DNA from: a bacterium
Lineage (GTDB): Bacteria; Patescibacteriota; Andersenbacteria; UBA10190; CAIZMI01
Assembly: GCA_030647555.1 (NCBI GenBank)
Contig: JAUSJG010000013.1
Location: 12,086-76,085 of the forward strand
DNA length: 64,000 bases
Direction: 5' to 3'
In this document: positions 1 through 64,000 of the stretch, one piece after another
Position numbering within the stretch: position 1 is the stretch's first letter
How the letters are laid out: each line of letters opens with the position of its first letter
Notes under the pieces: model-generated
Told to the model about the DNA's origin: nothing
Seen by the model: only the letters and a program-made list of their open reading frames with translations
Databases searched by the model: none
Made by a program: the position numbers and the translations under genes

Positions 1-154
1 CATCTTATGTTCACTCCATCCTCAACTACAACCACTTCTCAATCAAAAATCTTTCAACGTACGTTTAGTACGTCTCAAGATTTTGTTCAATCAAAGCGGC
101 CATATTTGAGGCGTATTGAACAGAATATGGAGCGTTTATTTATTACCAAGCCCT
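1..154. mobile_element. MITE-like element, copy A (5' part cut by window edge); ~85% identical to copies at 30135-30315 and (reverse) 60882-61061
   Basis: Direct alignment of 1-154 with 30161-30315; shared right end gcgtttatt(t/a)attaccaagccct. Confidence 0.6.
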
Positions 155-156
155 AA

Positions 157-345
157 GGAAATTTCTATGAAGTAATTGGGCTCGCGCGTCACAGTGAAAC
201 TCTTGAAGAGTTAGTTGTTTATCGAGCATTGTATGATTCAGAAGAATTTGGTAAAAATTCCATCTGGGTGCGTCCCAAAAGGATGTTTTTGGAGATGGTG
301 GTTGTCGATGGAAAAGAAGTGCAGAGATTTACGCTCGTAGAATAA
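157..345 (+). pseudogene. DUF1653-family small protein, N-terminus displaced by MITE copy A (ATG at 127 runs into TAA at 154; no in-frame start for ...GNFYEVIGLARHSETLEELVVYRALY...WVRPKRMFLEMVVVDGKEVQRF)
   Basis: Translation in frame 1 matches DUF1653 core (HSETxEExVVYRALY...WVRPxxMF) but lacks the usual N-terminal YRHYKG segment. Confidence 0.4.
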
Positions 346-495
346 AAAAGCGCGTCCTTGCGAGGCCACCTATGAGGCGGCCGAAGCAATCTCACGTTGT
401 AATTTTTGGGGATTGCCGCGCCTCGCGCATTTTAAAAAATGCGCGATGGCTCCAGCCGTCACCAAGGTTATGGCCGGCAGGCGCAATGACTGCGG

Positions 496-2568
496 TCACT
501 TTTTCCGCCAGCGTTTGGAACGCGGTTTTTCGCCCTTTAGTTTTTTGATTGTGTCGCGGAGTTTTGCTGCTTCTTCGAAATCCAAATTGGCGGCGGCTAA
601 ATGCATTTTGGAAGTCAATTCCTTTAATATGTGTGGCACTTCTTCCGGCGCAACATGTAACTCGCGCGCGACCACATTCGCTTGGTCTTCTTTTTTGCCA
701 GCTAATCGGTCGTCACGTACGGATTTAATAATTGTTGTTGGCGTAATGCCGTGTTTTTTGTTGTAAGCCACTTGAATGGTGCGACGACGATCCGTTTCGT
801 CAATGGCGCGTTGCATCGAGCCGGTAATTTTATCGGCATACATCACCACTTTTCCGTTAGCATGGCGGGCAGCGCGTCCCATCACTTGAATAAGCGCGTG
901 ATCACTGCGTAAAAATCCTTCTTTATCGGCATCTAAAATAGCGACCAACGAAACTTCCGGCAAATCCAAGCCTTCACGCAAAAGATTGATGCCAACCAAC
1001 ACGTCGTAAACACCTAAGCGTAAATCACGCAGAATATCCACGCGTTCCAAAGTATCCACGTCGGAATGTAGATATTGCACTTTGATATTGAGATCTTGGA
1101 GGTAAGTCGTTAAATCCTCCGCCATTCGTTTCGTTAGTGTGGTCACCAAAACACGTTCGTGTTTTTTAATGCGCTCCTGAATTTGTTCCATTAAGTGGTC
1201 GATCTGATTTTCTGTGGGATGAATTTCAATTTGCGGGTCGATGAGACCGGTGGGGCGGACAATGAGTTCAATTATTTTGTCACTTTTGTTTCTTTCTTCC
1301 GGCCCGGGCGTGGCGGAAACATAAACCGTTTGGCCGAGACGTTTTTCAAATTCGTCGTAACGCAGTGGGCGATTATCCAAAGCGGAAGGGAGGCGAAAAC
1401 CGTGGGCGACCAAAGTTTCTTTGCGGGCTTGGTCACCGGAACTCATTCCCCGTACTTGCGACAAAGTAATGTGCGATTCATCAACAAAACCTAAGAAATC
1501 TTTTGGGAAAAAATCCAACAACACACCCGGCGGGGTGCCCGGTTTACGTTGATCGATATGGCGGGAATAATTTTCGATGCCGGAAACATAACCGATTGTT
1601 TCAATCATTTCCAAGTCGTAGTTCACACGTTGTTCCAAACGTTGCGCTTCCACAATTTTTCCGCGTTCGCGCAGTTCGGTTAAACGTTCTTCCAGTTCTT
1701 TCCTAATTTCTACCAGGGCTGTTTTTTGTCTCTCGCGTTCGGCCAAATAAAGTTTCGCCGGATAAACAGTGGCTTCATCCATAATTTGCAAAATTTCACC
1801 GGTCAAGGGATCCATGCGTTTTATTTTTTCAATTTTGTCGCCGTTGAAACTTACGCGCAAAACCATGTCATCACTGACGGGGTGAATATCAACCGTGTCG
1901 CCTTGTACCCGGAAAGTTCCCCGTTTGAAATCAATATCGTTTCGTTCGTAAAGGGTGTGCGTGAGTTTTAACAATAGATCGTTACGCCGAATTTCTTGTC
2001 CCACTTTAAAATTCGCCGCTTCCTTGATGTATTCTTCCGGACTGCCGAGACCGTAGATACAAGAAACGGACGCGACAATAATCACATCGCGACGGGTGAG
2101 GAGGGCTTGGGTGGCGGCGTGGCGGAGACGATCAATTTCATCGTTAATGTCCGCGTCTTTTTGAATGTAGGTGTCGGTGCGGGCAACGTAGGCCTCCGGT
2201 TGGTAGTAGTCGTAGTACGAAACAAAATAATGTACCGCATTTTCCGGAAAGAATTCTTGGAACTCGCTGGCCAACTGCGCGGCCAAAGTTTTGTTGTGCG
2301 ACAAAACCAGGGCCGGGCGCTGCAATTTATTAATCACATTGGCCATCACATAAGTTTTTCCACTGCCGGTTACACCCAAAAGTGTTTGGTATTTCAAACC
2401 GTCTTGCAGTCCTTTGGTTAGTTGTTCAATAGCGCGCGGTTGATCCCCAGCCGGAGGAAACGGGGAATGGAGTTTGAATAGCGATGTTTCTCTCCCTGAC
2501 AAGAGCTTGTCCCCGACCTGATCGGGGAGAGGGTGAGGGTGGGTTTCGTTAGTAGTCTTCTTCTTCAT
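496..2568 (-). CDS. uvrB: Excinuclease ABC subunit B (UvrB); alternative TTG start at 2502
   Basis: PAGDQP motif, Walker A GVTGSGKT, helicase motifs, C-terminal UVR domain; ORF track 496-2850 trimmed to internal ATG. Confidence 0.95.
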
Positions 2569-2707
2569 CCAACAAAGCTTACTCGCCAAAATTATCATTG
2601 ACAAGGAATAAAAACGGTGGTTATATGATGCATTGTTCTGTAAAATCCATAACGCTTCGGGCCTAAGAGTTTCAGAAATTGTTTTCAACCCCTCATGGAG
2701 TACGCTA

Positions 2708-3100
2708 ATGATCAGCGAACAAGAACCTGTTGATTTCGGCGAAATCTTAAGAATCGCGAGAAAGAGATTGAGCAAAAACGCTGCACAGATGGCTGATGAA
2801 CTAGGTGTGAAGGCTTCGACGGTCTCGCGTTGGGAAACGAATAAGTGCATATTCCCCGTAGAGAAATTCGAAGCAGTTTCCCAAGCTTACGTCCTAGACG
2901 CCACTGAAAAAGGCATAATCTCTCAGTTCTTACGAAACCCAACAAACAAACTCCTTTCTAAAAGCCATCCAAAAGTCGCGGGTTCAGAAAGGATGTCATT
3001 GGGCGCCAAAATATTTATCTGCTGGGTTGAATTACCAAAAGCAGAAAGGCAAAAATGGCTCAAAGTCATGCAGGCTTATGAGGCATCAGGCGTCGAATAA
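2708..3100 (+). CDS. XRE-family helix-turn-helix transcriptional regulator
   Basis: [37 protein letters not shown]_3 pattern; divergent from uvrB. Confidence 0.65.
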
Positions 3101-3223
3101 CCAAACCCCAAAGGCGCTGTCCTCATTGCGGATCCAGAGTTGTTTTCTGTTGAGGATGGGGTTTGGGAGCCCGAAAAGGAAGCAGTTCTTGTTTGGAAAA
3201 AGTAGAAATTAGATTGAGACCCC

Positions 3224-3252
3224 CCCGTGCGGTTTTCCGCCCGGGTTTTTTT
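3224..3252 (+). terminator. Intrinsic terminator hairpin cccgtgcggttttccgcccggg + T7; same sequence recurs at 5673-5702
   Basis: GC stem plus T-run seen directly; exact duplicate downstream of 5082-5669 gene. Confidence 0.45.
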
Positions 3253-3331
3253 GCGCGGGTGCAAAAACAACCCTGAGCCTGTCGAAGGGTTTAGAGCTTC
3301 TTGTTTCGATCAATCGAAACGCAAACCTGCA

Positions 3332-3373
3332 TCCACTCCAGGAGCGGAGCAAGGTTGCTCCGCTCCTGGAGTG
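3332..3373. repeat. Palindromic element family 1 (GGAGCAA type): ccactccaggagcggagcaa-gg-ttgctccgctcctggagtgg
   Basis: 20-bp perfect inverted arms; related copies at 46971-47012 and 61133-61207. Confidence 0.7.
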
Positions 3374-3405
3374 GAACTGGTCGTTCTGAAAATAAAGTTA
3401 GCGAA

Positions 3406-3444
3406 ATCAGTGACCGACCCCGGCGTGCGGGGACGGTCCCTGAT
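3406..3444. repeat. Palindromic element family 2 (GACCGTCCC type): atcagtgaccgaccccggcgtgcggggacggtccctgat
   Basis: Identical copy at 7389-7427; related copies 21361-21398, 38601-38639, 48678-48715, 59907-59944. Confidence 0.75.
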
Positions 3445-3550
3445 TTGTCGGATGCACCATTGACTTTTGTCTGTTTTGGGGGTAGGTTGGACGTAAGAAG
3501 CAACCGAAAACTTCCTGAAAGGGTTGTGGCCGAAAGGTCTAGGTTGCTTT

Positions 3551-4117
3551 TTAAATTTCCTTAATAATTCCCTTGCCACACGCTTTGTCAAAAAGCGGTT
3601 TCATTGTTTTGTCTTTTTCTGTTCCGTCTCGTACAAAACCCGCTATTGCGTCCGCTAAACGGATAAATTCCTCTGATTCGTCTCTTGCGCCGCGTGTCAA
3701 TTTTGTTTTGACTCGAAGTTTTCGAAGACCTGCTGCAAACCGCTGTCTTTCATTTTTGCTCAAACCATCGACATAAACTGTGGCAAGATACTCTTCATCG
3801 CCAAAATCCAGAATTGCTTTTGCAGTAGAGAGAATTGTTAAATCTACGTATTCACGCGAATTGAAATAATATGAGAAATATATTTTTCCCAAAAACTTCT
3901 TTTCCTTAAGAATTCGGTTGATGTATTGAACGCGTCGGTCACTGGTGGTTTTTGTCCACTTTTTTGTTTTTCTTGAACTTTTTTCGATATCGCGAAGTAA
4001 TTCGCGCAATTCCTCTCTTTTTTCAGAAACTACGACGATGGCAACGAAAAATATGTTGCCAAGCGTATCTTGTCCAGATTCGTCCACATAAACATCGAAT
4101 TTATTAAGAAGGGGCAT
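3551..4117 (-). CDS. DUF3800-like hypothetical protein
   Basis: N-terminal FDVYVDESG...FFVAIVVV and C-terminal RLADAIAGF resemble DUF3800; weak. Confidence 0.4.
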   Translation of the reverse strand: MPLLNKFDVYVDESGQDTLGNIFFVAIVVVSEKREELRELLRDIEKSSRKTKKWTKTTSDRRVQYINRILKEKKFLGKIYFSYYFNSREYVDLTILSTAKAILDFGDEEYLATVYVDGLSKNERQRFAAGLRKLRVKTKLTRGARDESEEFIRLADAIAGFVRDGTEKDKTMKPLFDKACGKGIIKEI

Positions 4118-4177
4118 ACTGAAATAATATATCATCGAAGACTGATTGGGCGAGGGCGGGGCGGATTTTATTAGTTT

Positions 4178-4225
4178 TTGACAACATATTTAAATAGTGC
4201 AAGGCTGAGGCGTTGTTCTTTGTCT
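4178..4225 (+). promoter_or_regulatory. Conserved promoter-leader module (TTGACA ... cgttgttctttgtc) upstream of 4255 gene; homologous to 6478-6524
   Basis: Direct alignment of 4178-4225 with 6478-6524, same length and shared 14-nt motif. Confidence 0.5.
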
Positions 4226-4254
4226 GAACATTCACAAGAGTAAAGGGGAACATT

Positions 4255-4845
4255 GTGGTCGATCTAGTATTTCCTCCGCCCGCCAAATGGTGGTGTGGCA
4301 TGGCTGATTTCGATTTCTCCCAGGCGTTGAAGGGGCATGAGGCAGTCTTCCGAAAGACTTTCGATCGTGGCGGGCGCCACAAAGCATTTTGTTGGACCCA
4401 CACGCTGGCCGTGGGTACGTCAAAGTATTTGCCACACGGGTATTATTGTGGCCAAGCGTGTTTTGTCGAGCGTGCTTGGAAAACCTGGGGTAATTTCCGT
4501 TTAGCGTGTTTTTGGACTGGGGAAAAGACGGCCAAAAATGTCTATTATGGAATCGTACCTGAAAGTTTTGTTCTCATCCCGTCAATGCATTACTTGAGAC
4601 GAGTAGTAACCAGTCTCGCTGAAAGGCTTGAGTTTAAAATCGTGCGGGGTGGCGCAGATTTTTTAGAGGCAAAACAAGTTCGAATAAAGGTGGAGAAAGA
4701 TAGATTTCACTTGGGCTTTGGTTGGAAACGTTACACAAAAGTTTTTCAAGATGGTCTAAGGGAATTAGAGGTAACTGCGCAGGAAGCAATGCACACCGGT
4801 TACCACTTGAGTATTTTTCGTAGTCACAATATTCTTCGCAAGTAG
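4255..4845 (+). CDS. Hypothetical protein, cassette-type gene (contains CFWTGE motif)
   Basis: ORF with GTG start; own promoter module upstream and terminator + palindromes downstream. Confidence 0.5.
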   Translation: MVDLVFPPPAKWWCGMADFDFSQALKGHEAVFRKTFDRGGRHKAFCWTHTLAVGTSKYLPHGYYCGQACFVERAWKTWGNFRLACFWTGEKTAKNVYYGIVPESFVLIPSMHYLRRVVTSLAERLEFKIVRGGADFLEAKQVRIKVEKDRFHLGFGWKRYTKVFQDGLRELEVTAQEAMHTGYHLSIFRSHNILRK

Positions 4846-4852
4846 AAGTCAT

Positions 4853-4878
4853 CCGCGTCATCGAGACGCGGTTTTTTT
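4853..4878 (+). terminator. Intrinsic terminator ccgcgtcatcgagacgcgg + T7
   Basis: Hairpin and T-run immediately after stop of 4255-4845. Confidence 0.55.
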
Positions 4879-4880
4879 AT

Positions 4881-4932
4881 TTTTCTCATCAGAGAAAAAT
4901 AATCCCCCATAGCTCATCAGCGCGCGCGGGTG
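4881..4932. repeat. Variable palindrome (ttttctcatcagagaaaa) + degenerate 34-bp CAT element (aatcccccatagctcatcag...)
   Basis: Same architecture as 7322-7374, 28296-28351, 38001-38056, 48569-48623. Confidence 0.55.
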
Positions 4933-5006
4933 TTTATTAGGAGTCTCCATAAAAGGAAACACCCAATAAACACGAATCGTTCCCACGTGGGTGACGAAAA
5001 ATTTAT

Positions 5007-5051
5007 TTGCTTAAAATATAAAAGTGGCATAAAACAATATTGTTATTGATC
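5007..5051 (+). promoter_or_regulatory. Putative promoter TTGCTT-17-TAAAAC followed by ttgttattgatc (weaker version of the conserved leader motif)
   Basis: Hexamer spacing read from sequence. Confidence 0.3.
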
Positions 5052-5081
5052 TTTTTTTCTCATTCGAAGAGAGGTTCACAG

Positions 5082-5669
5082 ATGTGTGACGAAAATAATG
5101 AACTCGTTGATCTTGTCCGTTCGATTGCTTCTCCGACCTTGTCACACGAGGCGATCGTGGCTTTGCGTGAATCGGGTATGCTCGATCAACTTTTATTAGC
5201 AGCCAAAAGGAGTCCAGGACGGTTGTCTTTACCACTCGTTCAGCATGAGTTAAGGACGGTGCTGGGGTTTCGTCCAGTAATTGACTGTGACGCGATGTTG
5301 GAATTTGAGGGTTACGAATATCGTAAGGATGATCAGCCCTTGAACAGAATTCGCCACAAGATTTTTTGGGACCCGTTCGCGTTTAGCCGTTACGTTTTTT
5401 CCAGCGTGAAGCTTTGCGACAAGGTGGCCGAAATTCAGGATCTGGTACCGGCGCATGTGTTGCGATTTCTAGTTGATAATCCCGACCAGATGCCGGAGGA
5501 GTATGCATTCTCTGATTTGTTTTTCTGGACGCCGTTGCGAAGTCTGCTGGAAGGGGAACTGTATGTACCCGGTTTGCAACAAGGGAAGTTGTGCTTCCAA
5601 AAGATTGTGGACGCGCAAGGTGCGGTCTTGGTGCCTGCTCGAGCCAGCGATTTGATAGTGGCGTATTAG
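5082..5669 (+). CDS. Hypothetical protein (start at MCDENNELV, RBS gaagagagg)
   Basis: ORF with RBS; followed by terminator repeat; no recognisable domain. Confidence 0.5.
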   Translation: MCDENNELVDLVRSIASPTLSHEAIVALRESGMLDQLLLAAKRSPGRLSLPLVQHELRTVLGFRPVIDCDAMLEFEGYEYRKDDQPLNRIRHKIFWDPFAFSRYVFSSVKLCDKVAEIQDLVPAHVLRFLVDNPDQMPEEYAFSDLFFWTPLRSLLEGELYVPGLQQGKLCFQKIVDAQGAVLVPARASDLIVAY

Positions 5670-5672
5670 TTT

Positions 5673-5702
5673 CCCGTGCGGTTTTCTGCCCGGGATTTTT
5701 TT
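5673..5702 (+). terminator. Intrinsic terminator cccgtgcggttttctgcccggg + T8 (duplicate of 3224-3252)
   Basis: Hairpin and T-run 4 nt after stop. Confidence 0.55.
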
Positions 5703-5727
5703 ATTCGAGAAATTTGTACGCGCAATT

Positions 5728-5945
5728 TGTATCGATATGTCGATACAAAAGAACACTGATTGTTTGTTTTTACTGATTTTTAAAAATCCAACCTTGCTCT
5801 TGTATCGATATATCGATACACAAACAGGCAAAGGCGATATATTTTTTTGCGTTAATTAAATCATGTTGCGCCTGTATCGATATATCGATACACAGATGTT
5901 TGTATTGTTGTAAACGAGTTGCTCTTGTATCGATATGTCGATACA
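5728..5945. promoter_or_regulatory. Four copies of 20-bp palindrome TGTATCGAYATRTCGATACA (5728-5747, 5801-5820, 5873-5892, 5926-5945), each in a promoter-like context (ttgcNc-palindrome-tacaNN)
   Basis: Exact palindromes seen directly; last copy abuts start codon of the TrpR-like gene. Confidence 0.6.
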
Positions 5946-5953
5946 ATTGAGGC

Positions 5954-6364
5954 ATGGCAAAAGTAAAAACGCAAAAATTTACAGCGGAAGAAAAAGAAAA
6001 GTTTGTGAAAAATCTTGGTGCGACAATTCTGAAATATGATAAACCAGATAAAATGGAAAAGTTTTTGCGTGATTTTCTTACGCCAAGTGAAATTATTATG
6101 TTGGCAAGAAGAATCCAAATTGCCGATGGCCTTATAAAAGGAAAAGGGTACCGCGAATTGCACGAAAAATACGGGATTGGAATGAGTACAGTTCAGCTGG
6201 TTGATAAGTGGTTGAGGGTGACAGTTGAAGATTACAAATACGCGCCACCTGGAAAACGCGACAAGAAGCAGAAGAAAACACGTGGCTATTCAAGACGTAG
6301 CGGTATCCAGCTTTTTCTTTCTTATTCAACTGGTCCCAATCCGTATTTTATTTGGCAAAGCTAA
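5954..6364 (+). CDS. TrpR-like YerC/YecD family DNA-binding protein
   Basis: EIIMLARRIQIADGLIKGKGYRELHEKYGIGMSTVQLV matches TrpR_YerC/YecD HTH region. Confidence 0.7.
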   Translation: MAKVKTQKFTAEEKEKFVKNLGATILKYDKPDKMEKFLRDFLTPSEIIMLARRIQIADGLIKGKGYRELHEKYGIGMSTVQLVDKWLRVTVEDYKYAPPGKRDKKQKKTRGYSRRSGIQLFLSYSTGPNPYFIWQS

Positions 6365-6366
6365 TT

Positions 6367-6432
6367 TGTATCGACATATCGATACAAGTCACCGTGTTGG
6401 TTGATATTTTTATGTATCGACATATCGATACA
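6367..6432. promoter_or_regulatory. Two more copies of TGTATCGACATATCGATACA (6367-6386, 6413-6432) downstream of TrpR-like gene
   Basis: Exact palindromes seen directly. Confidence 0.6.
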
Positions 6433-6477
6433 TCATTGCGTGATGCGGTTGAGTGAATTTTTTTAAACTAAAACTTG

Positions 6478-6524
6478 TTGACACAATATTATAATAATGC
6501 TTAAATGAACCGTTGTTCTTTGTC
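6478..6524 (+). promoter_or_regulatory. Conserved promoter-leader module: TTGACA-17-TTAAAT-gaac-cgttgttctttgtc
   Basis: Hexamers with 17-nt spacer; homologous to 4178-4225. Confidence 0.5.
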
Positions 6525-6644
6525 ATTTTTGCCAAGCGTTTGGCTGGACTTTGAACAACATTAACGTCTTTTTCGTCGGTCGTACGTCGAGCCGGGCCCT
6601 GCAAGCGAGGGTTTTTCTCTGACCAGACCGCGAACGGGAGGTGT

Positions 6645-7274
6645 GTGATGGGACATGCGAACGCGGGAACAGATTTTACGATTGATCAAGTCATGGCTAT
6701 TCGGGAGATGGAGAGAAAGTTAGCGCGACAAGGATTTCGCGGTGCTCGAAAAGAGGTTCAAGATGCTTTCGAAGTGTTGCATTACCGTATTAAGGCGTTG
6801 AAAAAACACCGCTTGGTGGATTGTTCTAAGGGGGCGTCTATCCCTGATGGATGTTTGATTCTTGAAGAAGATCAGTTACCGGGAAGAAAGAAAGACGAGA
6901 TGATCCTGAGTGTTCGTTTTATGGAGCTTTGGATTCCGGAAGCCAGGATGCCGGGAATATACAGCAGAGCCGCATTGCTTGAGGAGCTTCAACAAAATGA
7001 ATCAGCGGTACTTCCGTTGAGCGTTCTCGATCACGATCTTCTTTGGCAGCACGGGATTTTCTACGGGCTCATTCCCGATCAAGGTAGCATCTTATTCTGG
7101 GGTACGATCTTTCGCGATGTAAATGGGATTCCAACAGTAAAAGGGTTGTCTCGAAAGCGAGCGGACATTTATCTGCGAGATTTCCCCATCGACAGCTTGC
7201 GGAGTACTGTGCCACAGCGCGAATATGTTGCGCTTTATGTCAACGCTCCAATGATTGACACCGGTGTCTGGTAA
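6645..7274 (+). CDS. Hypothetical protein, FWGT-motif family (paralog of 20738-21304)
   Basis: Shared segment LL..I...LIP....(I/V)(L/F)FWGT..R...G with 20738 protein; atypical codon usage. Confidence 0.5.
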   Translation: MMGHANAGTDFTIDQVMAIREMERKLARQGFRGARKEVQDAFEVLHYRIKALKKHRLVDCSKGASIPDGCLILEEDQLPGRKKDEMILSVRFMELWIPEARMPGIYSRAALLEELQQNESAVLPLSVLDHDLLWQHGIFYGLIPDQGSILFWGTIFRDVNGIPTVKGLSRKRADIYLRDFPIDSLRSTVPQREYVALYVNAPMIDTGVW

Positions 7275-7295
7275 ATAGCGTACGCAGTTTTTCTG

Positions 7296-7322
7296 CTCCA
7301 CGGAATCCCGTGGAGTTTTTTT
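7296..7322 (+). terminator. Intrinsic terminator ctccacggaatcccgtggag + T7
   Basis: Hairpin and T-run after stop. Confidence 0.55.
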
Positions 7323-7374
7323 GTTTTCGCGCGCTCGCGAAAACAATCCCCCATAGTCTTGGTGAAGGGGGATG
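7322..7374. repeat. Variable palindrome gttttcgcgcgctcgcgaaaac + CAT-element variant aatcccccatagtcttggtgaagggggatg
   Basis: Architecture shared with four other sites. Confidence 0.55.
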
Positions 7375-7388
7375 ATTTATTTTTTTAA

Positions 7389-7427
7389 ATCAGTGACCGA
7401 CCCCGGCGTGCGGGGACGGTCCCTGAT
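7389..7427. repeat. Palindromic element family 2, identical to 3406-3444
   Basis: Exact repeat. Confidence 0.75.
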
Positions 7428-7473
7428 TTGTTCGCGTATTCCTATTTCATCAATCATCATTCATAATCACCTT

Positions 7474-8055
7474 ATGATCGCCTCTCTCACTGGCACAATT
7501 GAACACGTATCAATGGACTCTGTTGTTATGCAGGTGAATGGGATTGGTTATCGTGTTTATACTCTGGCTTCGGTTTTGAGTGTGCTGAAGGTTGGCGAGA
7601 AAATTACGATGAAAACATATTTAAGTGTACGGGAAAATGATTTATCGCTTTATGGGTTTCAGAATCCGCGTGAGCTGGCTTTCTTTAAATTGCTTTTGCA
7701 GGCGCCGGGGATTGGGCCCAAGACCGCCTTGAACGTGATGGCAATTGCAACGGTCGATACTTTGATTCGCGCTGTCGCTTCCGGTGATGTGACGCTTCTG
7801 ACAAAAGTTTCCGGAATCGGCAAAAAAACGGCGGAAAGAATTGTGGTTGAATTAAAAACAAAACTGGAAAAAGAACATCCGGAACTTTCAGGGAAGGGGC
7901 CGAGTGTTCACTCGGATGTTATATCGGCGCTTTCAAGTTTGGGCTACAGCCCAATTCAGGCGCGGGAAGTGGTGCGGCAGTTGCCGGAAGAATTGAAGGA
8001 TGCGGAAGCGGGCATTAGAGCGGCGTTGAAGATTTTGGGAAGCAATAAGAAATGA
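7474..8055 (+). CDS. ruvA: Holliday junction branch migration complex subunit RuvA
   Basis: MIASLTGTIEHV... OB fold, HhH motifs (GIGPKTA, GIGKKTAERI), C-terminal domain. Confidence 0.9.
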   Translation: MIASLTGTIEHVSMDSVVMQVNGIGYRVYTLASVLSVLKVGEKITMKTYLSVRENDLSLYGFQNPRELAFFKLLLQAPGIGPKTALNVMAIATVDTLIRAVASGDVTLLTKVSGIGKKTAERIVVELKTKLEKEHPELSGKGPSVHSDVISALSSLGYSPIQAREVVRQLPEELKDAEAGIRAALKILGSNKK

Positions 8056-8190
8056 ATTTGAAATTTGAAATTTTTAATTTGAAATCAATTTGAAAGGATT
8101 AAATTTGAAATATCTAAAACAGCGTTTTCAAATTAAAACATTTAGTTATTTCAAATTGATTAAAAATTTCAAATTTCAAATTAAAAATTG
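8056..8190. repeat. Long AT-rich hairpin (aatttgaaatttgaaatttttaatttgaaatcaatttgaaa ... inverted); near-identical copy at 36080-36212, partial at 54521-54555
   Basis: Inverted arms read directly; likely terminator/MITE after ruvA. Confidence 0.6.
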
Positions 8191-8198
8191 ATGAAATA

Positions 8199-9284
8199 AT
8201 GAAGATTATTGAAGCTACAATTACAGACAGAGTAAATTGGGACACGTTTGTTTCAGGTCAACAAAGTGGTTCCTTCCTCCAGTCCTGGCTTTGGGGAGAT
8301 TTTCAAAACGCGGCGGATTTTCGAATAAAACGCTTAATTATTGTTTCGGTGGACGCAATTGGGGCAATTCATGAATTGCCCCTACATGACGAGCGTAATA
8401 ACTGGCTCGCGGTCTGTTTGTTGGTTGAACGGCGGTTGTCTTTTGGAAGAAGTTATTGGTATGCGCCATGGGGGCCGGTTACCAAAGACGGTCTTAATGA
8501 TAGTCAGTATAAACTAGTTTTGCAGGCGTTGCGCGCGCATTTCACAACAAACCGAAATGGTAGTGAAATGTTTTTGCGTATCGAACCGCATCTGCACACA
8601 AGCGAAGTTGGAAAAATTTTGTTGAGTGAGACGAAATTTAATCCGTTGGAAAAAAGTGTCCAACCGAAAGACACGTTGCTCTTAGATCTCACACAAAGCG
8701 AGGATGACTTGCTTCGGCAGATGCACTCCAAGACGCGCTACAACATTCGGATTGCGATCCGGCACGGTGTGACGGTTGCAGAAGAAACCAGCGTCGAGGG
8801 ATTAAAGGTTTTTTATGCAATGGCGCGCGAGATTGAAAGTAAGGGTGAGTTTCATTATCACAAAGAAAAATATTACATGAAAATGTTGGAAGTTTTAGGA
8901 AAAGAACGGGGAGTATCTATAATCGTAGCGCGACACGATGGTGAACCTTTGGCGGCCGGAATTTTTATTAAGTCCGGAAAAACTTTTACCTATGCGCACG
9001 GTGCGTCCTATAAAAAGAAGGCGCATGTGATGGCGCCGCATCTTTTACACTGGGAAGCGATTGTGCAGGCAAAGAAGCAGGGTTTTCAAAGTTATGATTT
9101 TTTCGGCATCGCGCCAAATGAAAATCCAAAACATTCATGGGCGGGGATTAGCAGGTTCAAGCGCGGATTTGGCGGGGCGGAGCAACACTACTTGGGTGCG
9201 TGGGACGCGGTGTTTGATGTAATAGGATATAGAGTGCTTAACAGTGCAAGGGCGCTTAAGAATATCTTTATGGTGAAGAAATAG
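8199..9284 (+). CDS. FemAB-family peptidoglycan interpeptide-bridge aminoacyltransferase
   Basis: FemAB-like pattern incl. HLLHWEAI...YDFFG; adjacent to murE. Confidence 0.7.
   Translation: MKIIEATITDRVNWDTFVSGQQSGSFLQSWLWGDFQNAADFRIKRLIIVSVDAIGAIHELPLHDERNNWLAVCLLVERRLSFGRSYWYAPWGPVTKDGLNDSQYKLVLQALRAHFTTNRNGSEMFLRIEPHLHTSEVGKILLSETKFNPLEKSVQPKDTLLLDLTQSEDDLLRQMHSKTRYNIRIAIRHGVTVAEETSVEGLKVFYAMAREIESKGEFHYHKEKYYMKMLEVLGKERGVSIIVARHDGEPLAAGIFIKSGKTFTYAHGASYKKKAHVMAPHLLHWEAIVQAKKQGFQSYDFFGIAPNENPKHSWAGISRFKRGFGGAEQHYLGAWDAVFDVIGYRVLNSARALKNIFMVKK
8361..8386. repeat. 26-bp palindromic repeat ggggcaattcatgaattgcccctac inside femAB ORF (encodes IGAIHELPLH); identical copy 63554-63579
   Basis: Exact 26-mer match at two loci. 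Confidence 0.7.
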
Positions 9285-9289
9285 GATAT

Positions 9290-9425
9290 TGAATTATCAA
9301 TTTTCAATGATCAATTATCAATTAATTATCAAATTTTAAATTTTCAAATCACGCCAACGTTTTGATAATTTAATCATTGAACATTGATCATTAATTGAAA
9401 ATTGGGAATTGAAAATTGAAAATTT
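9290..9425. repeat. Long AT-rich hairpin (atcaattttcaatgatcaattatcaattaa...); related copy 51716-51830
   Basis: Inverted arms after femAB stop. Confidence 0.5.
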
Positions 9426-9504
9426 ATCAACCACTGGGTACGATGCAGTCAATACAACAACAAGTTGTTGACGATAAACACCAATAATAATATAAAGATT
9501 CATC

Positions 9505-10893
9505 ATGCTTCCCTATAAACTCACCACCTCGAATTTCGTCCGCACCTTGCGTCGGCCTTGGAAAGTGTTTCAGGCGATGATTGCGAATGTGGCTTTTGGT
9601 TTTCCTTCCAGAAAATTGTTAATTGTGGGGATTACGGGAACCACCGGTAAAACAACTTCTATTCATTTAACAGGTAAGGCATTGGAATCGGCGGGTTATA
9701 CGGTTGGTTTAATATCTTCTATTAAGGTGCAAATAGGCACAAAGATTGAAAAGAATGAAAGTGGTTTAACCTCGCTTGGTCCGTGGCAATTGCAAAAACT
9801 TTTGTCCCGCATGGTCTCGGCCGGTTGTCACTATGCCGTAATCGAAGTCTCTTCGCATGCCTTGGACCAATTCCGTTTTTGGGGTGTCGATTTTGACGTC
9901 GCGGCCATTACTAATTTGTCGCGTGACCATCTGGACTATCATCACACGGTGGAAGATTACGCTATGGCCAAACGCCGTCTGTTTCAGGCGGTGGCTAATC
10001 GGCGGGAAAAACGTCTAAAGAATGGGGAATATGTGCCACGCGTTTTGATTGCTTCGCTCGATGACCCTAAAACCGTTGGTTTTTTGAACGAAGACGCGGA
10101 TTTTCGTTACGGGATGTCGCTTTTGGATTCTAGAATTCCAACTCCACCACGAACCGAGCCGGTTTTACTTTACGCGATACGAGTTTTACCGGATCGCACC
10201 ACGGCGATGGTTTTGGCGCGTGGGCATAATTGTCTTTTGTATCTCAAACTTGCCGGCGCGTTTAATGTGCGCAACGCATTGTTGGCGGTTGCTGTCGGTG
10301 TTTCGCAAAATATTCCCGTTGAAAGAATTTCACGAGAATTATATAGTGTGGAATCAATTCCCGGACGTTTTGAAAAAGTGGCGCTAGGGCAGTCGTTTCA
10401 GGTGATCATTGATTACGCCGTGACGGAATCGGCCTTGCAAGCACTTTACAGTGCCATTACAACAATCCGCGCCCGTCGGGTTTTTGCGATTTTTGGCGCT
10501 TGTGGAAATAGGGATCGCGGAAAACGCGCGGGGATGGCAAAGATTGTTGCAAAGCACGCGGATGTTACTTTTTTAACCAATGAAGATCCATTCTCGGAAG
10601 ATCCGGAACAAATTTTTTATGAATTGGAAAAAGGTTTGTTGGAAGGTGGCGCCGTGCGCGTTGATGTTAACAAATTAAATAATATTGCCCCAGGGCAACA
10701 TGTGTATGTAAAAATTGTCGATCGTCGTGAAGCGATTGCGACGGCGGTGAAAGCCGCGCAAGTGGGTGACTGCATTGTGGCAACAGGGAAGGGTTCGGAA
10801 GAAGTGATGCACTTGGGCGACAAAAATATTCCTTGGAACGAGAGACAAATCTTCGAAGAGGAAATTCGCAAGGTACTTAATGTTAGTAAGTAA
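9505..10893 (+). CDS. murE: UDP-N-acetylmuramoyl-tripeptide ligase MurE
   Basis: GITGTTGKTT P-loop, NLSRDHLDYH, LTNEDPFSEDP (DNPRxEDP-like) motif. Confidence 0.8.
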   Translation: MLPYKLTTSNFVRTLRRPWKVFQAMIANVAFGFPSRKLLIVGITGTTGKTTSIHLTGKALESAGYTVGLISSIKVQIGTKIEKNESGLTSLGPWQLQKLLSRMVSAGCHYAVIEVSSHALDQFRFWGVDFDVAAITNLSRDHLDYHHTVEDYAMAKRRLFQAVANRREKRLKNGEYVPRVLIASLDDPKTVGFLNEDADFRYGMSLLDSRIPTPPRTEPVLLYAIRVLPDRTTAMVLARGHNCLLYLKLAGAFNVRNALLAVAVGVSQNIPVERISRELYSVESIPGRFEKVALGQSFQVIIDYAVTESALQALYSAITTIRARRVFAIFGACGNRDRGKRAGMAKIVAKHADVTFLTNEDPFSEDPEQIFYELEKGLLEGGAVRVDVNKLNNIAPGQHVYVKIVDRREAIATAVKAAQVGDCIVATGKGSEEVMHLGDKNIPWNERQIFEEEIRKVLNVSK

Positions 10894-10920
10894 AAAAGTA
10901 GTTCGTCTAGAAACAGATTT

Positions 10921-10999
10921 GTATATTGTATTTGGTATATAGTATATGAATGTCACGGGGCTTGGTTTTCCCATATACTACATACAATATACTATATAC
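10921..10999. repeat. AT-rich inverted-repeat element (gtatattgtatttggtatatagtatatg ... catatactacatacaatatactatatac); copies at 30581-30648, 30996-31075, 48721-48770
   Basis: Shared 28-bp arm sequence at four loci. Confidence 0.6.
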
Positions 11000-11056
11000 T
11001 TTTATCTTCCCTCATACGGATTATCTTTTTGCAATTAAAAGCTCATAATTCATTTT

Positions 11057-11446
11057 ATGTTTTATCTTTTGATCGACACAACAACAAAGACAGTAAAAAT
11101 TGGTCTTGCTGAAAATGGTGTAGTTTTCGCGTCCGATTCTTGGTTTGCTCTGCAAGAGCTCGCGGAAAATCTGACGGAAAAAATTGAAGCACTTTTAAAA
11201 AATAACGGGAAAACTTTACAACAACTGGAAAAAATTCTGGTGCACAGTGGTCCGGGTGGATTTTCTTCGTTACGGATTGGAGTAACCGAAGCCAATGTGT
11301 TGGCGTTCGGGCTGGGTGTCCCTGTGTGGGGAATCGAAGGAGAATTTTCAGAGTTAGTGGATATGTTGGGGAAAAGTCGTAGTAATGAAGGGTCAACCGT
11401 GTTACCAAAATATAGTCATCCACCGTTGATTGGAGTGCGGAAATAG
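11057..11446 (+). CDS. tsaB: tRNA threonylcarbamoyladenosine biosynthesis protein TsaB (short form)
   Basis: LLIDTTTKTVKIGL...SGPGGFSSLRIGVTEANVLAFGLGVPVWGIE Kae1/YeaZ N-terminal pattern. Confidence 0.7.
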   Translation: MFYLLIDTTTKTVKIGLAENGVVFASDSWFALQELAENLTEKIEALLKNNGKTLQQLEKILVHSGPGGFSSLRIGVTEANVLAFGLGVPVWGIEGEFSELVDMLGKSRSNEGSTVLPKYSHPPLIGVRK

Positions 11447-11460
11447 ATTATAATAGGGAC

Positions 11461-11748
11461 ATGACTGACGAGATTAAAAACATATCGGCGCAGATAACGC
11501 CGTTGCTAAAAAATGCCGGGGTAATTCGGTCGGCGATTTTTGGTTCTCGCGCAACAGGGAATGTTTACAAGGATAGTGATTTGGATTTGTTGGTGGAATT
11601 TGGCTCAAAAAAAACTCTCTTGGATTTGTCTTCATTAAAAAGAAATTTGGAAGCGAAACTAAATATGTCGGTGGATTTGCTGACCTTTCGTTCGCTTAAT
11701 TCTCGATTGCGAAAAAAAGTCGAAAAAGAAGCGGTAGATATATTGTAA
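11461..11748 (+). CDS. Nucleotidyltransferase (MNT-type antitoxin)
   Basis: FGSRATGNVYKDSDLDLLV Pol-beta NTase motif. Confidence 0.75.
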   Translation: MTDEIKNISAQITPLLKNAGVIRSAIFGSRATGNVYKDSDLDLLVEFGSKKTLLDLSSLKRNLEAKLNMSVDLLTFRSLNSRLRKKVEKEAVDIL

Positions 11749-11749
11749 G

Positions 11750-12082
11750 ATGGCAAAGGATATACAAATTCTCCTTGGTTATATCTTGGACAGTGTTGAG
11801 GAATTGGAAAAACATGTGACTGATTTGAGTCACGAAGATTTTTTGCAATCAACACTTGTACAAGACGCAGTGATGCGTCGGTTGGAAATTATCGGCGAAG
11901 CGGTTAATAATCTTCCGGATAAATTAAAAGCAGATAATTCTGAAATTCCATGGCGCGATATAGCGGACATGCGCAATCTGCTGATTCACGAATATTTTGG
12001 CGTCGATATTGAGTTAGTCTGGGAAACCGTTCAAAAAGACATTCCACCGCTAAAGAAAAAGATTCAAGAACTGCAAAAATAG
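11750..12082 (+). CDS. HepT-like HEPN (DUF86) toxin
   Basis: RNLLIHEYFGVDIELVW Rx4HxY motif; 1-nt gap from MNT gene. Confidence 0.75.
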   Translation: MAKDIQILLGYILDSVEELEKHVTDLSHEDFLQSTLVQDAVMRRLEIIGEAVNNLPDKLKADNSEIPWRDIADMRNLLIHEYFGVDIELVWETVQKDIPPLKKKIQELQK

Positions 12083-12204
12083 GGTAAACAAGCCCTGTGT
12101 GTAACTCTGGGGATAACCCTGTGGATTTGTTGTATAGAAGTGGCATTGTGTGATGATTTCTGGAGAATACGGCAGGAAATAGGCCTTCGCTCATTTGTGA
12201 TATA

Positions 12205-12612
12205 ATGCAACCCATGATTAAGAAACGGGTAATTGTGCGAGCGGTTATTAGTGTTTTTTTTGGCGTTTTGATTGGTTGGAACCTTGTGCGGGAGATTGGT
12301 TTGGTTGGGGCCTGGATTGATGGTTTGTTGTTTGGAGCATGGGTCTGGTTTTTTTCAATAGTTCTTTTTGGTCTTTATCCTCCCTCGGTCAAAATCACAG
12401 CAAAAAAAATTATCCAACTATCATTAATGGTCGGTATTCCAATTGCTTTATATGTGTTCGTATTGTTTTGGTATTCTCTCGGATCATGGAAATTTGCCAT
12501 ATTAATGGGGGTATTTATTGGTTGCCTAAGCGCAATATTTGGCATCGGTTTTGCCTTTTTAGTTCGTCATGTGCAGATGGATCCAGCACATAAGAAATAT
12601 TATCTAGAATAA
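12205..12612 (+). CDS. Hypothetical membrane protein (4 predicted TM helices)
   Basis: Hydrophobic segments. Confidence 0.45.
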   Translation: MQPMIKKRVIVRAVISVFFGVLIGWNLVREIGLVGAWIDGLLFGAWVWFFSIVLFGLYPPSVKITAKKIIQLSLMVGIPIALYVFVLFWYSLGSWKFAILMGVFIGCLSAIFGIGFAFLVRHVQMDPAHKKYYLE

Positions 12613-12662
12613 TATTTTTTTCTGAAGCTTATATCAACAACGTTTCTGATTGCTCTGGTGGT

Positions 12663-12672
12663 GGGGGGGGGG
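12663..12672. repeat. G10 homopolymer tract in rpoB upstream region
   Basis: Read directly: ggtggtgggggggggggctc. Confidence 0.8.
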
Positions 12673-13053
12673 CTCAAAGCATCTATTCCCGGGATACTTG
12701 TCCACACCTGTTGACAGGATTTCAGGGTTGATTTATAAAGATAGCAGTGTTTCAAGATCTTGGGGTGTCCACTATAGAATCTCGCATAAAATAGCCCGCG
12801 AAAATTAAAATATGCGGTGCTGGTGTATCTTTGTTGACGTTTTTCGTTAAATATGATGAACTGTCAGGAAAGATATCCACAATCTGCGGGTTCTTATTTA
12901 CACCACCAAAATCTTCAAGATTTCCTCTCCCGAGGTTCTCCTAAGTCTTGTACAAAATAATAAGTGGCAAAATCCTCAAAGCAAAAACTAGAAGATCGAA
13001 AAGAACACCATAAGAAATGGCAGGTTTCTTCGTCACCAGTAGATTCGGGAAAC

Positions 13054-16000
13054 ATGATGTCCCGCAAGTTTTTCACGAAGACCTATGATGTCGCGTCCGC
13101 CCCCCAACTGATTGAAACGCAACTCAATTCATATCGTTGGTTTTTGGAAGCGGGTTTGCCGGAACTGTTTGAAGAATTTAATCCAATCGAAGCGCACGCC
13201 GGTGCGATGTCTTTGGAATTTTTGGACTACTATTTGGATGAACCGAAACATACGGAAAAAACTTCCAAGGATCGCAACTCTACATTGGAAGCGCCAATTC
13301 GCGTGGCGGTGCGTTTGACCAATAAAAAGACCGGTGAAGTAAAAGAACAAGAAGTTTATCTCGGAGAATTTCCGGTGATGACCAATCGCGGTACTTTTAT
13401 TGTAAATGGTGTCGAACGTGTCGTAGTTTCACAATTAATACGCTCTCCGGGCGTATTTTTTACCTCTAATTTTACGCGCGGTCGTAATTGGTATGGCGCG
13501 AAAGTGATCCCAAATCGCGGGGCTTGGTTGGAAATTGAAACCGGCGCGGATGGCGTGTTGTATGTAAAAATTGATCGCCGTCGCAAAGTGGTGGCGACTG
13601 CTTTGATGCGCGCGTTTGGTTATGGTGATGATGATTCAATTCGTAATGCTTTAAAAGAAACCGACACCGATCCGGACATGTCGTTTGTGGATGCGTCGTT
13701 GGCGAAAGATCCTTCCCACAACGAAGCGGAAGGTTTGAAAGAAGTTTATAAGAAGATTCGTCCGGGTGATTTGGCCACCACTGATAATGCCCGTCAAATG
13801 GTGGAAGATATGTTCTTCCGTTTCGACCGTTACGATTTTGGACGTGTCGGTCGTTACAGAATGAATAATCGTTTGGGTTTGAATTTTTCCGAAGCGCAAG
13901 AAACTCGCACGCTCCAAAAAGAAGATTTGGTGGCGATCTTGAAAGAAGTGATTCGTTTGAACGTGACGCAAGAAATTGCCGATGATATCGATCATTTGGG
14001 CAATCGTCGCGTGCGCGCTGTAGGCGAATTGATTCAAAACAAATTCCGTGTTGGACTCCAGCGCATGAAGCGTATCGCGCAAGACCGTATGAGTACGATG
14101 GATCCAAACACCGTTACACCTTCTCAACTGATCAATGCTCGTCCGATTATTGCGGCAATTAAGGAGTTCTTCACGAGCTCGCAGTTGTCACAGTTCATGG
14201 ATCAAACCAACCCATTGTCCGAATTGGAACATAAGCGTCGTTTGTCCGCGATGGGTCCCGGTGGTTTGGCTCGCGAACGCGCCGGTTTTGAAGTTCGTGA
14301 CGTCCACTATTCTCACTACGGTCGTATTTGTCCAATTGAAACTCCAGAAGGTCCAAACATTGGTTTGGTCGGTCACATGGCCTCGTTTGCCCGCGTGAAT
14401 GATTATGGTTTCTTAGAAACCCCGTACCAAAAAGTTTCTCACGTTTTGCCACTCGACAAAGCGGAAGGGGAAGAGGCTTGGGTTGATATTGTTAGCAAAG
14501 ACGAAAAAGTAATTATCCCAGGGAGGACGAAAATTACCGCCGTCCATATCAAAGCTTTGGAAACGGCAGGAATGACTGATGTTCGCGTGAAACCACGGGT
14601 TACGAAAGAAGTTGAATATATTGATGCTAACAAAGAAGATCGCACAGCGATCGCGCACGCCGCCGAACCGGTTGGTGCCGATGGTCACTTTGTAAACGAT
14701 CGCGTGGAAGCGCGTGATCATGGACAATTTAGAGAAGTGGCCATCGATAAAGTTGATTACGTTGATATTTCCGCGATCCAACCAATTTCCGTCGCTTCCG
14801 CTTTGATTCCGTTTATTGAACACGATGATGCCCAGCGCGCACTCATGGGATCAAACATGCAACGTCAGGCTGTGTCTTGTATCAAACCAAGTTCTCCTGT
14901 TGTTGGTACCGGTATGGAACGTCGCGCGGCTTTTGATTCCGGTCACGTGGTAATCTGTCAGGCCGATGGCACAGTCGCCGAAGTGGACGGCGCTCACATT
15001 AGCGTTTTAGAAGATGGTGGTAATGTTCGCACCTATCCTTTGCAGGCTTTTGTAAGATCAAATACGTCCACCTCGATGACCCAACACCCGCGAATTAACA
15101 AGGGTGACAAAGTTAAGCGTGGTGACGCATTAGCCGACGGTGCTTCAATTGAGGGCGGAGAATTGGCCTTAGGTCAAAACCTATTGGTGGCGCTTGTGCC
15201 GTGGCGTGGTGGTAATTTCGAAGATGCCATCTTGATTTCCAGTCGCGTTGTTGAAGATGATTGGTTTACCTCTATTCACATTGAAGATTTTACGATTGAA
15301 GTGCGCGACACAAAACTCGGTCCGGAAGTGGTAACGCGCGATATTCCAAACGTCGGTGAAGAAAAACTCCGCAATTTGGATGAAGACGGCATTATCCGCA
15401 TCGGCGCGGAAGTGTCTTCCGGTGATATCTTGGTCGGCAAAATTACGCCAAAGGGTGAAACCGATTTGACGGCCGAAGAAAGATTGTTAAGAGCCATCTT
15501 CGGCGAAAAAGCACGCGACGTGAAAGACACTTCTCTCTACTTGCAACACGGTGAACACGGCAAAGTCGTTGGCATTAGAATTTTCGATCGCGACAAGGGT
15601 GACAAATTGCCATCCGGCGCCATTCAACAAGTGCAGGTAAGCGTCGCGCAACTCCGCAAATTACAGGTCGGTGACAAGTTGGCCGGTCGTCACGGAAACA
15701 AGGGTGTTATTTCTCGCATTGTGCCGGAAGAAGATATGCCGTATCTCGAAGACGGTACGCCGGTTGATATTGTTTTGAATCCGATGGGTGTGGCTTCCCG
15801 TATGAATCTCGGTCAGATTTTGGAAACCCACTTGGGTTGGGCCGCGCAGAAACTCGGCTACAAGGTCGCATCGCCTCCGTTTAACGGTGTTTCGGAAGAA
15901 ATTATCAAGCAAGAATTGGTCAAAGCCGGGTTACCGGAAAGTGGACAGGTTAAGTTAATGGACGGCGTAACCGGCGAACCTTTTGATCGTCCGGTCACGG

Positions 16001-16449
16001 TCGGTATTATGTACATCTTGAAACTGCATCATTTGGTGGAAGATAAGATTCATATGCGTTCCACCGGTCCGTACTCGTTGGTTACACAACAGCCGTTGGG
16101 TGGTAAAGCACAGAGCGGTGGTCAGCGTTTTGGAGAAATGGAAGTGTGGGCACTCGAAGCTTATGGTGCCGCTTACACCCTGCAAGAAATGTTGACGATT
16201 AAATCTGATGACGTGTTAGGTCGTTCCCGAACATACGAAGCAATCGTGAAGGGTGAAGAAATTCGTCCACCAAATATTCCCGCTTCCTTTGATGTATTGG
16301 TGCGTGAATTGAAAGGTTTGGCACTGGATGTTGAAATCGAAACCAGCACGCCAGCCGTAAAAGAAAGTGACAACGATGTTGATGGTGAAGGGGACGCGCG
16401 GACAAAAACGCCGACCCGCACCATTCGCACCGATAACTCAGGCGAATAA
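13054..16449 (+). CDS. rpoB: DNA-directed RNA polymerase subunit beta
   Basis: Full-length RpoB conservation (N-terminal MMSRKFFTKTYDV...QLNSY; catalytic regions); start moved to 13054 from ORF-track 12964. Confidence 0.97.
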   Translation: MMSRKFFTKTYDVASAPQLIETQLNSYRWFLEAGLPELFEEFNPIEAHAGAMSLEFLDYYLDEPKHTEKTSKDRNSTLEAPIRVAVRLTNKKTGEVKEQEVYLGEFPVMTNRGTFIVNGVERVVVSQLIRSPGVFFTSNFTRGRNWYGAKVIPNRGAWLEIETGADGVLYVKIDRRRKVVATALMRAFGYGDDDSIRNALKETDTDPDMSFVDASLAKDPSHNEAEGLKEVYKKIRPGDLATTDNARQMVEDMFFRFDRYDFGRVGRYRMNNRLGLNFSEAQETRTLQKEDLVAILKEVIRLNVTQEIADDIDHLGNRRVRAVGELIQNKFRVGLQRMKRIAQDRMSTMDPNTVTPSQLINARPIIAAIKEFFTSSQLSQFMDQTNPLSELEHKRRLSAMGPGGLARERAGFEVRDVHYSHYGRICPIETPEGPNIGLVGHMASFARVNDYGFLETPYQKVSHVLPLDKAEGEEAWVDIVSKDEKVIIPGRTKITAVHIKALETAGMTDVRVKPRVTKEVEYIDANKEDRTAIAHAAEPVGADGHFVNDRVEARDHGQFREVAIDKVDYVDISAIQPISVASALIPFIEHDDAQRALMGSNMQRQAVSCIKPSSPVVGTGMERRAAFDSGHVVICQADGTVAEVDGAHISVLEDGGNVRTYPLQAFVRSNTSTSMTQHPRINKGDKVKRGDALADGASIEGGELALGQNLLVALVPWRGGNFEDAILISSRVVEDDWFTSIHIEDFTIEVRDTKLGPEVVTRDIPNVGEEKLRNLDEDGIIRIGAEVSSGDILVGKITPKGETDLTAEERLLRAIFGEKARDVKDTSLYLQHGEHGKVVGIRIFDRDKGDKLPSGAIQQVQVSVAQLRKLQVGDKLAGRHGNKGVISRIVPEEDMPYLEDGTPVDIVLNPMGVASRMNLGQILETHLGWAAQKLGYKVASPPFNGVSEEIIKQELVKAGLPESGQVKLMDGVTGEPFDRPVTVGIMYILKLHHLVEDKIHMRSTGPYSLVTQQPLGGKAQSGGQRFGEMEVWALEAYGAAYTLQEMLTIKSDDVLGRSRTYEAIVKGEEIRPPNIPASFDVLVRELKGLALDVEIETSTPAVKESDNDVDGEGDARTKTPTRTIRTDNSGE

Positions 16450-16478
16450 GTAAATTTGTTAACTATCTTATTATCTAA

Positions 16479-19400
16479 ATGGCCCAATTTCAAGAACAAG
16501 AAGCGTTGGATTTCGAGGCGGTAAAGCTTAAGCTTGCCAGCCCGGAAGTTATGCACGAGTGGTCCCACGGCGAAGTTACCAAGCCGGAAACCATTAATTA
16601 TCGCACGCAAAAACCGGAACGCGATGGCTTGTTTGATGAACGCATTTTTGGGCCGGTAAAAGACTGGGAATGTTATTGCGGTAAATATCGTCGCATTCGT
16701 TACAAGGGAATTATTTGTGACAAATGTGGTGTTGAAGTTACTCGTTCCATTGTTCGTCGTGAGCGCATGGGTCACATTGATTTGGCCTCTCCTGTTGCTC
16801 ACATCTGGTTCTTGCGCGGTATTCCGTCTAAGGTTGGTTTGCTTTTGGATATTAATGTTCAACAATTGGAAAAAGTTGTTTATTTTGCTTCTTATATTAT
16901 CACCTCCGTTGATGAAGACGCTCGTAAGGAAATTGGCAATCGCATCGAACGGGAAATTAAGACCAAGCGTGAAGAAGTAACCAGAGTTTACAAACAATCC
17001 GAAGACGTTATTCGTCAAACTGCGGCTACGAAATTGAAAGATATTTCCGACGAAAAAATTCGCAAAGAAACCGAAACGAAACTGGATAAAGAATTGAAAG
17101 CGAAAGAACTGGAACGCGAAGAAGAACTGCAAAAACTCGAAAAAGCCGGTCAACGGGCGCGTGAAGAATTAAGCGTGTTAAAGCCGTTGCAAATTGTTTC
17201 CGAAGTGGAATATCGCAGTTTATCGATGAAATACGGCCATGTTTTCTCCGCCGGTATCGGTGCCGAAGTGTTGCGTCAAATTTGTGAACATATTGATCTT
17301 GGAAAATTGGCCAAACAATTGGAAGGCGATTTGGCGGACGCCGGTGCGGCCAAGCGCAAGCGCGCGGTAAAACGTTTGTCTTTGGTGCGCAGTTTCTCTC
17401 GTGGCAAAATTCGTCCCGAATGGATGTTCTTAACGGCAATCCCTGTTATCCCACCGGATTTGCGCCCAATGGTGCAGTTGGATGGTGGTCGTTTTGCCGC
17501 CTCCGATTTGAATGATTTGTATCGTCGCGTAATCAACCGCAATAATCGCTTGCGTCGCCTTATTGAGATGGGTGCGCCGGAAGTAATTATGCGCAATGAA
17601 AAGCGTATGCTTCAGGAAGCGGTTGATGCTTTGATTGATAACAATGCGCGTCGCGGTTCAACCACCGCCGCCGCCGTTGGTCAACGTCGTCAATTAAAGT
17701 CATTGGCCGATATGTTGAAAGGTAAACAAGGTCGTTTCCGTCAGAACCTGCTTGGAAAGCGTGTTGATTATTCCGGTCGTTCCGTCATTGTTGTCGGTCC
17801 GCACTTGCGTTTGCATCAATGTGGTTTGCCGAAATTAATGGCACTCGAGCTTTTCAAACCGTTTGTTATTCATGAATTGGTAAAGCGCGGATTGGCGCAC
17901 AATATTCGTTCGGCATCGCGTCTTATCGAACAGGGAATTCCGGAAGTGTGGGATTCACTGGAAGACGTGACGCGAACACACAAAGTAATGTTGAATCGTG
18001 CGCCAACCTTGCATCGCCTGGGTATTCAGGCTTTCCAGCCGGTTTTGATTGAAGGTAAAGCCATTCAGATTCATCCGATGGTTTGTCCGCCATTCAATGC
18101 TGATTTCGACGGTGATCAAATGGCCGTGCACGTTCCGCTTTCTACTCCGGCGCGAAAAGAAGCGAACGACATTATGTTGGCTTCCAAGAACTTACTTAAG
18201 CCGTCCGATGGTGAGCCGGTAACAGGCGCTTCACAGGACGTGGTTTTGGGTCTCTACTATGGTTCCCGTATTTCCGATGGCGCGAAAGGCGAAGGTCATG
18301 TGTTTGGTTCTCCGGCCGAAGCAATTTTCTCTTACGATTCCAATTATATTGCCATTAACGCCAAAATTAAGGTTCGTTTGAATGCCAAGAGCAATGAATT
18401 AACCGAAACAACTGCCGGTAGAATTTTGTTTAACGAAATTTTGCCAAAAGGTGCCGAGTTTGTGAATGAAGTATTCGACAAGAAGCGTCTCAAAGCATTG
18501 TTGGGTGAAATTCTTGCCACTTTCGGTACCGAGCAAGCCGCCGAGTTTATCGATCGGATGAAAGATCTTGGCTTTAGTTTTGCCACTCGTTCCGGTTCTT
18601 CTTGGGGAATGAACGATTTGCACACGCCGGAAGGCAAGCACGCCATTATCGAAAGTTCGGAAAAAGAAATTGAACAGATTCGTGAACAATTTGAAACAGG
18701 TTTGCTTACCGACGAAGAACGCTATGTAAAGACCATTGAAATTTGGGAAAGTGCCAAGAATAAAATTACCGAATTGGTGCAAAAATCTTTACAGCCCTCC
18801 CAGAGTGTTTATCAGATGGTGTTCTCCGGCGCCCGTGGATCAGTTGGTCAGGTTACGCAGATGATGGGTATGAAAGGTTTGGTTATTTCTCCTACCGGTC
18901 GTACCAACGAATTGCCAATCAAGTCTTCCTTCAAAGAAGGGTTTAACGTTTTGGAGTATTTCACCAGTACGCACGGCACTCGCAAAGGTATGGCTGATAC
19001 CGCGCTTCGTACCGCAACGGCCGGCTACCTTACTCGTCGCTTGGTAAACGTCGCCCAGGATATCGTGATTCGTGAAAAGGATTGTGGTGATACGGTTGGT
19101 CGCATCATTTCCAAGAAACATTCTCAAGATATGGGCACAACTTTACTTCGCAGAATTCGCGGTCGTTTCGTCGCCAAAGACGTTGTAGATGAAAAAACCG
19201 GGGAAGTGTTGGTAAAAAAAGGCACACTTATCAACCGTGAACAGGCCAAACAGATTGATGCCGCTTCTGTTCCTGAAGTAATCATTCGTTCCGTCTTATC
19301 CTGCAAAACGCTCCGTGGTATTTGTCAAAAATGTTATGGCTGGGATTTGGGTTCCAACGCGATGATCAATATGGGTGAGGCCGCCGGTATTGTGGCCGCG

Positions 19401-20354
19401 CAAGCCATCGGTGAACCGGGCACTCAGCTGACAATGAGAACTTTTCACCATGGTGGTGTGTCGGGTGGCACGGATATCACGCAAGGTTTACCGCGTGTCG
19501 AAGAATTGTTTGAGGCACGCGCGCCGAAAAACAAAGCTTTGGTTTCGGAAATCGGTGGAACGGTCACTTTGTCCGAACGCGAAGGCCAACCGTTGATTTC
19601 GGTTCTTTCGCAATCTGCCGGACAAGAAATCTATGACCGCGCGGGACTCATTATCGACAAAAATATTGAAGACGGCATGGAAATTGAACCGAACCAACGC
19701 TTATTTATGGATATGGAAGGTGAAGAAGTATTCTCACGTCGTAAGGGTTTGATTCATCTCACGGATAAACAGTTGAAGGTGCAGGGAACAGAAGCGGACG
19801 CCCGTGAATATCCGGTCCCGCCGGATATGGCCGTTTGGGTAAAGACTGGCGACGTCGTGTCTCTTGGTCAACAACTTACCGAAGGTCACGTCAATGTCCA
19901 GGAGCTCTACAAAATTGCCGGCGCCGGCGCCGTGCAACATTACATCATCAAAGAAGTTATGGACGTGTACGCTATTCAAGGTGAAGCCATCAACGACAAG
20001 CACTTGGAAATTATGGTGCGTCAGATGATGTCGCGTGTTCGCGTCAAAGACGGTGGTGAAACAACTCTACTCCCTGGTCGTGTTTATGAACTTGCCGATT
20101 TTATTGAAGAAAACAATCGCGTTACCAAAGAAGATAGCCGTCCGGCAATTGGTGAAAGATTGTTGCTTGGTATCACTAAAGTTTCGTTGACCACCGCGTC
20201 ATTCCTCGCCTCCGCCTCCTTCCAAGAAACCGCCCGTGTCTTAATCGACGCCGCCGTGACCGGTCGTGAAGATCGTTTAGTGGGTCTAAAAGAAAACGTC
20301 ATCATCGGCAAATTAATCCCGGTCGGAACAGGGTATAAGGGCAAAAAAGATTAG
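16479..20354 (+). CDS. rpoC: DNA-directed RNA polymerase subunit beta'
   Basis: Zn-finger [35 protein letters not shown] catalytic motif. Confidence 0.97.
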
Positions 20355-20375
20355 TTAAAACTGACTTAGAAACCA

Positions 20376-20400
20376 ATTCCCGCAGGTGCGGGAATTTTGG
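20376..20400 (+). terminator. Hairpin aattcccgcaggtgcgggaatttt after rpoC
   Basis: 9-bp GC stem + T4. Confidence 0.4.
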
Positions 20401-20409
20401 TATTAAGTC

Positions 20410-20540
20410 CAAAAATCCCAATGACCAAACCCCAATGTCCAACAAAAACCCAATTATCAAAATTCCAAAGTTGCGATTTTTTTTGGTTATTAAAATTTTT
20501 GAATTTTGTTGGGCATTGGTCATTGGGGTTTGGGATTTTG
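20410..20540. repeat. Long hairpin element (tcccaatgaccaaaccccaatgtccaacaaaa ... ttttgttgggcattggtcattggggtttggga); family copies 24997-25125, 32453-32605, 53893-54027, 57531-57660
   Basis: Inverted arms ~32 bp; same arm sequence after rpoC, ftsK, ychF, uvrC, uvrA. Confidence 0.65.
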
Positions 20541-20622
20541 AAACCTAAATATGAATAACCAAACAAAAATATCCAATAATGGCTAAAGTAAGCCTCAAAA
20601 GACTAACTTTCATATTATATTA

Positions 20623-20666
20623 TTGACAAAAACTTGTTTTGGGAGTATAATCGCCTGTTCTGTGTC
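20623..20666 (+). promoter_or_regulatory. Consensus sigma70-type promoter TTGACA-17-TATAAT + leader motif cgcctgttctgtgtc
   Basis: Perfect hexamers with 17-nt spacer read directly. Confidence 0.55.
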
Positions 20667-20737
20667 GGTGTGTTGTTTTCACTAAATCGCGACAAAATCC
20701 GCAAGGATAGTCGCCCAAAAGAAAGGATAGTGGTCAA

Positions 20738-21304
20738 ATGACTACAAAATCCGAATTCAGTGTTCTCGGTTTGGCTCACAAGTTTTTCACAGCGGCCGAA
20801 GAGAGAGGGTTCAATAAGGCCAAGATCAATGCGCTCGCGGAAAACCCCACGATGTTGCAGAATTGCTATGACCTTTTCATTGGACAAGCGAGGATCGTTT
20901 ACATCGTGGATCTCGACGCCTATCCATTCATGCCAGATGGCTGGGAACTTCTCGAGCATCACAAGGGTGGCCAGTTCGAATTTGAGCCGGCGAAGATTGC
21001 GCTGTTTCTCTCCGAGGATCAGAAGGGAGACAGGCAGATCAGAGGGTACGATTTGGGTAATGAGCTTAGAGTTCACGCGGGCTTTAACGCCAACCTGCTT
21101 GATTTCTTGATTGCTCACCCCCTCTTGATTCCGAAAGACTGGAACGGTAAGACTGTCTTCTTCTGGGGTACACACTACCGCAACGCCGATGGCGTGTGCG
21201 TTCGTTATCTCGACTGGGGTGGCGAGTCCTGGATCTGGAACTACTACTATCTTGCGGACGACTTGACTTGCGAGGAACCCGCCGCCGTCCCCGCCCAACC
21301 TTGA
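20738..21304 (+). CDS. Hypothetical protein, FWGT-motif family (paralog of 6645-7274); atypical codon usage
   Basis: Shared motif with 6645 protein; AGA/AGG, CTC, GAG-rich codons unlike rpoBC. Confidence 0.55.
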   Translation: MTTKSEFSVLGLAHKFFTAAEERGFNKAKINALAENPTMLQNCYDLFIGQARIVYIVDLDAYPFMPDGWELLEHHKGGQFEFEPAKIALFLSEDQKGDRQIRGYDLGNELRVHAGFNANLLDFLIAHPLLIPKDWNGKTVFFWGTHYRNADGVCVRYLDWGGESWIWNYYYLADDLTCEEPAAVPAQP

Positions 21305-21325
21305 TTCTGTTGTCGTCGCGTTAGT

Positions 21326-21361
21326 ACGCCTCGTGCTTTGTTGCACGAGGCGTTTTTTTTA
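21326..21361 (+). terminator. Intrinsic terminator acgcctcgtgctttgttgcacgaggcgt + T9
   Basis: Hairpin and T-run. Confidence 0.6.
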
Positions 21362-21398
21362 TCTGGGACCGTCCCTGCAGTCAGGGTCGGTCACAGAT
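21361..21398. repeat. Palindromic element family 2 variant (atctgggaccgtccctgcagtcagggtcggtcacagat)
   Basis: Shares gaccgtccc/gggtcggtc arms. Confidence 0.55.
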
Positions 21399-21443
21399 AA
21401 AACATTAATTTGTGAACAGTAAATTTTGTGAAATTATTCATTG

Positions 21444-21472
21444 CCAAACGGCCTCTTTTTTGCTATAATTAC
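21444..21472 (+). promoter_or_regulatory. Promoter TTGCCA-17-TATAAT, 3 nt before ATG 21476 (leaderless-type)
   Basis: Hexamers read directly. Confidence 0.4.
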
Positions 21473-21475
21473 AAT

Positions 21476-21700
21476 ATGGAATTCAGACAATCGCTCTTTT
21501 GGGACACCGATCCCAAGAAAATTGATCCGCAAAAACACGCGCAATACATCATTGAGCGCGTGGCGGATTTTGGTAACGATAAAGAAGCGCGTTGGGTCTT
21601 GGATTTTTATGACAAACCGCTGCTTCAAAACATTATTTCTAAATCGCGCTGTTTAAGGCCGCGCACAAAAAAATTATGGACGCTTTTGGTCAACAGATAG
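21476..21700 (+). CDS. Small protein (MEFRQSLFWDTDPKKIDPQKH...), putative partner/antitoxin of the downstream AbiEii-family gene; overlaps it by 25 nt
   Basis: ORF directly after promoter; overlap suggests coupling. Confidence 0.4.
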   Translation: MEFRQSLFWDTDPKKIDPQKHAQYIIERVADFGNDKEARWVLDFYDKPLLQNIISKSRCLRPRTKKLWTLLVNR

Positions 21701-22347
21701 TTTGGCAATACCAAACACTGCCTGCTAACACAAAAAAAGCGTTAGATTTTTTGTCCGCGGAAAATTGGTTGGAAAAAACCGATTGGTATTTGGCAGGAGG
21801 CACAGCCTTGGCATTGCAGGCGGGGAATCGAAAATCTTTCGATTTAGATTTTTTTACTGTTCAAAAAGATTTTGATGGTAAAAAACTGCTTGCCAATTTT
21901 TTGGGTAATGATAATTGGAAGACAGATATTGAAGATACAAATACGATCTATGGGCAATTATTTGGGGCTAAAGTAAGTTTTATTGCTTACCCGTTTTTTA
22001 TCCCAAAGCAAAGGTTTATTCAACATGGTTCTGTGTGCGTGCTTGATAAGACTGACGTTGCGGTGATGAAAATAACGGCCATTTCTCAACGGGGCAGGAA
22101 GAGAGATTTTTTTGATTTATATTGGTGCGCGACAAACATCGAATCATTGGAAAACATCGTTAAACGGCTTAAAGAACAATATCCGTTTATTGCGCATAAT
22201 TATCACCACATTCTTAAAAGTCTAGTGTATTTTGACGATGCGGAAGGCGATCCCGAACCGGAGGTTTATTTTGATGCCACATGGGAAAAAGTTAAAGAAT
22301 ATTTTACAAAAGAAGTTCCGTCGATTGTCGACAAGATAGTGAATTAA
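21676..22347 (+). CDS. Nucleotidyltransferase AbiEii/AbiGii toxin-family protein
   Basis: WYLAGGTALALQAGNRKSFDLDFF motif typical of AbiEii NTases. Confidence 0.65.
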   Translation: MDAFGQQIVWQYQTLPANTKKALDFLSAENWLEKTDWYLAGGTALALQAGNRKSFDLDFFTVQKDFDGKKLLANFLGNDNWKTDIEDTNTIYGQLFGAKVSFIAYPFFIPKQRFIQHGSVCVLDKTDVAVMKITAISQRGRKRDFFDLYWCATNIESLENIVKRLKEQYPFIAHNYHHILKSLVYFDDAEGDPEPEVYFDATWEKVKEYFTKEVPSIVDKIVN

Positions 22348-22402
22348 AAGACGGTAAAAACGACACGCATCGGGTAGGCGTACACATTTTGTGTTCAAGA
22401 AA

Positions 22403-22587
22403 GTAACCGCTCACAGGTCGAGGAAAAGACGCGTCAGTTACCTTCAAGGTGGAGCACGCTTGCTCTTCCTTGAAGGTGGTATAGGTTAGCGTTGACGACG
22501 AACCAATACCACTTCCGATGAAGTGCCTCGGCACCACATCGGAAGTGGGAGCGATGATCTTTTTTTCCTTAACCTGTGAGCGGTTAC
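22403..22587. mobile_element. Structured TIR-bounded element, copy 1 (185 bp): 25-bp terminal inverted repeats gtaaccgctcacaggtcgaggaaaa / ttttccttaacctgtgagcggttac, two internal hairpins; flanked by caagaa direct repeat
   Basis: Direct comparison with 34615-34877 and 58081-58280. Confidence 0.7.
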
Positions 22588-22636
22588 CAAGAATAATCTG
22601 AACAAACAAGCCAAAATATGCTATAATCAGTCCACT

Positions 22637-24874
22637 ATGCGACGGAGGAAATACAAAAAACCACTATTGAGTCGTTTTACCAAACACTGGGGTGGGTTTG
22701 AATTGAGTTCAGAAACAAAGAAGAATATTTTCGCGTTGATTTTGTTTTTGATTGGCGTGGTGGGTACGTTGAGTCTGTTTAATTTGGCGGGCAGTGTTGG
22801 GCACGTAATTAAGCCACAACTTTTCTCGTTGTTCGGTTGGGGGGCTTTTCTTTTCCCGCCTTTCTTGGCCGTGTTCTCTCTGATGCGTCTTGATCCAACT
22901 CGATTTCATTTTTCCGTCGGGCGCTATATCGGCATTATTCTTTTGGCGCTTTCCGCGCACGGGCTTTTGCATATGTTCGCGCCAATTGAAAAAGGGCTGG
23001 AGCTTATCGATCGCGGGCAAGGTGGCGGTTACTTGGGCTGGATGGCGTCCTATTGGTTGCGTCTTTGGATTGGTAATGTCGGTTCGTTTATTTTGTTGGC
23101 GGTATTTCTTGGTGTTGGTTTAATGATGACGACCAATAAAACTCCGGGCGATATTTTGGACTGGTTGCGGTCGCTTCGCAATGCGGATGAATCGGAAGAG
23201 GAAGAGGAAACGGAAGAAGAATCGGCAAGCGATACAGAAAATGACGCAGAAAAAGAAGATGGTGACGTGGTGTTTGAAAAGCGTTTGCTGCCCGTTTTAT
23301 CTACCAGACTTTTGGATAGCGTGAAACTTACCGGCAAACGAACGGTCGATTTGCGCGATGAAGCACCCAAAAATAAAACCTCGTTACCACCTTATGAACC
23401 CCCGCCATTATCACTTCTTTCCAATGTGACAACCAAACCGGCTAGTGGTGATGTAAAAAAATCGCAAATAATAATCCAAAAAACGTTGGAAAATTTTGGT
23501 ATTCCGGTGGCAATGGCAGAAGTAAACGTAGGACCAACGGTAACGCAATATACATTGAAGCCGGACGAAGGAGTAAAACTCGCGAAATTAACCGCTTTGC
23601 ATAACGATTTGGCGATGGCGCTTTCGGCTCATCCTGTTCGCATTGAAGCACCAATTCCGGGGAAAAATTTAGTCGGTATTGAAGTGCCAAACAAGGCGGT
23701 GGCCGTTGTTCGTTTAAGAGAAATGTTGGAAAGCAAGGATTTTCAACGCACAGATTACGCTTTGCCATTTTCGGTCGGTAAAGATGTTACCGGCCAATGT
23801 ATCATTGCGGATTTGGCGAAGATGCCTCATTTGCTTGTGGCCGGCGCAACGGGCTCCGGGAAATCTGTAATGATTAATGATTTAATTACCAGTTTAATTT
23901 ATAAAAATGGCCCGGCTGTTTTGAAGTTTATTATGATTGATCCGAAACGTGTTGAGCTGGCTTTGTATAACGGGATTCCGCATCTTTTAACCCCTGTCAT
24001 TACCGAGTCGGACAAAGCAATTCAGGGTTTACGGTGGGCGGTAGGAGAAATGGAAACACGTTATCGAAAATTGGCGGAAGTAAAGAAGCGTGATATCGGG
24101 TCATACAACCGCGGTCGATCGGGAGGGGAAATAATGCCCTTTGTTGTCATTATTATCGATGAGTTGGCGGAAATAATGGTTAAATACGGCCGTGAGGTGG
24201 AAAGTGCGATTGTACGGTTGGCGCAAATGGCGCGCGCCGTTGGTATTCACCTAGTTGTTTCCACACAGCGCCCCAGTGTTGATGTTATCACCGGTTTAAT
24301 TAAGGCCAACATCACGTCGCGCATCGCTTTCAATGTTGCTTCGGCCATTGATTCACGCACTATTTTGGATGGCTCTGGTGCGGAAAAATTACTCGGCAAC
24401 GGTGATATGTTATTCCAAAGAGGAGATATTTCTAAACCGCGTCGTCTACAGGCCCCCTATATTTCGGAAGATGAAGTGAAACGCGTCGCCGAATTTTTGG
24501 CCGGCAACGGTACGCCGGAATATGATCTCTCGATTACCACCCAGCCATCGTCGCCAAACGGGATGAGTGGAGGGTTTGATGGTGACGATGTTGATGATGC
24601 ACTTATCAATGATGCAATTAAAATTGTGCGTGAAAGCAAAAAAGCTTCTACATCACTCCTGCAACGACGTCTGCGGATTGGCTATTCAAGAGCCGCGCGG
24701 ATTATTGATGTTCTGGAACAAAAGGGAATTGTTGGTCCGGCGGATGGGGCGAAACCGCGAGAAGTTTTAGGCGGTGGTGATGAAATTTTAAGCGAAGACA
24801 GTTTCGAATCGGAACCGGAAATGAAATTTGAAGATCAGACATATCAAGACGAAGGTGATAGAGAGATAGTGTAG
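22637..24874 (+). CDS. ftsK: DNA translocase FtsK/SpoIIIE
   Basis: N-terminal TM helices, motor domain GATGSGKS, C-terminal gamma wHTH. Confidence 0.9.
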   Translation: MRRRKYKKPLLSRFTKHWGGFELSSETKKNIFALILFLIGVVGTLSLFNLAGSVGHVIKPQLFSLFGWGAFLFPPFLAVFSLMRLDPTRFHFSVGRYIGIILLALSAHGLLHMFAPIEKGLELIDRGQGGGYLGWMASYWLRLWIGNVGSFILLAVFLGVGLMMTTNKTPGDILDWLRSLRNADESEEEEETEEESASDTENDAEKEDGDVVFEKRLLPVLSTRLLDSVKLTGKRTVDLRDEAPKNKTSLPPYEPPPLSLLSNVTTKPASGDVKKSQIIIQKTLENFGIPVAMAEVNVGPTVTQYTLKPDEGVKLAKLTALHNDLAMALSAHPVRIEAPIPGKNLVGIEVPNKAVAVVRLREMLESKDFQRTDYALPFSVGKDVTGQCIIADLAKMPHLLVAGATGSGKSVMINDLITSLIYKNGPAVLKFIMIDPKRVELALYNGIPHLLTPVITESDKAIQGLRWAVGEMETRYRKLAEVKKRDIGSYNRGRSGGEIMPFVVIIIDELAEIMVKYGREVESAIVRLAQMARAVGIHLVVSTQRPSVDVITGLIKANITSRIAFNVASAIDSRTILDGSGAEKLLGNGDMLFQRGDISKPRRLQAPYISEDEVKRVAEFLAGNGTPEYDLSITTQPSSPNGMSGGFDGDDVDDALINDAIKIVRESKKASTSLLQRRLRIGYSRAARIIDVLEQKGIVGPADGAKPREVLGGGDEILSEDSFESEPEMKFEDQTYQDEGDREIV

Positions 24875-24913
24875 TGGGTTTTGGACGTGTCATTCCCTCC
24901 CTTTCAGCGTCCC

Positions 24914-24962
24914 ACATAACCTTGTGTGACGTGGGATTCAAGGGAGGCCGCCCATCGGGGCG
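24914..24962. repeat. GGGAGG-type palindrome (ccctccctttcag...hairpin...caagggagg); related to the two in-frame elements in uvrC
   Basis: Arms cctccctt/aagggagg. Confidence 0.45.
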
Positions 24963-24996
24963 AGCCTCGCTCTGAAGAGCGGGGCGGGGGTGGGTT

Positions 24997-25125
24997 TGGT
25001 TATTAAACCCCAAATCCCAATGACCAATGTCCAACAAAACCATAATTACTAAAATCCCAAAACGCGTATTTGGTCATTAGTATTTTGGAATTTTGTTGGA
25101 CATTGGGGTTTGGGATTTGGGGTTT
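24997..25125. repeat. cccaatgaccaa-family long hairpin after ftsK
   Basis: Arm sequence shared with 20410-20540. Confidence 0.6.
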
Positions 25126-25188
25126 AAAAGGCACTTGTGTCGGTGAAGGCTAGGAGAAAATCAATTAGTAATGCTAAAGTAAATCCAT

Positions 25189-26205
25189 ATGATGTCCGAT
25201 AAAAAACCCCGTGCCTACAGTAATCCGGGAGACTTGGTGAACCCCGTTCCCGAGGATAGTCTGGAATATGTTCCGGTTGGTCAAAGATTGAAACGGAAGC
25301 GTGAGTGGCAACACCAGTCGCTTTTAGATGTCTCTCGGGCGCTAAAAATTCAGGAAAAAAGCATCAAGGCGATTGAGGAGCTGGATGTCGAAAAACTACC
25401 CGCTCAGGTTTATGCGCGTGGTTTTGTGAAATTATACGCGGAATTTATGGGTTTGGATGCCGACCAAACGGTCAATGATTTTACCACCGAACTGACCAAC
25501 GTGCGGGTACATAAAGAGCAAAAAATTACCCCACACCAATTAAGATCATTTCATGGTCCGAAACTGATTATTTCACCGCGTTTGATCGCTGTAACCGTAG
25601 GTGTGCTGGTAGCGATAATTGCCTTAACATATCTTTTCTTTGAGGTGCGTGGATTTACGCGCGCCCCGGCATTAACGCTTTCCTCTCCGGCTGATAATTC
25701 AAAAATAAAAGAAAATAATGTTACGGTAAAAGGGAAGACCGATCCGACGGCGGAAGTAAAAATAAACGGGGAAAAAGTTTTTGTGCAAAGCGACGGCAGT
25801 TTTTCCGAAACAATTGGAATTGGCCCCGGCTTAAACAAAATTAGTGTCAGTGCCAAAAGTATTGGAGGCAAAGAAAGTACGGTTACGAGGGAGGTTTTAG
25901 TGGAACAAAACCAACCGACACCAGGTCCATCGGCATCACCAGAAGGTAGTGTCAGTCCCACGGTAAGCGCGGGAACAGTTCAGTTGCAAATAAAAACAGA
26001 TGAAGCAGTTTGGGTCTCCGTTGCGGTGGATGGCAAGAGCGCATTCAACGGGTCACTTGATAAAGGAACAGAAAAAACCTTTGCAGGCAAAGAAATCAGT
26101 ATAACGGCGGGCAAAGGAAATAAAGTGCAGGTAAAACAAGGTAGTGAAGATTGGAAAGTGTTGTCCGAAACTCCAGGTGTCGCAAAAAATATCACATTCA
26201 AATAG
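25189..26205 (+). CDS. rodZ: RodZ-like cytoskeleton protein (HTH + TM + DUF4115-like C-terminus)
   Basis: N-terminal HTH VGQRLKRKREWQHQSLLDVSRALKIQEKSIKAIEE, single TM, Ig-like repeats. Confidence 0.6.
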   Translation: MMSDKKPRAYSNPGDLVNPVPEDSLEYVPVGQRLKRKREWQHQSLLDVSRALKIQEKSIKAIEELDVEKLPAQVYARGFVKLYAEFMGLDADQTVNDFTTELTNVRVHKEQKITPHQLRSFHGPKLIISPRLIAVTVGVLVAIIALTYLFFEVRGFTRAPALTLSSPADNSKIKENNVTVKGKTDPTAEVKINGEKVFVQSDGSFSETIGIGPGLNKISVSAKSIGGKESTVTREVLVEQNQPTPGPSASPEGSVSPTVSAGTVQLQIKTDEAVWVSVAVDGKSAFNGSLDKGTEKTFAGKEISITAGKGNKVQVKQGSEDWKVLSETPGVAKNITFK

Positions 26206-26349
26206 AACTATCGAAAATCGGTGTGAAAATTTTGCGTTTGACAAGTGTCTGGATTTATGCAACGATGTTCAGTCCCTGAATAAGGGGTGTTAGGGCTCTG
26301 ACACTTCGTCATCCCGTTTCAAAACCTGAAGAGAAGGGTAGGTGTTTTC

Positions 26350-28218
26350 ATGGCCAGCTTTACGCTTCTGGCACTCGTTGTTTCTGTGCTCGGTGTTTTG
26401 CCGCTTTTGGCGGCCAAACGCCTGCAAGCAGCTGGTGTAATGGCGTCGGTCGCGTTTGTTGCGATTCTGCCGATGCTCGCACTTGCTGTTCCATCGCTGG
26501 TTTGGCCTTGGTGGGGCATGCCAGGAATTCTGGTTGTCTTGCTTTGGGTGATTTGTCCGGTTATTGACATCCTTATCAGTAACAGTGACCAACCGGATGA
26601 ACCAATAAAGATTCGGACAGCACCGCTATACATGACGGCCGTGCTCGTTTCTGTGATGGTGCTCAGTGGTTTTCGCGGTTGCACCGCGTTTACGGCTGGC
26701 GAGTACGCCAACCTGATCGGTGACGTGGATGAAAAGGTTTGGAATCAAGATATCCAGCCGAAAGATCCTCGTCACATCAGGATGGCGTCATTGGAAAATG
26801 CAATTGCCCTGGCCGAACAACAGCTTGGCAAAGGCGGAGCCATCGGGAGCCAGTTTCAGTTGTTGAAAAGTGGAGCTACGGCGCAATTCGTCAACGGGAA
26901 GTTTGTGACGGTTGTGCCGTTGGACTATGCCAGTTTTTCGGCATGGAGTTCCTCAAAAGGCGTTCCCGGGTACGTTGTCGTTGACAACGAAGATCCGCGC
27001 GCCGAAGCTAGTCTGGTTATGTTGCCGGACGAAAAGAAGTTCGTCTACACCCCCAGTGCTTATTGGGGTTACAACCTCGAGCGGCACTTGTGGTGGAACG
27101 GCTTCGCGACGAAAGGATTGGACGATTTCACGTTGGAGATCGACGACTCTGGCAAACCCTGGTGGACGGTGACGGTTTTTGAACCGACCATTTACTGTTG
27201 GGGCGAAAAGATGACTGGTGTGGTTGCCGTTGATCCGGTCAGCGGTGTGACCGAATTCTATCCGGTCGGAAAGATTCCCGATTGGGTGGACAGTGCGATG
27301 CCACGCAAGTTTGCGAAGTCGTACGTTGATTTCCGCGGGAAGTATTCGCTCGGTTGGATCAACGCCGACATTTGGGGTCACAAGGACTTAACCAAGGCCG
27401 ATGGTTACCCGTTGTTAGTGTTTGGTTCAGATGGGGTGCCCTACTTTGTGGTCAGCGTCACGTCGGTAAATGACAAAGACGCGTCGCAAGTGGGTTTGTA
27501 TTACTTTAATACTCGCACTGGAAAGGCGACGTACTACAAGGCCAGCGGAAGTACCGAGTCGGCAGTCGTGAATGCCGTTAATAAGAACGAACAGGTGCAG
27601 TTTAAGCACCTGCACGGCAGTGTTCCGCAGATCTACAACATCTACGGGACGATGTGCTCGGTGGTGCCATTACTGAACGAGAGTCATCTCTTCCAAGGGG
27701 TGGCAATCGTGGATGTCGCGAACATCCAGGTGATGGGAATTGGCAAGGATCAATTTGAAGCCTTGCGGGCATTTCAGAAAGCGTTGCCCGTTTCCGGTCG
27801 GCAAGTGGCGCCGGAACTTTCTCGGAAAGTGGAAACGCTGGAAGGGAAAGTGTCGCGCGTTGCGGTGATTAACCAAAATGGCGACGCGACGTTCTACATG
27901 GTTCTGGAAAGCGTCCCGCATCTGTTCACTTGCGGTATCTCACTCTGTCCCGAAAAGTTGCCCGTTACGGAAGTAGGCGACACGGTACGGATTGAGTATT
28001 ACGGTTCTGGCGAACGGATTGAACCACTGCATGCCTTCGACAACACGTCGTTGAAAATCGAAGGAACAGACAGTGAAAAGGAGGTTCGCGAAGCTGGCGC
28101 GGATGTGCTGGACAAGGCCGCGGTTGTGCAAGAGAAGGCCACAACGCGGACCAAAGTCGGTGAACTCTCTGACGAGGAGGTTCAAACGATCTTGTCCAAA
28201 CGAAACGCGGGTAAGTAA
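26350..28218 (+). CDS. Large hypothetical membrane-anchored protein (3 N-terminal TM helices + ~500 aa extracytoplasmic domain); higher GC than neighbours
   Basis: Hydrophobic N-terminus; no recognised domain. Confidence 0.5.
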   Translation: MASFTLLALVVSVLGVLPLLAAKRLQAAGVMASVAFVAILPMLALAVPSLVWPWWGMPGILVVLLWVICPVIDILISNSDQPDEPIKIRTAPLYMTAVLVSVMVLSGFRGCTAFTAGEYANLIGDVDEKVWNQDIQPKDPRHIRMASLENAIALAEQQLGKGGAIGSQFQLLKSGATAQFVNGKFVTVVPLDYASFSAWSSSKGVPGYVVVDNEDPRAEASLVMLPDEKKFVYTPSAYWGYNLERHLWWNGFATKGLDDFTLEIDDSGKPWWTVTVFEPTIYCWGEKMTGVVAVDPVSGVTEFYPVGKIPDWVDSAMPRKFAKSYVDFRGKYSLGWINADIWGHKDLTKADGYPLLVFGSDGVPYFVVSVTSVNDKDASQVGLYYFNTRTGKATYYKASGSTESAVVNAVNKNEQVQFKHLHGSVPQIYNIYGTMCSVVPLLNESHLFQGVAIVDVANIQVMGIGKDQFEALRAFQKALPVSGRQVAPELSRKVETLEGKVSRVAVINQNGDATFYMVLESVPHLFTCGISLCPEKLPVTEVGDTVRIEYYGSGERIEPLHAFDNTSLKIEGTDSEKEVREAGADVLDKAAVVQEKATTRTKVGELSDEEVQTILSKRNAGK

Positions 28219-28259
28219 GTCTGCGTCGCGGTAAGTTCAGTTCTTTCGAGAGTAGTCAG

Positions 28260-28295
28260 TCCCCGGGTCCAGCAATGGATCCCGGGGATTTTTTT
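28260..28295 (+). terminator. Intrinsic terminator tccccgggtccagcaatggatcccgggga + T7
   Basis: Hairpin and T-run. Confidence 0.6.
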
Positions 28296-28351
28296 GTTGC
28301 CCATCGCAATGGACAACAATCCCCCATAGCTCATCAGAGCGACGGGGGATG
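28296..28351. repeat. Variable palindrome gttgcccatcgcaatggacaac + canonical 34-bp CAT element aatcccccatagctcatcagagcgacgggggatg
   Basis: CAT element identical to 38023-38056. Confidence 0.65.
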
Positions 28352-28519
28352 TGTCAATTAACAAAGCTTTAGCGAAGTGGGGGGTGTTTTCTGAAATTTA
28401 GTACATTTTTTTCATGCGATTGTCGTTTCAGTTTTTCTATAACAAGATAGAAAAACTGAAACGAGTAGGTGTAAAGAAGTTTTAAAATATATTAGGGATT
28501 CTCCTGATTGGAAGTTGTA

Positions 28520-28924
28520 TTACCGTGCATATGTGGAGATAATTTTTTTGTTCAGTTTTCTTTCCATTTCAAAAAAGGGGGCGTAGTTGTGATAAATCTT
28601 GAACGCATTTAGTTTAAATTTTAATAAATCCCGCCTGTCGCCATAGAGCAGGATTGGATTTTTGCTTACTTGGAACGACAAAAGCGGATTGGCTTTGTTT
28701 AAAATTGTTAGATCGACTTCTTTGTTGAAGATTGCGGAAAGTTCATTGATTAAATCAACATGTTCCTTAAAAAAAACGTCTTTCATGCCTAAAACGGCAA
28801 TGTCTAAATCGCTGTCCTTTCTTTGTTTTCCAGTCGCAAAAGAACCAAAAACAACCACCAATTTCAGTTGAAATTTTTTGGTGAGTTCAGTGATCTTCGT
28901 TTTTTGATCTTGGGTCGTTTCCAT
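28520..28924 (-). CDS. Nucleotidyltransferase (MNT-type), no adjacent HEPN partner
   Basis: FGSFATGKQRKDSDLDIAV motif. Confidence 0.65.
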   Translation of the reverse strand: METTQDQKTKITELTKKFQLKLVVVFGSFATGKQRKDSDLDIAVLGMKDVFFKEHVDLINELSAIFNKEVDLTILNKANPLLSFQVSKNPILLYGDRRDLLKFKLNAFKIYHNYAPFFEMERKLNKKIISTYAR

Positions 28925-29057
28925 GGCGTCAGTATAGGAGAATAGCGGATAAATTCAATACAAGTCGGATCCTTTACTATCCTCCATCATTTTGCTACTT
29001 TGGAAGGACTGAAAAGAGGAGAATATTGGAGGGAAATTACTGCTAAATATTGAAAAC

Positions 29058-30131
29058 ATGGTAAAAAAATCTTTACAAACAGAACGAGCAAAGGCGGCAG
29101 CTTTGGCTGTCGAGCAGATTAAAGAGCGTTTTGGCGATGGTTCGATTATGCTTCTTTCGGAAGCACGAAAAGTAGATGTTGATGTTATTCCAACGGGCTC
29201 AATTTCGCTTGATTTGGCGCTAGGCGTCGGCGGTATTCCTCGTGGCCGTATTATCGAGGTCTATGGTCCGGAAAGCTCCGGTAAAACCACGCTGGCGCTA
29301 CATATGATTGCCGAAGCCCAAAAGAAGGGTGGGATTGCGGCCATTGTGGACGCGGAACACGCGATGGATCCAAACTATGCCGGTAAAATCGGCGTTAAAA
29401 TGGATGAGTTATTAATCTCTCAGCCGGATAATGGTGAGCAAGCCCTGGAAATTGTAGAGACGCTAATTTCGAGTAATGCTGTTGATATTATCGTTGTCGA
29501 CTCGGTCGCAGCCTTAACCCCGCGCGCGGAAATTGAAGGAGAAATGGGTGATTCTCACATGGGCCTACATGCTCGCTTGATGAGTCAAGCGTTACGCAAA
29601 ATTACCGCTATTGTTGCCAAATCAAAAACAACGGTTATTTTTATTAATCAGATTCGGATGAATATCGGGGTGATGTTTGGCAATCCGGAAACGACAACGG
29701 GTGGTAAGGCGTTGAAGTTTTATTCCTCCGTGCGTTTGGAAGTACGTCGTCGCGCGCAAATTAAAAAAGACGAAAAAATTATCGGTAGTCGTACTGTGGT
29801 GAAGGTTGTAAAAAATAAAGTGGCGGCGCCGTTCCAATCCACGGAATTCGATATTATGTACAACGAGGGAATCAGTCGCCAAGGGGATATTGTGGACACG
29901 GGTGTTCGGTTTAATGTTTTGCAGAAATCCGGTTCTTGGGTTTTGTATCATGAAGTAAAAATGGGCCAAGGGCGCGAGCAAGCCAAGCAATTTTTGCGAG
30001 AAAATCCGGAATTAGCCAAAGAAATTGAAGGCGCGATTATGACGGCCGCCGCGGCGCAAGAAGAGCAAGCTACGCAAGCATCCGCTCGTCCGGAAGACGA
30101 AGATGAGGACGAAACACCGGCACCGGTCTAA
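29058..30131 (+). CDS. recA: Recombinase RecA
   Basis: GPESSGKTT Walker A, L1/L2 loops, full-length conservation. Confidence 0.97.
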
Positions 30132-30134
30132 TAA

Positions 30135-30315
30135 AGGGCTTGATAATTAATAAACGCCTTATCTTATGTCCAATCCATCTCCAAATACAACCGCTTCTCA
30201 ATCAAAAATCTTTCAACGTATGTCAAATACGTCTCAAGATTTTGTTCAATCAAAGACAGTTGTCTTTGAAGCGCATTGAACATAATCTTAAAGCGTTTAT
30301 TAATTACCAAGCCCT
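30135..30315. mobile_element. MITE-like element copy B (181 bp) with 23-bp TIRs agggcttgataattaataaacgc / gcgtttattaattaccaagccct, inserted 4 nt after recA stop
   Basis: TIRs and ~85% identity to copy A (1-154) and reverse copy C (60882-61061). Confidence 0.7.
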
Positions 30316-30317
30316 AA

Positions 30318-30523
30318 TGGACAAACGGAGGACTTATAAAAAAATTGATCTGGAAGGGATTGATTTGCCCGGACCACGGCGCGAGACGGTGATGTTGCCT
30401 AAATCAAACACGTGGAAGTATTGGGTGGGTGCGTTTGTGTTGCTCGGATTTGTATCGGCGATGGTGCTGTTGAATTGGAACGCGGTGAGCCAAGCGGCGT
30501 TTGTGCGGGCATTGGTAAATTAG
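30318..30523 (+). CDS. Small hypothetical membrane protein (68 aa, one TM)
   Basis: ATG immediately after MITE end; hydrophobic segment. Confidence 0.3.
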
Positions 30524-30580
30524 CAAAAGCTTTTCTAATTGAGTTTGGTTTAATTTTTTAGCTGAACTGTTTTCAGACTT

Positions 30581-30648
30581 GTATATTGTATTTGGTATAT
30601 AGTATATGGATTTAGAAAATCTTGTTGACCCCATATATCATATACTTT
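30581..30648. repeat. gtatat-family AT-rich inverted-repeat element
   Basis: Shares gtatattgtatttggtatatagtatatg arm. Confidence 0.55.
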
Positions 30649-30656
30649 TTCTATGT

Positions 30657-30980
30657 TTAGTTGCGCTTGTTTGGCGCGAAAAGTCTTAGTAACTCGTCTT
30701 TACTGTCATCGATTGCAACCTTATTGTTTTGTTCTTTGTCGCAGGTTCGACAACGGTGCGTGATAATCCATTCATTGTGCTTTTGGGTTAAACCCACCGC
30801 AGTCATAATGCCGTGACAATTTTCTAAACGGTCACCGGGAAAAACATCGACGTGCTGGGAGCATAAACAAAAAGGGCAGTGGTTGCGGTAACTGCTTTTA
30901 GTTTTTTCGACTTGCTTACCGCAATTCAAACAAGCAAAGGCTTCGTTTATTGCGGTAAATTTGCGAGTTTGAAGTGTCAT
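30657..30980 (-). CDS. RNHCP domain zinc-ribbon protein
   Basis: CLNCGK...SYRNHCPFCLCSQH motif. Confidence 0.6.
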   Translation of the reverse strand: MTLQTRKFTAINEAFACLNCGKQVEKTKSSYRNHCPFCLCSQHVDVFPGDRLENCHGIMTAVGLTQKHNEWIITHRCRTCDKEQNNKVAIDDSKDELLRLFAPNKRN

Positions 30981-30995
30981 CGTATCTAGTATGAG

Positions 30996-31075
30996 GTATA
31001 TTGTATCTGGTATTTAGTATATTGATTTATCGAGACTGAATAAACCCATATACTAAATACAATATACTATATACA
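30996..31075. repeat. gtatat-family AT-rich inverted-repeat element
   Basis: Arms gtatattgtatctggtatttagtatat / catatactaaatacaatatactatatac. Confidence 0.55.
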
Positions 31076-31118
31076 AAAAACATTATTGCTTCGCTTTACA
31101 GCAATAACCGATAAAACT

Positions 31119-31349
31119 TTATTGGCCCGTATAAGACAGATACCCTAGTTCCCGTGCTTGCTTGATCGCGCGAGCCAAATGGCGTTGGTGTTTGGCGCAA
31201 ATACCAGTTTTCTTTCTTGGTAAAATCTTGCTGTGACTACTGGTAAAACGGCGTAAGTTTTCCGCATCCTCTACACTCGGTGCCGCAATTTCTTCCGCGC
31301 AAAACACGCATCTTCGCGGGGTTGGTTTTTCTTGTGCTTGTGGTTTCAT
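31119..31349 (-). CDS. rpsR: 30S ribosomal protein S18
   Basis: CVFC...GICAKHQRHLARAIKQARELGYL. Confidence 0.85.
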   Translation of the reverse strand: MKPQAQEKPTPRRCVFCAEEIAAPSVEDAENLRRFTSSHSKILPRKKTGICAKHQRHLARAIKQARELGYLSYTGQ

Positions 31350-31366
31350 AAAATTCTAAGTGCTAA

Positions 31367-31867
31367 TTAAAAAGGGATATCTTCGATTCGTATTTCTTCT
31401 TCTGCCGGGGCTGCCGGGGGAACTGTTGGTTGTGCCGGCGTAACGGGGACCTCTGTCGGTGCCGCGGGAACTTCGTTGTTCATTTCATGCGGTGCCGTGA
31501 TTGCCGCGTTTTGTCCTTGCGCGCTACCCGCTGGAGAACCGAGAAAAATGATATTATCGGCGATAATTTCCGTACGGTAGCGCTTGAGATTGTCTTGCGT
31601 GCCGACCCAACTGCGGGTTTGCAAATAACCTTCGACGTAAATTTGTTTACCCTTAGTAAGATATTGTTTTATAATGTCCGCCAATTTCCGCCAAGCGACA
31701 ATATTGTGATATTCGGTTTGCGATTGCGTTGCGCCGGCGGCATCTTTCCATTGGCGGTTTGTAGCAACGCTAAAAGTAGCGACAGTTAATCCTGTCGGGG
31801 TAGTACGGACTTCCGGGTCTTGCGTGAGGCGACCGATAAGCTGAACTTTGTTGAGGTCTTTTGACAT
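31367..31867 (-). CDS. ssb: Single-stranded DNA-binding protein
   Basis: OB-fold N-terminus, acidic DIPF C-terminal tail. Confidence 0.9.
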   Translation of the reverse strand: MSKDLNKVQLIGRLTQDPEVRTTPTGLTVATFSVATNRQWKDAAGATQSQTEYHNIVAWRKLADIIKQYLTKGKQIYVEGYLQTRSWVGTQDNLKRYRTEIIADNIIFLGSPAGSAQGQNAAITAPHEMNNEVPAAPTEVPVTPAQPTVPPAAPAEEEIRIEDIPF

Positions 31868-31881
31868 AAGATGATTAGATT

Positions 31882-32337
31882 TTATAGTACCTTTTCTTCC
31901 AGGATTTCTTCAATCTTTTCATCAAGTTTCGCCAATGGGGCTTTTTCGGCAGGAGGAAGAGTGGATTGAGCCGCCGCTTCTTTACTTGCTTGTTGTAACA
32001 TGGAACGGGTTGGGATATCTTTGATTGTTTTACCTTCGCCTCTAAATGGACGTTGGTACATTCTGAAACGCAAAACTTTCTTTTGACGACCGAGTTTGGC
32101 GATCAAATCGTTAAGTTTTTCACCGGAAAATTCGAACATAATGGTCATTAAGGCGACCTGTTGGGTGTGACCAATGGTGTAGGCGACGCGACGTTTTTCT
32201 TCCACTTTTACATCCTTAATTTCGCCACCTTTTTCGGCTAGCCAGGACTTTACTAATTTTTCGATTTCATGCTTCTCATCCGCGTCTGCTTGCGGGTGGA
32301 TTAACAACGTTAAAAGATATGGTTTGAGTTGATTCAT
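31882..32337 (-). CDS. rpsF: 30S ribosomal protein S6
   Basis: Position in rpsF-ssb-rpsR cluster, S6-like N-terminus. Confidence 0.8.
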   Translation of the reverse strand: MNQLKPYLLTLLIHPQADADEKHEIEKLVKSWLAEKGGEIKDVKVEEKRRVAYTIGHTQQVALMTIMFEFSGEKLNDLIAKLGRQKKVLRFRMYQRPFRGEGKTIKDIPTRSMLQQASKEAAAQSTLPPAEKAPLAKLDEKIEEILEEKVL

Positions 32338-32452
32338 AACTCGCTAGAATGTAACACGAGGGGCTAAATTGTGCAAGCACGAGGGGGCTTGGATATTGTG
32401 ACTTGGGGATTTATTCGGAATTAAAGCTTGATTAGTGGTAACTCAACCTTTT

Positions 32453-32605
32453 AAATCCCAATGACCAAACCCCAATGTCCAACAAAACTTCAAAATCTTA
32501 ATGACCAAAATGACACTTCTTTGGGATTTTAGAAATTAGAATTTTGTTGCCTGCCGGCCGAAGCTTTAGCGAAGGCTGGGTCATTGGGATTTGGAGTTTG
32601 GAGTT
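32453..32605. repeat. cccaatgaccaa-family long hairpin with nested ~30-bp insertion (ctgccggccgaagctttagcgaaggctggg)
   Basis: Arm sequence shared; aagctttagcgaag also at 28366-28379. Confidence 0.55.
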
Positions 32606-32608
32606 TTT

Positions 32609-33691
32609 CTACAGCCCTGTCTTAAACACAATTACATCCCCATCCTTGACGACATATTCTTTCCCTTCGTTTCTTACTAATCCTTTTTCGCGGGCTGGGC
32701 CGTATCCGCCCTGCGTAAGTAAATCTTGCCAGTTGATTGTTTCGGCAAAAATGAAACTCTTTTCAAAATCGGTATGAATTTTTCCGGCGGCAACGGGAGC
32801 CGTTGAACCATCGATAATTGTCCAGGCGCGGGTTTCATCCGAGCCGGTTGTAAGAAAAGTGATTAGTCCAAGCAGTTTATAGCCGGCCGTAATTAAATCG
32901 TCCATTCCGGAATGAGTTAGGCCGTATTCGGATAAAAATATTTTTTGTTCTTCGGCTGGTAGTTCCGCCAATTCTTGTTCAATTTTTACTGAAAGGGGAA
33001 CGACATCGTTATGTTTTTGTTTGAACTGAACAATAATATTGTTCGCGTCTTTGATTTGTTCTTCGTCTAAATTAGCTACGTACAAAATTGGTTTTTGCGT
33101 CAGTAGTTTTATATCTTTGGTGACGTCGATTTCTGCGCGGGTTAATTCAACACTGCGCGCCGGGTCGCCTGCCGACAGGGCATCGTAAAATTTTTGAAGT
33201 GCGGAGACGCGTAACACATCTTCTGTTTTTCCGCCTTTGGCATCTTTCTTTGCCTTGTCCAACATACTTTCGCAAGTCTTTAAATCAGCCAATGCGAGTT
33301 CGGTGTTAATTGTTTCCGCGTCTTCTAGCGGATTAACTCCGCCGGCAACGTGAATAACATTCGGGTCGGGGAAAAATCTGATTACTTCCACAATTGCATC
33401 CACTTCCCGAATGTGGGATAAAAATTTATTACCCAAACCTTCGCCTTCCGAGGCACCTTTAACAAGACCGGCAATATCGACAAACTCAATAGCAGTCGGA
33501 ACAACTTTTTCCGATTTGAAAAAAGAAGCTAATTTATCAACCCGTTCATCTGGGACAGTGACCACGCCAACATTAGGATCAACAGTGGTAAAAGGGAAAT
33601 TCGCCGCCGGCGCGTGCTGCTTAGTTAGCGCGTTAAATAGAGTAGATTTTCCGACGTTGGGAAGTCCAACAATACCGATTTTGAGAGCCAT
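32609..33691 (-). CDS. ychF: Ribosome-binding ATPase YchF
   Basis: GIVGLPNVGKSTLFNALT, TGS domain. Confidence 0.95.
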   Translation of the reverse strand: MALKIGIVGLPNVGKSTLFNALTKQHAPAANFPFTTVDPNVGVVTVPDERVDKLASFFKSEKVVPTAIEFVDIAGLVKGASEGEGLGNKFLSHIREVDAIVEVIRFFPDPNVIHVAGGVNPLEDAETINTELALADLKTCESMLDKAKKDAKGGKTEDVLRVSALQKFYDALSAGDPARSVELTRAEIDVTKDIKLLTQKPILYVANLDEEQIKDANNIIVQFKQKHNDVVPLSVKIEQELAELPAEEQKIFLSEYGLTHSGMDDLITAGYKLLGLITFLTTGSDETRAWTIIDGSTAPVAAGKIHTDFEKSFIFAETINWQDLLTQGGYGPAREKGLVRNEGKEYVVKDGDVIVFKTGL

Positions 33692-33838
33692 AACGAAAAC
33701 AAAGTAACATCGCGACGCAACCTTGACAAGAGCTTGGATTTATGATACAATTTCTCGTTATTCTTTTGCTCGTCATTATTAGAAGTCGAAGCTTCAACGG
33801 AATGTTGAGGTTTTTTTGCTATTGTTTAATGGGTTAAT

Positions 33839-34240
33839 TTGCGATATTATTGGCGCATGACGGAAGAAAATTTAGTGATTTATTGGCAAGAAGGGGCGCG
33901 AGAAGCGTGGAAAACCGCGGAGGCTTTAATGGCATCAAAACGTTATGTGCATACTCTTTTCTTTTGCCATTTAACACTAGAAAAGGCGTTAAAAGCTTGT
34001 TATGTCGATGTGAACAAGGTTCCCTCTCCACCAGTACATGATTTAAACTGGTTGGCGGAAGAGGCAAAAGTTAGTGTGAGTGATGATGATAAAAATATAC
34101 TTGCGGAAATATCAAAATTTAATATCGCCGGGCGTTATGAAGATTATAAATTGCGTTTGCACGAAGAGGCTACTTTTGAATACGTCAGTCGCTGGGTGGG
34201 TGAAACAAAAAGGCTGATGGATGTTTTATTGGCCGAATAA
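33839..34240 (+). CDS. HEPN domain protein (toxin component)
   Basis: HEPN-like helices with AGRYEDY R-x-H type motif region; overlaps MNT gene by 20 nt. Confidence 0.55.
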   Translation: MRYYWRMTEENLVIYWQEGAREAWKTAEALMASKRYVHTLFFCHLTLEKALKACYVDVNKVPSPPVHDLNWLAEEAKVSVSDDDKNILAEISKFNIAGRYEDYKLRLHEEATFEYVSRWVGETKRLMDVLLAE

Positions 34241-34583
34241 TATGATTATAGAAAATAAACCCGACCAAGAAGCGATTCAAATCGCACAAAGGTTTGGTGA
34301 TTTGGTAAAAAAACAGGGCGTTGATGTGCGAAAGGTCTTGTTGTTTGGATCTCGCGCGCGCGGTGGCTGGAAACCATGGAGCGATGTCGATATTTGCGTT
34401 ATCTCGCCTCAATTTGGCAAGAATGTTTCGGAAGAAATGGGCATGTTGTTGCGTCTTACCGTACAATTAAAATCGCCATTTCCCGTTGAGCCGATTCCTT
34501 TCGGCTTGGATGATCTTGAAGACAAATTCAGCACGCTTGCGAACGAAATTCGTAAGTATGGCGTTTCTGTAGAAATTAAATAA
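34221..34583 (+). CDS. Nucleotidyltransferase (MNT-type antitoxin)
   Basis: LFGSRARGGWKPWSDVDICV motif. Confidence 0.7.
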   Translation: MFYWPNNMIIENKPDQEAIQIAQRFGDLVKKQGVDVRKVLLFGSRARGGWKPWSDVDICVISPQFGKNVSEEMGMLLRLTVQLKSPFPVEPIPFGLDDLEDKFSTLANEIRKYGVSVEIK

Positions 34584-34614
34584 AAATCACGCTAATAAAA
34601 TTGATTATGTAAAG

Positions 34615-34877
34615 GTAACCGCTCACCGGTTAAGGAGAAATTTGAGTCGTCGCTCTCACTTCCGATGTGGTGCCGACCTGTCCCCCATAGCCTTGGCAAC
34701 GGGGGAGGCACTTCATCGGAAGTGGTGTGGGTTAGGGTTTGATAATCGTAGTAACGTTACGCGAACCATAACCACTTCCAAGGAAGCCATGCCTGTCCTC
34801 CGTAGCCTTGTGCGAAGGGGGAAATGGCCACCTTGGAAGTGATCACGACAGCAATCCATCGACCGGTGAGCGGTTAC
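34615..34877. mobile_element. Structured TIR-bounded element, copy 2 (263 bp), inverted relative to copies 1/3 and carrying two nested ~30-bp mini-palindromes in its hairpin loops
   Basis: TIRs gtaaccgctcaccggttaagg / ccggtgagcggttac; internal cacttccgatg...catcggaagtg hairpin. Confidence 0.65.
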
Positions 34878-34923
34878 CGCAAGCCACTTTGGCAAAAGCA
34901 TAATTTAAGCGTATAAAATCCAT

Positions 34924-36048
34924 ATGGCACAAAATAAACTCAAAGGTTTTGTAGCAGAATTATTGGCTAGTGTGGATGTAAAAATTGACGGTGATCGACC
35001 ATGGGATATACGGGTGCATGACGAGCGTCTTTATCGACGCGTTGCGTCGTCGGGAAATTTGGGGCTTGGAGAAGCATATATGGATGGTTGGTGGGACTGC
35101 GAGGCCATAGATGAACTAATCAATCGTATTTTGCGCGGTGATTTGGCAAAAAAGGTTCGTCAGGATATCGGCATGGATTTGGTTATTTATACTTTATTGC
35201 ATTTTAACCCGGCCGGTCATAAAAATAAGGCTTTTGAAATTGCCGAAAAACACTACAATACCGGGAATGATTTGTTTCAGGCGATGCTTGATAAACGCAT
35301 GGTCTATACCTGTGGTTATTGGCGCGACGCCCAAACCTTAGACGAAGCGCAAGAAGCAAAACTGGATTTGGTTTGCCGAAAGATTGGTTTGAAACAAGGA
35401 ATGCGCGTCTTGGATATCGGTGGCGGGTGGGGAAGTTTTGCAAAGTTTGCCGCGGAAAAATATGGGGCGTCGGTTGTAAACGTTACGGTTTCTAAAGAAC
35501 AGGTCGAATTGGCCAACAAATTATGTAAAGGCCTAACCGTCGAAAATCGTTTGCAGGATTATCGTGATGTGAATGAAAAGTTTGATGCAATTGTTTCGTT
35601 GGGAATGTTTGAACACGTCGGTCCGCGTTACTACAAAGATTATTTCGCGGTGGTGGAGCGGTGTCTTAAAGATGATGGACTGTTCTTATTACACACGATT
35701 GGTCGCAATGAAACGAAAGGGCAACCTGACGCCTGGATCAGTAAATATATTTTTCCAAATTCTGCATTGCCTTCCATGCACCAAATTACTGGTGCTGTTG
35801 AAAGGCATTTTATTGTAGAAGATTGGCACAACTTTAGTGCTGATTACGACAAAACACTGATGGCCTGGTACAAAAATTTTGAACAACATTGGCCGGAACT
35901 CAAGACCAAATACAGCGAAAGATTTTATCGCATGTGGCGTTATTACCTGTTATCTTGTGCCGGTGGTTTCCGCGCGCGGGGGATACAGTTGTGGCAGATA
36001 GTTTTGTCAAAAAAAGGTGTGGTGGGGGGTTATGAATCAGTTCGATAA
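34924..36048 (+). CDS. cfa: Cyclopropane-fatty-acyl-phospholipid synthase family SAM-dependent methyltransferase
   Basis: VLDIGGGWGSFAKFAAEKYGASVVNVTVS SAM-binding motif, CFA synthase-like length. Confidence 0.8.
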   Translation: MAQNKLKGFVAELLASVDVKIDGDRPWDIRVHDERLYRRVASSGNLGLGEAYMDGWWDCEAIDELINRILRGDLAKKVRQDIGMDLVIYTLLHFNPAGHKNKAFEIAEKHYNTGNDLFQAMLDKRMVYTCGYWRDAQTLDEAQEAKLDLVCRKIGLKQGMRVLDIGGGWGSFAKFAAEKYGASVVNVTVSKEQVELANKLCKGLTVENRLQDYRDVNEKFDAIVSLGMFEHVGPRYYKDYFAVVERCLKDDGLFLLHTIGRNETKGQPDAWISKYIFPNSALPSMHQITGAVERHFIVEDWHNFSADYDKTLMAWYKNFEQHWPELKTKYSERFYRMWRYYLLSCAGGFRARGIQLWQIVLSKKGVVGGYESVR

Positions 36049-36079
36049 AATAGACTGTTATTGATATATTAAGATAATT

Positions 36080-36212
36080 AATTTGAAATTTGAAATTTTT
36101 AATTTGAAATCAATTTGAAAGATATAAATTTGAAATACCGAAAACAGCGTTTTCAAATTATGATATTAAATTATTTCAAATTGATTAAAAATTTCAAATT
36201 TCAAATTAAAAA
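36080..36212. repeat. Long AT-rich hairpin, near-identical to 8056-8190
   Basis: Direct alignment. Confidence 0.65.
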
Positions 36213-36297
36213 TTGGGTTGTCTTTATCTGACAACAAAGTTGTATTACATAAAATGGCTAATATGAGCCATAAATAGAGCGGGTAAATACCCTCCTA

Positions 36298-36340
36298 TTG
36301 ACAAAATTCTCCAGTGGGTGTAAAATTGCCTGTTACTCAT
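36298..36340 (+). promoter_or_regulatory. Promoter-leader module TTGACA-17-TAAAAT + tgcctgttactcat, ~280 nt upstream of 36622 start (long structured leader)
   Basis: Hexamer spacing and motif similarity to 20623-20666. Confidence 0.45.
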
Positions 36341-36621
36341 TTTCTCTGCCATTTCACAATTTGGCGTAAGTCCTTCATATCGGGAGTTTTTTGGTTGTGA
36401 TTAATGATTTATGATTTAAGAAGAATGAATTCGGTCGTTCAGCGTTTCATCATTCAGAAATCATCTCCGCCAGCTGGCGGACATCATTCGCAATTAACAA
36501 ACTCCCCTTGTGGGGATTTACGAAGAGATGCGGTGTAGTTCGTACCCGTGTCTAATTTACCCTGCGTGACGTCGAACCCTTCGGGGCGAGATACGAACCG
36601 TCACAACGAAAGGACCTTCCG

Positions 36622-37935
36622 ATGAAGACCTCCATCACTGCCACGTTGTCCGCTAAGGCCACCACCGCTCGCGCCGAGTTTTTGAAGATTATGAAAACGG
36701 CCGATCAGATCGGCTGGCAGGAGTGCTACGACGCCATTCAGGGCGTCGTGGGTGCCCTCGACGCCGACACCCAGGCCGAACTCCAGCAGTTTTTGGTCGG
36801 TATCAAGCCGGAGACGGCGCGGATGCGGATTGATAACGCCGCCCGGGTTTTGGAAGACCTTGGCGAATATTCGTTAGCGTTCGCGTTGAAAGGTGAGGTA
36901 GTCCTCACCAACGTGCAGGCCATCGCAATGTTTGAACCGTTCGTGGCCGGCAACAACGCTCTGCCCGAATGGATTCGGGGGGCACTGAACGTCCGCTTGG
37001 GTGCTGTCAAGGCGATGATCGAGAGGGCAAAGTTGCCTCCCGTACCGCCGAAGTCGGCTGTGCCCGCCGATCCGTTGCCCGGACTGCGGAAGCAGTTCGA
37101 GCAGATGCTGGATCGTATGGAGCACGGTCACTTCTGCAACGGCGACTTTCATGTCGCCGAGACCAAGTTGACCGTCGCGCAGCGCGATGAACTGGCGGAC
37201 CTGATCAAAAAGATCCGCGACGAGATCGAGCCGTGCTACTTGCGAGCCCGCACGAATGCGGGCGAAATGCTCGAGACCGTCGGCCATGATCGTGCGGCCG
37301 AAGCGCTCTATGACGACGAGGCAGATCCCGGAGTGTTGCATGACGCGTTGAGGGCGCGGAATGTGCACGGCTGGGTGAAAGGGCTGATCAATCATCGGAT
37401 TTATCAGCTAGAAAAGCTGGCGCGTGCCCGCGAGCAGGTCGCCAGATTGACCGAAACCGACGTCGCGGTGGCGAAGGTGGCCGAACTGGTCGGCCGTGTC
37501 ATCAAGATCGGCGATCAGGCGGCGGAATTCTCGGTTATGGGACCGACGCTGCTTAAGAAGGCCGAGGAGATTCTCGAGGAGGCCCAGCGCACGGAAGTGC
37601 ACTACGGTTTACTCGAGGGACTCATTGCCGACCAGGGCGGTGAGAAGAGTTTCGTCTCGCGGATGCTTCGCGACGTCGAGGCGATGGCCATGGTAGTCGA
37701 CAAGGCGGTCGAGAAGACCAAGGCCGCGGCGTTCCACCGCGAGTTACTCCGACCGGCGCGCGAAGCGGTCGAGGCGATGCGGACGGAGTTCGGTGAGGCC
37801 AATCAGACCGAGCCGGAACCGGTGGTACAGAAGGCCGAACCGGTTAAGCAGAATGGGAAGAAGAAGTTTCACCCTAATCTGCTGGCGAATCACGTTGATT
37901 CGCCACGGCATTCGCGCCATGGAGTCGCGCGCTGA
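36622..37935 (+). CDS. Hypothetical alpha-helical protein, markedly GC-rich (~60%) relative to window
   Basis: ORF with RBS aaaggacc; GCC/GAG/CTC-rich codons. Confidence 0.55.
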   Translation: MKTSITATLSAKATTARAEFLKIMKTADQIGWQECYDAIQGVVGALDADTQAELQQFLVGIKPETARMRIDNAARVLEDLGEYSLAFALKGEVVLTNVQAIAMFEPFVAGNNALPEWIRGALNVRLGAVKAMIERAKLPPVPPKSAVPADPLPGLRKQFEQMLDRMEHGHFCNGDFHVAETKLTVAQRDELADLIKKIRDEIEPCYLRARTNAGEMLETVGHDRAAEALYDDEADPGVLHDALRARNVHGWVKGLINHRIYQLEKLARAREQVARLTETDVAVAKVAELVGRVIKIGDQAAEFSVMGPTLLKKAEEILEEAQRTEVHYGLLEGLIADQGGEKSFVSRMLRDVEAMAMVVDKAVEKTKAAAFHRELLRPAREAVEAMRTEFGEANQTEPEPVVQKAEPVKQNGKKKFHPNLLANHVDSPRHSRHGVAR

Positions 37936-37964
37936 TCGTCAGTGCGCCAAGTTTATTCGTTCAG

Positions 37965-38000
37965 CCGTTGAATCTCACCCGAGGTTCAACGGTTTTTTTT
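37965..38000 (+). terminator. Intrinsic terminator ccgttgaatctcacccgaggttcaacgg + T8
   Basis: Hairpin and T-run. Confidence 0.6.
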
Positions 38001-38056
38001 GATTTTCTTCGCGAAGAAAATCAATCCCCCATAGCTCATCAGAGCGACGGGGGATG
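38001..38056. repeat. Variable palindrome gattttcttcgcgaagaaaatc + canonical 34-bp CAT element
   Basis: Identical CAT element to 28318-28351. Confidence 0.65.
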
Positions 38057-38145
38057 TTTCTTCATCAATCAGCGTCATGTACCCTACGTCACAACCCTTG
38101 TAATTGTCGTCTGGTAGTGTTACATTATTAAGAAGGAAAGACTAT

Positions 38146-38592
38146 ATGAAATCAATTACAAGCAAAATTTTGACATTATCGATTTTTGGCCTAGGTGCTT
38201 TTTCTTTGCTGACGCCCGGTTTAGCGATGGCGAGCAATGACGGTTGGGGTAATTTGAATTGGAATCGAACACAAGCGCAAGCAAAAGGAATGTGGCAGTT
38301 GGAAAATTGGCTTTCGGATGTGCAACAGCGTTGGAATAAATCGGACAAAAATCATCATCACGACAACAATAATGATCATCGCCAAAACGTGAATGTTAAT
38401 TATGGTGGAAATAACAATGTTAATGTGCGTCAACATCAAGAAGTGACCGGTGACTTCAAGAGTGTCACTTTGGAACAAAAAGTCCGGGTTTATGTTAATG
38501 GCGTGTTAACCTCCAATGAACAACAAACATCTGTCCACAGTAATGGCGACAAAGCCGAGCAGTGGCAAGAAATTTCAGTGAAGGGGAGATAA
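38146..38592 (+). CDS. Secreted His/Asn-rich hypothetical protein (signal peptide MKSITSKILTLSIFGLGAFSLLTPGLAMA)
   Basis: Signal-peptide-like N-terminus, low-complexity HHHDNNNDH region. Confidence 0.5.
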   Translation: MKSITSKILTLSIFGLGAFSLLTPGLAMASNDGWGNLNWNRTQAQAKGMWQLENWLSDVQQRWNKSDKNHHHDNNNDHRQNVNVNYGGNNNVNVRQHQEVTGDFKSVTLEQKVRVYVNGVLTSNEQQTSVHSNGDKAEQWQEISVKGR

Positions 38593-38600
38593 AAAGTTTT

Positions 38601-38639
38601 ATCAGGGACCGTCCCCGGCGTGCGGGCACGGTCCCAGAT
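38601..38639. repeat. Palindromic element family 2 (atcagggaccgtccccggcgtgcgggcacggtcccagat)
   Basis: Related to 3406-3444. Confidence 0.65.
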
Positions 38640-38778
38640 AAAACCTTGATTTTGTGTTGCTTTAGTGCTATCTTTAATTAGTTGCTAGAAATGTTTTTTG
38701 GTATTAGAAAAGGAGACGATCTATAAATCAAAGGAGTGCCTGAAGTGATGGAATGTTTCAGAAGTAATTTCAAAAGGG

Positions 38779-38952
38779 ATGATGAAAATGAAAAGCAACA
38801 CAGAGGATCGGAACAGCGAGAAAGAAATTGAATTGAAACGGGACCAAATCAAAGCGAGTTGGTCGCCAGGAAGGAGGTTGGCGAGACGAAGAATCGCCAA
38901 ACAGAGAATTGTTAAACTTGCGACTCACCTCGTTATCTCCGCGAGCTAAAAA
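38779..38952 (+). CDS. Small basic protein (57 aa; MMKMKSNTEDRNSEKEIELKRDQIKASWSPGRRLARRRIAKQRIVKLATHLVISAS), below ORF-track cutoff
   Basis: RBS aaggga 5 nt upstream; intrinsic terminator 38975-39004 downstream. Confidence 0.3.
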
Positions 38953-38974
38953 CTCTCGCAATCCTCTTACACCC

Positions 38975-39004
38975 CGGTGCATCTCGTGCCGGGTTTTTCT
39001 TTTG
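38975..39004 (+). terminator. Intrinsic terminator ccccggtgcatctcgtgccggg + tttttctttt
   Basis: Hairpin with GU wobbles and T-run. Confidence 0.4.
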
Positions 39005-39145
39005 GGGTATTTGGGCGTATTATTGCAAATACTGTGAGTAAGTCCCCTTTAATTAAATACTAATAAGTCGAGCGTATTTCTCGGGGATATTTGCTAACTT
39101 CATCATTCGTCTTCAACCTTTATTCATAAATTATTAATCACGCTT

Positions 39146-41488
39146 ATGAGTATTTTACCAAGAGAAAACGAAGCCTATATAGAAGAGGCCGGCGCGGGCC
39201 AAGTCGATCGTGAATTTTTGTTGGCCAAGGCCGAACAAGGAATTAGAGCTTATTTAACGGAACAAAAGGATAAAGGAAATATTGCAGAAAATTACTACAA
39301 GATTGCTCTGGACGGTGTCTTGCCGAATTTACGCGCTTGGTATTTGGATAATTCATTAGATTTGGCTGATCGAAATTTGCGCAACGGTGTTACAAAAGCG
39401 ATTGAATCGGCCAAATGGGAAGAGCTGGTAAATACTTATATTCGTCGGGCTTCTTTTAGTGCGACCGGTGGATTACGGGCTTTGATGGCGTCCGATAAAG
39501 ACTCGATTTTGGCTTTGCAAAAAGACGGCTTGGAAGCGGATTATTTGAAAGGTCCGGCCACGATTAACGATGTGGTTGTGGCATTGACGGCACTGGGTGC
39601 CGCGCGTTATGGCAAAACCAAAGGTTTTAAAAAATTGATTGTCGGTTGTGATAGTCGGGTGCGTGGTGAAGATTTTGCCTGGTTGGTAGCAAAGGTATTT
39701 TTAGCGCATGACTACGAAGTCTATATTTTTGATGAGCCTTGCATGTATCCAAACATTTGTTATGCCGTGCCGACTCTAAAAGCGGATGTGGGAATATTTA
39801 TTTCCGCCAGTCACAACGATTATCGCTATAACGGTTTCAAAATTACGGCCCCGCATGGCGCTTCGTTAGAAATGACCGTGCGCGACGAAATGTTTGATAA
39901 TTTTATCAATAAAACCGTTCCGGCCGATATTAAATTGGCGGAGTTAAAACAAGTGCCGAAAGAGAAACTTTGGTTTCTTGGTGGTGAAACAACAGAGCAA
40001 GTTTTTGCCGACGGTGAAAATAAAGGCTTTCCAGTTGGAAAACCGCGCGAAGGTATTAACTATCTTGGGCGCGAAGATCAGATTCTCAACATCCACCTCT
40101 TGCACGTTGCACAAGTGAAAAAGTTTATGCAGAATATTGATTTGTTAAAAAATCAAAAAGACAATCCGCGCAGACTTTCCGTCGCCTATAGCGCTAATCA
40201 TGGGTCGGGACGGCGCATTGTGCCCTGGCTTTTGCAAGAAGTGGGCGTGGTTGATCTAAAGGTAATTCATCGTTTCAGTGATTTAAATGGATTGTTCCCG
40301 GCGTTTTGCAGTGATCCTGGTAAGGAACAACAACCCGACCCGGGTGACGATCGTGCGGCAAAAGTCGCGGTCGACGCTTTTAAAGATGAATATCCGGACG
40401 CTTGGAAAGATTTGGATATTTTAATTTCTACCGATCCTGATGCCGATCGTAGCGGATTGGTGGTAAAAGTACCGGAGCATTTGCAGAAATACTATGATGG
40501 AAAAGATTATGTATTATTGCCGGCGGATGACGCGTGGCTATTGGTAATTTGGTATATGTTGGAACAGGAAAAACTTAAATATGGCGCGGTGCGCGACGCG
40601 GAAACAAAATATGTTAGTCTCACGCACACCACCAACGAGATGATTGCGCGGGTGGCACGAAAATATGGACTGGGAGTTGTTTATACTTGGGTGGGTTTTG
40701 TGATGTTGGGAAGTGCCGCTCGCTACGTTTGGGATAATAAGTCCGTACCACCAATCGAAGAGGGTCGCTTGGATGTGAATAATCCAAAGTGTCATTCGTT
40801 TTTCTACAAAGCGACGGATATGGCGACAGGAAAACGCGTCTTTAATGTCGCGGCCGCTGAACAAAGCGCGGGGATGTCGATTTTTGGTGGTGTGCCAAAA
40901 TCGAATCGCGATTTGGGCGAAGGCGGTCATGTGCGTGATAAAGATGGTACTTTTGCGTCGCTCTTATTAACTGAACTGGCGGCATACGCCAAAGATAAAG
41001 GCTTGAATCTCTTGGAGATTATGAACCAGATGTATTTGGATCCGGCGATTGGGATGTTTGTAAATTATTACGAAGCTGATCCGATGGATGGTGCTTATCC
41101 TGGACTTCGTGGTGATACACACAAACGAGATGTTTTGATGTCTGCGATAAAATTGCACGAAGATGTACAGGCCGGTAAACCAGTTGTGTTTGGCGGTATG
41201 CCGGTAAAATCCAGTATCGCATTTTGGACAGGTAAGTATGATAAAGCCAACTGGGTAGGTTTTCCGGATGAAGGTTTGCGTTTCTACTTTGACGATGAAA
41301 AAATGAGTAGCTTCATCTTGCGTCCGTCCGGCACGGCCAATGCCATCCGGTTGCACGTTTTGCTGCAAGAAAAAGGCGAACTCAACGAAGGAAATGTGAA
41401 CGAAAAACGCGTGGCATTACTCAAGAAAGCCAAAGAGATCATCGATGATGTTCGTAATCAGATTGGCGCCTCTAGGGATTTTGTGTAA
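39146..41488 (+). CDS. Phosphohexomutase (phosphoglucomutase/phosphomannomutase family), unusually long (780 aa)
   Basis: Active-site region ISASHNDYRYNGFKI (TASHNP-like), GGLRA motif. Confidence 0.75.
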   Translation: MSILPRENEAYIEEAGAGQVDREFLLAKAEQGIRAYLTEQKDKGNIAENYYKIALDGVLPNLRAWYLDNSLDLADRNLRNGVTKAIESAKWEELVNTYIRRASFSATGGLRALMASDKDSILALQKDGLEADYLKGPATINDVVVALTALGAARYGKTKGFKKLIVGCDSRVRGEDFAWLVAKVFLAHDYEVYIFDEPCMYPNICYAVPTLKADVGIFISASHNDYRYNGFKITAPHGASLEMTVRDEMFDNFINKTVPADIKLAELKQVPKEKLWFLGGETTEQVFADGENKGFPVGKPREGINYLGREDQILNIHLLHVAQVKKFMQNIDLLKNQKDNPRRLSVAYSANHGSGRRIVPWLLQEVGVVDLKVIHRFSDLNGLFPAFCSDPGKEQQPDPGDDRAAKVAVDAFKDEYPDAWKDLDILISTDPDADRSGLVVKVPEHLQKYYDGKDYVLLPADDAWLLVIWYMLEQEKLKYGAVRDAETKYVSLTHTTNEMIARVARKYGLGVVYTWVGFVMLGSAARYVWDNKSVPPIEEGRLDVNNPKCHSFFYKATDMATGKRVFNVAAAEQSAGMSIFGGVPKSNRDLGEGGHVRDKDGTFASLLLTELAAYAKDKGLNLLEIMNQMYLDPAIGMFVNYYEADPMDGAYPGLRGDTHKRDVLMSAIKLHEDVQAGKPVVFGGMPVKSSIAFWTGKYDKANWVGFPDEGLRFYFDDEKMSSFILRPSGTANAIRLHVLLQEKGELNEGNVNEKRVALLKKAKEIIDDVRNQIGASRDFV

Positions 41489-41495
41489 AGCGTTT

Positions 41496-41599
41496 GTCTT
41501 TGCGAGCCATCGACCATTCCTTAGAATGGGCGAGGCGTGGCAATCTCCAAAATATAACTATCACGAGATTGCGTCGGCGCAGATGCGCCTCGCAAAGAC
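41496..41599. repeat. gcgagccatcgacc-family palindromic element (gtctttgcgagccatcgacc ... cctcgcaaagac); copies 61641-61769 and in-frame in uvrC 52702-52799
   Basis: Shared ends and internal ccatcgaccat..gggcgaggcg motif. Confidence 0.6.
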
Positions 41600-41634
41600 G
41601 GATTCCTGCTTTCGGCAGGAATGACACGACGACG

Positions 41635-42636
41635 TTACGAAATCTGCGTAAAGCCCATGCGCGATTTCATCTCGCGTAAATTCTTTTGGGCTACTTCGTT
41701 GGCACGGCGCGCCCCGAGTTGCAAGTTGGCCATCAGAGAAGATTCATTATCCAAAAGCGTGCGTACTTTATTGCGGATTGGGGTTAATTTTTCGATTAAC
41801 ATTTCCGCAATATCGTTTTTGATTACGGCGTAGCCTTTTCCGCCAAATTTAACCATTGTTTCGTCAACACTAAACCCAGAAAAAGCAATGTAAATAGAGA
41901 GGAGGTTTTTTAGAGCTGGCCCGATATTTTCCGGATCAAACGTGGAACCGGAATCCGTGACCGCGGTGCGAATTTTCTTTTGAATTTCGTCTTGGGAGTC
42001 GGTCAAGAAAATCGCGTCGTTAGGGTTGCCGGATTTACTCATCTTTTTTGTCGGGTCCTTGAGCGACATTACGCGCGCCACTTCTTTAATCACGTATGGC
42101 TCGGGAACAGTGAAAAGGTGGTTGTAGGTATTGTTAAAACGTGTTGCGAGGGTGCGGGTTAATTCCAGGTGTTGGATTTGATCATCGCCCACCGGCACGA
42201 GATCAGTTTGGTAAAGCAAAATATCTACTGCCATGAAAACAGGGTAAACAAATAAGCCTGCGCTGACTGATGGTTGGTTCTCACCCTTCTCTTTAAATTG
42301 TGTCATGCGTTGGAGTTCCCCATATTTTGTTTGACAGGCCATAAGCCATGTTGCTTCCGTGTGCGCGGGAACGTGTGATTGCACAAATAAAATACTTTTT
42401 TCCGGATCAATACCGATTGCCAGCAGTGTTGCGGCAGTTGTTAAAACTTTTGTTTTATAACTCGCAACGTCGTATGGCATAGTAATGCCGTGCATGTCGA
42501 CAATCGACCAAAAACAGGTGTTGCTCGATTTTTGCAAATTAACCCATTGTTTTAGTGCACCAAGGTAGTTGCCGATGTGGGGAACACCAGTGGGCTGAAT
42601 TCCCGAAAAAACACGTTTGTTGGAAGGGTATGGCAT
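41635..42636 (-). CDS. trpS: Tryptophan--tRNA ligase
   Basis: HIGN (HIGH) and KMSKS motifs, TrpRS length. Confidence 0.95.
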   Translation of the reverse strand: MPYPSNKRVFSGIQPTGVPHIGNYLGALKQWVNLQKSSNTCFWSIVDMHGITMPYDVASYKTKVLTTAATLLAIGIDPEKSILFVQSHVPAHTEATWLMACQTKYGELQRMTQFKEKGENQPSVSAGLFVYPVFMAVDILLYQTDLVPVGDDQIQHLELTRTLATRFNNTYNHLFTVPEPYVIKEVARVMSLKDPTKKMSKSGNPNDAIFLTDSQDEIQKKIRTAVTDSGSTFDPENIGPALKNLLSIYIAFSGFSVDETMVKFGGKGYAVIKNDIAEMLIEKLTPIRNKVRTLLDNESSLMANLQLGARRANEVAQKNLREMKSRMGFTQIS

Positions 42637-42725
42637 AGGAATAGGATAGCAGGGTACAGGGGTCAGGGTACAGGGGTCACAAAACAGCTCCTGTTTTGCA
42701 GGGGCTGTTTTGTTCTTAATATTTA

Positions 42726-44450
42726 TTATACTTCAATTAATAGTGGAATAATCATTGGACGGCGTTGCGTCTTGTTGAACAAGAATTGTCCTAGATCATC
42801 GCGGAGTTTGGATTTCACATAGGCCTCATTTGGGGGAGTAGGGTTTTGATCCTTACTGCAGGTTTTTTCCATAATCTCCTTGATTTTCTTTTGGGTTTCG
42901 TCGATAAGCGCTTTTTGCTCTTTCATATAAACGAAGCCGCGGGAAACAATATCGGCCTTACCGAGCATTTCACCATTGGCGTGCGCCATCTTGATAATCG
43001 CGACGATAATTCCATCGGAGGCGAGAATTTGACGATCACGTAATACCACATCGGCCAAATCACCGACACCTAATCCATCGACCATAATATAGTTAATTGG
43101 ATAACGTTCTTCCATCACTTTGGCTTCATGCTGACGTACTTCGATTACTTGTCCGTTATCCGGATAAAGAATTCGTTCTTTTGCGACACCAACGTCTTGT
43201 GCTAAACGACCATGTACTTTGCGATGATAGTAATCGCCGTAAGCGGGAACGAAGAATTCCGGTTTTACCATAGCGAGCATTTCTTTCAAATCTTCTTGTT
43301 TGCCGTGACCGCTTGAGTGTACGTCCATCATTTGATTGTGATAGACTTCGGCTCCTTGACGGGAAAGATAATCTTTCAGATGCCCCACGGCCCGTTCGTT
43401 GCCGGGAATAGCGGACGAGGAAAAGATAACAGCATCGCCCTGTTGAATGGCCAGAGTGCGATGTTCTTTGTTAACGATGCGCATTAGTACGGCCTGTTCT
43501 TCGGCTTGCGCGCCGGTGCAGATAATCAAGACCTTGGAAGGCAACATTCCGTTCGTTTCTTCCGAAGAAATAATCGTGCCCTTTGGAACCTCAATATATT
43601 TTAATTCTTGAGCAATTTCTACCGCAGTACGCATGCTGAAACCTTCCACGGCCACTTTACGACCATAATTAACAGCCAGTGTCATTAGTTGTTGAACTCT
43701 CCGAACATTACTGCCGGTTGTCGAGGCAATAATTCTACCTTCCGTCTCTTTGAAAATCTTTTCAAGGGTGTCCATTACCGTTTGTTCCGGAATGGTACCG
43801 CCCGGGACGTTGCTGTTTGTAGAATCGCCAAACATTACCGTTACGCCACGTTTTCCAATTGATTCAATGTGGCCACGCGGTGTTGGCGCGTCGTGCACCG
43901 GATTAGAATCGAATTTCCAATCGCCCGTGATAAACAATGTACCGGAAGGCGTGCGGACAACGAGTCCAATCGCGTCGGGCACACTGTGTTGGGCGTGAAA
44001 TGCTTCGATTTCGAAATTACCTAAACGTAAAACGTCTTCCGCTTTTACTTCTTGCGTAATTGGTTTTGCTTGTGAAGGGAAATCCAAGTGCTTTTTTTGG
44101 ATAAGTTTTGATGTAAAAATGGAACTGTAGACCGGTTGATTACCAATTCTTGGAAGAATGTGCGGTAATGCTCCCATATGGTCTAAGTGGGCGTGGGTAA
44201 TAAATACACCGCGGATATCGCGCTCGCGTCCTCTTAACATTGAAATATCGGGAATGATGTAATCAATACCCGGCATGTCTTCTTCCGGAAACATTAAACC
44301 GGCGTCGACAATAATAATATCGCGTTTGTATTCAATGGCCATACAATTGCGAGCACCAGTTTCATCAAAACCGCCGATTGGGATAACGCGTAAAACGTTG
44401 TCATCACGTAATGGCAATGACGGGCTTTCGACACGGCGAGTTACCAACAT
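42726..44450 (-). CDS. rnj: Ribonuclease J; ORF extends to 44717 giving an 89-aa Pro/Asn/Arg-rich N-terminal extension of uncertain reality
   Basis: Metallo-beta-lactamase HxHxDH (ITHAHLDHMGALP), beta-CASP and C-terminal domain. Confidence 0.85.
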   Translation of the reverse strand: MLVTRRVESPSLPLRDDNVLRVIPIGGFDETGARNCMAIEYKRDIIIVDAGLMFPEEDMPGIDYIIPDISMLRGRERDIRGVFITHAHLDHMGALPHILPRIGNQPVYSSIFTSKLIQKKHLDFPSQAKPITQEVKAEDVLRLGNFEIEAFHAQHSVPDAIGLVVRTPSGTLFITGDWKFDSNPVHDAPTPRGHIESIGKRGVTVMFGDSTNSNVPGGTIPEQTVMDTLEKIFKETEGRIIASTTGSNVRRVQQLMTLAVNYGRKVAVEGFSMRTAVEIAQELKYIEVPKGTIISSEETNGMLPSKVLIICTGAQAEEQAVLMRIVNKEHRTLAIQQGDAVIFSSSAIPGNERAVGHLKDYLSRQGAEVYHNQMMDVHSSGHGKQEDLKEMLAMVKPEFFVPAYGDYYHRKVHGRLAQDVGVAKERILYPDNGQVIEVRQHEAKVMEERYPINYIMVDGLGVGDLADVVLRDRQILASDGIIVAIIKMAHANGEMLGKADIVSRGFVYMKEQKALIDETQKKIKEIMEKTCSKDQNPTPPNEAYVKSKLRDDLGQFLFNKTQRRPMIIPLLIEV

Positions 44451-45263
44451 TGTTGGCCCGCCTTTTTTCTTAAAATTCTTTTCCGGGCGTCGGGAGTTAG
44501 TACGATTTGGTTGTGTGCGGGGGCCGTTGCCGACGGGGGCCGTATTTTGATGTGGTGTCGCATTTTGGCGCACCGGTCCGCGTTGGGTGTGTTGCGGTTT
44601 GTGTGGTCGGTTAAAATTCTTGGGACCACGATTGTCACGATTTTTTTGGGGCACCGGCCCGTTATTTTTCCCTGGAATACTTGGTACTGCTGGGGGTGCG
44701 AAACTTGCTGTAAACATTCTATCTATAAAATAAAAAAATTAATCTGTACAAAACGGTTTTTCGGTGGATGTAAGGCAAAAAATTATCGCCAAACTGATCT
44801 ACCCTAGAAGCAAGGGTGAAACAACTCTAGAGAGCTGTGAGGCAGTGTTACCACGTGCCGTAAGGAATATAAATTCCTTAAGTACTTTGATAGTGTAACA
44901 TGGCGCGATAATTTTGTCAAAAATGATCATTTTTTATTAGTCAGTGAGAAGCTCCGAGACTCGGCGCTTTCGAGCGCCTAGAGTCTCGGAGTTCTTCGAT
45001 TCTTGTGCAAAACGACTCAACAGGATGTTGAATCGTTTTGTGTACATTTTATAGTTTCGCAAAGCGAAACAAATCTCGAGTGCCGAGGGCGGGAGTTGGT
45101 CACAAATAAATTTTCTGACGAAAATTTTTCGCGACCCCCGCTCGCGGTTTTTGCCTTGCCCTGCGGGGCAAACAAAAACATCGCTGCGCGTTTCAAATCC
45201 CCCGCAACACAAGCAGTTGTGTTGCGGTTTAGCACCATTAAAAGGCTCAGAAAAGCCTTTTAA

Positions 45264-45351
45264 TGGTGCCGAGGGCGGGATTTGAACCCGCAAGCCCTTA
45301 CGAGCACTACGACCTGAACGTAGCGTGTTTGCCAATTTCACCACCCCGGCT
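45264..45351 (-). tRNA. tRNA-Leu (anticodon CAG), class II with long variable arm, CCA encoded
   Basis: Manually folded: acceptor GCCGGGG, anticodon loop TTCAGGT, T-loop GGTTCAAATCC, 3' CACCA. Confidence 0.75.
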
Positions 45352-45451
45352 TGCCATATTTTTACTACAGAGTTGGTCTTACGTAAACAAAGGAAAATAA
45401 AATTAGAGATTCTCCTGCGAAAGGAAAATCCCTAATTTTTCCCTATTTTGT

Positions 45452-46462
45452 TTATTGCTTTAAAAGTTTCTTAAATTCTTCCACCATGTCTACCGGGGAC
45501 GGGTTGATGCCTAATTGCAATGCAAGGTTGTATGAGAACCAGTCGCCAATGAGCAGTGTCGAAAAAACTTTCTCTGCTTTTGTGGCGCCTTTGATTTCTA
45601 CGAACGAAACCTTGATACCTTTTTCGGTGAGTAATCGCGCGGTGATTTCCATCCGCTTTAGAATCATTGGTTCGGTTGCTTGGTCACGCAAAATGACGAT
45701 ATGAAAACTGCCGTGAGGCAAAGTCCACCCACACATTTCGTTGTGGTTGAGTTCCGGGAAGAAATTCCAGAAGGCGGGTGTTTTGGCGTTTTCGTTGCAC
45801 TTGATTTTCCAGATGCGGGCTACTGACTTGTATTCATTGCTTGTGTAGATAATCGGTGTGACGGTTTTGAATTCCGGCGCCATTTGTTCGCCAAGGCGCC
45901 GCGCTTCCGCCATTGATTCCGTTAAGTTTTTTGAAACCGCTTCAATTCTTTCTTTTGCATTCGGAACAGCCAATCCTAAACGGGAAAGAAGTGCGGCAAA
46001 AATTCCTATGGTATAACCGGTCGCGCAACGTGGTTGAATGTTGGATGGTGTCGCTGGGATTTTTATAAATGGGATGCCATCGTTTATGCACCGTTTTTCC
46101 AAATCACCACCCGCCGCAATTCCCATCAGTGGCAAACCAAGTTCTTTTGCTTTTTCGTATGCTGAAAGCGTTTCTTCCGTATTGCCGGAAAAAGAACTGG
46201 CGATTACCAGAGTATTTTTGTTTACCCAATGCGGTAAGCCATATGCGCGATGAATATGAATTGATGTTGTAATTATTCCGCTGTCTCGCAGTAGTGCGGC
46301 AAACATCCAAGAGCCACCCATAGCGCACACTAAAACCTTTTCAATTTTCTCGGATGGTGTCCAGGTTGCCACTTGTTCAGCGGACTTTAAACCATCTAAA
46401 TATTGCTGGGGCGAGTCAAGAATGACCTGCTCCATGTTCTCTTTATCTAATGGGTTTGTCAT
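45452..46462 (-). CDS. Bifunctional phosphoglucose/phosphomannose isomerase (SIS domain)
   Basis: Archaeal-type PGI/PMI length and SIS-like CAMGGSW segment. Confidence 0.65.
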   Translation of the reverse strand: MTNPLDKENMEQVILDSPQQYLDGLKSAEQVATWTPSEKIEKVLVCAMGGSWMFAALLRDSGIITTSIHIHRAYGLPHWVNKNTLVIASSFSGNTEETLSAYEKAKELGLPLMGIAAGGDLEKRCINDGIPFIKIPATPSNIQPRCATGYTIGIFAALLSRLGLAVPNAKERIEAVSKNLTESMAEARRLGEQMAPEFKTVTPIIYTSNEYKSVARIWKIKCNENAKTPAFWNFFPELNHNEMCGWTLPHGSFHIVILRDQATEPMILKRMEITARLLTEKGIKVSFVEIKGATKAEKVFSTLLIGDWFSYNLALQLGINPSPVDMVEEFKKLLKQ

Positions 46463-46563
46463 AGTGTTTTTATTTTATGCCTGCTTGACAAAGTTGGCCA
46501 ATGGAATGATAATACAAAGTTCCTTTAAGTTTAATAACCAACCACATTTTCCGGAGAACAAAA

Positions 46564-46911
46564 ATGATTACCGCAGAATTACGCGAATGGCTTTGCGTTA
46601 GTGGTCACATTTTCTTTCACAAGGGGGCGATTCCTGATGCAGGCGCAGATATTTTGGAAATTGCTCAAGCGGCAGAAATCAATGCGCGGGTTTGTTGTCC
46701 GTGTGGTGCCGTTTCTATGATGGAGTTTCCTTTGGGTGAAATCTCTCGAGGTGACGTCTATCCGTTGGTTCGTTGTGAATCAGTGGTTGTGCCGGCTGGG
46801 CAGTATTTTGACGCCGAAGGAGAAAGGTTTGAGGAGGGTAGTACTGCCATACTGGAAGTGCGCAATATTGATACTTTGCTCAGTGCTTTGGAACTGAGCG
46901 AAGAGCCATAA
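46564..46911 (+). CDS. Hypothetical protein (Cys-containing: CCPCG, CES)
   Basis: ORF followed by terminator repeat. Confidence 0.4.
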   Translation: MITAELREWLCVSGHIFFHKGAIPDAGADILEIAQAAEINARVCCPCGAVSMMEFPLGEISRGDVYPLVRCESVVVPAGQYFDAEGERFEEGSTAILEVRNIDTLLSALELSEEP

Positions 46912-46922
46912 AACGTCACATC

Positions 46923-46949
46923 GCGACCACCTCGGCCGCGATTTTTTTA
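46923..46949 (+). terminator. Intrinsic terminator cgcgaccacctcggccgcg + T7 (near-duplicate at 48541-48567)
   Basis: Hairpin and T-run. Confidence 0.55.
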
Positions 46950-46970
46950 TTCGATAATGCGAACCTGTGT

Positions 46971-47012
46971 CCGATCACGGAACGGAGCAACCTTGCTCCG
47001 TTCCGTGATCGG
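46971..47012. repeat. Palindromic element family 1 (ccgatcacggaacggagcaa-cc-ttgctccgttccgtgatcgg); supplies the last ~12 codons and stop of the HepT gene
   Basis: Overlap of palindrome with 3' end of ORF 46975-47439. Confidence 0.65.
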
Positions 47013-47439
47013 TGTTGGTCGCCACTACCTTGCTGATTATTTGCACGAATTGTTCAAGATCTCCCAAATTGTTTTGGAGGTTTTCGTATACTATTTCCGG
47101 ATCAACGTCCAAATAATCGTGGACCAAGACATTGCGGAAACTTTTCGCTTTTGTCAGTTTGACAGCGAGTTCTTCGGACAAGATTCCCGAGTTTGCCAAT
47201 ATTTCAAATTCACTATTTTTTTCGCCGGGCTTTTGTAATTTGTTTTCAATTATTAAATAACGCGCGATATCAACAACGGTCTCCAGTCCTGTTTGGAACA
47301 GGCGTTCCACCGAAAGTTCGTTGCGTTCATCGGCAAAGTATTCGTTTTTCGACAGCGCTTGGTATTTTTTCAGCTTTTCCAGTGTTTCTTCCAGCGAGGA
47401 TAATTTATTGACGACTATTTCTTTAGTTATTTCAGTCAT
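46975..47439 (-). CDS. HepT-like HEPN (DUF86) toxin; C-terminus read through a palindromic element
   Basis: RNVLVHDYLDVDPEIVY Rx4HxY motif. Confidence 0.7.
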   Translation of the reverse strand: MTEITKEIVVNKLSSLEETLEKLKKYQALSKNEYFADERNELSVERLFQTGLETVVDIARYLIIENKLQKPGEKNSEFEILANSGILSEELAVKLTKAKSFRNVLVHDYLDVDPEIVYENLQNNLGDLEQFVQIISKVVATNTDHGTEQGCSVP

Positions 47440-47443
47440 TATA

Positions 47444-47890
47444 TTATGATGCGGTTAAATTGTTTAAGAAAGATTGGTTGTAAAGTTTCAGAAAATCTTT
47501 TTGGTCGTCGTATTCACGTAAAACCGCCATCTCGAATTTTACGCGTTCTCCATGTTCTTTTTCCGCTAGAACAATACCTTCACTGATCACCGCCATCCGC
47601 AAAGCGAGCGGGGCTTGGTTGAGTACGGAAATATCCAGCGCTTCTGTTGGTACATCAAAAATTTTTCCAATTATTTCGTGCGCGATTAAACGCGCGTCAA
47701 ACTGTGTCTGTTTTGAAGCATTGGGATCCAAAAATAAGGCGATGTCGATATCGCTTTCCTCATGTATGTCGCCGGAAACGGCGGAACCGAAAATATAGGC
47801 AAACAAAATCGGAAGGCCGGCCATTTCTTTTTCGGCCAGTTTGTTTAAATCGTCTGTGACAGTAATTTTCTTCGCGCCAAAGCGTTTCAT
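47444..47890 (-). CDS. Nucleotidyltransferase (MNT-type antitoxin)
   Basis: FGSAVSGDIHEESDIDIAL motif; 4-nt gap to HepT. Confidence 0.75.
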   Translation of the reverse strand: MKRFGAKKITVTDDLNKLAEKEMAGLPILFAYIFGSAVSGDIHEESDIDIALFLDPNASKQTQFDARLIAHEIIGKIFDVPTEALDISVLNQAPLALRMAVISEGIVLAEKEHGERVKFEMAVLREYDDQKDFLKLYNQSFLNNLTAS

Positions 47891-47918
47891 CAGTCAAATT
47901 TAGCTTATTAATGCGCTA

Positions 47919-47962
47919 TTGACAAGGAATCAAAAAGGGGGCAAAATAGGGTGTTCTTTAGC
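47919..47962 (+). promoter_or_regulatory. Promoter-leader module TTGACA-17-CAAAAT + agggtgttctttagc
   Basis: Same spacing and motif as other module copies. Confidence 0.4.
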
Positions 47963-48031
47963 TTACCCCACACCCCGTGCAAGCGTGCCGGAAGGGGACT
48001 AGTGGGAACACTTTTTCGGGAGGAATTTGAG

Positions 48032-48481
48032 ATGTTGGGTTCTTTGCAAACTTTATCTATTATTCTCTGTGTTGTTTCCATTCTTTGTTGTCCCTATCTA
48101 TTTCCTGTTTTGTGTCGGAATCTTCACTATTTTTGGAACAGGTGGAAGATGGGGCGACCGCGACCAATTGTTTACATGTGTCGTCCAAATGGCAGTAAAC
48201 GAATTGGATTCGTTCTGCGACGTGATTTCCAGAAGGCGGAGAAAAAATTCTGGAAAGAAAAGCGTCGTCAAGATGTGTGGCACGGAAAAGGATGGACTGG
48301 AGAATGGGACGCGGTAAGGATTCCTGTTGCACCGGTGTTCGTTTTTGATGCAGATTTGCCTACGTATAATTTGCTGAAGAAATACTGCTATTTGCAGGAG
48401 GCGGTGTTTCTTGTGCCGTTGGATAGCTATGGTCCCTCATTCGATGAGTGTTGGCTACACTTTCGGGGGGTCGTGAAATAG
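48032..48481 (+). CDS. Hypothetical protein (cassette-type; GWTGE motif)
   Basis: ORF between module and terminator+palindromes. Confidence 0.4.
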   Translation: MLGSLQTLSIILCVVSILCCPYLFPVLCRNLHYFWNRWKMGRPRPIVYMCRPNGSKRIGFVLRRDFQKAEKKFWKEKRRQDVWHGKGWTGEWDAVRIPVAPVFVFDADLPTYNLLKKYCYLQEAVFLVPLDSYGPSFDECWLHFRGVVK

Positions 48482-48540
48482 TTTTGTACGGAATCTGCCA
48501 GATGAGTAATTGGCACGTACTTCTTGAACGGTCTTAGCAT

Positions 48541-48770
48541 CGCGACCACCTCGGTCGCGATTTTTTTATTGCCCATCGGAATGGGCAATAATCCCCCTTA
48601 GCTCATCAGAGCGACGGGGGATGTTGCCTTGTTTTGTATCGATTATATCGATACAAACGGAAGATTGCTTACACGAAATCGGTGACCGACCCTGACCGCA
48701 GGGACGGTCCCCGATTAACTTCTCAAATCCTTATACTATATACCAAATACCATATACAAATCTAAATACA
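48541..48770. repeat. Repeat nest: terminator repeat (48541-48567), palindrome attgcccatcggaatgggcaat + CAT element (48569-48623), TGTATCGATTATATCGATACA (48635-48655), family-2 palindrome (48678-48715), gtatat-family fragment (48721-48770)
   Basis: Five different repeat families juxtaposed within 230 bp. Confidence 0.65.
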
Positions 48771-48821
48771 GTAAAAATATAGGATTTTATAGGATGTTGA
48801 TAGGAAATGACATGCTACTCC

Positions 48822-50513
48822 CTACTTCTTCCACACCCGCCTTGTCTTCATGTACCAAGTGGAAATTGTATTGAAGCGTTGGGCCGGTAGCTGAATCGCA
48901 TCCAGCATTTGGCCACGAACATTATTGTGCAACGCGTAATTATAGGTTGGACTGTAAAGGAATAATGCGGGAACAGCACCAATTAGACGTTCTTGGAATT
49001 TTTTATACGTTTCTTCACGTTTGGCGATGTCGGTTGTTTTGCGTGCTTGTTCCAAAAGCTTGTCGGACTCGGTGTCTTTGTATAAAGCCAAATTTAAGCC
49101 CGGGTCGCGAGTTGCTGTGGAGTGCCAAAAAGGATATGGATCTGGGTCGGCTCCTAAAACTTCGCCATAAAGAATGGCATCGTAGGCACGTGGGCGGATA
49201 GCTTCGCTTTGAACAGTTCCTACGGTTTGCGCTTCCAGTTTTACATCCGCGCCAATCGCGCGCCATTGTTCCGCCAATAAGTCCGCCGTCTTGGTATATT
49301 CCGGCCAATCGGTGGTTGTGAGTGTGAAAGTAAAAGGTTTTCCATTTTTTTCGCGAATGCCTGTTTTGTCGTTAACCTTCCAGCCGGCATCGTCCAAATT
49401 TTGCTTGGCTTTTTCCGGATTATATTCAACCCGACCCAAACCTTCTTGGTAGCCCAAGAAACCCGGCGGGATTGGTGTATCAATCCGTGTTCCTTCATTG
49501 TACAACGCTTCGCGGATAATTTTATCGCGGTCGATGGCTAAATCTAAAGCTGTACGAATCGTTTGATCGGCCAACACTGGTTGACGGGCTTGATTGAAAA
49601 AGACGGCAAAATACTGTGGTAGTTTAGCGCGATATATTTTTGCACTACGAATGCGATTAATTTCGCTAACTAATGATGGTGGCACAAAACTCATACCGTC
49701 GACTTTGTTGCCCTGAAAAGCACGCAGTAATTCATCGTTACTTTGATAAAAAGAGAAAATAATGTTGTTGATAAGGGGACGCTTTCCGTAGTAACCGTCA
49801 AAGCGGGCAAGTTCATATTCGCGCACTTCCCCCATTGTGCTTTTCTTCAACTTCTTAAACATAAATGGTCCCGTGCCGATAGGTTTTAGGTTTTGTTCCG
49901 CGAGAGTGATATTTTTTGGTTCAACATTGGCCCAAACATGTTCGGGCATAATTGCCTGGGTGAGGTTGTAAAGGAAGGGGGCGTATGGTTCGCGTAAGGT
50001 AAAACTCACTGTTTGGTCATCTATTTTGTTGGCTACAACACTTTGAAAAATCGGTGCGGCAGGACTCTTGGCGTCGGGGTTTTGAATTGTTTGGATGGTA
50101 AACAAGACATCATCAGCATTAAATTGTTCACCGTCTTGCCACTTGATCCCTGTGCGGAGATGCGCCGTGTAGACTTTTCCATCGTCGCTAATATCTACTT
50201 TTTCCGCCAAATCACCGACAATATTTTTATTTTCATCTACGCGCATTAGTCCTGAATAAACTAAGCGGGAAATATTCATATCAACATCGTTTGTGCGTGC
50301 CAGAACAGGAGAAATATAGCGTGGTTGCCCAACCGCACCCTCGCGGTAGGTGCCACCTTCCTTTGGAATTAAAACTGTTTTTTCGCGGATGAATAAACCG
50401 GCACCCCAAATAACGCCGACAATTACAACCGTTACGCAAATCATTAGTGTTTTTCGTTCACGCTTTGAAAGACTGTGGCCAAGAGTGGAAAAAATTCTAT
50501 TCATTAAAGACAT
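48822..50513 (-). CDS. ABC transporter substrate-binding protein, family 5 (peptide/nickel), N-terminal membrane anchor
   Basis: SBP_bac_5-like length and conserved central region. Confidence 0.75.
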   Translation of the reverse strand: MSLMNRIFSTLGHSLSKRERKTLMICVTVVIVGVIWGAGLFIREKTVLIPKEGGTYREGAVGQPRYISPVLARTNDVDMNISRLVYSGLMRVDENKNIVGDLAEKVDISDDGKVYTAHLRTGIKWQDGEQFNADDVLFTIQTIQNPDAKSPAAPIFQSVVANKIDDQTVSFTLREPYAPFLYNLTQAIMPEHVWANVEPKNITLAEQNLKPIGTGPFMFKKLKKSTMGEVREYELARFDGYYGKRPLINNIIFSFYQSNDELLRAFQGNKVDGMSFVPPSLVSEINRIRSAKIYRAKLPQYFAVFFNQARQPVLADQTIRTALDLAIDRDKIIREALYNEGTRIDTPIPPGFLGYQEGLGRVEYNPEKAKQNLDDAGWKVNDKTGIREKNGKPFTFTLTTTDWPEYTKTADLLAEQWRAIGADVKLEAQTVGTVQSEAIRPRAYDAILYGEVLGADPDPYPFWHSTATRDPGLNLALYKDTESDKLLEQARKTTDIAKREETYKKFQERLIGAVPALFLYSPTYNYALHNNVRGQMLDAIQLPAQRFNTISTWYMKTRRVWKK

Positions 50514-50519
50514 ATGTTT

Positions 50520-51014
50520 TTAAAAAGGATTACGTAAAAAACTTACGACACTATAATCATACGCGGTTTTATTTCCGCATGGGCTGGCGTCGCGATTGCC
50601 GTTTTTGTCAGCTTCCAATTTAGCTAATAATTCAAAACTCGATGGGCTGGTTTTCCAATAGAAATAATCGTTGGTGGTATTTTTATAAACAGGATCGGTT
50701 GGAAAAAGTTTTTCTGATTTGGCATATTTTTTGTCTTGACGTAAGCTTTCTTCAATTTTATTCAAAATGTCTTTATTGGCGGAATCGGATAAGGTGCCAC
50801 ACCAAGAGGAAGCGTTTTCCGGTGGGTAAGTACCGTGGGTTTTTTCGAAGCGACCCAAGGCTAATTCTATGTCTTCAATGTCATGTTTCCGCACAATGTC
50901 GCGGGCTTGTAAAGCTTGTAAACGTAAGGCCCAAGCGCCAATAAGCACAAAAACCACGGTCACCAAAGGGAAGGTGTACCTATTCTTGAATATCTGCGCA
51001 GAGAATTTCATCAC
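50520..51014 (-). CDS. Hypothetical protein with N-terminal TM helix
   Basis: ORF; hydrophobic N-terminus. Confidence 0.4.
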   Translation of the reverse strand: MMKFSAQIFKNRYTFPLVTVVFVLIGAWALRLQALQARDIVRKHDIEDIELALGRFEKTHGTYPPENASSWCGTLSDSANKDILNKIEESLRQDKKYAKSEKLFPTDPVYKNTTNDYFYWKTSPSSFELLAKLEADKNGNRDASPCGNKTAYDYSVVSFLRNPF

Positions 51015-51092
51015 TTGTAGTTAACTGTTTTCTAATGATTTCGAGACTGAAAACAGTTTACGACTCATGGCGAAAGGTCTTTTCGTTGCGTC

Positions 51093-51314
51093 TTAGAAGA
51101 TAATCTGAAGCAACGGGACTGTCAAGAAAGCCACGGCGAGCAAAATCGTAGCTTGGTGAAGGCGTTTTTCGAAACCGCGTTTGGTGTGATATGTAGCGGA
51201 ACTGCCGCCAAAAGACTGTCCCAGGCCCGCGCCACGATTCTGAAGTAAAACGGCCGTAATAAGGAGGACAGAAATTACTACTTGGATAACGAGGAAGATG
51301 GTTTTGGAGTTCAT
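51093..51314 (-). CDS. secG: Preprotein translocase subunit SecG
   Basis: LLQNRGAGLGQSFGG motif, two TM helices. Confidence 0.7.
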   Translation of the reverse strand: MNSKTIFLVIQVVISVLLITAVLLQNRGAGLGQSFGGSSATYHTKRGFEKRLHQATILLAVAFLTVPLLQIIF

Positions 51315-51324
51315 AGATGATAGC

Positions 51325-51675
51325 TTAGGACGAAAACGGCAAAAGGAAAAGGATGGAGAAAATCAGGGTCGTTCCGGCTAGCCCTATTAGTTGGCTTGTA
51401 ATGGGGGGAGTAAGGCCAAAACCGGACGTCAGACCAATGGCAATGGCGACTATAATTATGCGTAAGCCGTAGATTCGGACCGGTCTTGGAATGAAAAAAA
51501 GGATTAAAGCGGCACCGCCTTGGATAATAAAGAGAACCATTTCGCCGATCGCGACAAATAAACCCATAAGGGCGTATGTTTGCCAAGCACCATCAGAATT
51601 GATTCCGGGGATTAGGGTGGCCGCCACCCATGTGCCGGCAGTGGCGAGGAGAAATCTAAACAAGAACCTTTTCAT
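51325..51675 (-). CDS. DUF360 (YvlD/Phage_holin_4_2-like) membrane protein
   Basis: MKRFLFRFLLATAGTWVAATLIPGI pattern. Confidence 0.5.
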   Translation of the reverse strand: MKRFLFRFLLATAGTWVAATLIPGINSDGAWQTYALMGLFVAIGEMVLFIIQGGAALILFFIPRPVRIYGLRIIIVAIAIGLTSGFGLTPPITSQLIGLAGTTLIFSILFLLPFSS

Positions 51676-51715
51676 GTGGGTATTATACACCAAACATGCG
51701 AAAAATTTTCAATAA

Positions 51716-51830
51716 TCAATTTCCAATTATCAATGAATTATCAATTAACTAATTTTCAATGACGACGCCGAATTGAAAATTGGAATTTGATCATTAATTG
51801 ATAATTGGCCATTGAAAATTGATACTTATA
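51716..51830. repeat. AT-rich hairpin (caataatcaatttccaattatcaatgaattatcaatta...), related to 9290-9425
   Basis: Inverted arms. Confidence 0.45.
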
Positions 51831-51832
51831 TT

Positions 51833-53872
51833 CTATCTTCTTAAAAATTCTATTAATATCTCTGTTTTTTTAGAACCTAATATTTTTTCTAATTCTTCAA
51901 CTGTTGCTGCTCTGATTCCGGCCAATGATCCAAATGCGCGGAGTAACTTTTTGCGAGTGCCTGGTCCAATGCCCGGAATTTCTTCGAGGATTGATTTTGT
52001 CATTCGCTTTTTTCGAAGGAGGCGGTGATAACTGATTGTGAATCGGTGCGCTTCGTCGCGCATCCGTTGCATTAAATAAAAAGCGGGGGAAGTACGATCG
52101 AGGATGATTGAAGAAGAATTTTTTGTGGTAAAAATTTCTTCTTCTCGTTTGGCGAGAGAAATTAATGGGATCTTTAAATCAAGTTCAGTAAAAAGTTTAT
52201 TGATCGTATTTAATTGCGGTTTGCCACCGTCGAGAACAATCAGGTCAGGTAGAGGCCAGCGCGATTTTTCCTCCCTTGATAAAGGGAGGCGGGGAGGGAT
52301 TTTGTTATTGGGCCGCGAAATCTCCCTTGTTCCCCCTTTATCAAGGGGGAGACGGCTCTTAAATCTTCGTGTCAGTGTTTCCCGCATCATTCCTACATCG
52401 TTTGGTTCACCGTCGTTGATAATTTTAAATTTGCGATATTCCGATGGCACGGATTTTCCGTCGATGAAAACCACCATCGAAGCGGTCGCCAATTTTCCTT
52501 GAATGTTTGAAATATCATATGTCTCAATTCGTTTTGGTAGGGTTGGAAGATTCAACTTTTCCTGTAGGTCGGTAATACTCTTGAGTAAATTTTGGGGACT
52601 TTGTAATTCTGTTTCAGAACGGTTCAATGATTCTTGGGCATTTGTATTTGCCATGTCGATTAACTGTTTTTTCCAGCCACGTTCTGGAAATTTGATAGTC
52701 AGTCTTTGCGAACCCCGCCCTTGGCGGGGTGAAGCAATCTCGTCGGCGTTTTGAATCGGGGGATTGCTTCGCCTCACTGCGGTGATGGCTCGCAATGACG
52801 ACGACGGTGTCGGCAAATAAATAATCTTTGCTCCTCCTTGTGCTGTCGGTAAATATTGCGCTAGAAATTCTTCCCAAATGTCTTTTTCTTCTTTCTTGTC
52901 CGGTAAAAGCAATGGGAAAATTTGTCGTCCAATAATCCGACCTTGGCGTAATTGCAGAAGGGCGATACTGCCATGACCGCCACGGTGCGCCAAACCAAAC
53001 ACATCCGCATTTTCATTTCTTGTTGTGATCACGTCCTGTGGAATCATTGTTTGCTGAATCGCTTTAATCCGGTCGCGTAAAGCGGCGGCTTTTTCGTAAT
53101 GTTGTTGTTCACTTAGCTCATTCATTCGTTCAGTTATTGCACCAAGTACTGCATCAGTATCGCCATCCAAAAACTTTTTTAAGCGGACGAAATTGTTTTG
53201 GTATTCTTCGAGGCTAATCGCGCCGACACAAATTCCCGGGCACAAACCGATGTGATAGGCGAAACAGGGACGACGTAATCCCTCCCGCGCTGGCACCCCC
53301 TCAAACGTCCGCTGGACGTTCTTGGTGGCCCCGCCTCCCTTTGGAAAAAGGGAGGGGACGCCAACGCTTCCCTCCTTTTTCCAAAGGAGGGCGGGGGTGG
53401 ATTTTCCCGGGTCAGGATATCCGCACCAAGGAAAAAACTTTCGCGCTTCTTTTAATGTCTGTCGTACCGCTCGAGAATTTGGATAAGGGCCACGATACCA
53501 CGCACCATCCGTTGCAACTTTTCGTTCCAAAGAAACTTTTGGATAGGCTTCATTAGAAATCCTTACGTATAGATAAGATGAATCATCAACCAAGCGCACA
53601 TTATATGGTGGTCGGTGTTTATGGATTAGCGTGCCTTCCAATACCAGGGCTTCCGTTTCATTTTTTACAATTATTGTCTCAACCGAAAAAGCGAGCTTCA
53701 CCATCTCGACCTTGAGTGGTTCAAGTCGAGTTGGTGCAAAATATTGGGCGACACGTTTCTTTAGTGATTTCGCTTTGCCAATATAAAGGATCGCGCCTTT
53801 GGCGTCTTTAAATTGGTAAACACCGGGTAAGTCGGGAAGGTTTTTGGCTTGATTTTTTAATTCATTTTCCAT
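51833..53872 (-). CDS. uvrC: Excinuclease ABC subunit C (UvrC), ~70-100 aa longer than typical owing to three in-frame palindromic insertions
   Basis: GIY-YIG (GVYQFKD...ILYIGKA), RPCFAYHIGLCPGIC, ENDO V/RNaseH-like and C-terminal HhH domains. Confidence 0.9.
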   Translation of the reverse strand: MENELKNQAKNLPDLPGVYQFKDAKGAILYIGKAKSLKKRVAQYFAPTRLEPLKVEMVKLAFSVETIIVKNETEALVLEGTLIHKHRPPYNVRLVDDSSYLYVRISNEAYPKVSLERKVATDGAWYRGPYPNSRAVRQTLKEARKFFPWCGYPDPGKSTPALLWKKEGSVGVPSLFPKGGGATKNVQRTFEGVPAREGLRRPCFAYHIGLCPGICVGAISLEEYQNNFVRLKKFLDGDTDAVLGAITERMNELSEQQHYEKAAALRDRIKAIQQTMIPQDVITTRNENADVFGLAHRGGHGSIALLQLRQGRIIGRQIFPLLLPDKKEEKDIWEEFLAQYLPTAQGGAKIIYLPTPSSSLRAITAVRRSNPPIQNADEIASPRQGRGSQRLTIKFPERGWKKQLIDMANTNAQESLNRSETELQSPQNLLKSITDLQEKLNLPTLPKRIETYDISNIQGKLATASMVVFIDGKSVPSEYRKFKIINDGEPNDVGMMRETLTRRFKSRLPLDKGGTREISRPNNKIPPRLPLSREEKSRWPLPDLIVLDGGKPQLNTINKLFTELDLKIPLISLAKREEEIFTTKNSSSIILDRTSPAFYLMQRMRDEAHRFTISYHRLLRKKRMTKSILEEIPGIGPGTRKKLLRAFGSLAGIRAATVEELEKILGSKKTEILIEFLRR
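52258..52345. repeat. GGGAGG-type palindromic element in-frame in uvrC (encodes ...SRLPLDKGGTREISRPNNKIPPRLPLSREEKSR...)
   Basis: Inverted arms ctcccttgataaagggagg / ccccctttatcaaggggg; insertion between conserved MRETLTRRF and PDLIVLDGGK. Confidence 0.65.
52702..52799. repeat. gcgagccatcgacc-family element in-frame in uvrC
   Basis: Reverse complement aligns with 61641-61769 ends (cgtcattgcgagccatc...cgcaaagac). Confidence 0.55.
53290..53415. repeat. GGGAGG-type palindromic element in-frame in uvrC between WC..D and RPCF Cys motif (encodes ...PGKSTPALLWKKEGSVGVPSLFPKGGGATKNVQRTFEGVPAREG)
   Basis: Long inverted arms ccgcctccctttggaaaaagggagg / cctcctttttccaaaggagggcgg. Confidence 0.65.
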
Positions 53873-53892
53873 TCAGGATGATTTTAGGGGCA

Positions 53893-54027
53893 AAAATGAC
53901 CAATGACCAATACTCAATGGCCACTCAATTATTAAATGATTTAATGTCCAATTTTGAATCCGTGTTTAGTGTCTATTAGTTAATTGGTTATTGAGTGGTC
54001 ATTGGCCATTGGGATTTGGTCATTCGT
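53893..54027. repeat. cccaatgaccaa-family long hairpin upstream of uvrC
   Basis: Arm similarity. Confidence 0.5.
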
Positions 54028-54126
54028 CGTCCGCCCCTAGCTTGACATATATATTGTAATAAGCAATAATGGCGGGTCGTGAGATGGGGCGGTTCTTGGT
54101 TTTATTTGTGTGCATGGGAGTAAAAC

Positions 54127-54405
54127 ATGTCCATTCTTGAATTGGTATGTCTCTGTGTTTCGTTGGTTTCGTTCCTGGTCGGGTTGCTGGGGGTGGCTGT
54201 TTGCCTGTCGTTGTGGAAGGAAAGTAAAGATGCACGGTTGCAGTTGATATTAATGATTTTGATGACACTTTCTGGATTTTCCACCTTTGTTGTGGTTCGT
54301 GAGGAATATGATCGAGGACATCATGACCCTGTTCAGCAAGAAATTGAAAGAACGGAGGCCGTAACTCCGCCACTAATCTCGCCAGGCACAGTGGTTCCGA
54401 ATTGA
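54127..54405 (+). CDS. Small hypothetical membrane protein (2 TM)
   Basis: ORF preceded by TTGACA-17-AATAAT (54042-54070). Confidence 0.35.
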   Translation: MSILELVCLCVSLVSFLVGLLGVAVCLSLWKESKDARLQLILMILMTLSGFSTFVVVREEYDRGHHDPVQQEIERTEAVTPPLISPGTVVPN

Positions 54406-54668
54406 GTGGGTCATGTCCATGAAGTCGTCGTTCGTCGAGCTCTCCATGTGAGAGCTTTTTTATTTTAGATTTTAAAACATTTGAAATTGAATACCCGCCA
54501 CGACGGCGGGTCCGCCCGATGGCGGAAAAATTTTAAATTTCAAATTAAAAATTGGGAGGTTGATTTCTTGAGCTTGCTTCGATAGACAGAGGGGTCGCTT
54601 AGTTGCACTTGCCATGAGGGTGATCCCGTGCTACACTCTCGCGCAGTCACTTTTAAATTACTTTTGCA

Positions 54669-57530
54669 ATGGCAAATGTTATCACCATCCGCGGGGCGCG
54701 CGTTCATAACTTAAAAAACGTCGATGTAACCATTCCACGCGACAAGCTGGTGGTTATCACCGGACTCTCGGGTTCCGGTAAATCTTCTCTCGCTTTTGAT
54801 ACACTTTACGCGGAAGGGCAACGTCGTTATGTTGAATCGCTTTCCGCTTACGCTCGGCAGTTCTTGGGTTTGATGGACAAACCGGACGCCGACCAAATTG
54901 ACGGGCTAAGTCCGGCAATTTCCATCGATCAAAAATCCGGGACACGCAATCCGCGTTCTACGGTAGGTACTGTTACAGAAATTTACGATTATCTTCGTTT
55001 GCTTTTTGCCAGAACCGGTGTCCCGCATTGTCCGCAGTGTGGAAAGATGATTCGTCGTCAAACAATCAAGGAAATTACCGATCAGATTTTGAATTTGCCG
55101 GACGGCTCAAACATTATGGTGTTGGCGCCCAAGATTCGCGACCGCAAAGGTGAGCACAAACAAATTTTCAAAGAAATTGAACAGCAGGGTTATGTGCGCG
55201 CTCGTGTCGACGGCTCGGTTTATGATTTGCAAGAAGCGCAACAATTGGAATTGGATAAACAAAAAAAGCATTCTATTGAGGTTGTGATCGATCGCTTGTT
55301 AATTGATAAGCGCAACTTGGATCGTCCGCGCATTGCCGACTCGGTAGAAACAGCAACCCGTATTGGTGGGGGCATTGTGATCATCGAAGATCGCACCGCG
55401 AAAAAAGATTTTGTTTATTCTGAACAATTTGCTTGTTCGGATTGTGGGATCAGTTTGACCGAAGTGGAACCAAGAATGTTTTCGTTTAATAGTCCGCACG
55501 GCGCGTGTCCGGCTTGTACCGGTCTTGGTACGCAATTGGAAGTAAACGAAGAACTTGTAATTCCTAATCGCAAATTAACTTTGGCCGAAGGCGCCATTAA
55601 ACCGTGGAGTCGCCGGATGCGTGGCAGTTCATGGGCGATGTGGATTTTGGAAGCAGTGGCTAAAAGAAACCATTTTTCGTTGGATGTGCCGGTTAGTAAG
55701 TTATCGGAAGAAGTAATGGAAATTATTATGTTTGGTATGGGTGACGAAAAAATCACTGTGAAAACCGAAGAGGGTACGACGATGGAAACAAAATTTGAAG
55801 GTGTGGTTCCCAATTTGATGCGTCGCTACAAAGAAACGGATTCGGATTATGCCAGAAGCGAAATCGAGCGTTATATGGTGAGCAAGCCCTGTCCGGTTTG
55901 CAAAGGGAAGCGTCTTAAGCCGGAATCATTAAGCGTTTTCTTGGCCGGAAAAAATATGCACGAAGTTGTGTCATTAACTATCGCTGATAACTACAAACTC
56001 TTTTCTGATCTCGCGCAAAACCCGAAATCACACGAAACTTTTGGTCCACGTGAGCAAATTATCGGCAAGCAGGTATTACTGGAAATTCGTGCTCGCTTGA
56101 AGTTTTTACTCGACGTCGGTTTGGATTATCTGACTTTAGATCGTTCGGCCGCCACATTGGCCGGCGGTGAAGCGCAACGGATTCGTTTAGCCACACAAAT
56201 TGGTTCCGGTCTCGTTGGGGTGCTTTATATTTTGGACGAACCGTCAATTGGTTTGCATCAACGCGATAATTCGCGCTTGATTGGCACATTGAAAACTTTG
56301 CGTGATTTGGGTAACTCGGTAATTGTTGTGGAACACGACGAAGAGATGATTCGTAATGCGGATTATGTGATTGATGTCGGGCCGGGCGCCGGTGAACACG
56401 GCGGGCAAATTGTTTTCGCGGGAACGGCGAAAGCATTGGAAAAATCCAACACGCTTACCGGCAAATATCTCGCCGGAAAAATGGAAATTCCTGTGCCGAA
56501 GAAAAAGCGCGCCGGAAATGGAAAGACATTGGTCATCAAAGGCGCGACCGAACACAATTTACAAAACGTCGATGTAAAAATTCCGTTGGGTAAATTTGTT
56601 TGCGTGTCCGGTGTTTCCGGTTCCGGAAAATCGACATTGATTAACGATATTCTCTCGAAGGTCTTGGCCAAAGAATTCTACGGGGCCAAAGATTTGCCGG
56701 GTAAACACGATAGTGTTCAAGGTCTGCAAAATCTCGACAAAGTAATTATGATTGATCAATCGGCAATTGGTCGCACCCCACGCAGTAATCCTGCCACATA
56801 TACCGGCGTCTTTACCGCGATTCGCGAATTGTTTTCGGCCACTCCGGAAGCAAAAGTGCGCGGTTATGATGCCGGACGTTTTTCTTTCAATGTACGTGGT
56901 GGTCGTTGTGAAACCTGTCAGGGTGACGGAGTGATTCGGATTGAAATGCAATTTTTACCGGACGTTTACGTGGAGTGCGAAGAGTGTCACGGTAAACGTT
57001 ACAATCGCGAAGCGTTGGATATTCTTTATAAAGGAACAACGATTGCGGAAATTTTGAATATGACGGTGGAACGGGCGCACGAATTTTTCCGTGCTATTCC
57101 GGCGATTGAATCGAAATTGGCCGTGCTTGAACAAGTTGGTCTTGGCTATGTCCACTTGGGTCAACCGGCGACGCAACTTTCCGGTGGTGAAGCACAGCGC
57201 ATTAAATTGGCCACAGAACTTTCCCGTCGCGCCACCGGTAAAACAATTTATATTTTGGATGAACCGACAACGGGTTTGCATTTCGATGATGTCCGTAAAT
57301 TGTTAACTGTTTTGCATGCGTTGGTCGACAAAGGTAATTCTGTTTTAGTCATCGAACACAATCTCGATGTTCTTAAAGCGGCCGATTGGATTATTGATTT
57401 GGGCCCGGAAGGTGGAAACAAAGGCGGAGAAATTATCGCCGAAGGTACGCCGGAAGAAGTATCACGCGTGGCGAAGAGTTACACAGGGCAGTATTTGAAG
57501 GGGATGCTGGGGAAGAAAAAGACAAAATAA
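54669..57530 (+). CDS. uvrA: Excinuclease ABC subunit A (UvrA)
   Basis: Two ABC ATPase modules ([14 protein letters not shown]; [13 protein letters not shown]), zinc fingers. Confidence 0.97.
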
Positions 57531-57660
57531 ATCCCAATTTCCAAATCCCAAAACCCAACAAAATCCCAAAATCATAATGACCAAAACGGTTAGTCTTTGG
57601 AATTTAGGTGATTAGGATTTTGTTGGACATTGGTCATTGGGGTTTGGGTTTTATTACCAA
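57531..57660. repeat. cccaatgaccaa-family long hairpin after uvrA
   Basis: Arm similarity. Confidence 0.55.
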
Positions 57661-57675
57661 TCATTATTTTAAATC

Positions 57676-58068
57676 GTGTATAATAACCCCATGCAGTTAA
57701 ATCTTTGGAAAAGAGTAGTGTTCTATGGTCTTGCCCTCTGGGTGATTGTTTTTGCGGTTATTTCTCTTTTGGTTTTGTTGGGTCTGACTAATCGTTCTAT
57801 CCCGACAGATTTTGTTTTGTTTTTAGCGGCAGTCTTACTCTGTTGGACTTTTTCCAGTCGGTTGCATCTTGTATCAATGTCACAAGGCCTGCTTGTGGGT
57901 TGTGCTTGGTTGGCAATCAATATGTTGTTGGACTACACGGTGATTGTTCGTGGCTTTAATGGCGGTGATTTGGGTTTCTATCAAACGTGGATCATTTGGG
58001 GACATTATGCTTTGCTGTTGGTTGTCCCAATTATCGCCAGTTCGCGACGACAAGTGGCGCCGCAGTAA
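57676..58068 (+). CDS. Hypothetical membrane protein (4 TM)
   Basis: Hydrophobic profile; extended -10 tgtataat upstream. Confidence 0.4.
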   Translation: MYNNPMQLNLWKRVVFYGLALWVIVFAVISLLVLLGLTNRSIPTDFVLFLAAVLLCWTFSSRLHLVSMSQGLLVGCAWLAINMLLDYTVIVRGFNGGDLGFYQTWIIWGHYALLLVVPIIASSRRQVAPQ

Positions 58069-58080
58069 AGTAAAAACTCA

Positions 58081-58280
58081 GTAATCGCTCACTGGTTAAG
58101 GAAAAAGCCGTCGCGGACACATCCAAGGTGGCCATTCATGGCTTCCTTGGATGTGGTGTAGGTTCGCGTAACGTCGTTACGACGCTACTAACCCACACCA
58201 CTTCCGATGAAGGCCAAGCGTGGCCCACATCGGAAGTGAGTGCGACGATTCAAATTTTTCCTCGACCTGTGAGCGGTTAC
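58081..58280. mobile_element. Structured TIR-bounded element, copy 3 (200 bp)
   Basis: TIRs gtaatcgctcactggttaaggaaaaa / tttttcctcgacctgtgagcggttac; internal hairpins with compensatory changes relative to copy 1. Confidence 0.7.
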
Positions 58281-58932
58281 ACCGGTCACGCTTGACAAAA
58301 ACTGCCAACGGGTGTATAATTACCCGTTATTGTTTTTTCAAACCCAAAGGAGATAACGAATGACGACGTAAAGAGCGCCTTGGCAGAATTGGCGCTAGAA
58401 CAGAAATACCCTCAAAAGTCGCAGTAGGCGATGAGGGAATTACTGCCCACAGCCTTGGAAAGTGGCTGAAACCGATGGAGTGGATGCGAGAAAACGTTTG
58501 GCTGGCGTCTAACCAATATTGGGACAGACATCCTCGTGTTCTACAAACCGGTAAAAATTTCCGCGGTGTCCGGGTGAGGGATCAACTTTGTGCCCATGAA
58601 ATCGATTACGACCTTCATGGGGCTAACGCAAAGGCCGATAAACTCGGGCTCAACTCTGAATCCCACTGGACAAAGGATTGTCCGCCGACAGGCAACCGTG
58701 ATCCGGCTTTGGTGGTAACTAAAGGGTAGCCGCAAGTAGTTTGTTTTGAGGAGGTCGCGATTCAACTCGCCACCTCCTCGCTTTCTCTTTGCTCGCAGTA
58801 TTGCGAGTAAAGATGAAGGTTGCTTTGGTTCGAATCTGTCGGGACGAAAGCATAATTGTTTTTTCAAAATCAGGGCGGCTGTCATGGGCCGCGAGACAGA
58901 TCCAACAAATTGTTCATGAAAGGACATCAACC

Positions 58933-59703
58933 ATGGCGAATCGTGACTTGTTCCGGGAAATCGTCGAGTCTTTGATTGTGCCGGCCAGCGAAGGTGTGGG
59001 TGACGCGGCTGAAAATCTGCTTCGGCTGTGCGCGAATGCGCGACCGGAAGCGGTTGAGGCGCTGGGCGACGTCGTTGAACTCGAAGTGCTGCTTTCGGCC
59101 ATCGAGGGCTACAAACAGCGCCAGGTTTTCGGAGGTTCAGGCGAAGCACAGGCTGAGATTCCGGAAGAGCTTGCCAGGGACGACGACGAGTTCATGAGCA
59201 CTCGGCAAGCGGCCCGGTTGTTGCGCGAAAAGGGACGGCCGAATTTCGCCACAACGGTTGGTCAACTGGAAGAACTGATCCACACCGACCAGGCGCGCGA
59301 GTTGGTTAATCTTCTGCACACGGTCGGTCAGATCCAAGAACTACAGATTCCCTGGGGACTGAAGTTCTCGAGCTACCTCAATGAGGCTGCGGAACGGATC
59401 GTTACCCGCTTGTTGCAACTTGTGGTCGAGTGGATGGAGGATGGCGCCAAACAGGACGCTTCCCGGCTGGCTCGCGATTTCGGTGAAGTCGGACTGGCGG
59501 CCGTCCAGCGGCTGATCAAGGCAGGTCGGCTCCCATTTCGGGTCGAAACCTATATGGGGCCGGATGCCCTGGATAGGGTTCGCTCGGCGGCCAATCAACC
59601 GATCGCGTTGCGCTGCGCTTTGCTCGGGGTGGAGTATCACGAGCGGAGTGTCAGTCGGTGCGAGAGCCCGCGTGCGGATCGTCGCGAGATGGCCCCCGCG
59701 TAG
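58933..59703 (+). CDS. Hypothetical protein, GC-rich (start MANRDLFREIV, RBS aaagga)
   Basis: ORF with RBS and terminator; atypical composition. Confidence 0.5.
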   Translation: MANRDLFREIVESLIVPASEGVGDAAENLLRLCANARPEAVEALGDVVELEVLLSAIEGYKQRQVFGGSGEAQAEIPEELARDDDEFMSTRQAARLLREKGRPNFATTVGQLEELIHTDQARELVNLLHTVGQIQELQIPWGLKFSSYLNEAAERIVTRLLQLVVEWMEDGAKQDASRLARDFGEVGLAAVQRLIKAGRLPFRVETYMGPDALDRVRSAANQPIALRCALLGVEYHERSVSRCESPRADRREMAPA

Positions 59704-59725
59704 GTTGGTCAAGTGGGGTAGAGTC

Positions 59726-59759
59726 ACGGGTGTTCACGCGAAGTGGCACCCGTTTTTTT
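59726..59759 (+). terminator. Intrinsic terminator cgggtgttcacgcgaagtggcacccg + T7
   Basis: Hairpin and T-run. Confidence 0.5.
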
Positions 59760-59780
59760 GTTCAAAAAATAGGGTACGCT

Positions 59781-60848
59781 ATGTGTGTGGAAACTAATAA
59801 TTTAAAAATCGAACAAGCGATTCTTGCCACGCTGGCCTACCACGATATTTTGAATATGCCGTTAACGGCGACCGAAATTTGGCGGTATTTGTTTAGAGAA
59901 CAACCAATCAGGGACCGACCCTGCATACAGGGACGGTCCCTGATTGGCGCATCGCTTACGGAAACAGAAAACATACTTAAGAATTTGTACAAATTTAATG
60001 AAATCGAATTTCATTCAGGCTACTACTATTTCCTCGAACGACAAGATTTAGTTGAAAAGCGTCTAAAAATGCACGCGTTGGCGCAAATTAAGTGGAAACG
60101 GTTGCGACGCATCGTTTGGTTTTTGCAGGCGATTCCTTTTTTGGAGATGGTGGCGGCGAGCGGCTCGCTTGCCCGCGAGTTTACGCATAAAGATAGTGAT
60201 CTGGATGTTTTGTTGGTTACAAAAGCGGGTAGGATTTGGACCGTGCGGTTTATTGTGACGGTAATTTTGGACTTGTTTCACTTGCGCCGGCGTCCGACAG
60301 GACCCACCCGTGACCTGGTTTGTTTGAATCATTATTTGGCACAGGACGGTTTAGCGCTTCCGTATCAAAGTTTATATACCGCTTTGGAGTATGCGCATAT
60401 CGTCCCACTCATTGGTGATAAAGTTTGTGCGGAATTTCGGGAAGCGAATAGAGAATGGATTGAGAAATATTTGGTACGTTTATTGCCCGATGAAATTGAT
60501 AATCTTAAACAAGTGCGAAAATCCTTTTTTCTTTCGGGGATTAAAAAAATAGTTGAGCTTTTGTTGTGCGGTATGGTTGGCGACGCACTAGAAGAGTGGT
60601 TAGGAAAAAGACAGAAAGAGAGAATTGTAAAAAACGAGGAAAATGCGACGGCGGGCGGTCGGATCGTGGCCAGTCCATTGCATTTGGAGTTTCATCCGCA
60701 CAGCAAAGAAGCGCCGTTGCTGAAAAAGTTTAATGAGAAAATGGCGGAAATGGGATTGGACGCGTTTGGTGGGCAAAAAGATTCCGGCTTGACAAAAAAT
60801 GCAAACGGATATATGATCCCGACATCCTCGGATGCCGACCCGCCGTAA
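59781..60848 (+). CDS. Nucleotidyltransferase-superfamily protein (Pol-beta-like GS...DSDLDVLLV) with N-terminal wHTH-like region; carries in-frame family-2 palindrome
   Basis: GSLAREFTHKDSDLDVLLV motif; start at MCVETNN. Confidence 0.5.
   Translation: MCVETNNLKIEQAILATLAYHDILNMPLTATEIWRYLFREQPIRDRPCIQGRSLIGASLTETENILKNLYKFNEIEFHSGYYYFLERQDLVEKRLKMHALAQIKWKRLRRIVWFLQAIPFLEMVAASGSLAREFTHKDSDLDVLLVTKAGRIWTVRFIVTVILDLFHLRRRPTGPTRDLVCLNHYLAQDGLALPYQSLYTALEYAHIVPLIGDKVCAEFREANREWIEKYLVRLLPDEIDNLKQVRKSFFLSGIKKIVELLLCGMVGDALEEWLGKRQKERIVKNEENATAGGRIVASPLHLEFHPHSKEAPLLKKFNEKMAEMGLDAFGGQKDSGLTKNANGYMIPTSSDADPP
59907..59944. repeat. Palindromic element family 2 inside ORF 59781-60848 (encodes QPIRDRPCIQGRSLIG)
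   Basis: atcagggaccgaccctgcatacagggacggtccctgat read directly in coding frame. Confidence 0.7.
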
Positions 60849-60881
60849 CCAATCGGCGCTTAAGCATCCAGGTTTTATTTT

Positions 60882-61061
60882 AGGGGACTGACGTAAATAA
60901 ACTGTCCATATTCTGTTCAATACGCTCTGAATACAAGTACTGCGACCGAACAAAATTTCGAAGCGTACTAGCAGTACGTTGAGAGATTTTGTGACCGAGC
61001 AGTGCTTGTAGTCAGAGATGTAGTGGACATAAGATGGATAGTTTATTTACGTCTGTCCCCT
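60882..61061. mobile_element. MITE-like element copy C (180 bp, reverse orientation) with 26-bp TIRs aggggactgacgtaaataaactgtcc / ggatagtttatttacgtctgtcccct
   Basis: Core aligns to reverse complement of copy A. Confidence 0.65.
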
Positions 61062-61132
61062 TAGGGCAAGTTTTTTGAGATCGTCGTAGGAAAGCGAACG
61101 GTCTGCTTTGCGTTTTCCTGTGACCTGCGTAC

Positions 61133-61207
61133 CGATCACGGAACGGAGCATCCCCCTTCGCACAAGGCTACGGCGGGACAAAGAGGTTGCTCCGTTCCGT
61201 GATCGGT
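61133..61207. repeat. Palindromic element family 1 with 36-bp insertion (tcccccttcgcacaaggctacggcgggacaaagagg) in its loop
   Basis: Arms identical to 46971-47012; insert also present (reverse) in 34794-34823. Confidence 0.65.
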
Positions 61208-61338
61208 TATTGGTTTCCCATATTGGTTTCCCATTGACACTAATTTGTCTCCTGCTACAATAAATCCATTGGCACTCTAATGACTTGAGTGCTAAAATGT
61301 TCAGAACTTATCTTATTCTTAATTTCAAGTTCAAAAAG

Positions 61339-61632
61339 ATGAATATCAAACCGTTGAACGATAAAGTGGTGGTGAAACCGTTGAAGCAAGATGAAAAGAC
61401 GAAGAGCGGGATTTTTCTTCCAGATTCCGCGCGCGAAGAAAAGCCGGAACAGGGTGAAGTGGTGGCTGTTGGGACAGGTAAAATGTTAGACAATGGCACT
61501 CGCGCTGTAATGTCCGTCAAAGTCGGTGACCGCGTTTTGTTTACAAAATATTCGCCGGACGAAGTGGAAATCGATGGTATTAAGTATCTCGTTATCGAGG
61601 AAGAAAAAATTCTCGGTGTAGTTGAAGCATAA
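61339..61632 (+). CDS. groES: Co-chaperonin GroES
   Basis: MNIKPLNDKVVVKP...GEVVAVG pattern. Confidence 0.95.
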   Translation: MNIKPLNDKVVVKPLKQDEKTKSGIFLPDSAREEKPEQGEVVAVGTGKMLDNGTRAVMSVKVGDRVLFTKYSPDEVEIDGIKYLVIEEEKILGVVEA

Positions 61633-61640
61633 AGCATCGT

Positions 61641-61769
61641 CATTGCGAGCCATCGACCATCCTTTGGGATGGGCGAGGCGCGGCAATCCCCTAAATGATA
61701 TGACGCGGGAGATTGCCCGCCCTGCAGGGCGAGGCTCGCCCAGATGGGCGGCTTCGGGCTCGCAAAGAC
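61641..61769. repeat. gcgagccatcgacc-family palindromic element in groES-groEL spacer
   Basis: Aligns with 41496-41599. Confidence 0.6.
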
Positions 61770-61789
61770 TACGAATTATTAAACAATAA

Positions 61790-63469
<1,680 letters not shown>

Positions 63470-63553
63470 GGTTTGCACCAAGTGCAAACCGCAACCCCGT
63501 ACTGAACATCAGTTCTAGTACGGGGTAAGCGCGAAACAAAGGGTTATACGTGT

Positions 63554-63579
63554 AGGGGCAATTCATGAATTGCCCCTAC
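63554..63579. repeat. Palindrome ggggcaattcatgaattgcccctac (within gtaggggcaattcatgaattgcccctac hairpin) after groEL; identical 26-mer inside femAB
   Basis: Exact match to 8361-8386. Confidence 0.7.
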
Positions 63580-63618
63580 GGTGTTTGTGAAGAAAAAACT
63601 GACCGGTGAAGGTCAGTG

Positions 63619-63822
63619 TTAGGTGAGGCAAGCGGTGAATTCTCGTGGCTCTCCAAGAACGGTTTCGGGATTTATTCCCATCTCGTGGACCTGCTGCAGT
63701 CTTTTGAGTTCCCACTTTTGTCCATCGGTCAAATCGAAATCCTTCATTGTGGGTAACTTCTCAAAATTCTGGGAACTGACGGGCTGGCCGGCGTTGACGT
63801 CTTGGGGTGTTTCGTTGGGCAT
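63619..63822 (-). CDS. Small hypothetical protein (67 aa), RBS agggag
   Basis: ORF with good SD; no homology recognised. Confidence 0.3.
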   Translation of the reverse strand: MPNETPQDVNAGQPVSSQNFEKLPTMKDFDLTDGQKWELKRLQQVHEMGINPETVLGEPREFTACLT

Positions 63823-64000
63823 TGAATTCTCCCTGCATATTTTGTTGGGTCTACTAAAGAACGCCGTTCCAGCATAATTAAATATAAAGAAATGTCAATA
63901 ATTAGGGAGTATCCTTTCGCAGGATACTCCCTAATAACGTGTTTTAAGTATTTTCTAAATCAAATTTTCTTCCGCTTGTCCGGCGTTGTCTTCTTGTAAC

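What the first reader, a model, noticed from the sequence alone, without database searches (positions are those of the whole stretch)
4140..7430. Cassette-like gene family with a conserved promoter-leader module and a stereotyped 3' tail
At least five compositionally atypical hypothetical genes share an upstream module. The genes start at 4255, 6645, 20738, 36622 and 48032, and 5082 is a weaker sixth. The module is TTGACA, then exactly 17 nt, then a -10 hexamer, then a 'CG(Y)(Y)TGTTCTTTGTC'-like motif that abuts or lies within 4 nt of the -10 hexamer, across the predicted transcription start. The module coordinates are 4178-4225, 6478-6524, 20623-20666, 36298-36340 and 47919-47962. The 4178 and 6478 copies align over their whole 48 bp.

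Each gene ends with a canonical intrinsic terminator (GC hairpin plus T7-9). Four of the five, all except 20738, are followed by a 22-bp variable perfect palindrome and then the invariant 34-bp element aatcccccatagctcatcagagcgacgggggatg.

Native housekeeping genes in the window are instead followed by long AT-rich hairpins and lack this module. Three such units are tandem at 4140-7430.

The architecture reads as promoter, ORF, terminator, recombination-site-like palindrome. That suggests a mobile or exchangeable gene-cassette system, or a tightly co-regulated regulon of fast-evolving proteins. I cannot name the proteins.
Basis: partly seen in the sequence, partly recalled or inferred. Interest (0 to 1): 0.8.

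Follow-up and report, generated by a model that had tools for sequence, protein, structure and literature searches.

The report
Variable gene islet with hairpin-repeat tails
A strain-variable patch of small, self-contained, fast-evolving genes sits between two core repair genes of an uncultured Patescibacteria genome, and the stereotyped tail behind some of them is a separate hairpin repeat attached to terminators, not a cassette recombination site.

Summary
Window 4140-7430 is the core of an accessory islet between uvrB and ruvA of a Patescibacteria MAG. Relatives with the same flanking genes carry two (L023), zero (L024) or zero (L026) genes there.

- **Units:** each is monocistronic, with a perfect TTGACA -35, a 17-nt spacer, a -10 of variable quality, a leader, an ORF and an intrinsic terminator.
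- **Promoters:** seven in the window share TTGACA-N27-YGTT (0.45 expected). The strict CGTTGTTCTTTGTC motif occurs only at 4211 and 6511, which are duplicates (35/48 identical).
- **Proteins:** they are not one family. However, g5082, g6645 and g20738 are divergent members of a large Patescibacteria family with a C-type-lectin-like fold. A typical member is a proven DGR target (VR/TR pair beside Avd and RT in L005). The other proteins are orphans.
- **Tail:** It consists of a T7-8 run, an exactly 22-nt covarying hairpin, and an abutting 34-nt conserved hairpin.
- **Tail independence:** it is absent from the orthologous cassettes in L023. It follows a ROK gene in L019. Its 34-nt hairpin alone is a bidirectional terminator in L001.

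No recombinase, attC-like site or known RNA family was found. The most likely reading is a REP/MITE-like terminator-insulator repeat. Interest is moderate.

The parts
4178..4224 (+). Promoter-leader of g4255. It reads TTGACA, 17 nt, AAGGCT (a poor -10 preceded by TG), then gagg and CGTTGTTCTTTGTC. TGTTC can pair with GAACA at 4226-4230.
4255..4845 (+). g4255, a 196-aa orphan with no Pfam, PHROG, PADLOC or NCBIfam match. Its positional homologue in L023 (8502-9095) is 38% identical over 87 aa.
4853..4878 (+). Intrinsic terminator of g4255: a 7-bp GC stem followed by T7.
4879..4920 (+). Tail copy 1. It has the 22-nt hairpin ATTTTTCTCatcaGAGAAAAAT, then AATCCCCCATAGCTCATCAG. The 3' half of the 34-nt hairpin is missing.
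5007..5044 (+). Weak promoter of g5082: TTGCTT, 17 nt, TAAAAC, then aataTTGTT.
   Evidence: read
5082..5669 (+). g5082, 195 aa. It is a remote member of the g20738 C-type-lectin-like family (hhalign probability 94.8%, E 5e-8) and lacks the VR-type C-terminus. It is absent from L023.
5728..6432 (+). TrpR/YerC-like regulator gene (5954-6364) flanked by six exact copies of the palindrome TGTATCGAYATRTCGATACA. Four lie upstream and two downstream. The segment is window-specific relative to L023.
6478..6647 (+). Promoter and about 135-nt leader of g6645. The promoter is TTGACA, 17 nt, TTAAAT, then gaac and CGTTGTTCTTTGTC. GUUGUUC pairs with GAACAAC at 6553-6559. A terminator-like hairpin lies at about 6594-6620. 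The RBS block agaccgcgaacgggaggtgtgtgATG is identical in L023.
6648..7274 (+). g6645, 208 aa. It is a divergent member of the g20738 family (hhalign probability 94.1%; phmmer hits to family members at E 2e-6 to 2e-4). Only two close homologues exist among 1.8 billion representatives. The L023 homologue is 35% identical.
7295..7322 (+). Intrinsic terminator of g6645: a 9-bp stem followed by T7.
7323..7374 (+). Tail copy 2. It has the 22-nt hairpin GTTTTCGCGcgctCGCGAAAAC and a variant of the conserved hairpin (ATCCCCC, a 14-nt loop, GGGGGAT).
7387..7431 (+). A separate hairpin repeat of the D2 family, identical to 3404-3448. It is not part of the tail.
20623..21347 (+). g20738 unit: promoter TTGACA-17-TATAAT-cgccTGTTCTGTGTC, ORF 20738-21305, and a terminator with T8. 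It has no tail; a D2-type hairpin follows at 21352-21395. The protein is a full member of the DGR variable-protein family.
26350..28351 (+). g26350, a 622-aa orphan with an N-terminal hydrophobic segment and GC3 of 0.62. It is followed by a terminator and tail copy 3 (T-run 28289-28295, hairpin 28296-28317, conserved hairpin 28318-28351).
36298..38056 (+). g36622 unit. It comprises the promoter, a structured 290-nt leader, ORF 36622-37935 (GC3 0.76, a single known homologue), a terminator, and tail copy 4 (38001-38022 and 38023-38056).
47919..48623 (+). g48032 unit. It comprises the promoter, ORF 48032-48481, a terminator (32 nt nearly identical to that of g46564), and tail copy 5 (48568-48589 and 48590-48623).
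33723..33759 (+). Another member of the promoter class TTGACA-N27-YGTT. It lies upstream of a HEPN/nucleotidyltransferase pair.
58292..59760 (+). A further member of the promoter class, with a roughly 600-nt leader and the GC-rich orphan g58933 (58933-59703). It has a terminator but no tail.

Best explanation
Window 4140-7430 is the core of a strain-variable accessory islet inserted between the divergent core genes uvrB and ruvA of a Patescibacteria (CPR) chromosome.

**Transcription units.** The islet contains three self-contained one-gene units, each with a promoter, leader, ORF and intrinsic terminator. It also contains a TrpR-like regulator with an array of palindromic operators.

**Proteins.**
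- g5082 and g6645 here, and g20738 elsewhere in the window, are divergent members of a large Patescibacteria family of small proteins with a C-type-lectin-like fold.
- Typical members of that family are the variable proteins of diversity-generating retroelements (DGRs).
- g4255, g26350, g36622 and g48032 are lineage-restricted orphans.

**Upstream module.** It is a promoter class: TTGACA, 17 nt, a -10 hexamer, 4 nt, then YGTT and a pyrimidine-rich stretch.
- Inferred: transcription starts at the G six nucleotides after the -10. The conserved GUUGUUC then pairs with a downstream GAACAAC or GAAUAAC to make a 5'-terminal stem-loop. This would stabilise the mRNA (the genome encodes RNase J) or serve as a shared operator.
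- The 4178 and 6478 copies are duplicates of one another.

**3' tail.** It is a separate 57-nt repeat: a 22-nt hairpin of variable sequence abutting a 34-nt conserved hairpin. It sits exactly at the end of a terminator's T-run.
- It is gained, lost and duplicated independently of the genes, in the manner of a REP/MITE-type element.
- Inferred: it acts as a back-up, partly bidirectional terminator or insulator and as 3'-end protection for strongly promoted accessory genes.
- How the tail spreads and how the genes were acquired are not shown. Homologous recombination after DNA uptake is the simplest guess.
For: **Islet variability**
- The order uvrB | ruvA-femAB-mur ligase-tsaB-rpoB-rpoC is conserved in L023, L024 and L026. 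The uvrB-ruvA gap holds 2, 0 and 0 genes there, against 6 in the window (sequences).

**Autonomous units**
- Promoters.
- Terminators.
- The L023 cassettes keep both a promoter and a terminator.

**Protein family**
- g20738 has 188 homologues, named Patescibacteria or Parcubacteria where a source names them.
- In L005 its homologue carries a 129-nt VR matched by a TR beside bAvd and RT. Sixteen of the 18 mismatches fall on TR adenines.
- The family alignment shows a hypervariable C-terminus on a fixed scaffold.
- g6645 and g5082 match the family profile at 94-95% probability. phmmer links g6645 directly to family members.

**Tail is independent of the genes**
- It is absent from L023, L024, L026, L027 and L028 by both pattern search and covariance model.
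- The same hairpin-2 variant follows a ROK gene in L019 and a g36622-like gene in L022.
- Variant B occurs behind two unrelated genes in the window.

**Tail structure**
- Eight of the 10 hairpin-2 pairs show changes on both sides, with 98.6% of cells paired and 0 of 500 shuffles reaching the score.
- The tails fold as three hairpins with z-scores of -4.2 to -6.9.

**Terminator role**
- In L001 the identical 32-nt hairpin stands between A5 and T8, between convergent genes.

**Other**
- RNase J is encoded at 42726-44717.
- Natural competence is reported for CPR Saccharibacteria (PMC10187176, abstract as listed).
Against: - There are no transcript data. The transcription start, the 5' stem-loop and any termination at the tail are all inferred.
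- Hairpin 2 has no U-tract on either strand. Its fixed 22-nt length and zero-nucleotide junction with hairpin 3 are not explained by a terminator role.
- All five tails in the window follow orphan genes and none follows a housekeeping gene. This hints at a tighter link to the cassettes than a free-living repeat would have.
- Three copies break off or change inside the hairpin-3 loop (4901, 7345, L022). That could mark a cleavage or recombination point.
- No transposase or RAYT that could spread the repeat was found, but only 64 kb of the genome was visible.
- No TR or RT was found in the window, so DGR activity on g20738 is unproven.
- Loss of tails in L023 rather than gain in the window lineage cannot be excluded.
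Confidence: 0.55

Rival explanations
1. This is a site-specific or single-strand-DNA recombination cassette system. The two-hairpin tail would be the recombination site, comparable to an integron attC or an HUH-nuclease hairpin. It would move promoter-ORF-terminator cassettes between intergenic hot spots.
For: - Cassette content of the uvrB-ruvA gap differs between relatives.
- Hairpin 2 covaries like a folded single-strand site.
- Copies break inside the hairpin-3 loop at 4901, 7345 and in L022.
- The g36622 cassette has different flanks in L022 and in the window.
- All five tails follow orphan genes.
Against: - The orthologous cassettes in L023 have no tail.
- g20738, g46564 and g58933 are equally autonomous but have no tail.
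- The tail lies on one side of the unit only.
- No integrase, transposase, HUH or RT domain occurs in any ORF of the 64 kb.
- There are no RYYYAAC/GTTRRRY cores.
- The 34-nt hairpin alone is a plain terminator in L001.
- The tail also follows a ROK gene.
Confidence: 0.1
2. This is a co-regulated regulon. The conserved sequence just downstream of the -10 would be an operator or an RNA leader element through which one regulator controls all these fast-evolving genes. This is compatible with the best explanation for the 5' module.
For: - TTGACA-N27-YGTT occurs 7 times against 0.45 expected. All copies are on the + strand and all precede accessory genes. The rpoB, groES, uvrA and RNase J promoters lack it.
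- CCGTTGTTCTTTG is conserved in L023 although the protein is only 35% identical.
- The g36622 leader is 100% conserved over about 45 nt in L022.
Against: - The strict motif is exact only in two duplicated promoters and their L023 orthologue. The other members share little beyond YGTT and pyrimidine richness.
- No candidate regulator is linked to the motif. The TrpR-like protein has its own, different palindrome.
- The similarity could reflect promoter duplication and start-site preference.
Confidence: 0.3
3. The tail is a functional RNA in its own right. It could be a 3'-UTR-derived small RNA, a ribozyme, or a tRNA-like processing signal. The 34-mer resembles an acceptor stem plus D-arm (UA-GCUC-loop-GAGC-G).
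For: - Strong, covarying structure.
- The loop sequence is identical across loci and in L001.
- The resemblance to a tRNA 5' half was read from the sequence.
Against: - No Rfam family matches, even at E of 1 or below.
- ARAGORN finds no tRNA there.
- The tail lies downstream of a strong terminator and has no promoter of its own.
- The CUGAUGA on the minus strand lacks the other hammerhead core elements (read from the sequence).
- Degenerate copies are tolerated at 4901 and 7345.
Confidence: 0.07
4. The tail is a DGR accessory element, namely the hairpin or cruciform that guides mutagenic retrohoming into the upstream gene.
For: - Members of a DGR target family sit in these units.
- From my own knowledge (Guo et al. 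2011), DGR targets need a downstream hairpin with a 4-nt loop. Hairpin 2 has a 4-nt loop.
Against: - The true family member g20738 has no tail.
- The tailed genes share no VR-like 3' sequence, and no TR is present in the window.
- The tail lies 45-110 nt past the stop codon and beyond a terminator.
- The L005 DGR target has no such tail.
Confidence: 0.03

Closest known systems
Phage 'morons' (autonomous promoter-ORF-terminator units inserted between conserved genes)
   Same: - One gene sits between its own sigma-70-type promoter and an intrinsic terminator.
- The units are inserted between genes that are adjacent in relatives.
- Some have atypical base composition.
- The proteins evolve fast and have no known function.
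   Different: - The units sit in a bacterial chromosome between uvrB and ruvA, with no phage genes nearby and no PHROG hits.
- Several units have normal composition.
- They share a promoter class and, in some cases, a repeat tail.
REP/BIME elements and other small structured intergenic repeats (Correia, BOX, RUP, MITEs)
   Same: - Short, conserved, hairpin-forming sequences occur in many copies.
- They lie just downstream of genes, near terminators.
- They show presence/absence differences at orthologous sites.
- Their probable roles are in termination and mRNA stability.
   Different: - The tail is a composite of a hairpin with fixed length and variable sequence, abutting a hairpin of conserved sequence.
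- It always starts exactly after a terminator T-run and has a single orientation.
- No GTAG-type head, terminal inverted repeats, target duplication or RAYT/transposase was seen.
Integron gene cassettes with attC sites
   Same: - Each ORF is followed by a structured imperfect palindrome whose structure is conserved more than its sequence.
- Units lie in tandem.
- Content varies between strains.
   Different: - Each unit has its own promoter.
- There is no IntI or attI.
- There are no R''/R' core sites.
- The tail is missing from orthologous cassettes, so it cannot be their recombination site.
DGR variable proteins with C-type lectin fold (Mtd, TvpA)
   Same: - g20738 belongs to a family with a proven VR/TR pair next to Avd and RT.
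- It has a C-terminal variable region on a fixed scaffold and a C-type-lectin-like predicted fold.
- g6645 and g5082 share the scaffold.
   Different: - No TR or RT is present in the window.
- g6645 and g5082 lack the VR-type C-terminus and diverge along their whole length.
Tandem or bidirectional intrinsic terminators
   Same: - A GC-stem hairpin is flanked by A and T runs in L001.
- In several window copies hairpin 3 is followed by U-rich sequence.
- On the opposite strand it is followed by the U-rich arm of hairpin 2.
   Different: - The loop sequence is conserved between loci and between organisms.
- An extra 22-nt hairpin without a U-tract lies between the two terminators.

Membership tests
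Integron cassette / attC | An IntI-type tyrosine recombinase and attI next to the array | tested here: not met
   No integrase or recombinase Pfam domain occurs in any ORF of the 64-kb window.
Integron cassette / attC | attC with inverse core RYYYAAC and core GTTRRRY at its two ends | tested here: not met
   Read. Where present, the outer bases run GTT...AAC, the opposite order. Other copies have ATT...AAT or GAT...ATC.
Integron cassette / attC | The recombination site travels with the cassette | tested here: not met
   The L023 orthologues of g4255 and g6645 lack the tail. The same tail variant follows unrelated genes.
Integron cassette / attC | Cassettes are mostly promoterless and expressed from Pc | tested here: not met
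   Each unit has its own TTGACA-17-hexamer promoter.
REP / MITE-like structured intergenic repeat | Multiple copies of a conserved hairpin-forming sequence confined to intergenic DNA | tested here: met
   There are five copies in 64 kb, all intergenic. Fold z-scores are -4.2 to -6.9.
REP / MITE-like structured intergenic repeat | Presence/absence at orthologous sites in related genomes | tested here: met
   There is no copy in about 62 kb of syntenic DNA from L023, L024, L026, L027 and L028.
REP / MITE-like structured intergenic repeat | A cognate transposase (RAYT, or IS200/IS605 TnpA) in the genome | not testable with these tools
   None is in the window. The rest of the 122.8-kb contig and of the MAG could not be fetched.
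REP / MITE-like structured intergenic repeat | Terminal inverted repeats and target-site duplication (MITE sense) | tested here: inconclusive
   No terminal inverted repeats were seen. The left junction is always a T-run and the right flank is often T-rich, so a duplication cannot be told apart from the terminator tail.
Moron-type autonomous unit | Own promoter and own terminator around a single ORF, inserted between genes that are adjacent in relatives | tested here: met
Moron-type autonomous unit | Located in a phage or prophage genome | tested here: not met
   The neighbours are uvrB, ruvA, rpoBC and recA. There are no PHROG hits and no match in the phage collection. Two g20738-family members do occur on IMG/VR contigs.
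DGR variable protein (C-type lectin fold) | Homology to a protein with a demonstrable VR/TR pair next to an RT | tested here: met
   g20738 versus P0049 has E 7e-41. The L005 VR/TR pair has 16 of 18 mismatches at TR adenines, and bAvd and RVT_1 are adjacent. g6645 and g5082 are linked by profile only.
DGR variable protein (C-type lectin fold) | C-type lectin fold | tested here: inconclusive
DGR variable protein (C-type lectin fold) | A cognate TR and reverse transcriptase in the same genome | tested here: not met
   No TR-like copy of any cassette 3' end occurs in the window, and there is no RT domain. The rest of the genome was not visible.

The most novel reading that the evidence does not exclude
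The conserved promoter-leader and the two-hairpin tail could be portable 5' and 3' adapters of a promoter-carrying gene-cassette exchange system peculiar to CPR bacteria. An unidentified single-strand-DNA recombinase or HUH nuclease would cut in the loop of the 34-nt hairpin. The 22-nt covarying hairpin would be its structural guide. Fast-evolving binding proteins, including DGR-type C-type-lectin-like proteins, would be swapped between intergenic hot spots such as the uvrB-ruvA gap.
Probability: 0.08. Interest if true: 0.8.

Novelty: new member of a known kind. Interest (0 to 1): 0.35.

Why it matters
CPR/Patescibacteria have tiny genomes and depend on host cells. How they gain and express strain-specific genes is poorly known.

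- **Hot spot.** This locus gives a clean example of an intergenic hot spot. Three related genomes with identical flanks document the states of 0, 2 and 6 genes.
- **Promoter class.** It shows a recognisable promoter class used by accessory genes.
- **DGR family paralogues.** Divergent, apparently non-diversified paralogues of the DGR variable-protein family accumulate at such spots.
- **Annotation.** The two-hairpin tail is a new repeat family that marks terminators. This is useful for annotation and for understanding assembly breaks in these genomes.

None of this overturns current ideas. If the tail proved to be a recombination site, it would be a new cassette system.

Tried and rejected
- **Known RNA families.** Rfam gave nothing at gathering thresholds or at E of 1 or below for leaders or tails. 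The only extra hits were spurious plant-miRNA matches to AT-rich hairpins.
- **tRNA-like reading of the 34-mer.** ARAGORN finds only tRNA-Leu at 45264. I treat the resemblance as coincidence.
- **Hammerhead.** CUGAUGA on the minus strand of the 34-mer has no GAAA and no stem II or III arrangement (read from the sequence).
- **attC.** The core sites are absent.
- **DGR in the window.** No TR matches any cassette 3' end, and no RT is present.
- **One protein family.** All-against-all BLASTP shows no significant pairs except a weak g20738/g5082 hit. Pfam, PHROGs, PADLOC and NCBIfam gave nothing except TrpR for 5954-6364.
- **Phage or plasmid origin of the tail.** There was no meaningful match and none in IMG/VR.
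- **Exact 24-nt core of the tail.** It was found in only one of 185,579 species genomes (L001) and in no JGI metagenome contig. A structure-only pattern returned 13 loci. Only L019 is a true tail; the others are unrelated GC hairpins, several followed by T-runs.
- **Extending beyond the window via GroEL.** The look-up returned only a 1.9-kb contig.
- **First look-up of g6645.** It failed because the public gene call starts at ATG 6648, not GTG 6645.
- **Literature.** Searches found no description of these repeats or of this promoter class.

Full report
**Origin and context**

The window is about 45% GC and carries uvrB, ruvA, femAB, a Mur ligase, tsaB, rpoB, rpoC, ftsK, recA, ssb, RNase J, uvrC, uvrA and groES/EL. 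Two of its proteins are identical to NCBI MAG proteins tagged Q7S57_03655 and Q7S57_03740, on a 122,775-bp contig labelled 'bacterium'. Where a source names their homologues, the names are Patescibacteria or Parcubacteria. The same DNA also appears on short Logan contigs from SRR13727527.

**Checking the 5' module**

- Hexamer quality ranges from TATAAT (20623) to AAGGCT (4178). The consensus scanner does not call the 4178 or 6478 promoter.
- TGTTCTTTGTC with up to one mismatch occurs 9 times against 2.0 expected. Only three of those sites follow a -10.
- The full CGTTGTTCTTTGTC is exact only at 4211 and 6511.
- Those two modules are 35/48 identical without gaps (p about 3e-9 outside the -35), so they are duplicates.
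- A looser feature is shared more widely. TTGACA-N27-YGTT occurs 7 times against 0.45 expected, always on the + strand and always before an accessory gene. The seven are g4255, g6645, g20738, g36622, g48032, g58933 and a HEPN/nucleotidyltransferase pair.
- The rpoB, groES, uvrA and RNase J promoters lack this feature.

**Checking the 3' tail**

- AATCCCCCATAG occurs 5 times against 0.23 expected.
- All copies have the same layout: a terminator hairpin, T7-8, exactly 22 nt of inverted repeat, then the AATCCCCC... element.
- The 34-mer is identical at 28318 and 38023 and has one change at 48590.
- The two copies inside 4140-7430 are degenerate. The 4901 copy keeps 20 nt. The 7345 copy keeps the stem with a different loop.
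- Each tail folds as three consecutive hairpins, with no linker between hairpins 2 and 3 (z = -4.2 to -6.9).
- Across seven copies, 8 of the 10 hairpin-2 pairs show changes on both sides and 98.6% of cells are paired.

**Composition and proteins**

- GC3 is atypical for g20738, g26350, g36622 and g58933 (z above 4).
- It is typical for g4255, g6645 and g48032, and g5082 is marginal.
- The proteins have no Pfam, PHROG, PADLOC or NCBIfam match and no significant mutual BLASTP similarity.

**What the proteins are**

- g20738 has 188 homologues of about 190 aa.
- In L005 its homologue P0049 lies next to a bAvd gene and a reverse transcriptase.
- The last 129 nt of that gene are repeated 474 nt downstream at 86% identity. 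Sixteen of the 18 differences fall on adenines of the downstream copy, which is the signature of a DGR template/variable repeat pair.
- The family alignment shows a fixed scaffold, FFWGTxYRxxxGxLxVRxLxW, interleaved with hypervariable positions.
- g6645 and g5082 match the family profile over its core (hhalign 94.1% and 94.8%, E about 1e-7). g4255 does not.
- An exhaustive phmmer search with g6645 found only two close homologues. The remaining weak hits are plainly g20738-type proteins.
- No TR or RT lies in the window.
- g36622 has a single known homologue.

**The decisive comparison**

RuvA homologues at 89%, 81% and 72% identity sit on contigs with the same gene order on both sides.

| Genome | RuvA identity | Content of the uvrB-ruvA gap |
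|---|---|---|
| Window | reference | HTH gene, DUF3800 gene, g4255, g5082, TrpR-like gene, g6645, plus several hairpin repeats |
| L023 (and L027) | 89% | g4255-like and g6645-like genes only |
| L024 | 81% | about 220 bp, no genes |
| L026 (1.0-Mb contig) | 72% | about 100 bp, no genes |

- The islet is therefore an insertion hot spot with strain-specific content.
- The two shared cassette proteins are only 38% and 35% identical between the window and L023. By contrast, rpoBC DNA is 80% identical.
- The g6645 leader motif and its RBS block are conserved all the same.

**The tail is separable from the genes**

- In L023 both cassettes have a TTGACA promoter and a terminator. The first terminator runs straight into the next promoter and the second into the ruvA upstream region, with no tail at either.
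- A covariance model of the tail finds all seven known copies. It finds nothing in about 62 kb from L023, L024, L026, L027 and L028.
- In L019 a complete tail follows a ROK-family gene.
- The L019 hairpin 2 is identical to the one behind the g36622-like gene of L022. It differs from the window copy by a compensatory A-T to T-A swap.
- In L022 the conserved hairpin breaks off after AATCCCTCATAGCT.
- Hairpin-2 variant B follows two unrelated genes in the window.
- In L001 the identical 32-nt hairpin stands alone between A5 and T8, between convergent AHSA1-like and DUF305 genes. That is an ordinary bidirectional terminator.

**Mechanism: shown versus inferred**

- *Shown:*
  - The units are autonomous.
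  - The islet varies between relatives.
  - The promoter class exists.
  - The tail is structured and independent of the genes.
  - Three of the proteins belong to the DGR family.
- *Inferred, 5' end:* transcription starts at the conserved G six nucleotides after the -10. The 5' GUUGUUC then pairs with GAACAAC (window) or GAAUAAC (L023) to give a 5'-terminal stem-loop. In a genome that encodes RNase J, such a stem would plausibly protect the mRNA, or it could be a shared operator.
- *Inferred, 3' end:* the tail acts as a second terminator, partly bidirectional, and as a 3' protecting structure. It would have spread as a REP/MITE-like repeat that lands at terminator T-runs.
- *Acquisition:* homologous recombination after DNA uptake is the simplest route. 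Natural competence is reported for Saccharibacteria (PMC10187176, abstract as listed). This route was not tested here.

**Comparison with known systems**

- The units work like phage morons, but they sit in a chromosome without phage genes.
- The tail works like REP/BIME or other small structured repeats, but it is a composite of a variable and a conserved hairpin in a fixed register.
- The integron analogy fails on every defining feature that I tested.
- The DGR link concerns the encoded proteins, not the tail.

**Verdict**

I classify this as a new member of known kinds and rate its interest as moderate. Three features remain unexplained: the exact 22-nt length of hairpin 2, the zero-nucleotide junction between hairpins 2 and 3, and the breakpoints in the hairpin-3 loop. 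They keep a small probability alive for a true recombination function.

Noticed in passing
window 5728-6432 and 48634-48656: A TrpR/YerC-like gene (5954-6364) is flanked by six exact copies of the 20-bp palindrome TGTATCGAYATRTCGATACA. Four lie upstream and two downstream. A 21-bp variant lies just after the g48032 tail. The g5082 plus TrpR segment is absent from the closest relative, L023. It is probably an autoregulated operator array.
   Followed up: partly
window 3404-3448, 7387-7431, 21352-21395, 38599-38643, 48676-48720, 59904-59948; also L019: A second hairpin repeat family (ATCAGkGACCGwCCC...GGGwCGGTCmCTGAT) is present. The copies at 3404 and 7387 are identical. The copy at 59904 lies in frame inside the nucleotidyltransferase-like ORF 59781-60848.
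   Followed up: no
window 22400-22600, 34612-34800, 58078-58290; L022 58-100: There are three copies of a composite hairpin element of about 200 nt. One abuts the g58933 promoter. A related copy precedes the g36622-like cassette in L022.
   Followed up: no
window 20404-20548, 25004-25127, 32452-32549, 57527-57653: Long AT-rich hairpin repeats follow housekeeping genes (rpoC, ftsK and others). They give spurious sub-threshold Rfam hits to plant microRNA precursors.
   Followed up: partly
window 46919-46950 versus 48537-48568: The terminators of the unrelated orphans g46564 and g48032 are nearly identical over 32 nt. Only the second one carries a tail. A HepT/nucleotidyltransferase pair on the opposite strand lies between the two genes.
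   Followed up: no
window 36395-36495: A hairpin insertion of about 85-100 nt lies in the otherwise highly conserved g36622 leader. It is absent from the homologous leader in L022. The whole leader folds with z = -4.3.
   Followed up: partly
window 11461-12612: A nucleotidyltransferase/HepT toxin-antitoxin pair and a 135-aa ORF are inserted between tsaB and rpoB. They are absent at this site in L023, L024 and L026. The window holds four such HEPN/HepT-NTase pairs and a DUF6922/AbiEii pair.
   Followed up: partly
L005 3001-5457: A complete DGR sits in a 710-kb Patescibacteria contig. It has the target gene with VR 3458-3586, TR 3932-4060, bAvd on the opposite strand, and RT. The target is a homologue of g20738.
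   Followed up: yes
L030 and L031 (IMG/VR contigs); protein P0247: Members of the g20738 family also occur on two contigs classed as viral, among small ORFs, an SNF2 helicase and metallophosphatases. One metagenomic protein, P0247, has three tandem copies of the domain.
   Followed up: partly
window 58292-58932: The GC-rich orphan g58933 has a leader of about 600 nt with stop codons in all frames, between a consensus promoter and its start codon.
   Followed up: no

Follow-up and report, generated by a model that had tools for sequence, protein, structure and literature searches.

Palindromes around a TrpR-like gene

The window analysed here, a 64-kb stretch of DNA, carries a single gene of the TrpR-like family. 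It is located at 5954..6364 on the plus strand and encodes a 136-aa protein with a Trp-repressor fold (Pfam PF01371, AlphaFold/Foldseek). Two 209-aa open reading frames flank the gene; they are not paralogues of each other, and neither has a Pfam match above the gathering score or an NCBIfam match. On both sides of the gene is the palindrome TGTATCGAYATRTCGATACA, a 20-bp sequence with the architecture TGTATCGA-YATR-TCGATACA that has the two-fold symmetry and the TGTA...TACA form of TrpR-family operators. An earlier note on this DNA reported six copies around the gene, and all six prove to be exact (0 mismatches), with starts at 5728, 5801, 5873, 5926, 6367 and 6413. The pattern had no match in 100 dinucleotide-preserving shuffles of the window, and searches that allowed up to three mismatches added no further match. 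The half-site TGTATCGA is found 14 times in the window, vs 1.6 times expected. The 10-bp core CGAYATRTCG occurs at the six palindrome sites and at no other position in the 64 kb; thus, within the window the 20-mer is not an abundant sequence that lacks enrichment near the gene.

Four of the copies lie upstream of the gene and two downstream, with start-to-start spacings of 73, 72, 53, 441 and 46 bp. A periodicity of roughly 70 bp had been proposed for the upstream copies; it holds for two of the three intervals and fails for the third, of 53 bp. The most distal copy (5728..5747) and the one nearest the gene (5926..5945) are both TGTATCGATATGTCGATACA, and the two between them (5801..5820 and 5873..5892) are TGTATCGATATATCGATACA. 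The downstream copies (6367..6386 and 6413..6432) are TGTATCGACATATCGATACA, each an exact match; the first begins 3 nt past the stop codon, and its central bases are those of 5728 and 5926 in reverse complement. A seventh copy had been placed at 48635, but the sequence there is a 21-bp variant, TGTATCGA-TTATA-TCGATACA (48635..48655), located in the spacer between two convergent genes and flanked by two unrelated repeat elements. Its 5-nt centre has one extra central base, which alters the spacing of the half-sites, and whether the variant can be a binding site is therefore uncertain.

Overlap with a putative promoter

The proximal copy is embedded in what appears to be the promoter of the TrpR-like gene. 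A putative -35 element, TTGCTC (5919..5924, plus strand), lies 17 nt from a putative -10 element, TACAAT (5942..5947, plus strand), and six further nucleotides lead to the ATG. The layout is TTGCTC-N17-TACAAT-N6-ATG, where the palindrome fills the spacer and extends into the -10 box, which consists of the final four bases of the putative operator plus AT. The canonical transcription start would be A5954, the A of the ATG, and a leaderless mRNA is predicted on that basis; in other genes of the window, too, a -10-like box precedes the ATG by 6 nt. The last copy does lie just before the start codon, as had been claimed, but it ends at 5945, 8 nt before the ATG at 5954, and not at 9 nt. A consensus promoter scan of the window called none of the palindrome-associated promoters. 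The proximal one was missed because TTGCTC matches TTGACA at three of six positions (the TTG is kept). The weak -35 element and the uncalled promoter count against a joint operator and promoter reading of this segment.

Does each upstream copy have a promoter of its own, as had been suggested? A -35-like TTGC(T/G)C is present one base 5' of the copies at 5801 (TTGCTC), 5873 (TTGCGC) and 5926, but the distal copy at 5728 has no TTG element at this register. A -10 box formed by the 3' end of the palindrome can be recognized at the proximal copy, TACAAT, but at 5801 and 5873 the corresponding TACACA does not end in the conserved T. The units at 5801, 5873 and 5926 resemble tandem duplicates of one promoter-operator unit (repeat family D15), and the copy at 5801 is probably a decayed duplicate of the proximal unit.

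The TrpR-like protein

The match to the Pfam family Trp_repressor (PF01371) covers residues 20-95 and passes the gathering score (45.6 bits vs a cut-off of 27, E=7e-12). The AlphaFold model has a mean pLDDT of 83.3, with values of 91-97 for residues 1-90 and 80 for residues 91-100. It contains five confident helices within residues 1-95, an all-helical helix-turn-helix fold, and confidence falls past residue ~95. Foldseek comparisons with the PDB return TrpR or YerC-like proteins for all of the best 41 matches (probability 0.99-1.0, target-normalised TM 0.57-0.71), and the best are the TrpR-operator complexes 1TRO and 1TRR, both with probability 1.0. By sequence, the closest solved structures are the YerC/HisR-like 3FRW, 3G1C and 3KOR (~1e-15 in a PDB profile search, where E. 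coli TrpR scores ~1e-7). An hhalign comparison with E. coli TrpR gives a probability of 95.9%. In this alignment, whose TrpR sequence agrees in length with 1TRO, T44, R54 and T81 of TrpR correspond to T43, R53 and T79 here, and R84 is replaced by L82. Arg84 of TrpR contacts both tryptophan and DNA. As its equivalent here is a leucine, details of recognition and effector binding may differ from those of TrpR.

The assignment as a TrpR/YerC-like regulator thus stands as far as the fold is concerned, but the protein falls below the NCBIfam cut-offs of both namesakes: 29.2 bits vs 67.25 for the TrpR equivalog (TIGR01321) and 30.7 bits vs 42.2 for YerC/YecD, or HisR (TIGR02531). It is a member of a Patescibacteria-specific subfamily of the Trp-repressor fold. 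Residues 96-136 form a basic tail of low confidence in the monomer model that carries the conserved motifs YKYAPPGK and GPNPYF. The domain matches of the protein are confined to PF01371, TIGR02531 and TIGR01321, and no nuclease or transposase domain is present.

Related loci and family-wide bracketing

Comparison with orthologous loci, which the earlier note had recommended, shows that the site stays with the gene. An orthologue with 67% protein identity (L001) has the identical 20-mer at 3250 and 3363 upstream and at 3806 downstream, and its upstream neighbours differ from those in the window. A second, syntenic orthologue of 53% identity (L052), with upstream neighbours unrelated to those of the window gene, has co-varied versions of the site at the same positions, TGTATCAATATATTGATACA downstream and a degenerate copy that ends 8 nt before the ATG. 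The 8-nt distance between palindrome and ATG is kept in both, and all three loci have the geometry TTG-N20-TACAAT-N6-ATG (TTGATA in L001, TTGCGA in L052). In more distant homologues from Kaiserbacteria (L016 and L025) and Paceibacterota (L019), the exact 20-mer adjoins the gene.

These distant genes were detected with a family HMM from a deep search only. A single-sequence phmmer search with the window protein found no homologue among the six-frame open reading frames of 48 genome loci, and a pattern built from three close orthologues gave 600 matches and no relative in metagenomes. An alignment of nine family sequences yielded 11 loci. The family comprises 478 representative clusters, of which ~20 loci were compared.

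A new finding is that bracketing of the gene by its own motif is a property of the family as a whole. In 18 of 20 distinct family loci an exact sequence of at least 14 bases is common to the two flanks of the gene, vs 5 of 393 control genes, and in 12 of 20 a perfect-arm palindrome is, vs 0 of 336 controls. The motif is lineage-specific, each protein lineage having its own, and proteins that have diverged greatly but agree in recognition-helix residues have identical motifs. Among six proteins with (S/T/G)-T-V at the start of the recognition helix, five have sites of the TCGATATATCGA or TCAATATATTGA type and the sixth (L056, with STVL) has the site TACTATATATCGATATATAGTA; proteins with T-I at this position have other types of site. 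Site and gene therefore both co-occur and co-vary across lineages, as is expected of a transcription factor and its operator when genomes are compared. Some members fit less well: in the subfamily of L057, L058 and L061 the bracketing motif is weakly symmetric, and several sites extend to perfect palindromes of 26-62 bp, of which those of 62 bp (L019) and 40 bp (L065) exceed the length that a dimer would contact. Both observations count against operators.

Comparison with known regulators

TrpR-family regulators bind 20-bp palindromes of the TGTA...TACA type and often autoregulate (PMC9413887). Examples are the TrpR operator, TGTAcTnGTnnACnAgTACA, and the proteobacterial HisR site, TGTAnTArnnnnyTnTTACA; a candidate site for autoregulation is found upstream of about half of the hisR genes (PMC9413887). 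The palindrome in the window equals the TrpR and HisR sites in length, symmetry and TGTA/TACA ends. HisR (Bacillus subtilis yerC, Ruminococcus gnavus HisR) is comparable in having a 20-bp palindromic operator and candidate autoregulatory sites upstream. The Firmicutes HisR motif, cacTTTAnnnnnnTAAAgtg, is nevertheless unrelated in sequence to the palindrome of the window, HisR proteins have fewer than 100 residues and no such tail, sites downstream of the gene have not been described for them, and there are no histidine genes near the window gene.

For the trpR gene of E. coli no more than one operator is known, located at the promoter of trpR itself. The window gene resembles it in the fold of its product and, by prediction, in a 20-bp operator that overlaps the core promoter of the regulator itself. 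It differs in having six sites, two of them past the stop codon, an extra basic C-terminal tail of 40 residues in the protein and a predicted leaderless mRNA. With respect to multiple sites, LacI (O1/O2/O3), GalR and DeoR provide a closer parallel, as a promoter operator is joined by auxiliary sites upstream and several hundred base pairs downstream. The lac O1-O2 distance is 401 bp, and that between the proximal and the first downstream site in the window is 441 bp. The folds are unrelated, however, and the putative auxiliary sites in the window flank the gene of the regulator and not a target operon.

Probable autoregulation by the TrpR-like protein

What might be the role of the palindromes? 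They probably represent operators for the product of the gene that they surround: the TrpR-fold protein of 5954-6364 would bind them as a dimer and repress its own synthesis. This reading, put forward in the earlier note, draws its support from comparative evidence: the site is kept in orthologues and is absent elsewhere in the window. A dimer bound at the proximal copy would exclude RNA polymerase, as the site fills the 17-nt spacer and contributes four bases to the -10 box. The other three upstream copies and the two downstream ones could serve as auxiliary sites, which might raise the local concentration of repressor, allow cooperative or looped repression (e.g. between the proximal operator and downstream copy 1, 441 bp apart) or block transcription that runs into or out of the gene. 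A simple autorepressor, however, needs one operator, and what is known of the family explains neither the four upstream plus two downstream copies nor the universal presence of a downstream copy.

The same 20-mer in other genomes

The identical 20-mer is found in at least 32 Gastranaerophilales-type genomes, at a position 4-5 nt after a TTGACA-N17-TATAMT promoter. It is followed by a leader peptide of 16-18 aa that ends in ...WWR.., and downstream of the leader is a gene for a protein of 400 aa that matches neither Pfam nor NCBIfam. The flanks of the site co-vary, extending the palindrome (ttcct/aggaa, gacct/aggtc, ttctt/aagaa). In E. coli, the trp operon has a promoter, a TrpR operator and the trpL leader peptide (TrpL, 14 residues) with its tandem Trp codons. 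The Gastranaerophilales loci, though not the window, are similar in their promoter, the palindrome at +1 and the WWR leader peptide; they differ in that the downstream gene is not trpE. A TrpR-family gene was not found in the 8-kb stretches around these sites, and none of 33 profile matches is named as a TrpR-family protein that could act on them. The independent occurrence of the 20-mer next to a promoter speaks for the operator reading; the lack of such a gene in the 8-kb stretches counts against it.

A different distribution is seen in a Paceibacterota genome, JBAZWX01, in which the 20-mer is present on four separate contigs. Three of the copies (L007, L043 and L045) have similar flanking sequence, and at least two of the four lie between convergent genes. 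Other palindromes, with a CGATATATCG/CGATATGTCG core, are found near L007, L037 and L045, and none near L043. No family gene was detected in the 8-kb stretches of these four contigs. Dispersed copies with no family gene nearby count against the operator reading.

Alternative explanations

The JBAZWX01 copies raise the question whether the palindrome is a mobile element. It could be a REP- or MITE-like, mobile or self-propagating sequence that has been locally amplified, with the TrpR-like gene a bystander or a domesticated partner similar to a RAYT gene. RAYT genes are flanked on both sides by their own REP sequences. The window gene shares this arrangement, being a single-copy gene between palindromes that its product putatively recognizes, and at least one related genome has the palindrome on several contigs, with similar flanks on three. 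The window itself is rich in other intergenic hairpin repeat families, the variant at 48635 is located between two of the repeats, the units at 5801, 5873 and 5926 look like tandem duplicates, and the extended 26-62 bp palindromes of several family sites would also fit a mobile sequence. Nevertheless, a mobile origin is improbable. The palindrome is not dispersed in the 64-kb window, where it consists of six copies at the gene plus one variant, with both the motif and its 10-bp core confined to the flanks of the gene, and in family loci of 10-17 kb the cognate motif is found at the two bracket sites only. The sites in the window overlap a putative promoter, and the spacing to the ATG is conserved; each lineage has its own motif, and diverged proteins with common recognition-helix residues have identical ones. 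The protein consists of a TrpR fold, with no HUH/Y1 transposase domain, and the 20-mer had no match in viral contigs. In Gastranaerophilales the site is always at the same place relative to the promoter, and each retrieved stretch contains one match. The mobile alternative raised in the earlier note is not supported for the window, but it is not without basis; one other genome, JBAZWX01, gives it support.

A second possibility accepts binding of the protein to the sites but gives the module another main role, that of a roadblock or insulator, or of a centromere-like, nucleoid-organizing landmark. The downstream copy is universal and is also present in L054, L068 and L072, whose next gene is convergent, and in L068 and L072 the family gene lies antisense within a long run of sugar-nucleotide genes. 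The six copies in the window and the lack of further motif copies within 10-17 kb are in keeping with such a role, and the conserved, disordered basic tail with its short motifs could mediate bridging. This role is nonetheless doubtful as the main one, with only a small chance of being correct. For autorepression it would be enough that the proximal site overlaps the putative promoter, and this is the feature that is conserved in the window and the two orthologues, and in Gastranaerophilales the 20-mer is at a promoter and does not bracket a gene. Among the neighbouring genes inspected, none was noted as a partition ATPase. The GC skew is positive and uniform throughout the window and gives no indication of a replication origin or terminus, a candidate that was therefore rejected.

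It is very unlikely that the palindromes act as RNA hairpins, e.g. as 3' stabilizers or terminators or in 5' untranslated regions, and not as protein-binding DNA. Each copy could fold into a hairpin with 9 bp in the stem and 4 nt in the loop, the RNA fold of 6355-6445 has -25.9 kcal/mol (z = -2.5), the first downstream copy follows the stop codon closely, and a scan for terminators picked out 6387-6366 (minus strand). On the plus strand, however, there is no T-run past 6386 or 6432, and the stem is A+T-rich with three G-C pairs, unlike that of an intrinsic terminator. Nor would the proximal copy be transcribed from the promoter of the gene, as it lies upstream of the predicted start. The flank co-variation in Gastranaerophilales, which extends the palindrome, might seem to favour a hairpin, but the left flank lies between the -10 box and +1 and would be outside the RNA. 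A terminator would have no reason to match a promoter element exactly or to co-vary with a recognition helix. At gathering thresholds Rfam gives nothing around the palindrome array or the Gastranaerophilales leaders (its matches, tRNAs and RNase P, are elsewhere), and at an E-value threshold its matches are limited to miRNA-like hairpins, which are sub-threshold and stem from the palindromes themselves.

An integron attC or att site was a further candidate, given that in loci with asymmetric motifs the bracketing copies are direct repeats. It was rejected, as no integrase was noted among the called genes of the loci inspected and the two copies are identical and specific to the protein lineage.

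Significance of the site-gene-site arrangement

To our knowledge, almost nothing is known of transcription control in Patescibacteria (CPR), and a literature search found no paper that links Trp repressors to these organisms. With autoregulation as the preferred explanation of the palindromes, the ~20 loci offer a testable catalogue of orthogonal putative repressor-operator pairs, built on a DNA-binding core of ~95 residues (136 aa in total), that can be used for the recognition code of the TrpR fold and for regulatory parts. Because the relatives have their own site sequences in a common layout, the pairs of protein and site can be read straight from genomes. The downstream copy goes beyond textbook autoregulation and points to looping or roadblocking in compact genomes that have many apparently leaderless genes.

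A bolder interpretation is that family members form self-contained site-gene-site cassettes whose main targets are the flanks of their own genes. Such a cassette might be a looped or roadblocking insulator, or a spreading partnership similar to REP and RAYT, and not a conventional metabolite-sensing regulator. This is unlikely, yet it merits some weight: if correct, each member would be labelled with its own site, and hundreds of protein-DNA specificity pairs would be readable.

The Gastranaerophilales loci add another dimension. The presence of an identical 20-mer before a Trp-Trp leader in these gut bacteria provides a link to tryptophan-type control in a second phylum, and it predicts a repressor there.

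Palindromes around the TrpR-like gene

The 20-bp palindrome TGTATCGAYATRTCGATACA lies on both sides of the TrpR-like gene at 5954-6364, and its role as an operator of the protein encoded there, proposed in the earlier note, is supported by comparative evidence: its presence at orthologous loci, its position relative to the promoter, the bracketing of related genes and the tracking of site type by the recognition helix. A pattern scan of the 64-kb window gives exactly six matches, at 5728, 5801, 5873 and 5926 upstream and at 6367 and 6413 downstream; there is no additional site with up to three mismatches in the window and no match in 100 dinucleotide-preserving shuffles of it, and the six copies described before are thus confirmed. 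The 8-nt half-site is found 14 times against 1.6 expected, 12 times within the six copies and twice at 48635-48655, where a seventh copy had been reported. The sequence there, TGTATCGA-TTATA-TCGATACA, has a centre of 5 nt instead of 4 and is therefore a 21-bp variant rather than a seventh copy. It is situated between two convergent genes and is flanked by two unrelated repeat families, to neither of which it belongs. Spacings of the six copies, start to start, are 73, 72, 53, 441 and 46 bp, such that the roughly 70-bp upstream periodicity holds for two intervals but not for the third.

The single asymmetric base pair at the palindrome centre shows the downstream copies to be inverted relative to those at 5728 and 5926; at three distant family loci with an asymmetric motif centre (L053, L058 and L068), upstream and downstream copies are direct repeats.

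Promoter geometry

The window, its 67%-identical orthologue (L001) and its 53%-identical orthologue (L052) have a common layout. Between the palindrome end and the ATG are 8 nt, its last four bases plus AT form the hexamer TACAAT exactly six nt from the ATG, and a TTG hexamer (TTGCTC, TTGATA or TTGCGA) is present 17 nt upstream of TACAAT. If the -10 hexamer spans -12 to -7 as usual, transcription would begin (+1) at the A of the ATG, and a leaderless mRNA is predicted. The -35 sequence of the window matches the consensus at 3/6 positions, and the promoter is absent from the output of a simple consensus promoter scan. Does each upstream copy sit between promoter elements, as had been suggested? 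The -35-like sequence is found at 5801 and 5873, as TTGC(T/G)C, and at 5926, but copy 5728 is without a TTG; the 3' end of 5926 forms TACAAT, but those of 5801 and 5873 give TACACA, which is without the conserved final T. The three promoter-like units at 5801, 5873 and 5926 have 47 nt in common at 68-74% identity (repeat family D15), and resemble tandem copies of a single promoter-operator unit, the proximal one alone being intact.

Many window genes are without a Shine-Dalgarno sequence and carry a TAnnnT box at 6-9 nt from the ATG, e.g. 34924(+), 28924(-), 42636(-) and 22637(+), a pattern suggesting that leaderless mRNAs are widespread in this organism. In several, including the first three, the distance is 6 nt. 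Canonical TTGACA-N17-TATAAT promoters are also present (repeat family D13).

The TrpR-like protein

The 136-aa product matches Pfam Trp_repressor with 45.6 bits (cut-off 27). A profile of 36 family members, compared with the PDB, finds the YerC/HisR-like entries 3FRW, 3G1C and 3KOR at ~1e-15 and Escherichia coli TrpR at ~1e-7; hhalign gives a 95.9% probability with E. coli TrpR, LTPSE being aligned to LTPDE and GIGMSTVQL to GAGIATITR, and TrpR R84 is not conserved in this alignment. The AlphaFold model has five helices in its confident part, with pLDDT means over 10-residue blocks of 91-97 at residues 1-90, then ~80, and 51-59 in the low-confidence C-terminal tail. TrpR-operator complexes and YerC-like proteins are the top Foldseek matches in the PDB (probability 1.0). 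The protein falls below the NCBIfam cut-offs for TrpR (29.2 vs 67.25) and YerC/YecD (30.7 vs 42.2). An exhaustive HMMER search yields 478 representative clusters at E<=1e-3, just two of them below 1e-30, and named relatives are 'Patescibacteria group bacterium' and 'Candidatus Moranbacteria'. Based on these scores, cluster counts and names, the family, of ~140 aa and with a basic tail bearing short conserved motifs, is a distinct Patescibacteria subfamily, and by these relatives the source organism itself is probably a member of Patescibacteria; a literature search found no paper on it in Patescibacteria.

The tail (residues 96-136, given as window 6096-6361) is predicted to be disordered, and could be an interaction or oligomerisation element. 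The motifs YKYAPPGK and Y-S-x-GPNPYF are invariant in the window protein and two orthologues; the wider family has R-x-x-YP-x-x-F-x-L-x-x-LL in place of the YKYAPPGK and GPNPYF motifs.

Conservation of sites across the family

The palindrome is kept in both orthologues, in the more distant one as a variant. The 67%-identical orthologue (L001/L002), with other upstream neighbour genes, has two exact copies of the 20-mer upstream and a third immediately past the stop codon, at the contig end. The 53%-identical locus (L052) is syntenic (TrpR-like gene, 201-aa gene, RuvA), and carries TGTATCAATATATTGATACA downstream as well as a shorter TTTCAATATATTGAAA; a degenerate copy immediately precedes the ATG.

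A non-coding stretch beginning with TTGACA (window 6478-6647, L052:2348-2529) separates the downstream palindromes from the gene that follows. The two loci agree better in this stretch than in the protein after it (27% identity; 208 aa, with no Pfam match above threshold and no NCBIfam match), and its conserved blocks include GTTGTTCTTTG, AGCGTTTGGC and ACCAGnCCGnnAACGGGAGGT. The stretch has no Rfam match and may represent a structured leader or small RNA; with two sequences the fold is not informative.

A scan of 596 Gb, one genome per species, found the 20-mer in 48 stretches, with ~2 estimated by chance. The family HMM detects distant family genes at two loci of this set. The Kaiserbacteria gene (L016+L025) is bracketed by two copies at a distance of 433 bp. 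At the Paceibacterota ABC1.149 locus (L019), divergent TTGACA promoters surround the 20-mer, and the gene has two outer-base variants (TATGTCGATATATCGACATA, TCTATCGATATATCGATAGA) close by, one 14 nt upstream and one 2 nt downstream. The L019 20-mer is the centre of a 62-bp perfect palindrome (4834-4895 in record orientation; 3106-3167 reverse-complemented), whose arms each contain TTGACA and so form two mirror-image divergent promoters, toward the TrpR-like gene and a Band_7 gene.

More distant members (contigs P0004-P0007, P0152, P0154, P0158 and P0172, plus 11 metagenome loci) have a motif of their own on either side of the gene at every locus with usable flanks: ATTACGATATTACGTTATATCGTAAT (L053), GTAACAATATAACGTTATATTGTTAC (L054), GATTTCGATATATCGAAATC (L055), TACTATATATCGATATATAGTA (L056), CCATTCATCCATTAATGGATGAATGG (L060), CCGCTATAATTAATTATAGCGG (L065), GCTATCTTTAAAGATAGC (L067), ACTCCCATTAATGATTATATGGGAGT (L068), AACCATATATTAATATATGGTT (L069), TTACCATATAATATTATATGGTAA (L070), CAATTAATCGATATATCGATTAATTG (L072) and the weakly symmetric GTCCAT(A/T)CAACCACATAAGGAC (L057, L058 and L061). 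When the upstream 300 nt were compared with the downstream 200 nt by the same rule for family loci and controls (other ORFs of at least 100 aa on the same sequences), an exact 14-mer or longer was present on both flanks of 18 of 20 distinct family loci vs 5 of 393 other ORFs, and a perfect-arm palindrome in 12/20 vs 0/336. As for the two exceptions, the downstream flank of one is just 30 nt long, and the other shows an 11-mer plus mismatch. Within loci of 10-17 kb, the cognate motif is confined to the two bracket sites. At L054, L068 and L072 the next downstream gene is convergent; thus the downstream copy there is no promoter operator for that gene.

One branch (L054, L056, L068 and L072) adjoins ADP-heptose or sugar-nucleotide genes (SIS_2, PfkB, PNK3P, CTP_transf_like, epimerases, glycosyltransferases, transketolase/transaldolase), and its members may be regulators of cell-envelope sugar synthesis. 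The regulator genes of L068 and L072 are oriented antisense to the long run of same-strand genes in which they lie.

The recognition helix of proteins whose sites are of the TCGATATATCGA or TCAATATATTGA type, including the very diverged Kaiserbacteria and Paceibacterota ones, starts with (S/T/G)-T-V (STVQ, TTVQ, GTVQ, STVL, STVL, STVE), and proteins with other sites have T-I at the helix start (STIQ, STIR, QTIT, PTIK, NTIS, KTIS). The rule has an exception in L056, an STVL protein with the site TACTATATATCGATATATAGTA in a different register. The pattern is as expected for cognate regulator-operator pairs, and with ~15 pairs is suggestive rather than a statistical proof.

The 20-mer in Gastranaerophilales

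TTGAC(A/T) precedes the palindrome in 35 of the 48 stretches, of which 34 have the same arrangement (e.g. L005:97-225; L012, L035, L049 and L050) and come from Gastranaerophilales/Melainabacteria MAGs or from unclassified MAGs, the latter mostly of rumen (RUG); the 35th, L024 from a Gammaproteobacteria MAG, is a chance match. In the 34, the palindrome is 4-5 nt past a promoter of TTGAC(A/T)-N17-18 and a -10-like hexamer, mostly TATAAT/TATACT. In 32 a 16-18-aa ORF ending ...WW(R/C).. follows, e.g. MKKIVIVNLNRNWWRGLV, and ~180 nt past it comes a conserved protein of 400 aa that matches neither Pfam nor NCBIfam. In E. coli, the control region of the trp operon likewise has an operator at +1 and then the tandem-Trp leader peptide TrpL. 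By this analogy the arrangement looks like trp-operon-style dual control of a gene without family match, and since the layouts agree, the 20-mer is independently marked as a TrpR-type promoter-proximal regulatory site. No TrpR-family gene was found in the 8-kb stretches around these 20-mers. Across the 48 stretches, 4-8 bases on each side of the invariant 20-mer co-vary and extend the palindrome (ttcct/aggaa, gacct/aggtc, ttctt/aagaa, aacct/aggtt, ctttctt/aagaaag); an RNA hairpin made from that promoter is no explanation, since the left flank is situated past the -10 box but before the expected +1.

Possible functions of the copies

TrpR and HisR (YerC) regulators bind 20-bp palindromes, TGTAcTnGTnnACnAgTACA for TrpR, TGTAnTArnnnnyTnTTACA for proteobacterial HisR and cacTTTAnnnnnnTAAAgtg for Firmicutes HisR; HisR binding has been validated in vitro, and nearly half of hisR genes have a candidate site upstream of the gene itself (PMC9413887). 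The window palindrome is alike in length, symmetry and TGTA/TACA ends, and by this precedent autoregulation from an operator at the gene's own promoter is an arrangement of known type. That paper describes neither multiple copies nor an obligatory copy downstream. Autoregulation of a TrpR-family repressor through a 20-bp palindromic operator is already known as a kind of system; the novelty lies in the subfamily, in the array of six copies and, most of all, in a site-gene-site architecture found across the family.

A dimer of the TrpR-like protein probably binds the palindrome and, at the proximal site (5926-5945), would repress the gene's own promoter by occlusion. Transcription might be leaderless, from A5954. 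The auxiliary copies, upstream and downstream, might make repression cooperative or looped, or might act as a roadblock to transcription; the 441 bp between copies 5926 and 6367 in the window equal 42.0 helical turns, but distances at other loci are not consistently in phase. As a variant of this explanation, they may serve as roadblock, insulator or landmark and not in autoregulation.

Could the palindrome instead be a mobile or REP-like element? The genome is repeat-rich, the 48635 variant lies in a repeat nest and some sites extend to perfect palindromes of 26-62 bp. Paceibacterota SO_2017_GW1_42 (JBAZWX01) has the 20-mer on four separate contigs (L007:2640-2790, L037:7080-7160, L043:4300-4390 and L045:6530-6700), at least two of these copies being between convergent genes, a REP-like trait. 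Similar flanks in L007, L043 and L045 suggest a larger repeated element, and other CGATATATCG/CGATATGTCG-core palindromes (GTGGCGATATGTCGCTAC, GACTCGATATATCGAGTC, GTAGCGATATATCGCCAC) are near the L007, L037 and L045 copies, with none at L043. Conservation in orthologues, promoter geometry, family-wide bracketing and a specificity that tracks the protein nevertheless argue against a mobile element, as do a protein without any catalytic domain and a scan of viral contigs with no match to the 20-mer. An RNA hairpin or terminator fits least: the stems fold (z = -2.5), but there is no U-tract and no Rfam family match, the proximal copy is upstream of +1, and a terminator would not be expected to share its sequence with the promoter element or to co-vary with the protein.

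At least ten other intergenic repeat families, many of them hairpins and all unrelated to the TrpR palindrome, are present in the window (e.g. 3404-3448, 7387-7431, 28287-28352, 48559-48624, 20413-20538, 8055-8192 and 36077-36214). Types include AAATCAGTGACCGACCCCGGCGTGCGGGGACGGTCCCTGATTTGT, a unit of T-run, hairpin and CCCCCATAGCTCATCAGAGCGACGGGGGATGT, and inverted repeats rich in CCAAT/ATTGG.

What the first reader, a model, noticed from the sequence alone, without database searches (positions are those of the whole stretch)
6645..7274. Fast-evolving paralogous protein family (FWGT motif) carried by the cassettes
The proteins from 6645-7274 and 20738-21304 share a C-terminal block:
...HDLLWQHGIFYGLIPDQGSILFWGTIFRDVNGIPTV...
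...ANLLDFLIAHPLLIPKDWNGKTVFFWGTHYRNADGVCV...
The rest of the two proteins is dissimilar. Weaker echoes of the motif occur in 4255 (CFWTGEKTAKNVYYGI), 48032 (KGWTGEWDAVRI) and 5082 (KIFWDPFAFSRY).

These genes have higher GC and different codon choice from the host backbone (AGA/AGG Arg, CTC, GAG, TTC). Divergent paralogs with a shared promoter, scattered and locally arrayed, are typical of immunity, effector or other conflict-system proteins.
Basis: partly seen in the sequence, partly recalled or inferred. Interest (0 to 1): 0.6.

Follow-up and report, generated by a model that had tools for sequence, protein, structure and literature searches.

The report
Orphan copies of DGR variable-protein family
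The "FWGT" proteins belong to a family that many Patescibacteria (CPR) bacteria hypermutate with a diversity-generating retroelement (DGR), but this window holds only one intact copy and two diverged copies, with no mutator next to them, so this is a known kind of system.

Summary
The similarity is real but narrower than claimed. Three genes are homologous: 20738-21304, 6645-7274 and 5082-5669. Profile E-values against the 20738 family are 5e-7 to 1e-10. The genes at 4255 and 47951 are unrelated (probability below 1%).

The 20738 protein belongs to a family of about 190 aa found in Patescibacteria. It has more than 188 database homologues and 361 hits in species genomes, and no Pfam, NCBIfam or PDB sequence match.

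In 26 of 54 informative homologous loci, a DGR lies just downstream. It consists of a 120-nt template repeat that differs from the gene's 3' end almost only at template adenines, plus a bAvd accessory gene and a reverse transcriptase (RT). FFWGT is scaffold directly upstream of the variable repeat. The family's variable columns match the adenine-containing template codons. The AlphaFold model (pLDDT 94) weakly resembles C-type lectin domains.

The window contains no RT, Avd or template. So 20738 is an intact orphan copy. 6645 and 5082 have lost the Trp-rich variable scaffold. 6645 belongs to a small subfamily under purifying selection (dN/dS 0.16).

I found no toxin or secretion genes among the ORFs scanned.

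The parts
20738..21304 (+). Intact full-length member (188 aa) of the Patescibacteria DGR variable-protein family. It is an orphan copy, with no RT, Avd or template repeat in the window.
   Evidence: More than 188 homologues at 40-58% identity. HMM score 241 bits over profile positions 1-191. 19 of 22 scaffold residues kept. AlphaFold2 pLDDT 93.9.
21158..21172 (+). FFWGT motif. This is invariant scaffold directly 5' of the variable-repeat region.
   Evidence: F141, W143, G144 and T145 are invariant in A1. Coordinates. TR/VR homology in relatives starts at the following 'YR' codons.
21176..21301 (+). Region equivalent to the variable repeat (VR), including a GC-rich 3' end that resembles the 3' end of the TR/VR homology in relatives.
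   Evidence: Template repeats from L005 and L003 match only here in the window (21169-21294, 64-67% identity, E about 1e-10 to 1e-11). No second copy exists in the window.
20623..20666 (+). Consensus sigma-70 type promoter (TTGACA-N17-TATAAT) plus the shared start motif CTGTTCTGTGTC. It leaves a leader of about 86 nt.
   Evidence: (D12/D15).
21326..21360 (+). GC-rich hairpin followed by a T-run (terminator-like), immediately after the VR and stop codon.
   Evidence: Read directly from the sequence. Function inferred.
6645..7274 (+). Diverged paralogue (NCBI call 6648-7274, 208 aa). It keeps the N-terminal helices, the fold core and FWGT, but the Trp-rich VR scaffold is replaced by a different C-terminus. 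It belongs to a subfamily of 4 known sequences.
   Evidence: 8 of 22 VR scaffold residues kept. Subfamily dN/dS 0.16. AlphaFold2 pLDDT 63.7 with the same order of secondary-structure elements.
7095..7106 (+). FWGT motif of the 6645 protein.
   Evidence: Aligned to the family FFWGT.
5082..5669 (+). Second diverged paralogue (195 aa). Homology runs nearly full length, the VR region is shortened, and the C-terminal '..VLVPARAS' echoes the family's 'PAAVRAS'.
   Evidence: HMM E=3.1e-6. hhalign 95.5% probability, E=1.5e-8, 140 columns. Alignment A2. The gene was called with this start in Logan contig L088.
5520..5531 (+). FFWT, the degenerate equivalent of FWGT in the 5082 protein.
6478..6647 (+). 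Promoter and 5' leader of about 150 nt for the 6645 gene. It is far more conserved than the coding sequence.
   Evidence: 84-92% nucleotide identity to L090 and L092, against 35-40% amino-acid identity in the coding sequence with synonymous sites saturated. No Rfam match.

Best explanation
The FWGT proteins are members of a Patescibacteria-specific family of small cytoplasmic-looking proteins. They have no signal peptide or transmembrane segment visible in the sequence. Each has an N-terminal three-helix module followed by a domain that is probably C-type-lectin-like.

In many genomes these proteins are the variable (target) protein of a diversity-generating retroelement (DGR). The steps below are established DGR biology and were not tested here:
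- A template repeat (TR) about 350 nt downstream of the gene is transcribed.
- The adjacent DGR reverse transcriptase (RT), together with the Avd accessory protein, copies it with misincorporation opposite adenines.
- The cDNA replaces the last ~120 nt of the gene, the variable repeat (VR).
- About 20 codons on an invariant Trp/Leu/Gly scaffold are thereby randomised, and binding specificity changes.

FFWGT-YR is the last invariant scaffold element before the VR.

In this window:
- 20738-21304 is an intact family member with its own strong promoter and terminator, but no DGR machinery within 64 kb. It is either a remote target of a DGR elsewhere in the genome or a copy that is no longer diversified. 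I cannot tell which.
- 6645-7274 and 5082-5669 are old paralogues that lost the VR scaffold. They are most likely fixed-specificity binding proteins.
- The 6645 type is still a functional gene under purifying selection.
For: Shown by tool results:
1. Homology of the three window proteins to the family.
2. TR/VR pairs in relatives. L005: VR 6443-6565 against TR 6899-7021, 84% identity, 20 of 20 mismatches at TR adenines. L003: 22 of 23. The same pattern holds in L012, L015, L020, L029, L031, L041, L044 and others.
3. DGR genes beside the family gene. bAvd (PF22296) and RVT_1 lie next to the gene in L005, and RVT_1 in L003. Both RTs carry LGNLTSQ and YADD, the DGR-RT signature as I know it from the literature.
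4. Frequency of linkage. Of 54 species-genome loci with at least 3 kb downstream, 26 have an RT, Avd or adenine-biased TR.
5. Position of variability. The family's variable columns (x in YRxSDGxLxVRxLxWxGxxWxWxxxWLxxxWxxxxPAA) coincide with the adenine-containing codons of the L005 TR.
7. The window has no RT or Avd (tblastn; Pfam) and no TR.
8. Orphan copies keep the scaffold as well as DGR-linked ones do (20.2 against 20.6 of 22 residues). The window copy keeps 19 of 22.
9. The 6645 subfamily has dN/dS 0.16.

Literature:
- CPR DGRs form a cellular clade. Their targets lack recognisable domains (PMC8144416).
- VR classes of unknown fold were reported in the CPR set (PMC5758913).
Against: - No DGR component was found in the window, so DGR action on the window's own gene is not shown.
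- I could not read the other ~59 kb of the 122,775-bp contig or the rest of the MAG.
- The model of the 6645 protein has low confidence (pLDDT 63.7).
- Two conserved Trp positions of the VR scaffold are substituted in 20738 (Y and L).
- About half of the family loci have no DGR nearby, so the family may also have DGR-independent roles.
Confidence: 0.85

Rival explanations
1. 20738-21304 is an active remote target. A DGR (RT, Avd and TR) elsewhere in the same genome diversifies it in trans, so this genome does have a working hypermutation system acting on the window.
For: - The VR scaffold is largely intact (19 of 22 residues) and the GC-rich 3' end is present.
- Orphan copies as a class are as well conserved as DGR-linked ones, which fits continued use.
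- Remote targets are known, and surveys that rely on proximity miss them (PMC8144416).
- The gene has a consensus promoter.
Against: - No TR, RT or Avd occurs in 64 kb.
- In all 26 DGR-linked family loci, every TR detected lay within the ~8-kb flank held; in the loci read in detail (L005, L003) it lies about 350 nt downstream of the VR.
- The gene's GC3 and Arg codon usage are foreign to the backbone. That could mean a recent arrival without its DGR.
Confidence: 0.35
2. The proteins are immunity or effector components of a polymorphic-toxin or secretion-linked conflict system. Their divergence would then come from an ordinary arms race, not a retroelement.
For: - Several toxin-antitoxin-type genes lie in the window: MNT/HepT pairs, a DUF3800 gene and nucleotidyltransferases.
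- The 6645 coding sequence has diverged far more than its flanks.
Against: - No toxin, secretion, Rhs, VgrG or CdiA-like family was detected in any of the 30 window ORFs scanned.
- In homologous loci, RT and Avd were the only recurrent neighbours found; they were the only ones systematically searched for.
- Variability in the family is confined to the positions a DGR template would mutate.
Confidence: 0.05
3. 6645-7274 and 5082-5669 are decaying pseudogene-like relics of former DGR targets and have no present function.
For: - Both have lost the VR scaffold (8 of 22 residues for 6645).
- 6645 has only 3 close relatives among 1.84 billion representative proteins and 5.8 billion clusters.
- No independent homologue search was run for 5082 alone.
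Against: - The ORFs are intact and have a ribosome-binding site and promoter.
- The 6645-type gene is conserved in at least 3 other metagenome contigs, with dN/dS 0.16 between L090 and L092.
- Its leader and operator-containing upstream region are strongly conserved.
Confidence: 0.1
4. The FWGT similarity is a chance short motif between unrelated proteins.
For: Pairwise BLASTP gives only E=0.06. Two of the five claimed echoes are indeed chance.
Against: Profile E-values run from 5e-7 to 1e-10 over more than 100 aligned columns. P0122 and the 'DQLPxR' subgroup are intermediates that link 6645 to canonical members.
Confidence: 0.01

Closest known systems
Target proteins of DGRs in the Candidate Phyla Radiation (Patescibacteria): DGR clade 2 of Roux et al. 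2021 (PMC8144416) and the 'CPR set' with VR classes UVR1-6 of Wu et al. 2018 (PMC5758913)
   Same: - Same host phylum.
- Cellular rather than viral (361 genome loci against 4 viral contigs).
- Small proteins with no signal peptide, transmembrane segment or database domain.
- VR at the C-terminus, and the TR, avd and RT immediately downstream.
   Different: - I could not check whether this exact family is one of the published UVR clusters, because no supplementary files are held.
- The window copies lack the retroelement, and two of them lack the VR scaffold.
C-type-lectin-fold DGR variable proteins with solved structures: Mtd of Bordetella phage BPP-1 (1yu0), TvpA of Treponema denticola (2y3c), and the archaeal and Thermus variable proteins (PMC5006420, PMC6328139)
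   Same: - Variable residues sit in the last ~40 codons on an invariant scaffold.
- Diversification occurs at template adenines.
   Different: - No detectable sequence similarity (no PDB sequence hit at E up to 1).
- The proteins are much smaller (about 190 aa), carry a different N-terminal three-helix module, and show no FGE-sulfatase or DUF1566 Pfam signature.
Remote or orphan DGR targets (VR-bearing genes not adjacent to the RT), as described for several DGRs and noted as undetected by proximity-based surveys (PMC8144416)
   Same: 20738-21304 has a VR-like 3' end but no TR or RT within 64 kb. In this respect it resembles 28 of 54 informative family loci.
   Different: Being a remote target requires a matching TR somewhere in the genome. 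That could not be examined.

Membership tests
DGR variable (target) protein family: homologues of the window proteins | The 3' variable repeat is paired with a nearby template repeat whose mismatches lie almost only at template adenines. | tested here: met
   - L005: 20 of 20 mismatches at TR adenines. L003: 22 of 23. L029: 21 of 21. L031: 23 of 23. L041: 24 of 24. L044: 22 of 22.
- 25 of 54 loci with at least 3 kb downstream have such a TR.
DGR variable (target) protein family: homologues of the window proteins | Adjacent DGR-type reverse transcriptase and Avd accessory gene. | tested here: met
   - RVT_1 and bAvd (PF22296) are called beside the gene in L005, and RVT_1 in L003.
- By tblastn, 21 of the 54 informative loci have an RT and 23 have an Avd.
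- The RTs carry LGNLTSQ and YADD.
DGR variable (target) protein family: homologues of the window proteins | Hypervariable protein columns coincide with adenine-containing template codons on an invariant scaffold. | tested here: met
   The consensus '...YRxSDGxLxVRxLxWxGxxWxWxxxWLxxxWxxxxPAA' was compared with the L005 TR codons AAC, TAC, GAC and AGG at exactly the x positions.
DGR variable (target) protein family: homologues of the window proteins | C-type lectin fold of the VR-bearing domain. | tested here: inconclusive
   - The model has pLDDT 93.9.
- The best Foldseek E-value is 0.056.
- Nothing significant in BFVD.
Active DGR target: the window gene 20738-21304 itself | A cognate TR, RT and Avd in the same genome. 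| tested here: not met
   - Within the 64-kb window there is no TR, no RT or Avd by tblastn, and no RVT_1 among the scanned ORFs.
- The rest of the contig and genome could not be read, so a remote DGR is not excluded.
Active DGR target: the window gene 20738-21304 itself | Population-level variation confined to adenine-templated codons of the VR. | not testable with these tools
   This needs read mapping from the source metagenome (for example SRR13727527, the sample that carries the same sequence).
Active DGR target: the window gene 20738-21304 itself | IMH-like GC-rich 3' end of the VR and a downstream hairpin. | tested here: inconclusive
   A GC-rich end (CCCGCCGCCGTCCCCGCCCAA) and a 11-bp hairpin 21 nt after the stop codon are visible. 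The hairpin is also a plain terminator, and no IMH/IMH* pair can be defined without the TR.
DGR variable protein family: the window genes 6645-7274 and 5082-5669 | Homology to the family scaffold. | tested here: met
   HMM E=5.4e-7 and 3.1e-6. hhalign 94-97% probability.
DGR variable protein family: the window genes 6645-7274 and 5082-5669 | Presence of a VR (Trp-rich scaffold plus PAAxRAS end) that a TR could replace. | tested here: not met
   - 6645 keeps 8 of 22 scaffold residues and has a different C-terminus shared with P0125, P0126 and L092.
- 5082 has a shortened region.
- There is no TR-like copy of either 3' end in the window.
   Pfam and NCBIfam scans of the candidates and neighbours found none. 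Neighbourhoods of homologues show housekeeping genes or DGR genes. The PADLOC library was not searched.

The most novel reading that the evidence does not exclude
The 6645-type subfamily may be a former DGR target that was fixed as a constant C-type-lectin-like binding protein and placed under dedicated control.
- A Trp-repressor-like regulator (5954-6364) sits next to it, with six copies of a 20-bp palindrome.
- The gene has a 5' leader of about 150 nt that is 84-92% identical between sequences whose coding regions are saturated at synonymous sites.

The leader would then be an undescribed cis-regulatory RNA, or a recombination handle that allows whole-allele replacement between conserved flanks. 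Either would be a DGR-independent route to diversity.
Probability: 0.15. Interest if true: 0.55.

Novelty: new member of a known kind. Interest (0 to 1): 0.3.

Why it matters
- It assigns a mechanism-linked identity to genes annotated only as 'hypothetical'. The family has no Pfam or NCBIfam model, yet it is widespread in Patescibacteria.
- Roughly half of its members sit without a retroelement, and these orphans keep the variable-region scaffold as well as the linked ones do. This bears on an open question in the DGR literature: what the small, domain-less CPR targets do, and whether they are diversified in trans.
- For this window the result is mainly a clarification. The fast-evolving family is explained by known biology.

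Tried and rejected
- Pfam and NCBIfam scans of the five candidate proteins and three GC-rich neighbours gave no hits. A PDB sequence search with the family profile gave no hits.
- 4255/4300 and 47951 as family members: rejected. 4300 has a single homologue. 36622-37935 gave a weak BLASTP echo to 6645 (E=0.027), but hhalign rejects it.
- Search for a TR, RT or Avd in the window: none found.
- Extending beyond the window with exact-protein look-ups failed. Only short Logan contigs of SRR13727527 hold these genes.
- Context of the 6645-type relatives P0125 and P0122: the contigs are under 1 kb.
- Leader as a known RNA: no Rfam match at gathering threshold or at E up to 1. The exact 25-mer is absent from JGI metagenome contigs. 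The promoter-plus-start pattern found one true orthologue (L092) and one chance hit (L093). Three sequences are too few for covariation.
- The shared start motif TGTTCTnTGTC is not a family feature in other genomes.
- The afdb50 fold library was unavailable. BFVD gave nothing significant.
- The supplementary files of Wu et al. are not held, so I could not match this family to their UVR classes.

Full report
**Source of the window.** The window comes from a Patescibacteria (CPR) metagenome-assembled genome. The two focal ORFs are NCBI hypothetical proteins Q7S57_03605 (6648-7274) and Q7S57_03655 (20738-21304) on a contig of 122,775 bp. Housekeeping genes surround them:
- uvrB at 496-2850;
- ruvA ending at 8055;
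- rpoB at 12964-16449;
- rpoC at 16479-20354;
- recA at 29058-30131;
- groEL at 61808-63469.

- The 20738 protein has more than 188 homologues of about 190 aa at 40-58% identity. All are unnamed and without Pfam domains, and those that carry an organism name are from Patescibacteria.
- An HMM of 120 of these homologues was searched with all filters off against every six-frame ORF of the window (818 ORFs).
  - It recovers the 6645 ORF at E=5.4e-7 and the 5040/5082 ORF at E=3.1e-6.
  - Nothing else scores below E=2.
- Profile-profile comparisons agree:
  - A1 against 6645 gives 94.2% probability and E=1.1e-7 over 104 columns.
  - A1 against 5082 gives 95.5% probability and E=1.5e-8 over 140 columns.
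- The proteins at 4255, 47951 and 36622 give probabilities below 1%.

- The similarity covers most of the protein, not only a C-terminal block.
The true FWGT equivalent there is FFWT at 5520-5531.

**What the family is.** Neither Pfam, NCBIfam nor PDB sequences match it. Genomic context gave the answer.
- In locus L005 the family gene (6001-6570) is followed by a 123-nt copy of its own 3' end, 84% identical. A bAvd gene (PF22296) and an RVT_1 reverse transcriptase come next.
- All 20 mismatches between the two copies lie at adenines of the downstream copy.
- L003 shows the same arrangement, with 22 of 23 mismatches at adenines.
- This is the defining signature of a diversity-generating retroelement (DGR). 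The downstream copy is the template repeat (TR) and the gene's 3' end is the variable repeat (VR).
- Both RTs carry LGNLTSQ and YADD, which I recognise as the DGR-RT signature from the literature.

I then scanned one genome per GTDB species.
- 361 stretches encode a relative, and 80 loci were kept.
- Of the 54 loci with at least 3 kb downstream of the gene, 26 have DGR parts nearby: 25 an adenine-biased TR, 21 an RT and 23 an Avd.
- The family is essentially cellular. Only 4 loci turned up in 2.9 million viral contigs.

**Where FWGT sits.**
- TR/VR homology begins at the 'YR' codons directly after FFWGT.
- The family consensus is FFWGTIYRxSDGxLxVRxLxWxGxxWxWxxxWLxxxWxxxxPAAxRAS.
- Its x positions are exactly the adenine-containing codons (AAC, TAC, GAC, AGG) of the L005 template.
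- FWGT is therefore the last invariant scaffold element. The fast-evolving part is the ~40 codons after it.

**Fold.** AlphaFold2 with the 49-sequence alignment gives pLDDT 93.9: three N-terminal helices, then a mixed alpha/beta domain.
- The hit lists consist overwhelmingly of C-type lectin-like domains:
  - the Bd2740 C-terminal domain, CD72, intimin/invasin and many animal C-type lectin domains;
  - an FGE paralogue and the Lcl C-terminal domain.
- BFVD gave nothing significant.
- I take the C-type lectin fold as likely but not demonstrated.

**Literature.**
- Roux et al. describe a DGR clade that is cellular and restricted to Patescibacteria. [quoted passage not shown] Their approach misses remote targets (PMC8144416).
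- Wu et al. list 126 CPR DGRs with VR clusters UVR1-6 of unknown fold (PMC5758913).
- This family therefore belongs to a known kind. I could not check whether it equals one of their clusters.

**Status of the window copies.**
- The window has no RT or Avd (tblastn with the L005 and L003 proteins; Pfam).
- It has no TR. The VR region of 20738 matches nothing else in the window, and foreign TRs match only 21169-21294.
- I could not read the rest of the contig.
- 20738-21304 is full length. It keeps 19 of 22 VR-scaffold residues and has a consensus promoter and terminator.
- As a class, orphan copies keep the scaffold as well as DGR-linked ones do (20.2 against 20.6 of 22). They are therefore not simply decaying.
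- Whether 20738 is diversified in trans remains open.
- Its composition is foreign to the backbone (GC3 0.65, AGR/Arg 0.71, against GC3 0.40-0.49 and AGR 0.05-0.24).

- The word-indexed search found only itself and one weak hit.
- An exhaustive phmmer search of 1.84 billion representatives found 10 hits:
  - two close relatives, P0125 (41% identity) and P0126 (38%);
  - canonical VR-bearing members of a 'DQLPxR' subgroup;
  - P0128, with three tandem copies of the domain.
- A metagenome pattern scan added a fourth subfamily member, L092.
- The subfamily shares a C-terminus unlike the VR scaffold (alignment A5). As a profile it matches the main family at 97% probability, E=1e-10.
- Between L090 and L092 dN/dS is 0.16, so the gene is functional.
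- The AlphaFold2 model has low confidence (pLDDT 63.7) but the same order of secondary-structure elements as 20738.
- 6645 and 5082 are best described as old paralogues of the DGR target family that lost the diversifiable region.

**Is 6645 fast-evolving?**
- Against L090 and L092 its coding sequence is 39-40% identical in protein, with synonymous sites saturated.
- The promoter and 5' leader (about 6499-6600) are 84-92% identical to those contigs. The operator-bearing upstream stretch (6400-6498) is 80-88% identical to L092, but only 34-38% to L090. The 3' hairpin element is about 70% identical to L092.
- The leader is far more constrained than the protein. It matches nothing in Rfam, and three sequences are too few to test covariation.

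'Fast-evolving, conflict-type' is right in spirit, because DGR targets are hypervariable binding proteins. The mechanism, however, is a known retroelement and not a polymorphic-toxin or secretion system, and none of the ORFs scanned matched a toxin or secretion family.
- The 'cassette' link is partial.
  - The promoter/start motif is shared by 4255, 6645 and 20738.
  - Only 6645, and the unrelated genes 4255, 26350, 36622 and 47951, carry the 3' AATCCCCCATAG element.

**Verdict.** This is a new member of a known kind, of modest interest. The most interesting loose end is the ultra-conserved leader and regulator module of the 6645 subfamily.

Noticed in passing
window 6478-6647 (also L090:39-221 and L092:782-964 on the minus strand): The 5' leader of the 6645 gene is 84-92% identical to those of two metagenome orthologues, while the coding sequences are 39-40% identical in protein with synonymous sites saturated. 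A predicted first stem-loop is GTTGTTC...GAACAAC. There is no Rfam match. It is a candidate cis-regulatory RNA or DNA element.
   Followed up: partly
window 5721-6434 and gene 5954-6364: Six copies of a 20-bp palindrome, TGTATCGATAT(A/G)TCGATACA, flank a Trp-repressor-like gene (PF01371, E=7e-12). Two of them lie just upstream of the 6645 promoter, and the same palindrome precedes the orthologous promoter in L092. This looks like an operator set for a local regulator.
   Followed up: partly
window 3404-3448 and 7387-7431: Two 100% identical 45-nt imperfect palindromes (AAATCAGTGACCGACCCCGGCGTGCGGGGACGGTCCCTGATTTGT) bracket a 4-kb block holding the DUF3800 gene, the 4255 orphan, 5082, the TrpR-like gene and 6645. 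The Logan contig L088 breaks at these repeats. More diverged copies lie at 21358, 38599, 48676 and 59904. This could mark island boundaries or be a REP-like element.
   Followed up: no
window 4870-4935, 7316-7356, 28287-28352, 37992-38057, 48559-48624; also the 3' ends of L090 and L092: A shared 3' module follows unrelated orphan genes: a T-run, a hairpin of variable sequence, then AATCCCCCATAGCTCATCAGAGCGACGGGGGAT (a 7-bp stem with a loop resembling a tRNA D-arm). Their nature is unexplained.
   Followed up: no
window 36622-37935, 26350-28218, 58789-59703: Three GC-rich ORFs (GC 0.61, 0.53 and 0.58; GC3 0.62-0.76, against about 0.45 in the backbone) have no Pfam or NCBIfam match. Two of them sit behind near-consensus promoters with the same extended sequence (D12/D15).
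   Followed up: no
window 11461-12082, 46975-47890, 28520-28924, 34221-34583, 59658-60848: There are several MNT-type nucleotidyltransferase (Polbeta/NTP_transf_2) genes and one HepT gene, that is, toxin-antitoxin modules. 21676-22347 contains a 'DFFDLYW' stretch that reminded me of the AbiEii nucleotidyltransferase toxin type (from memory, not checked), but it has no family hit.
   Followed up: partly
window 20413-20538, 25005-25125, 32453-32549, 57529-57652: Long A/C-rich and G/T-rich inverted-repeat elements (AAATCCCAATGACCAAACCCCAATGTCCAACAAAA and its complement) follow large genes such as rpoC. They form a genome-specific family of hairpin repeats.
   Followed up: no
P0128 (481 aa); L003/L078 and L036, L070: Some genomes carry three tandem copies of the domain in one protein, or two to three adjacent family genes, of which one or two match the local template repeat with adenine-only mismatches. 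The family therefore expands locally.
   Followed up: partly
loci L019, L025, L033, L034 and others: Many contigs that carry this Patescibacteria-type gene are titled 'uncultured Gammaproteobacteria', 'Alphaproteobacteria', 'Methylocapsa' or 'Micavibrio' MAGs. This probably reflects mislabelled or contaminated bins, not true hosts.
   Followed up: no
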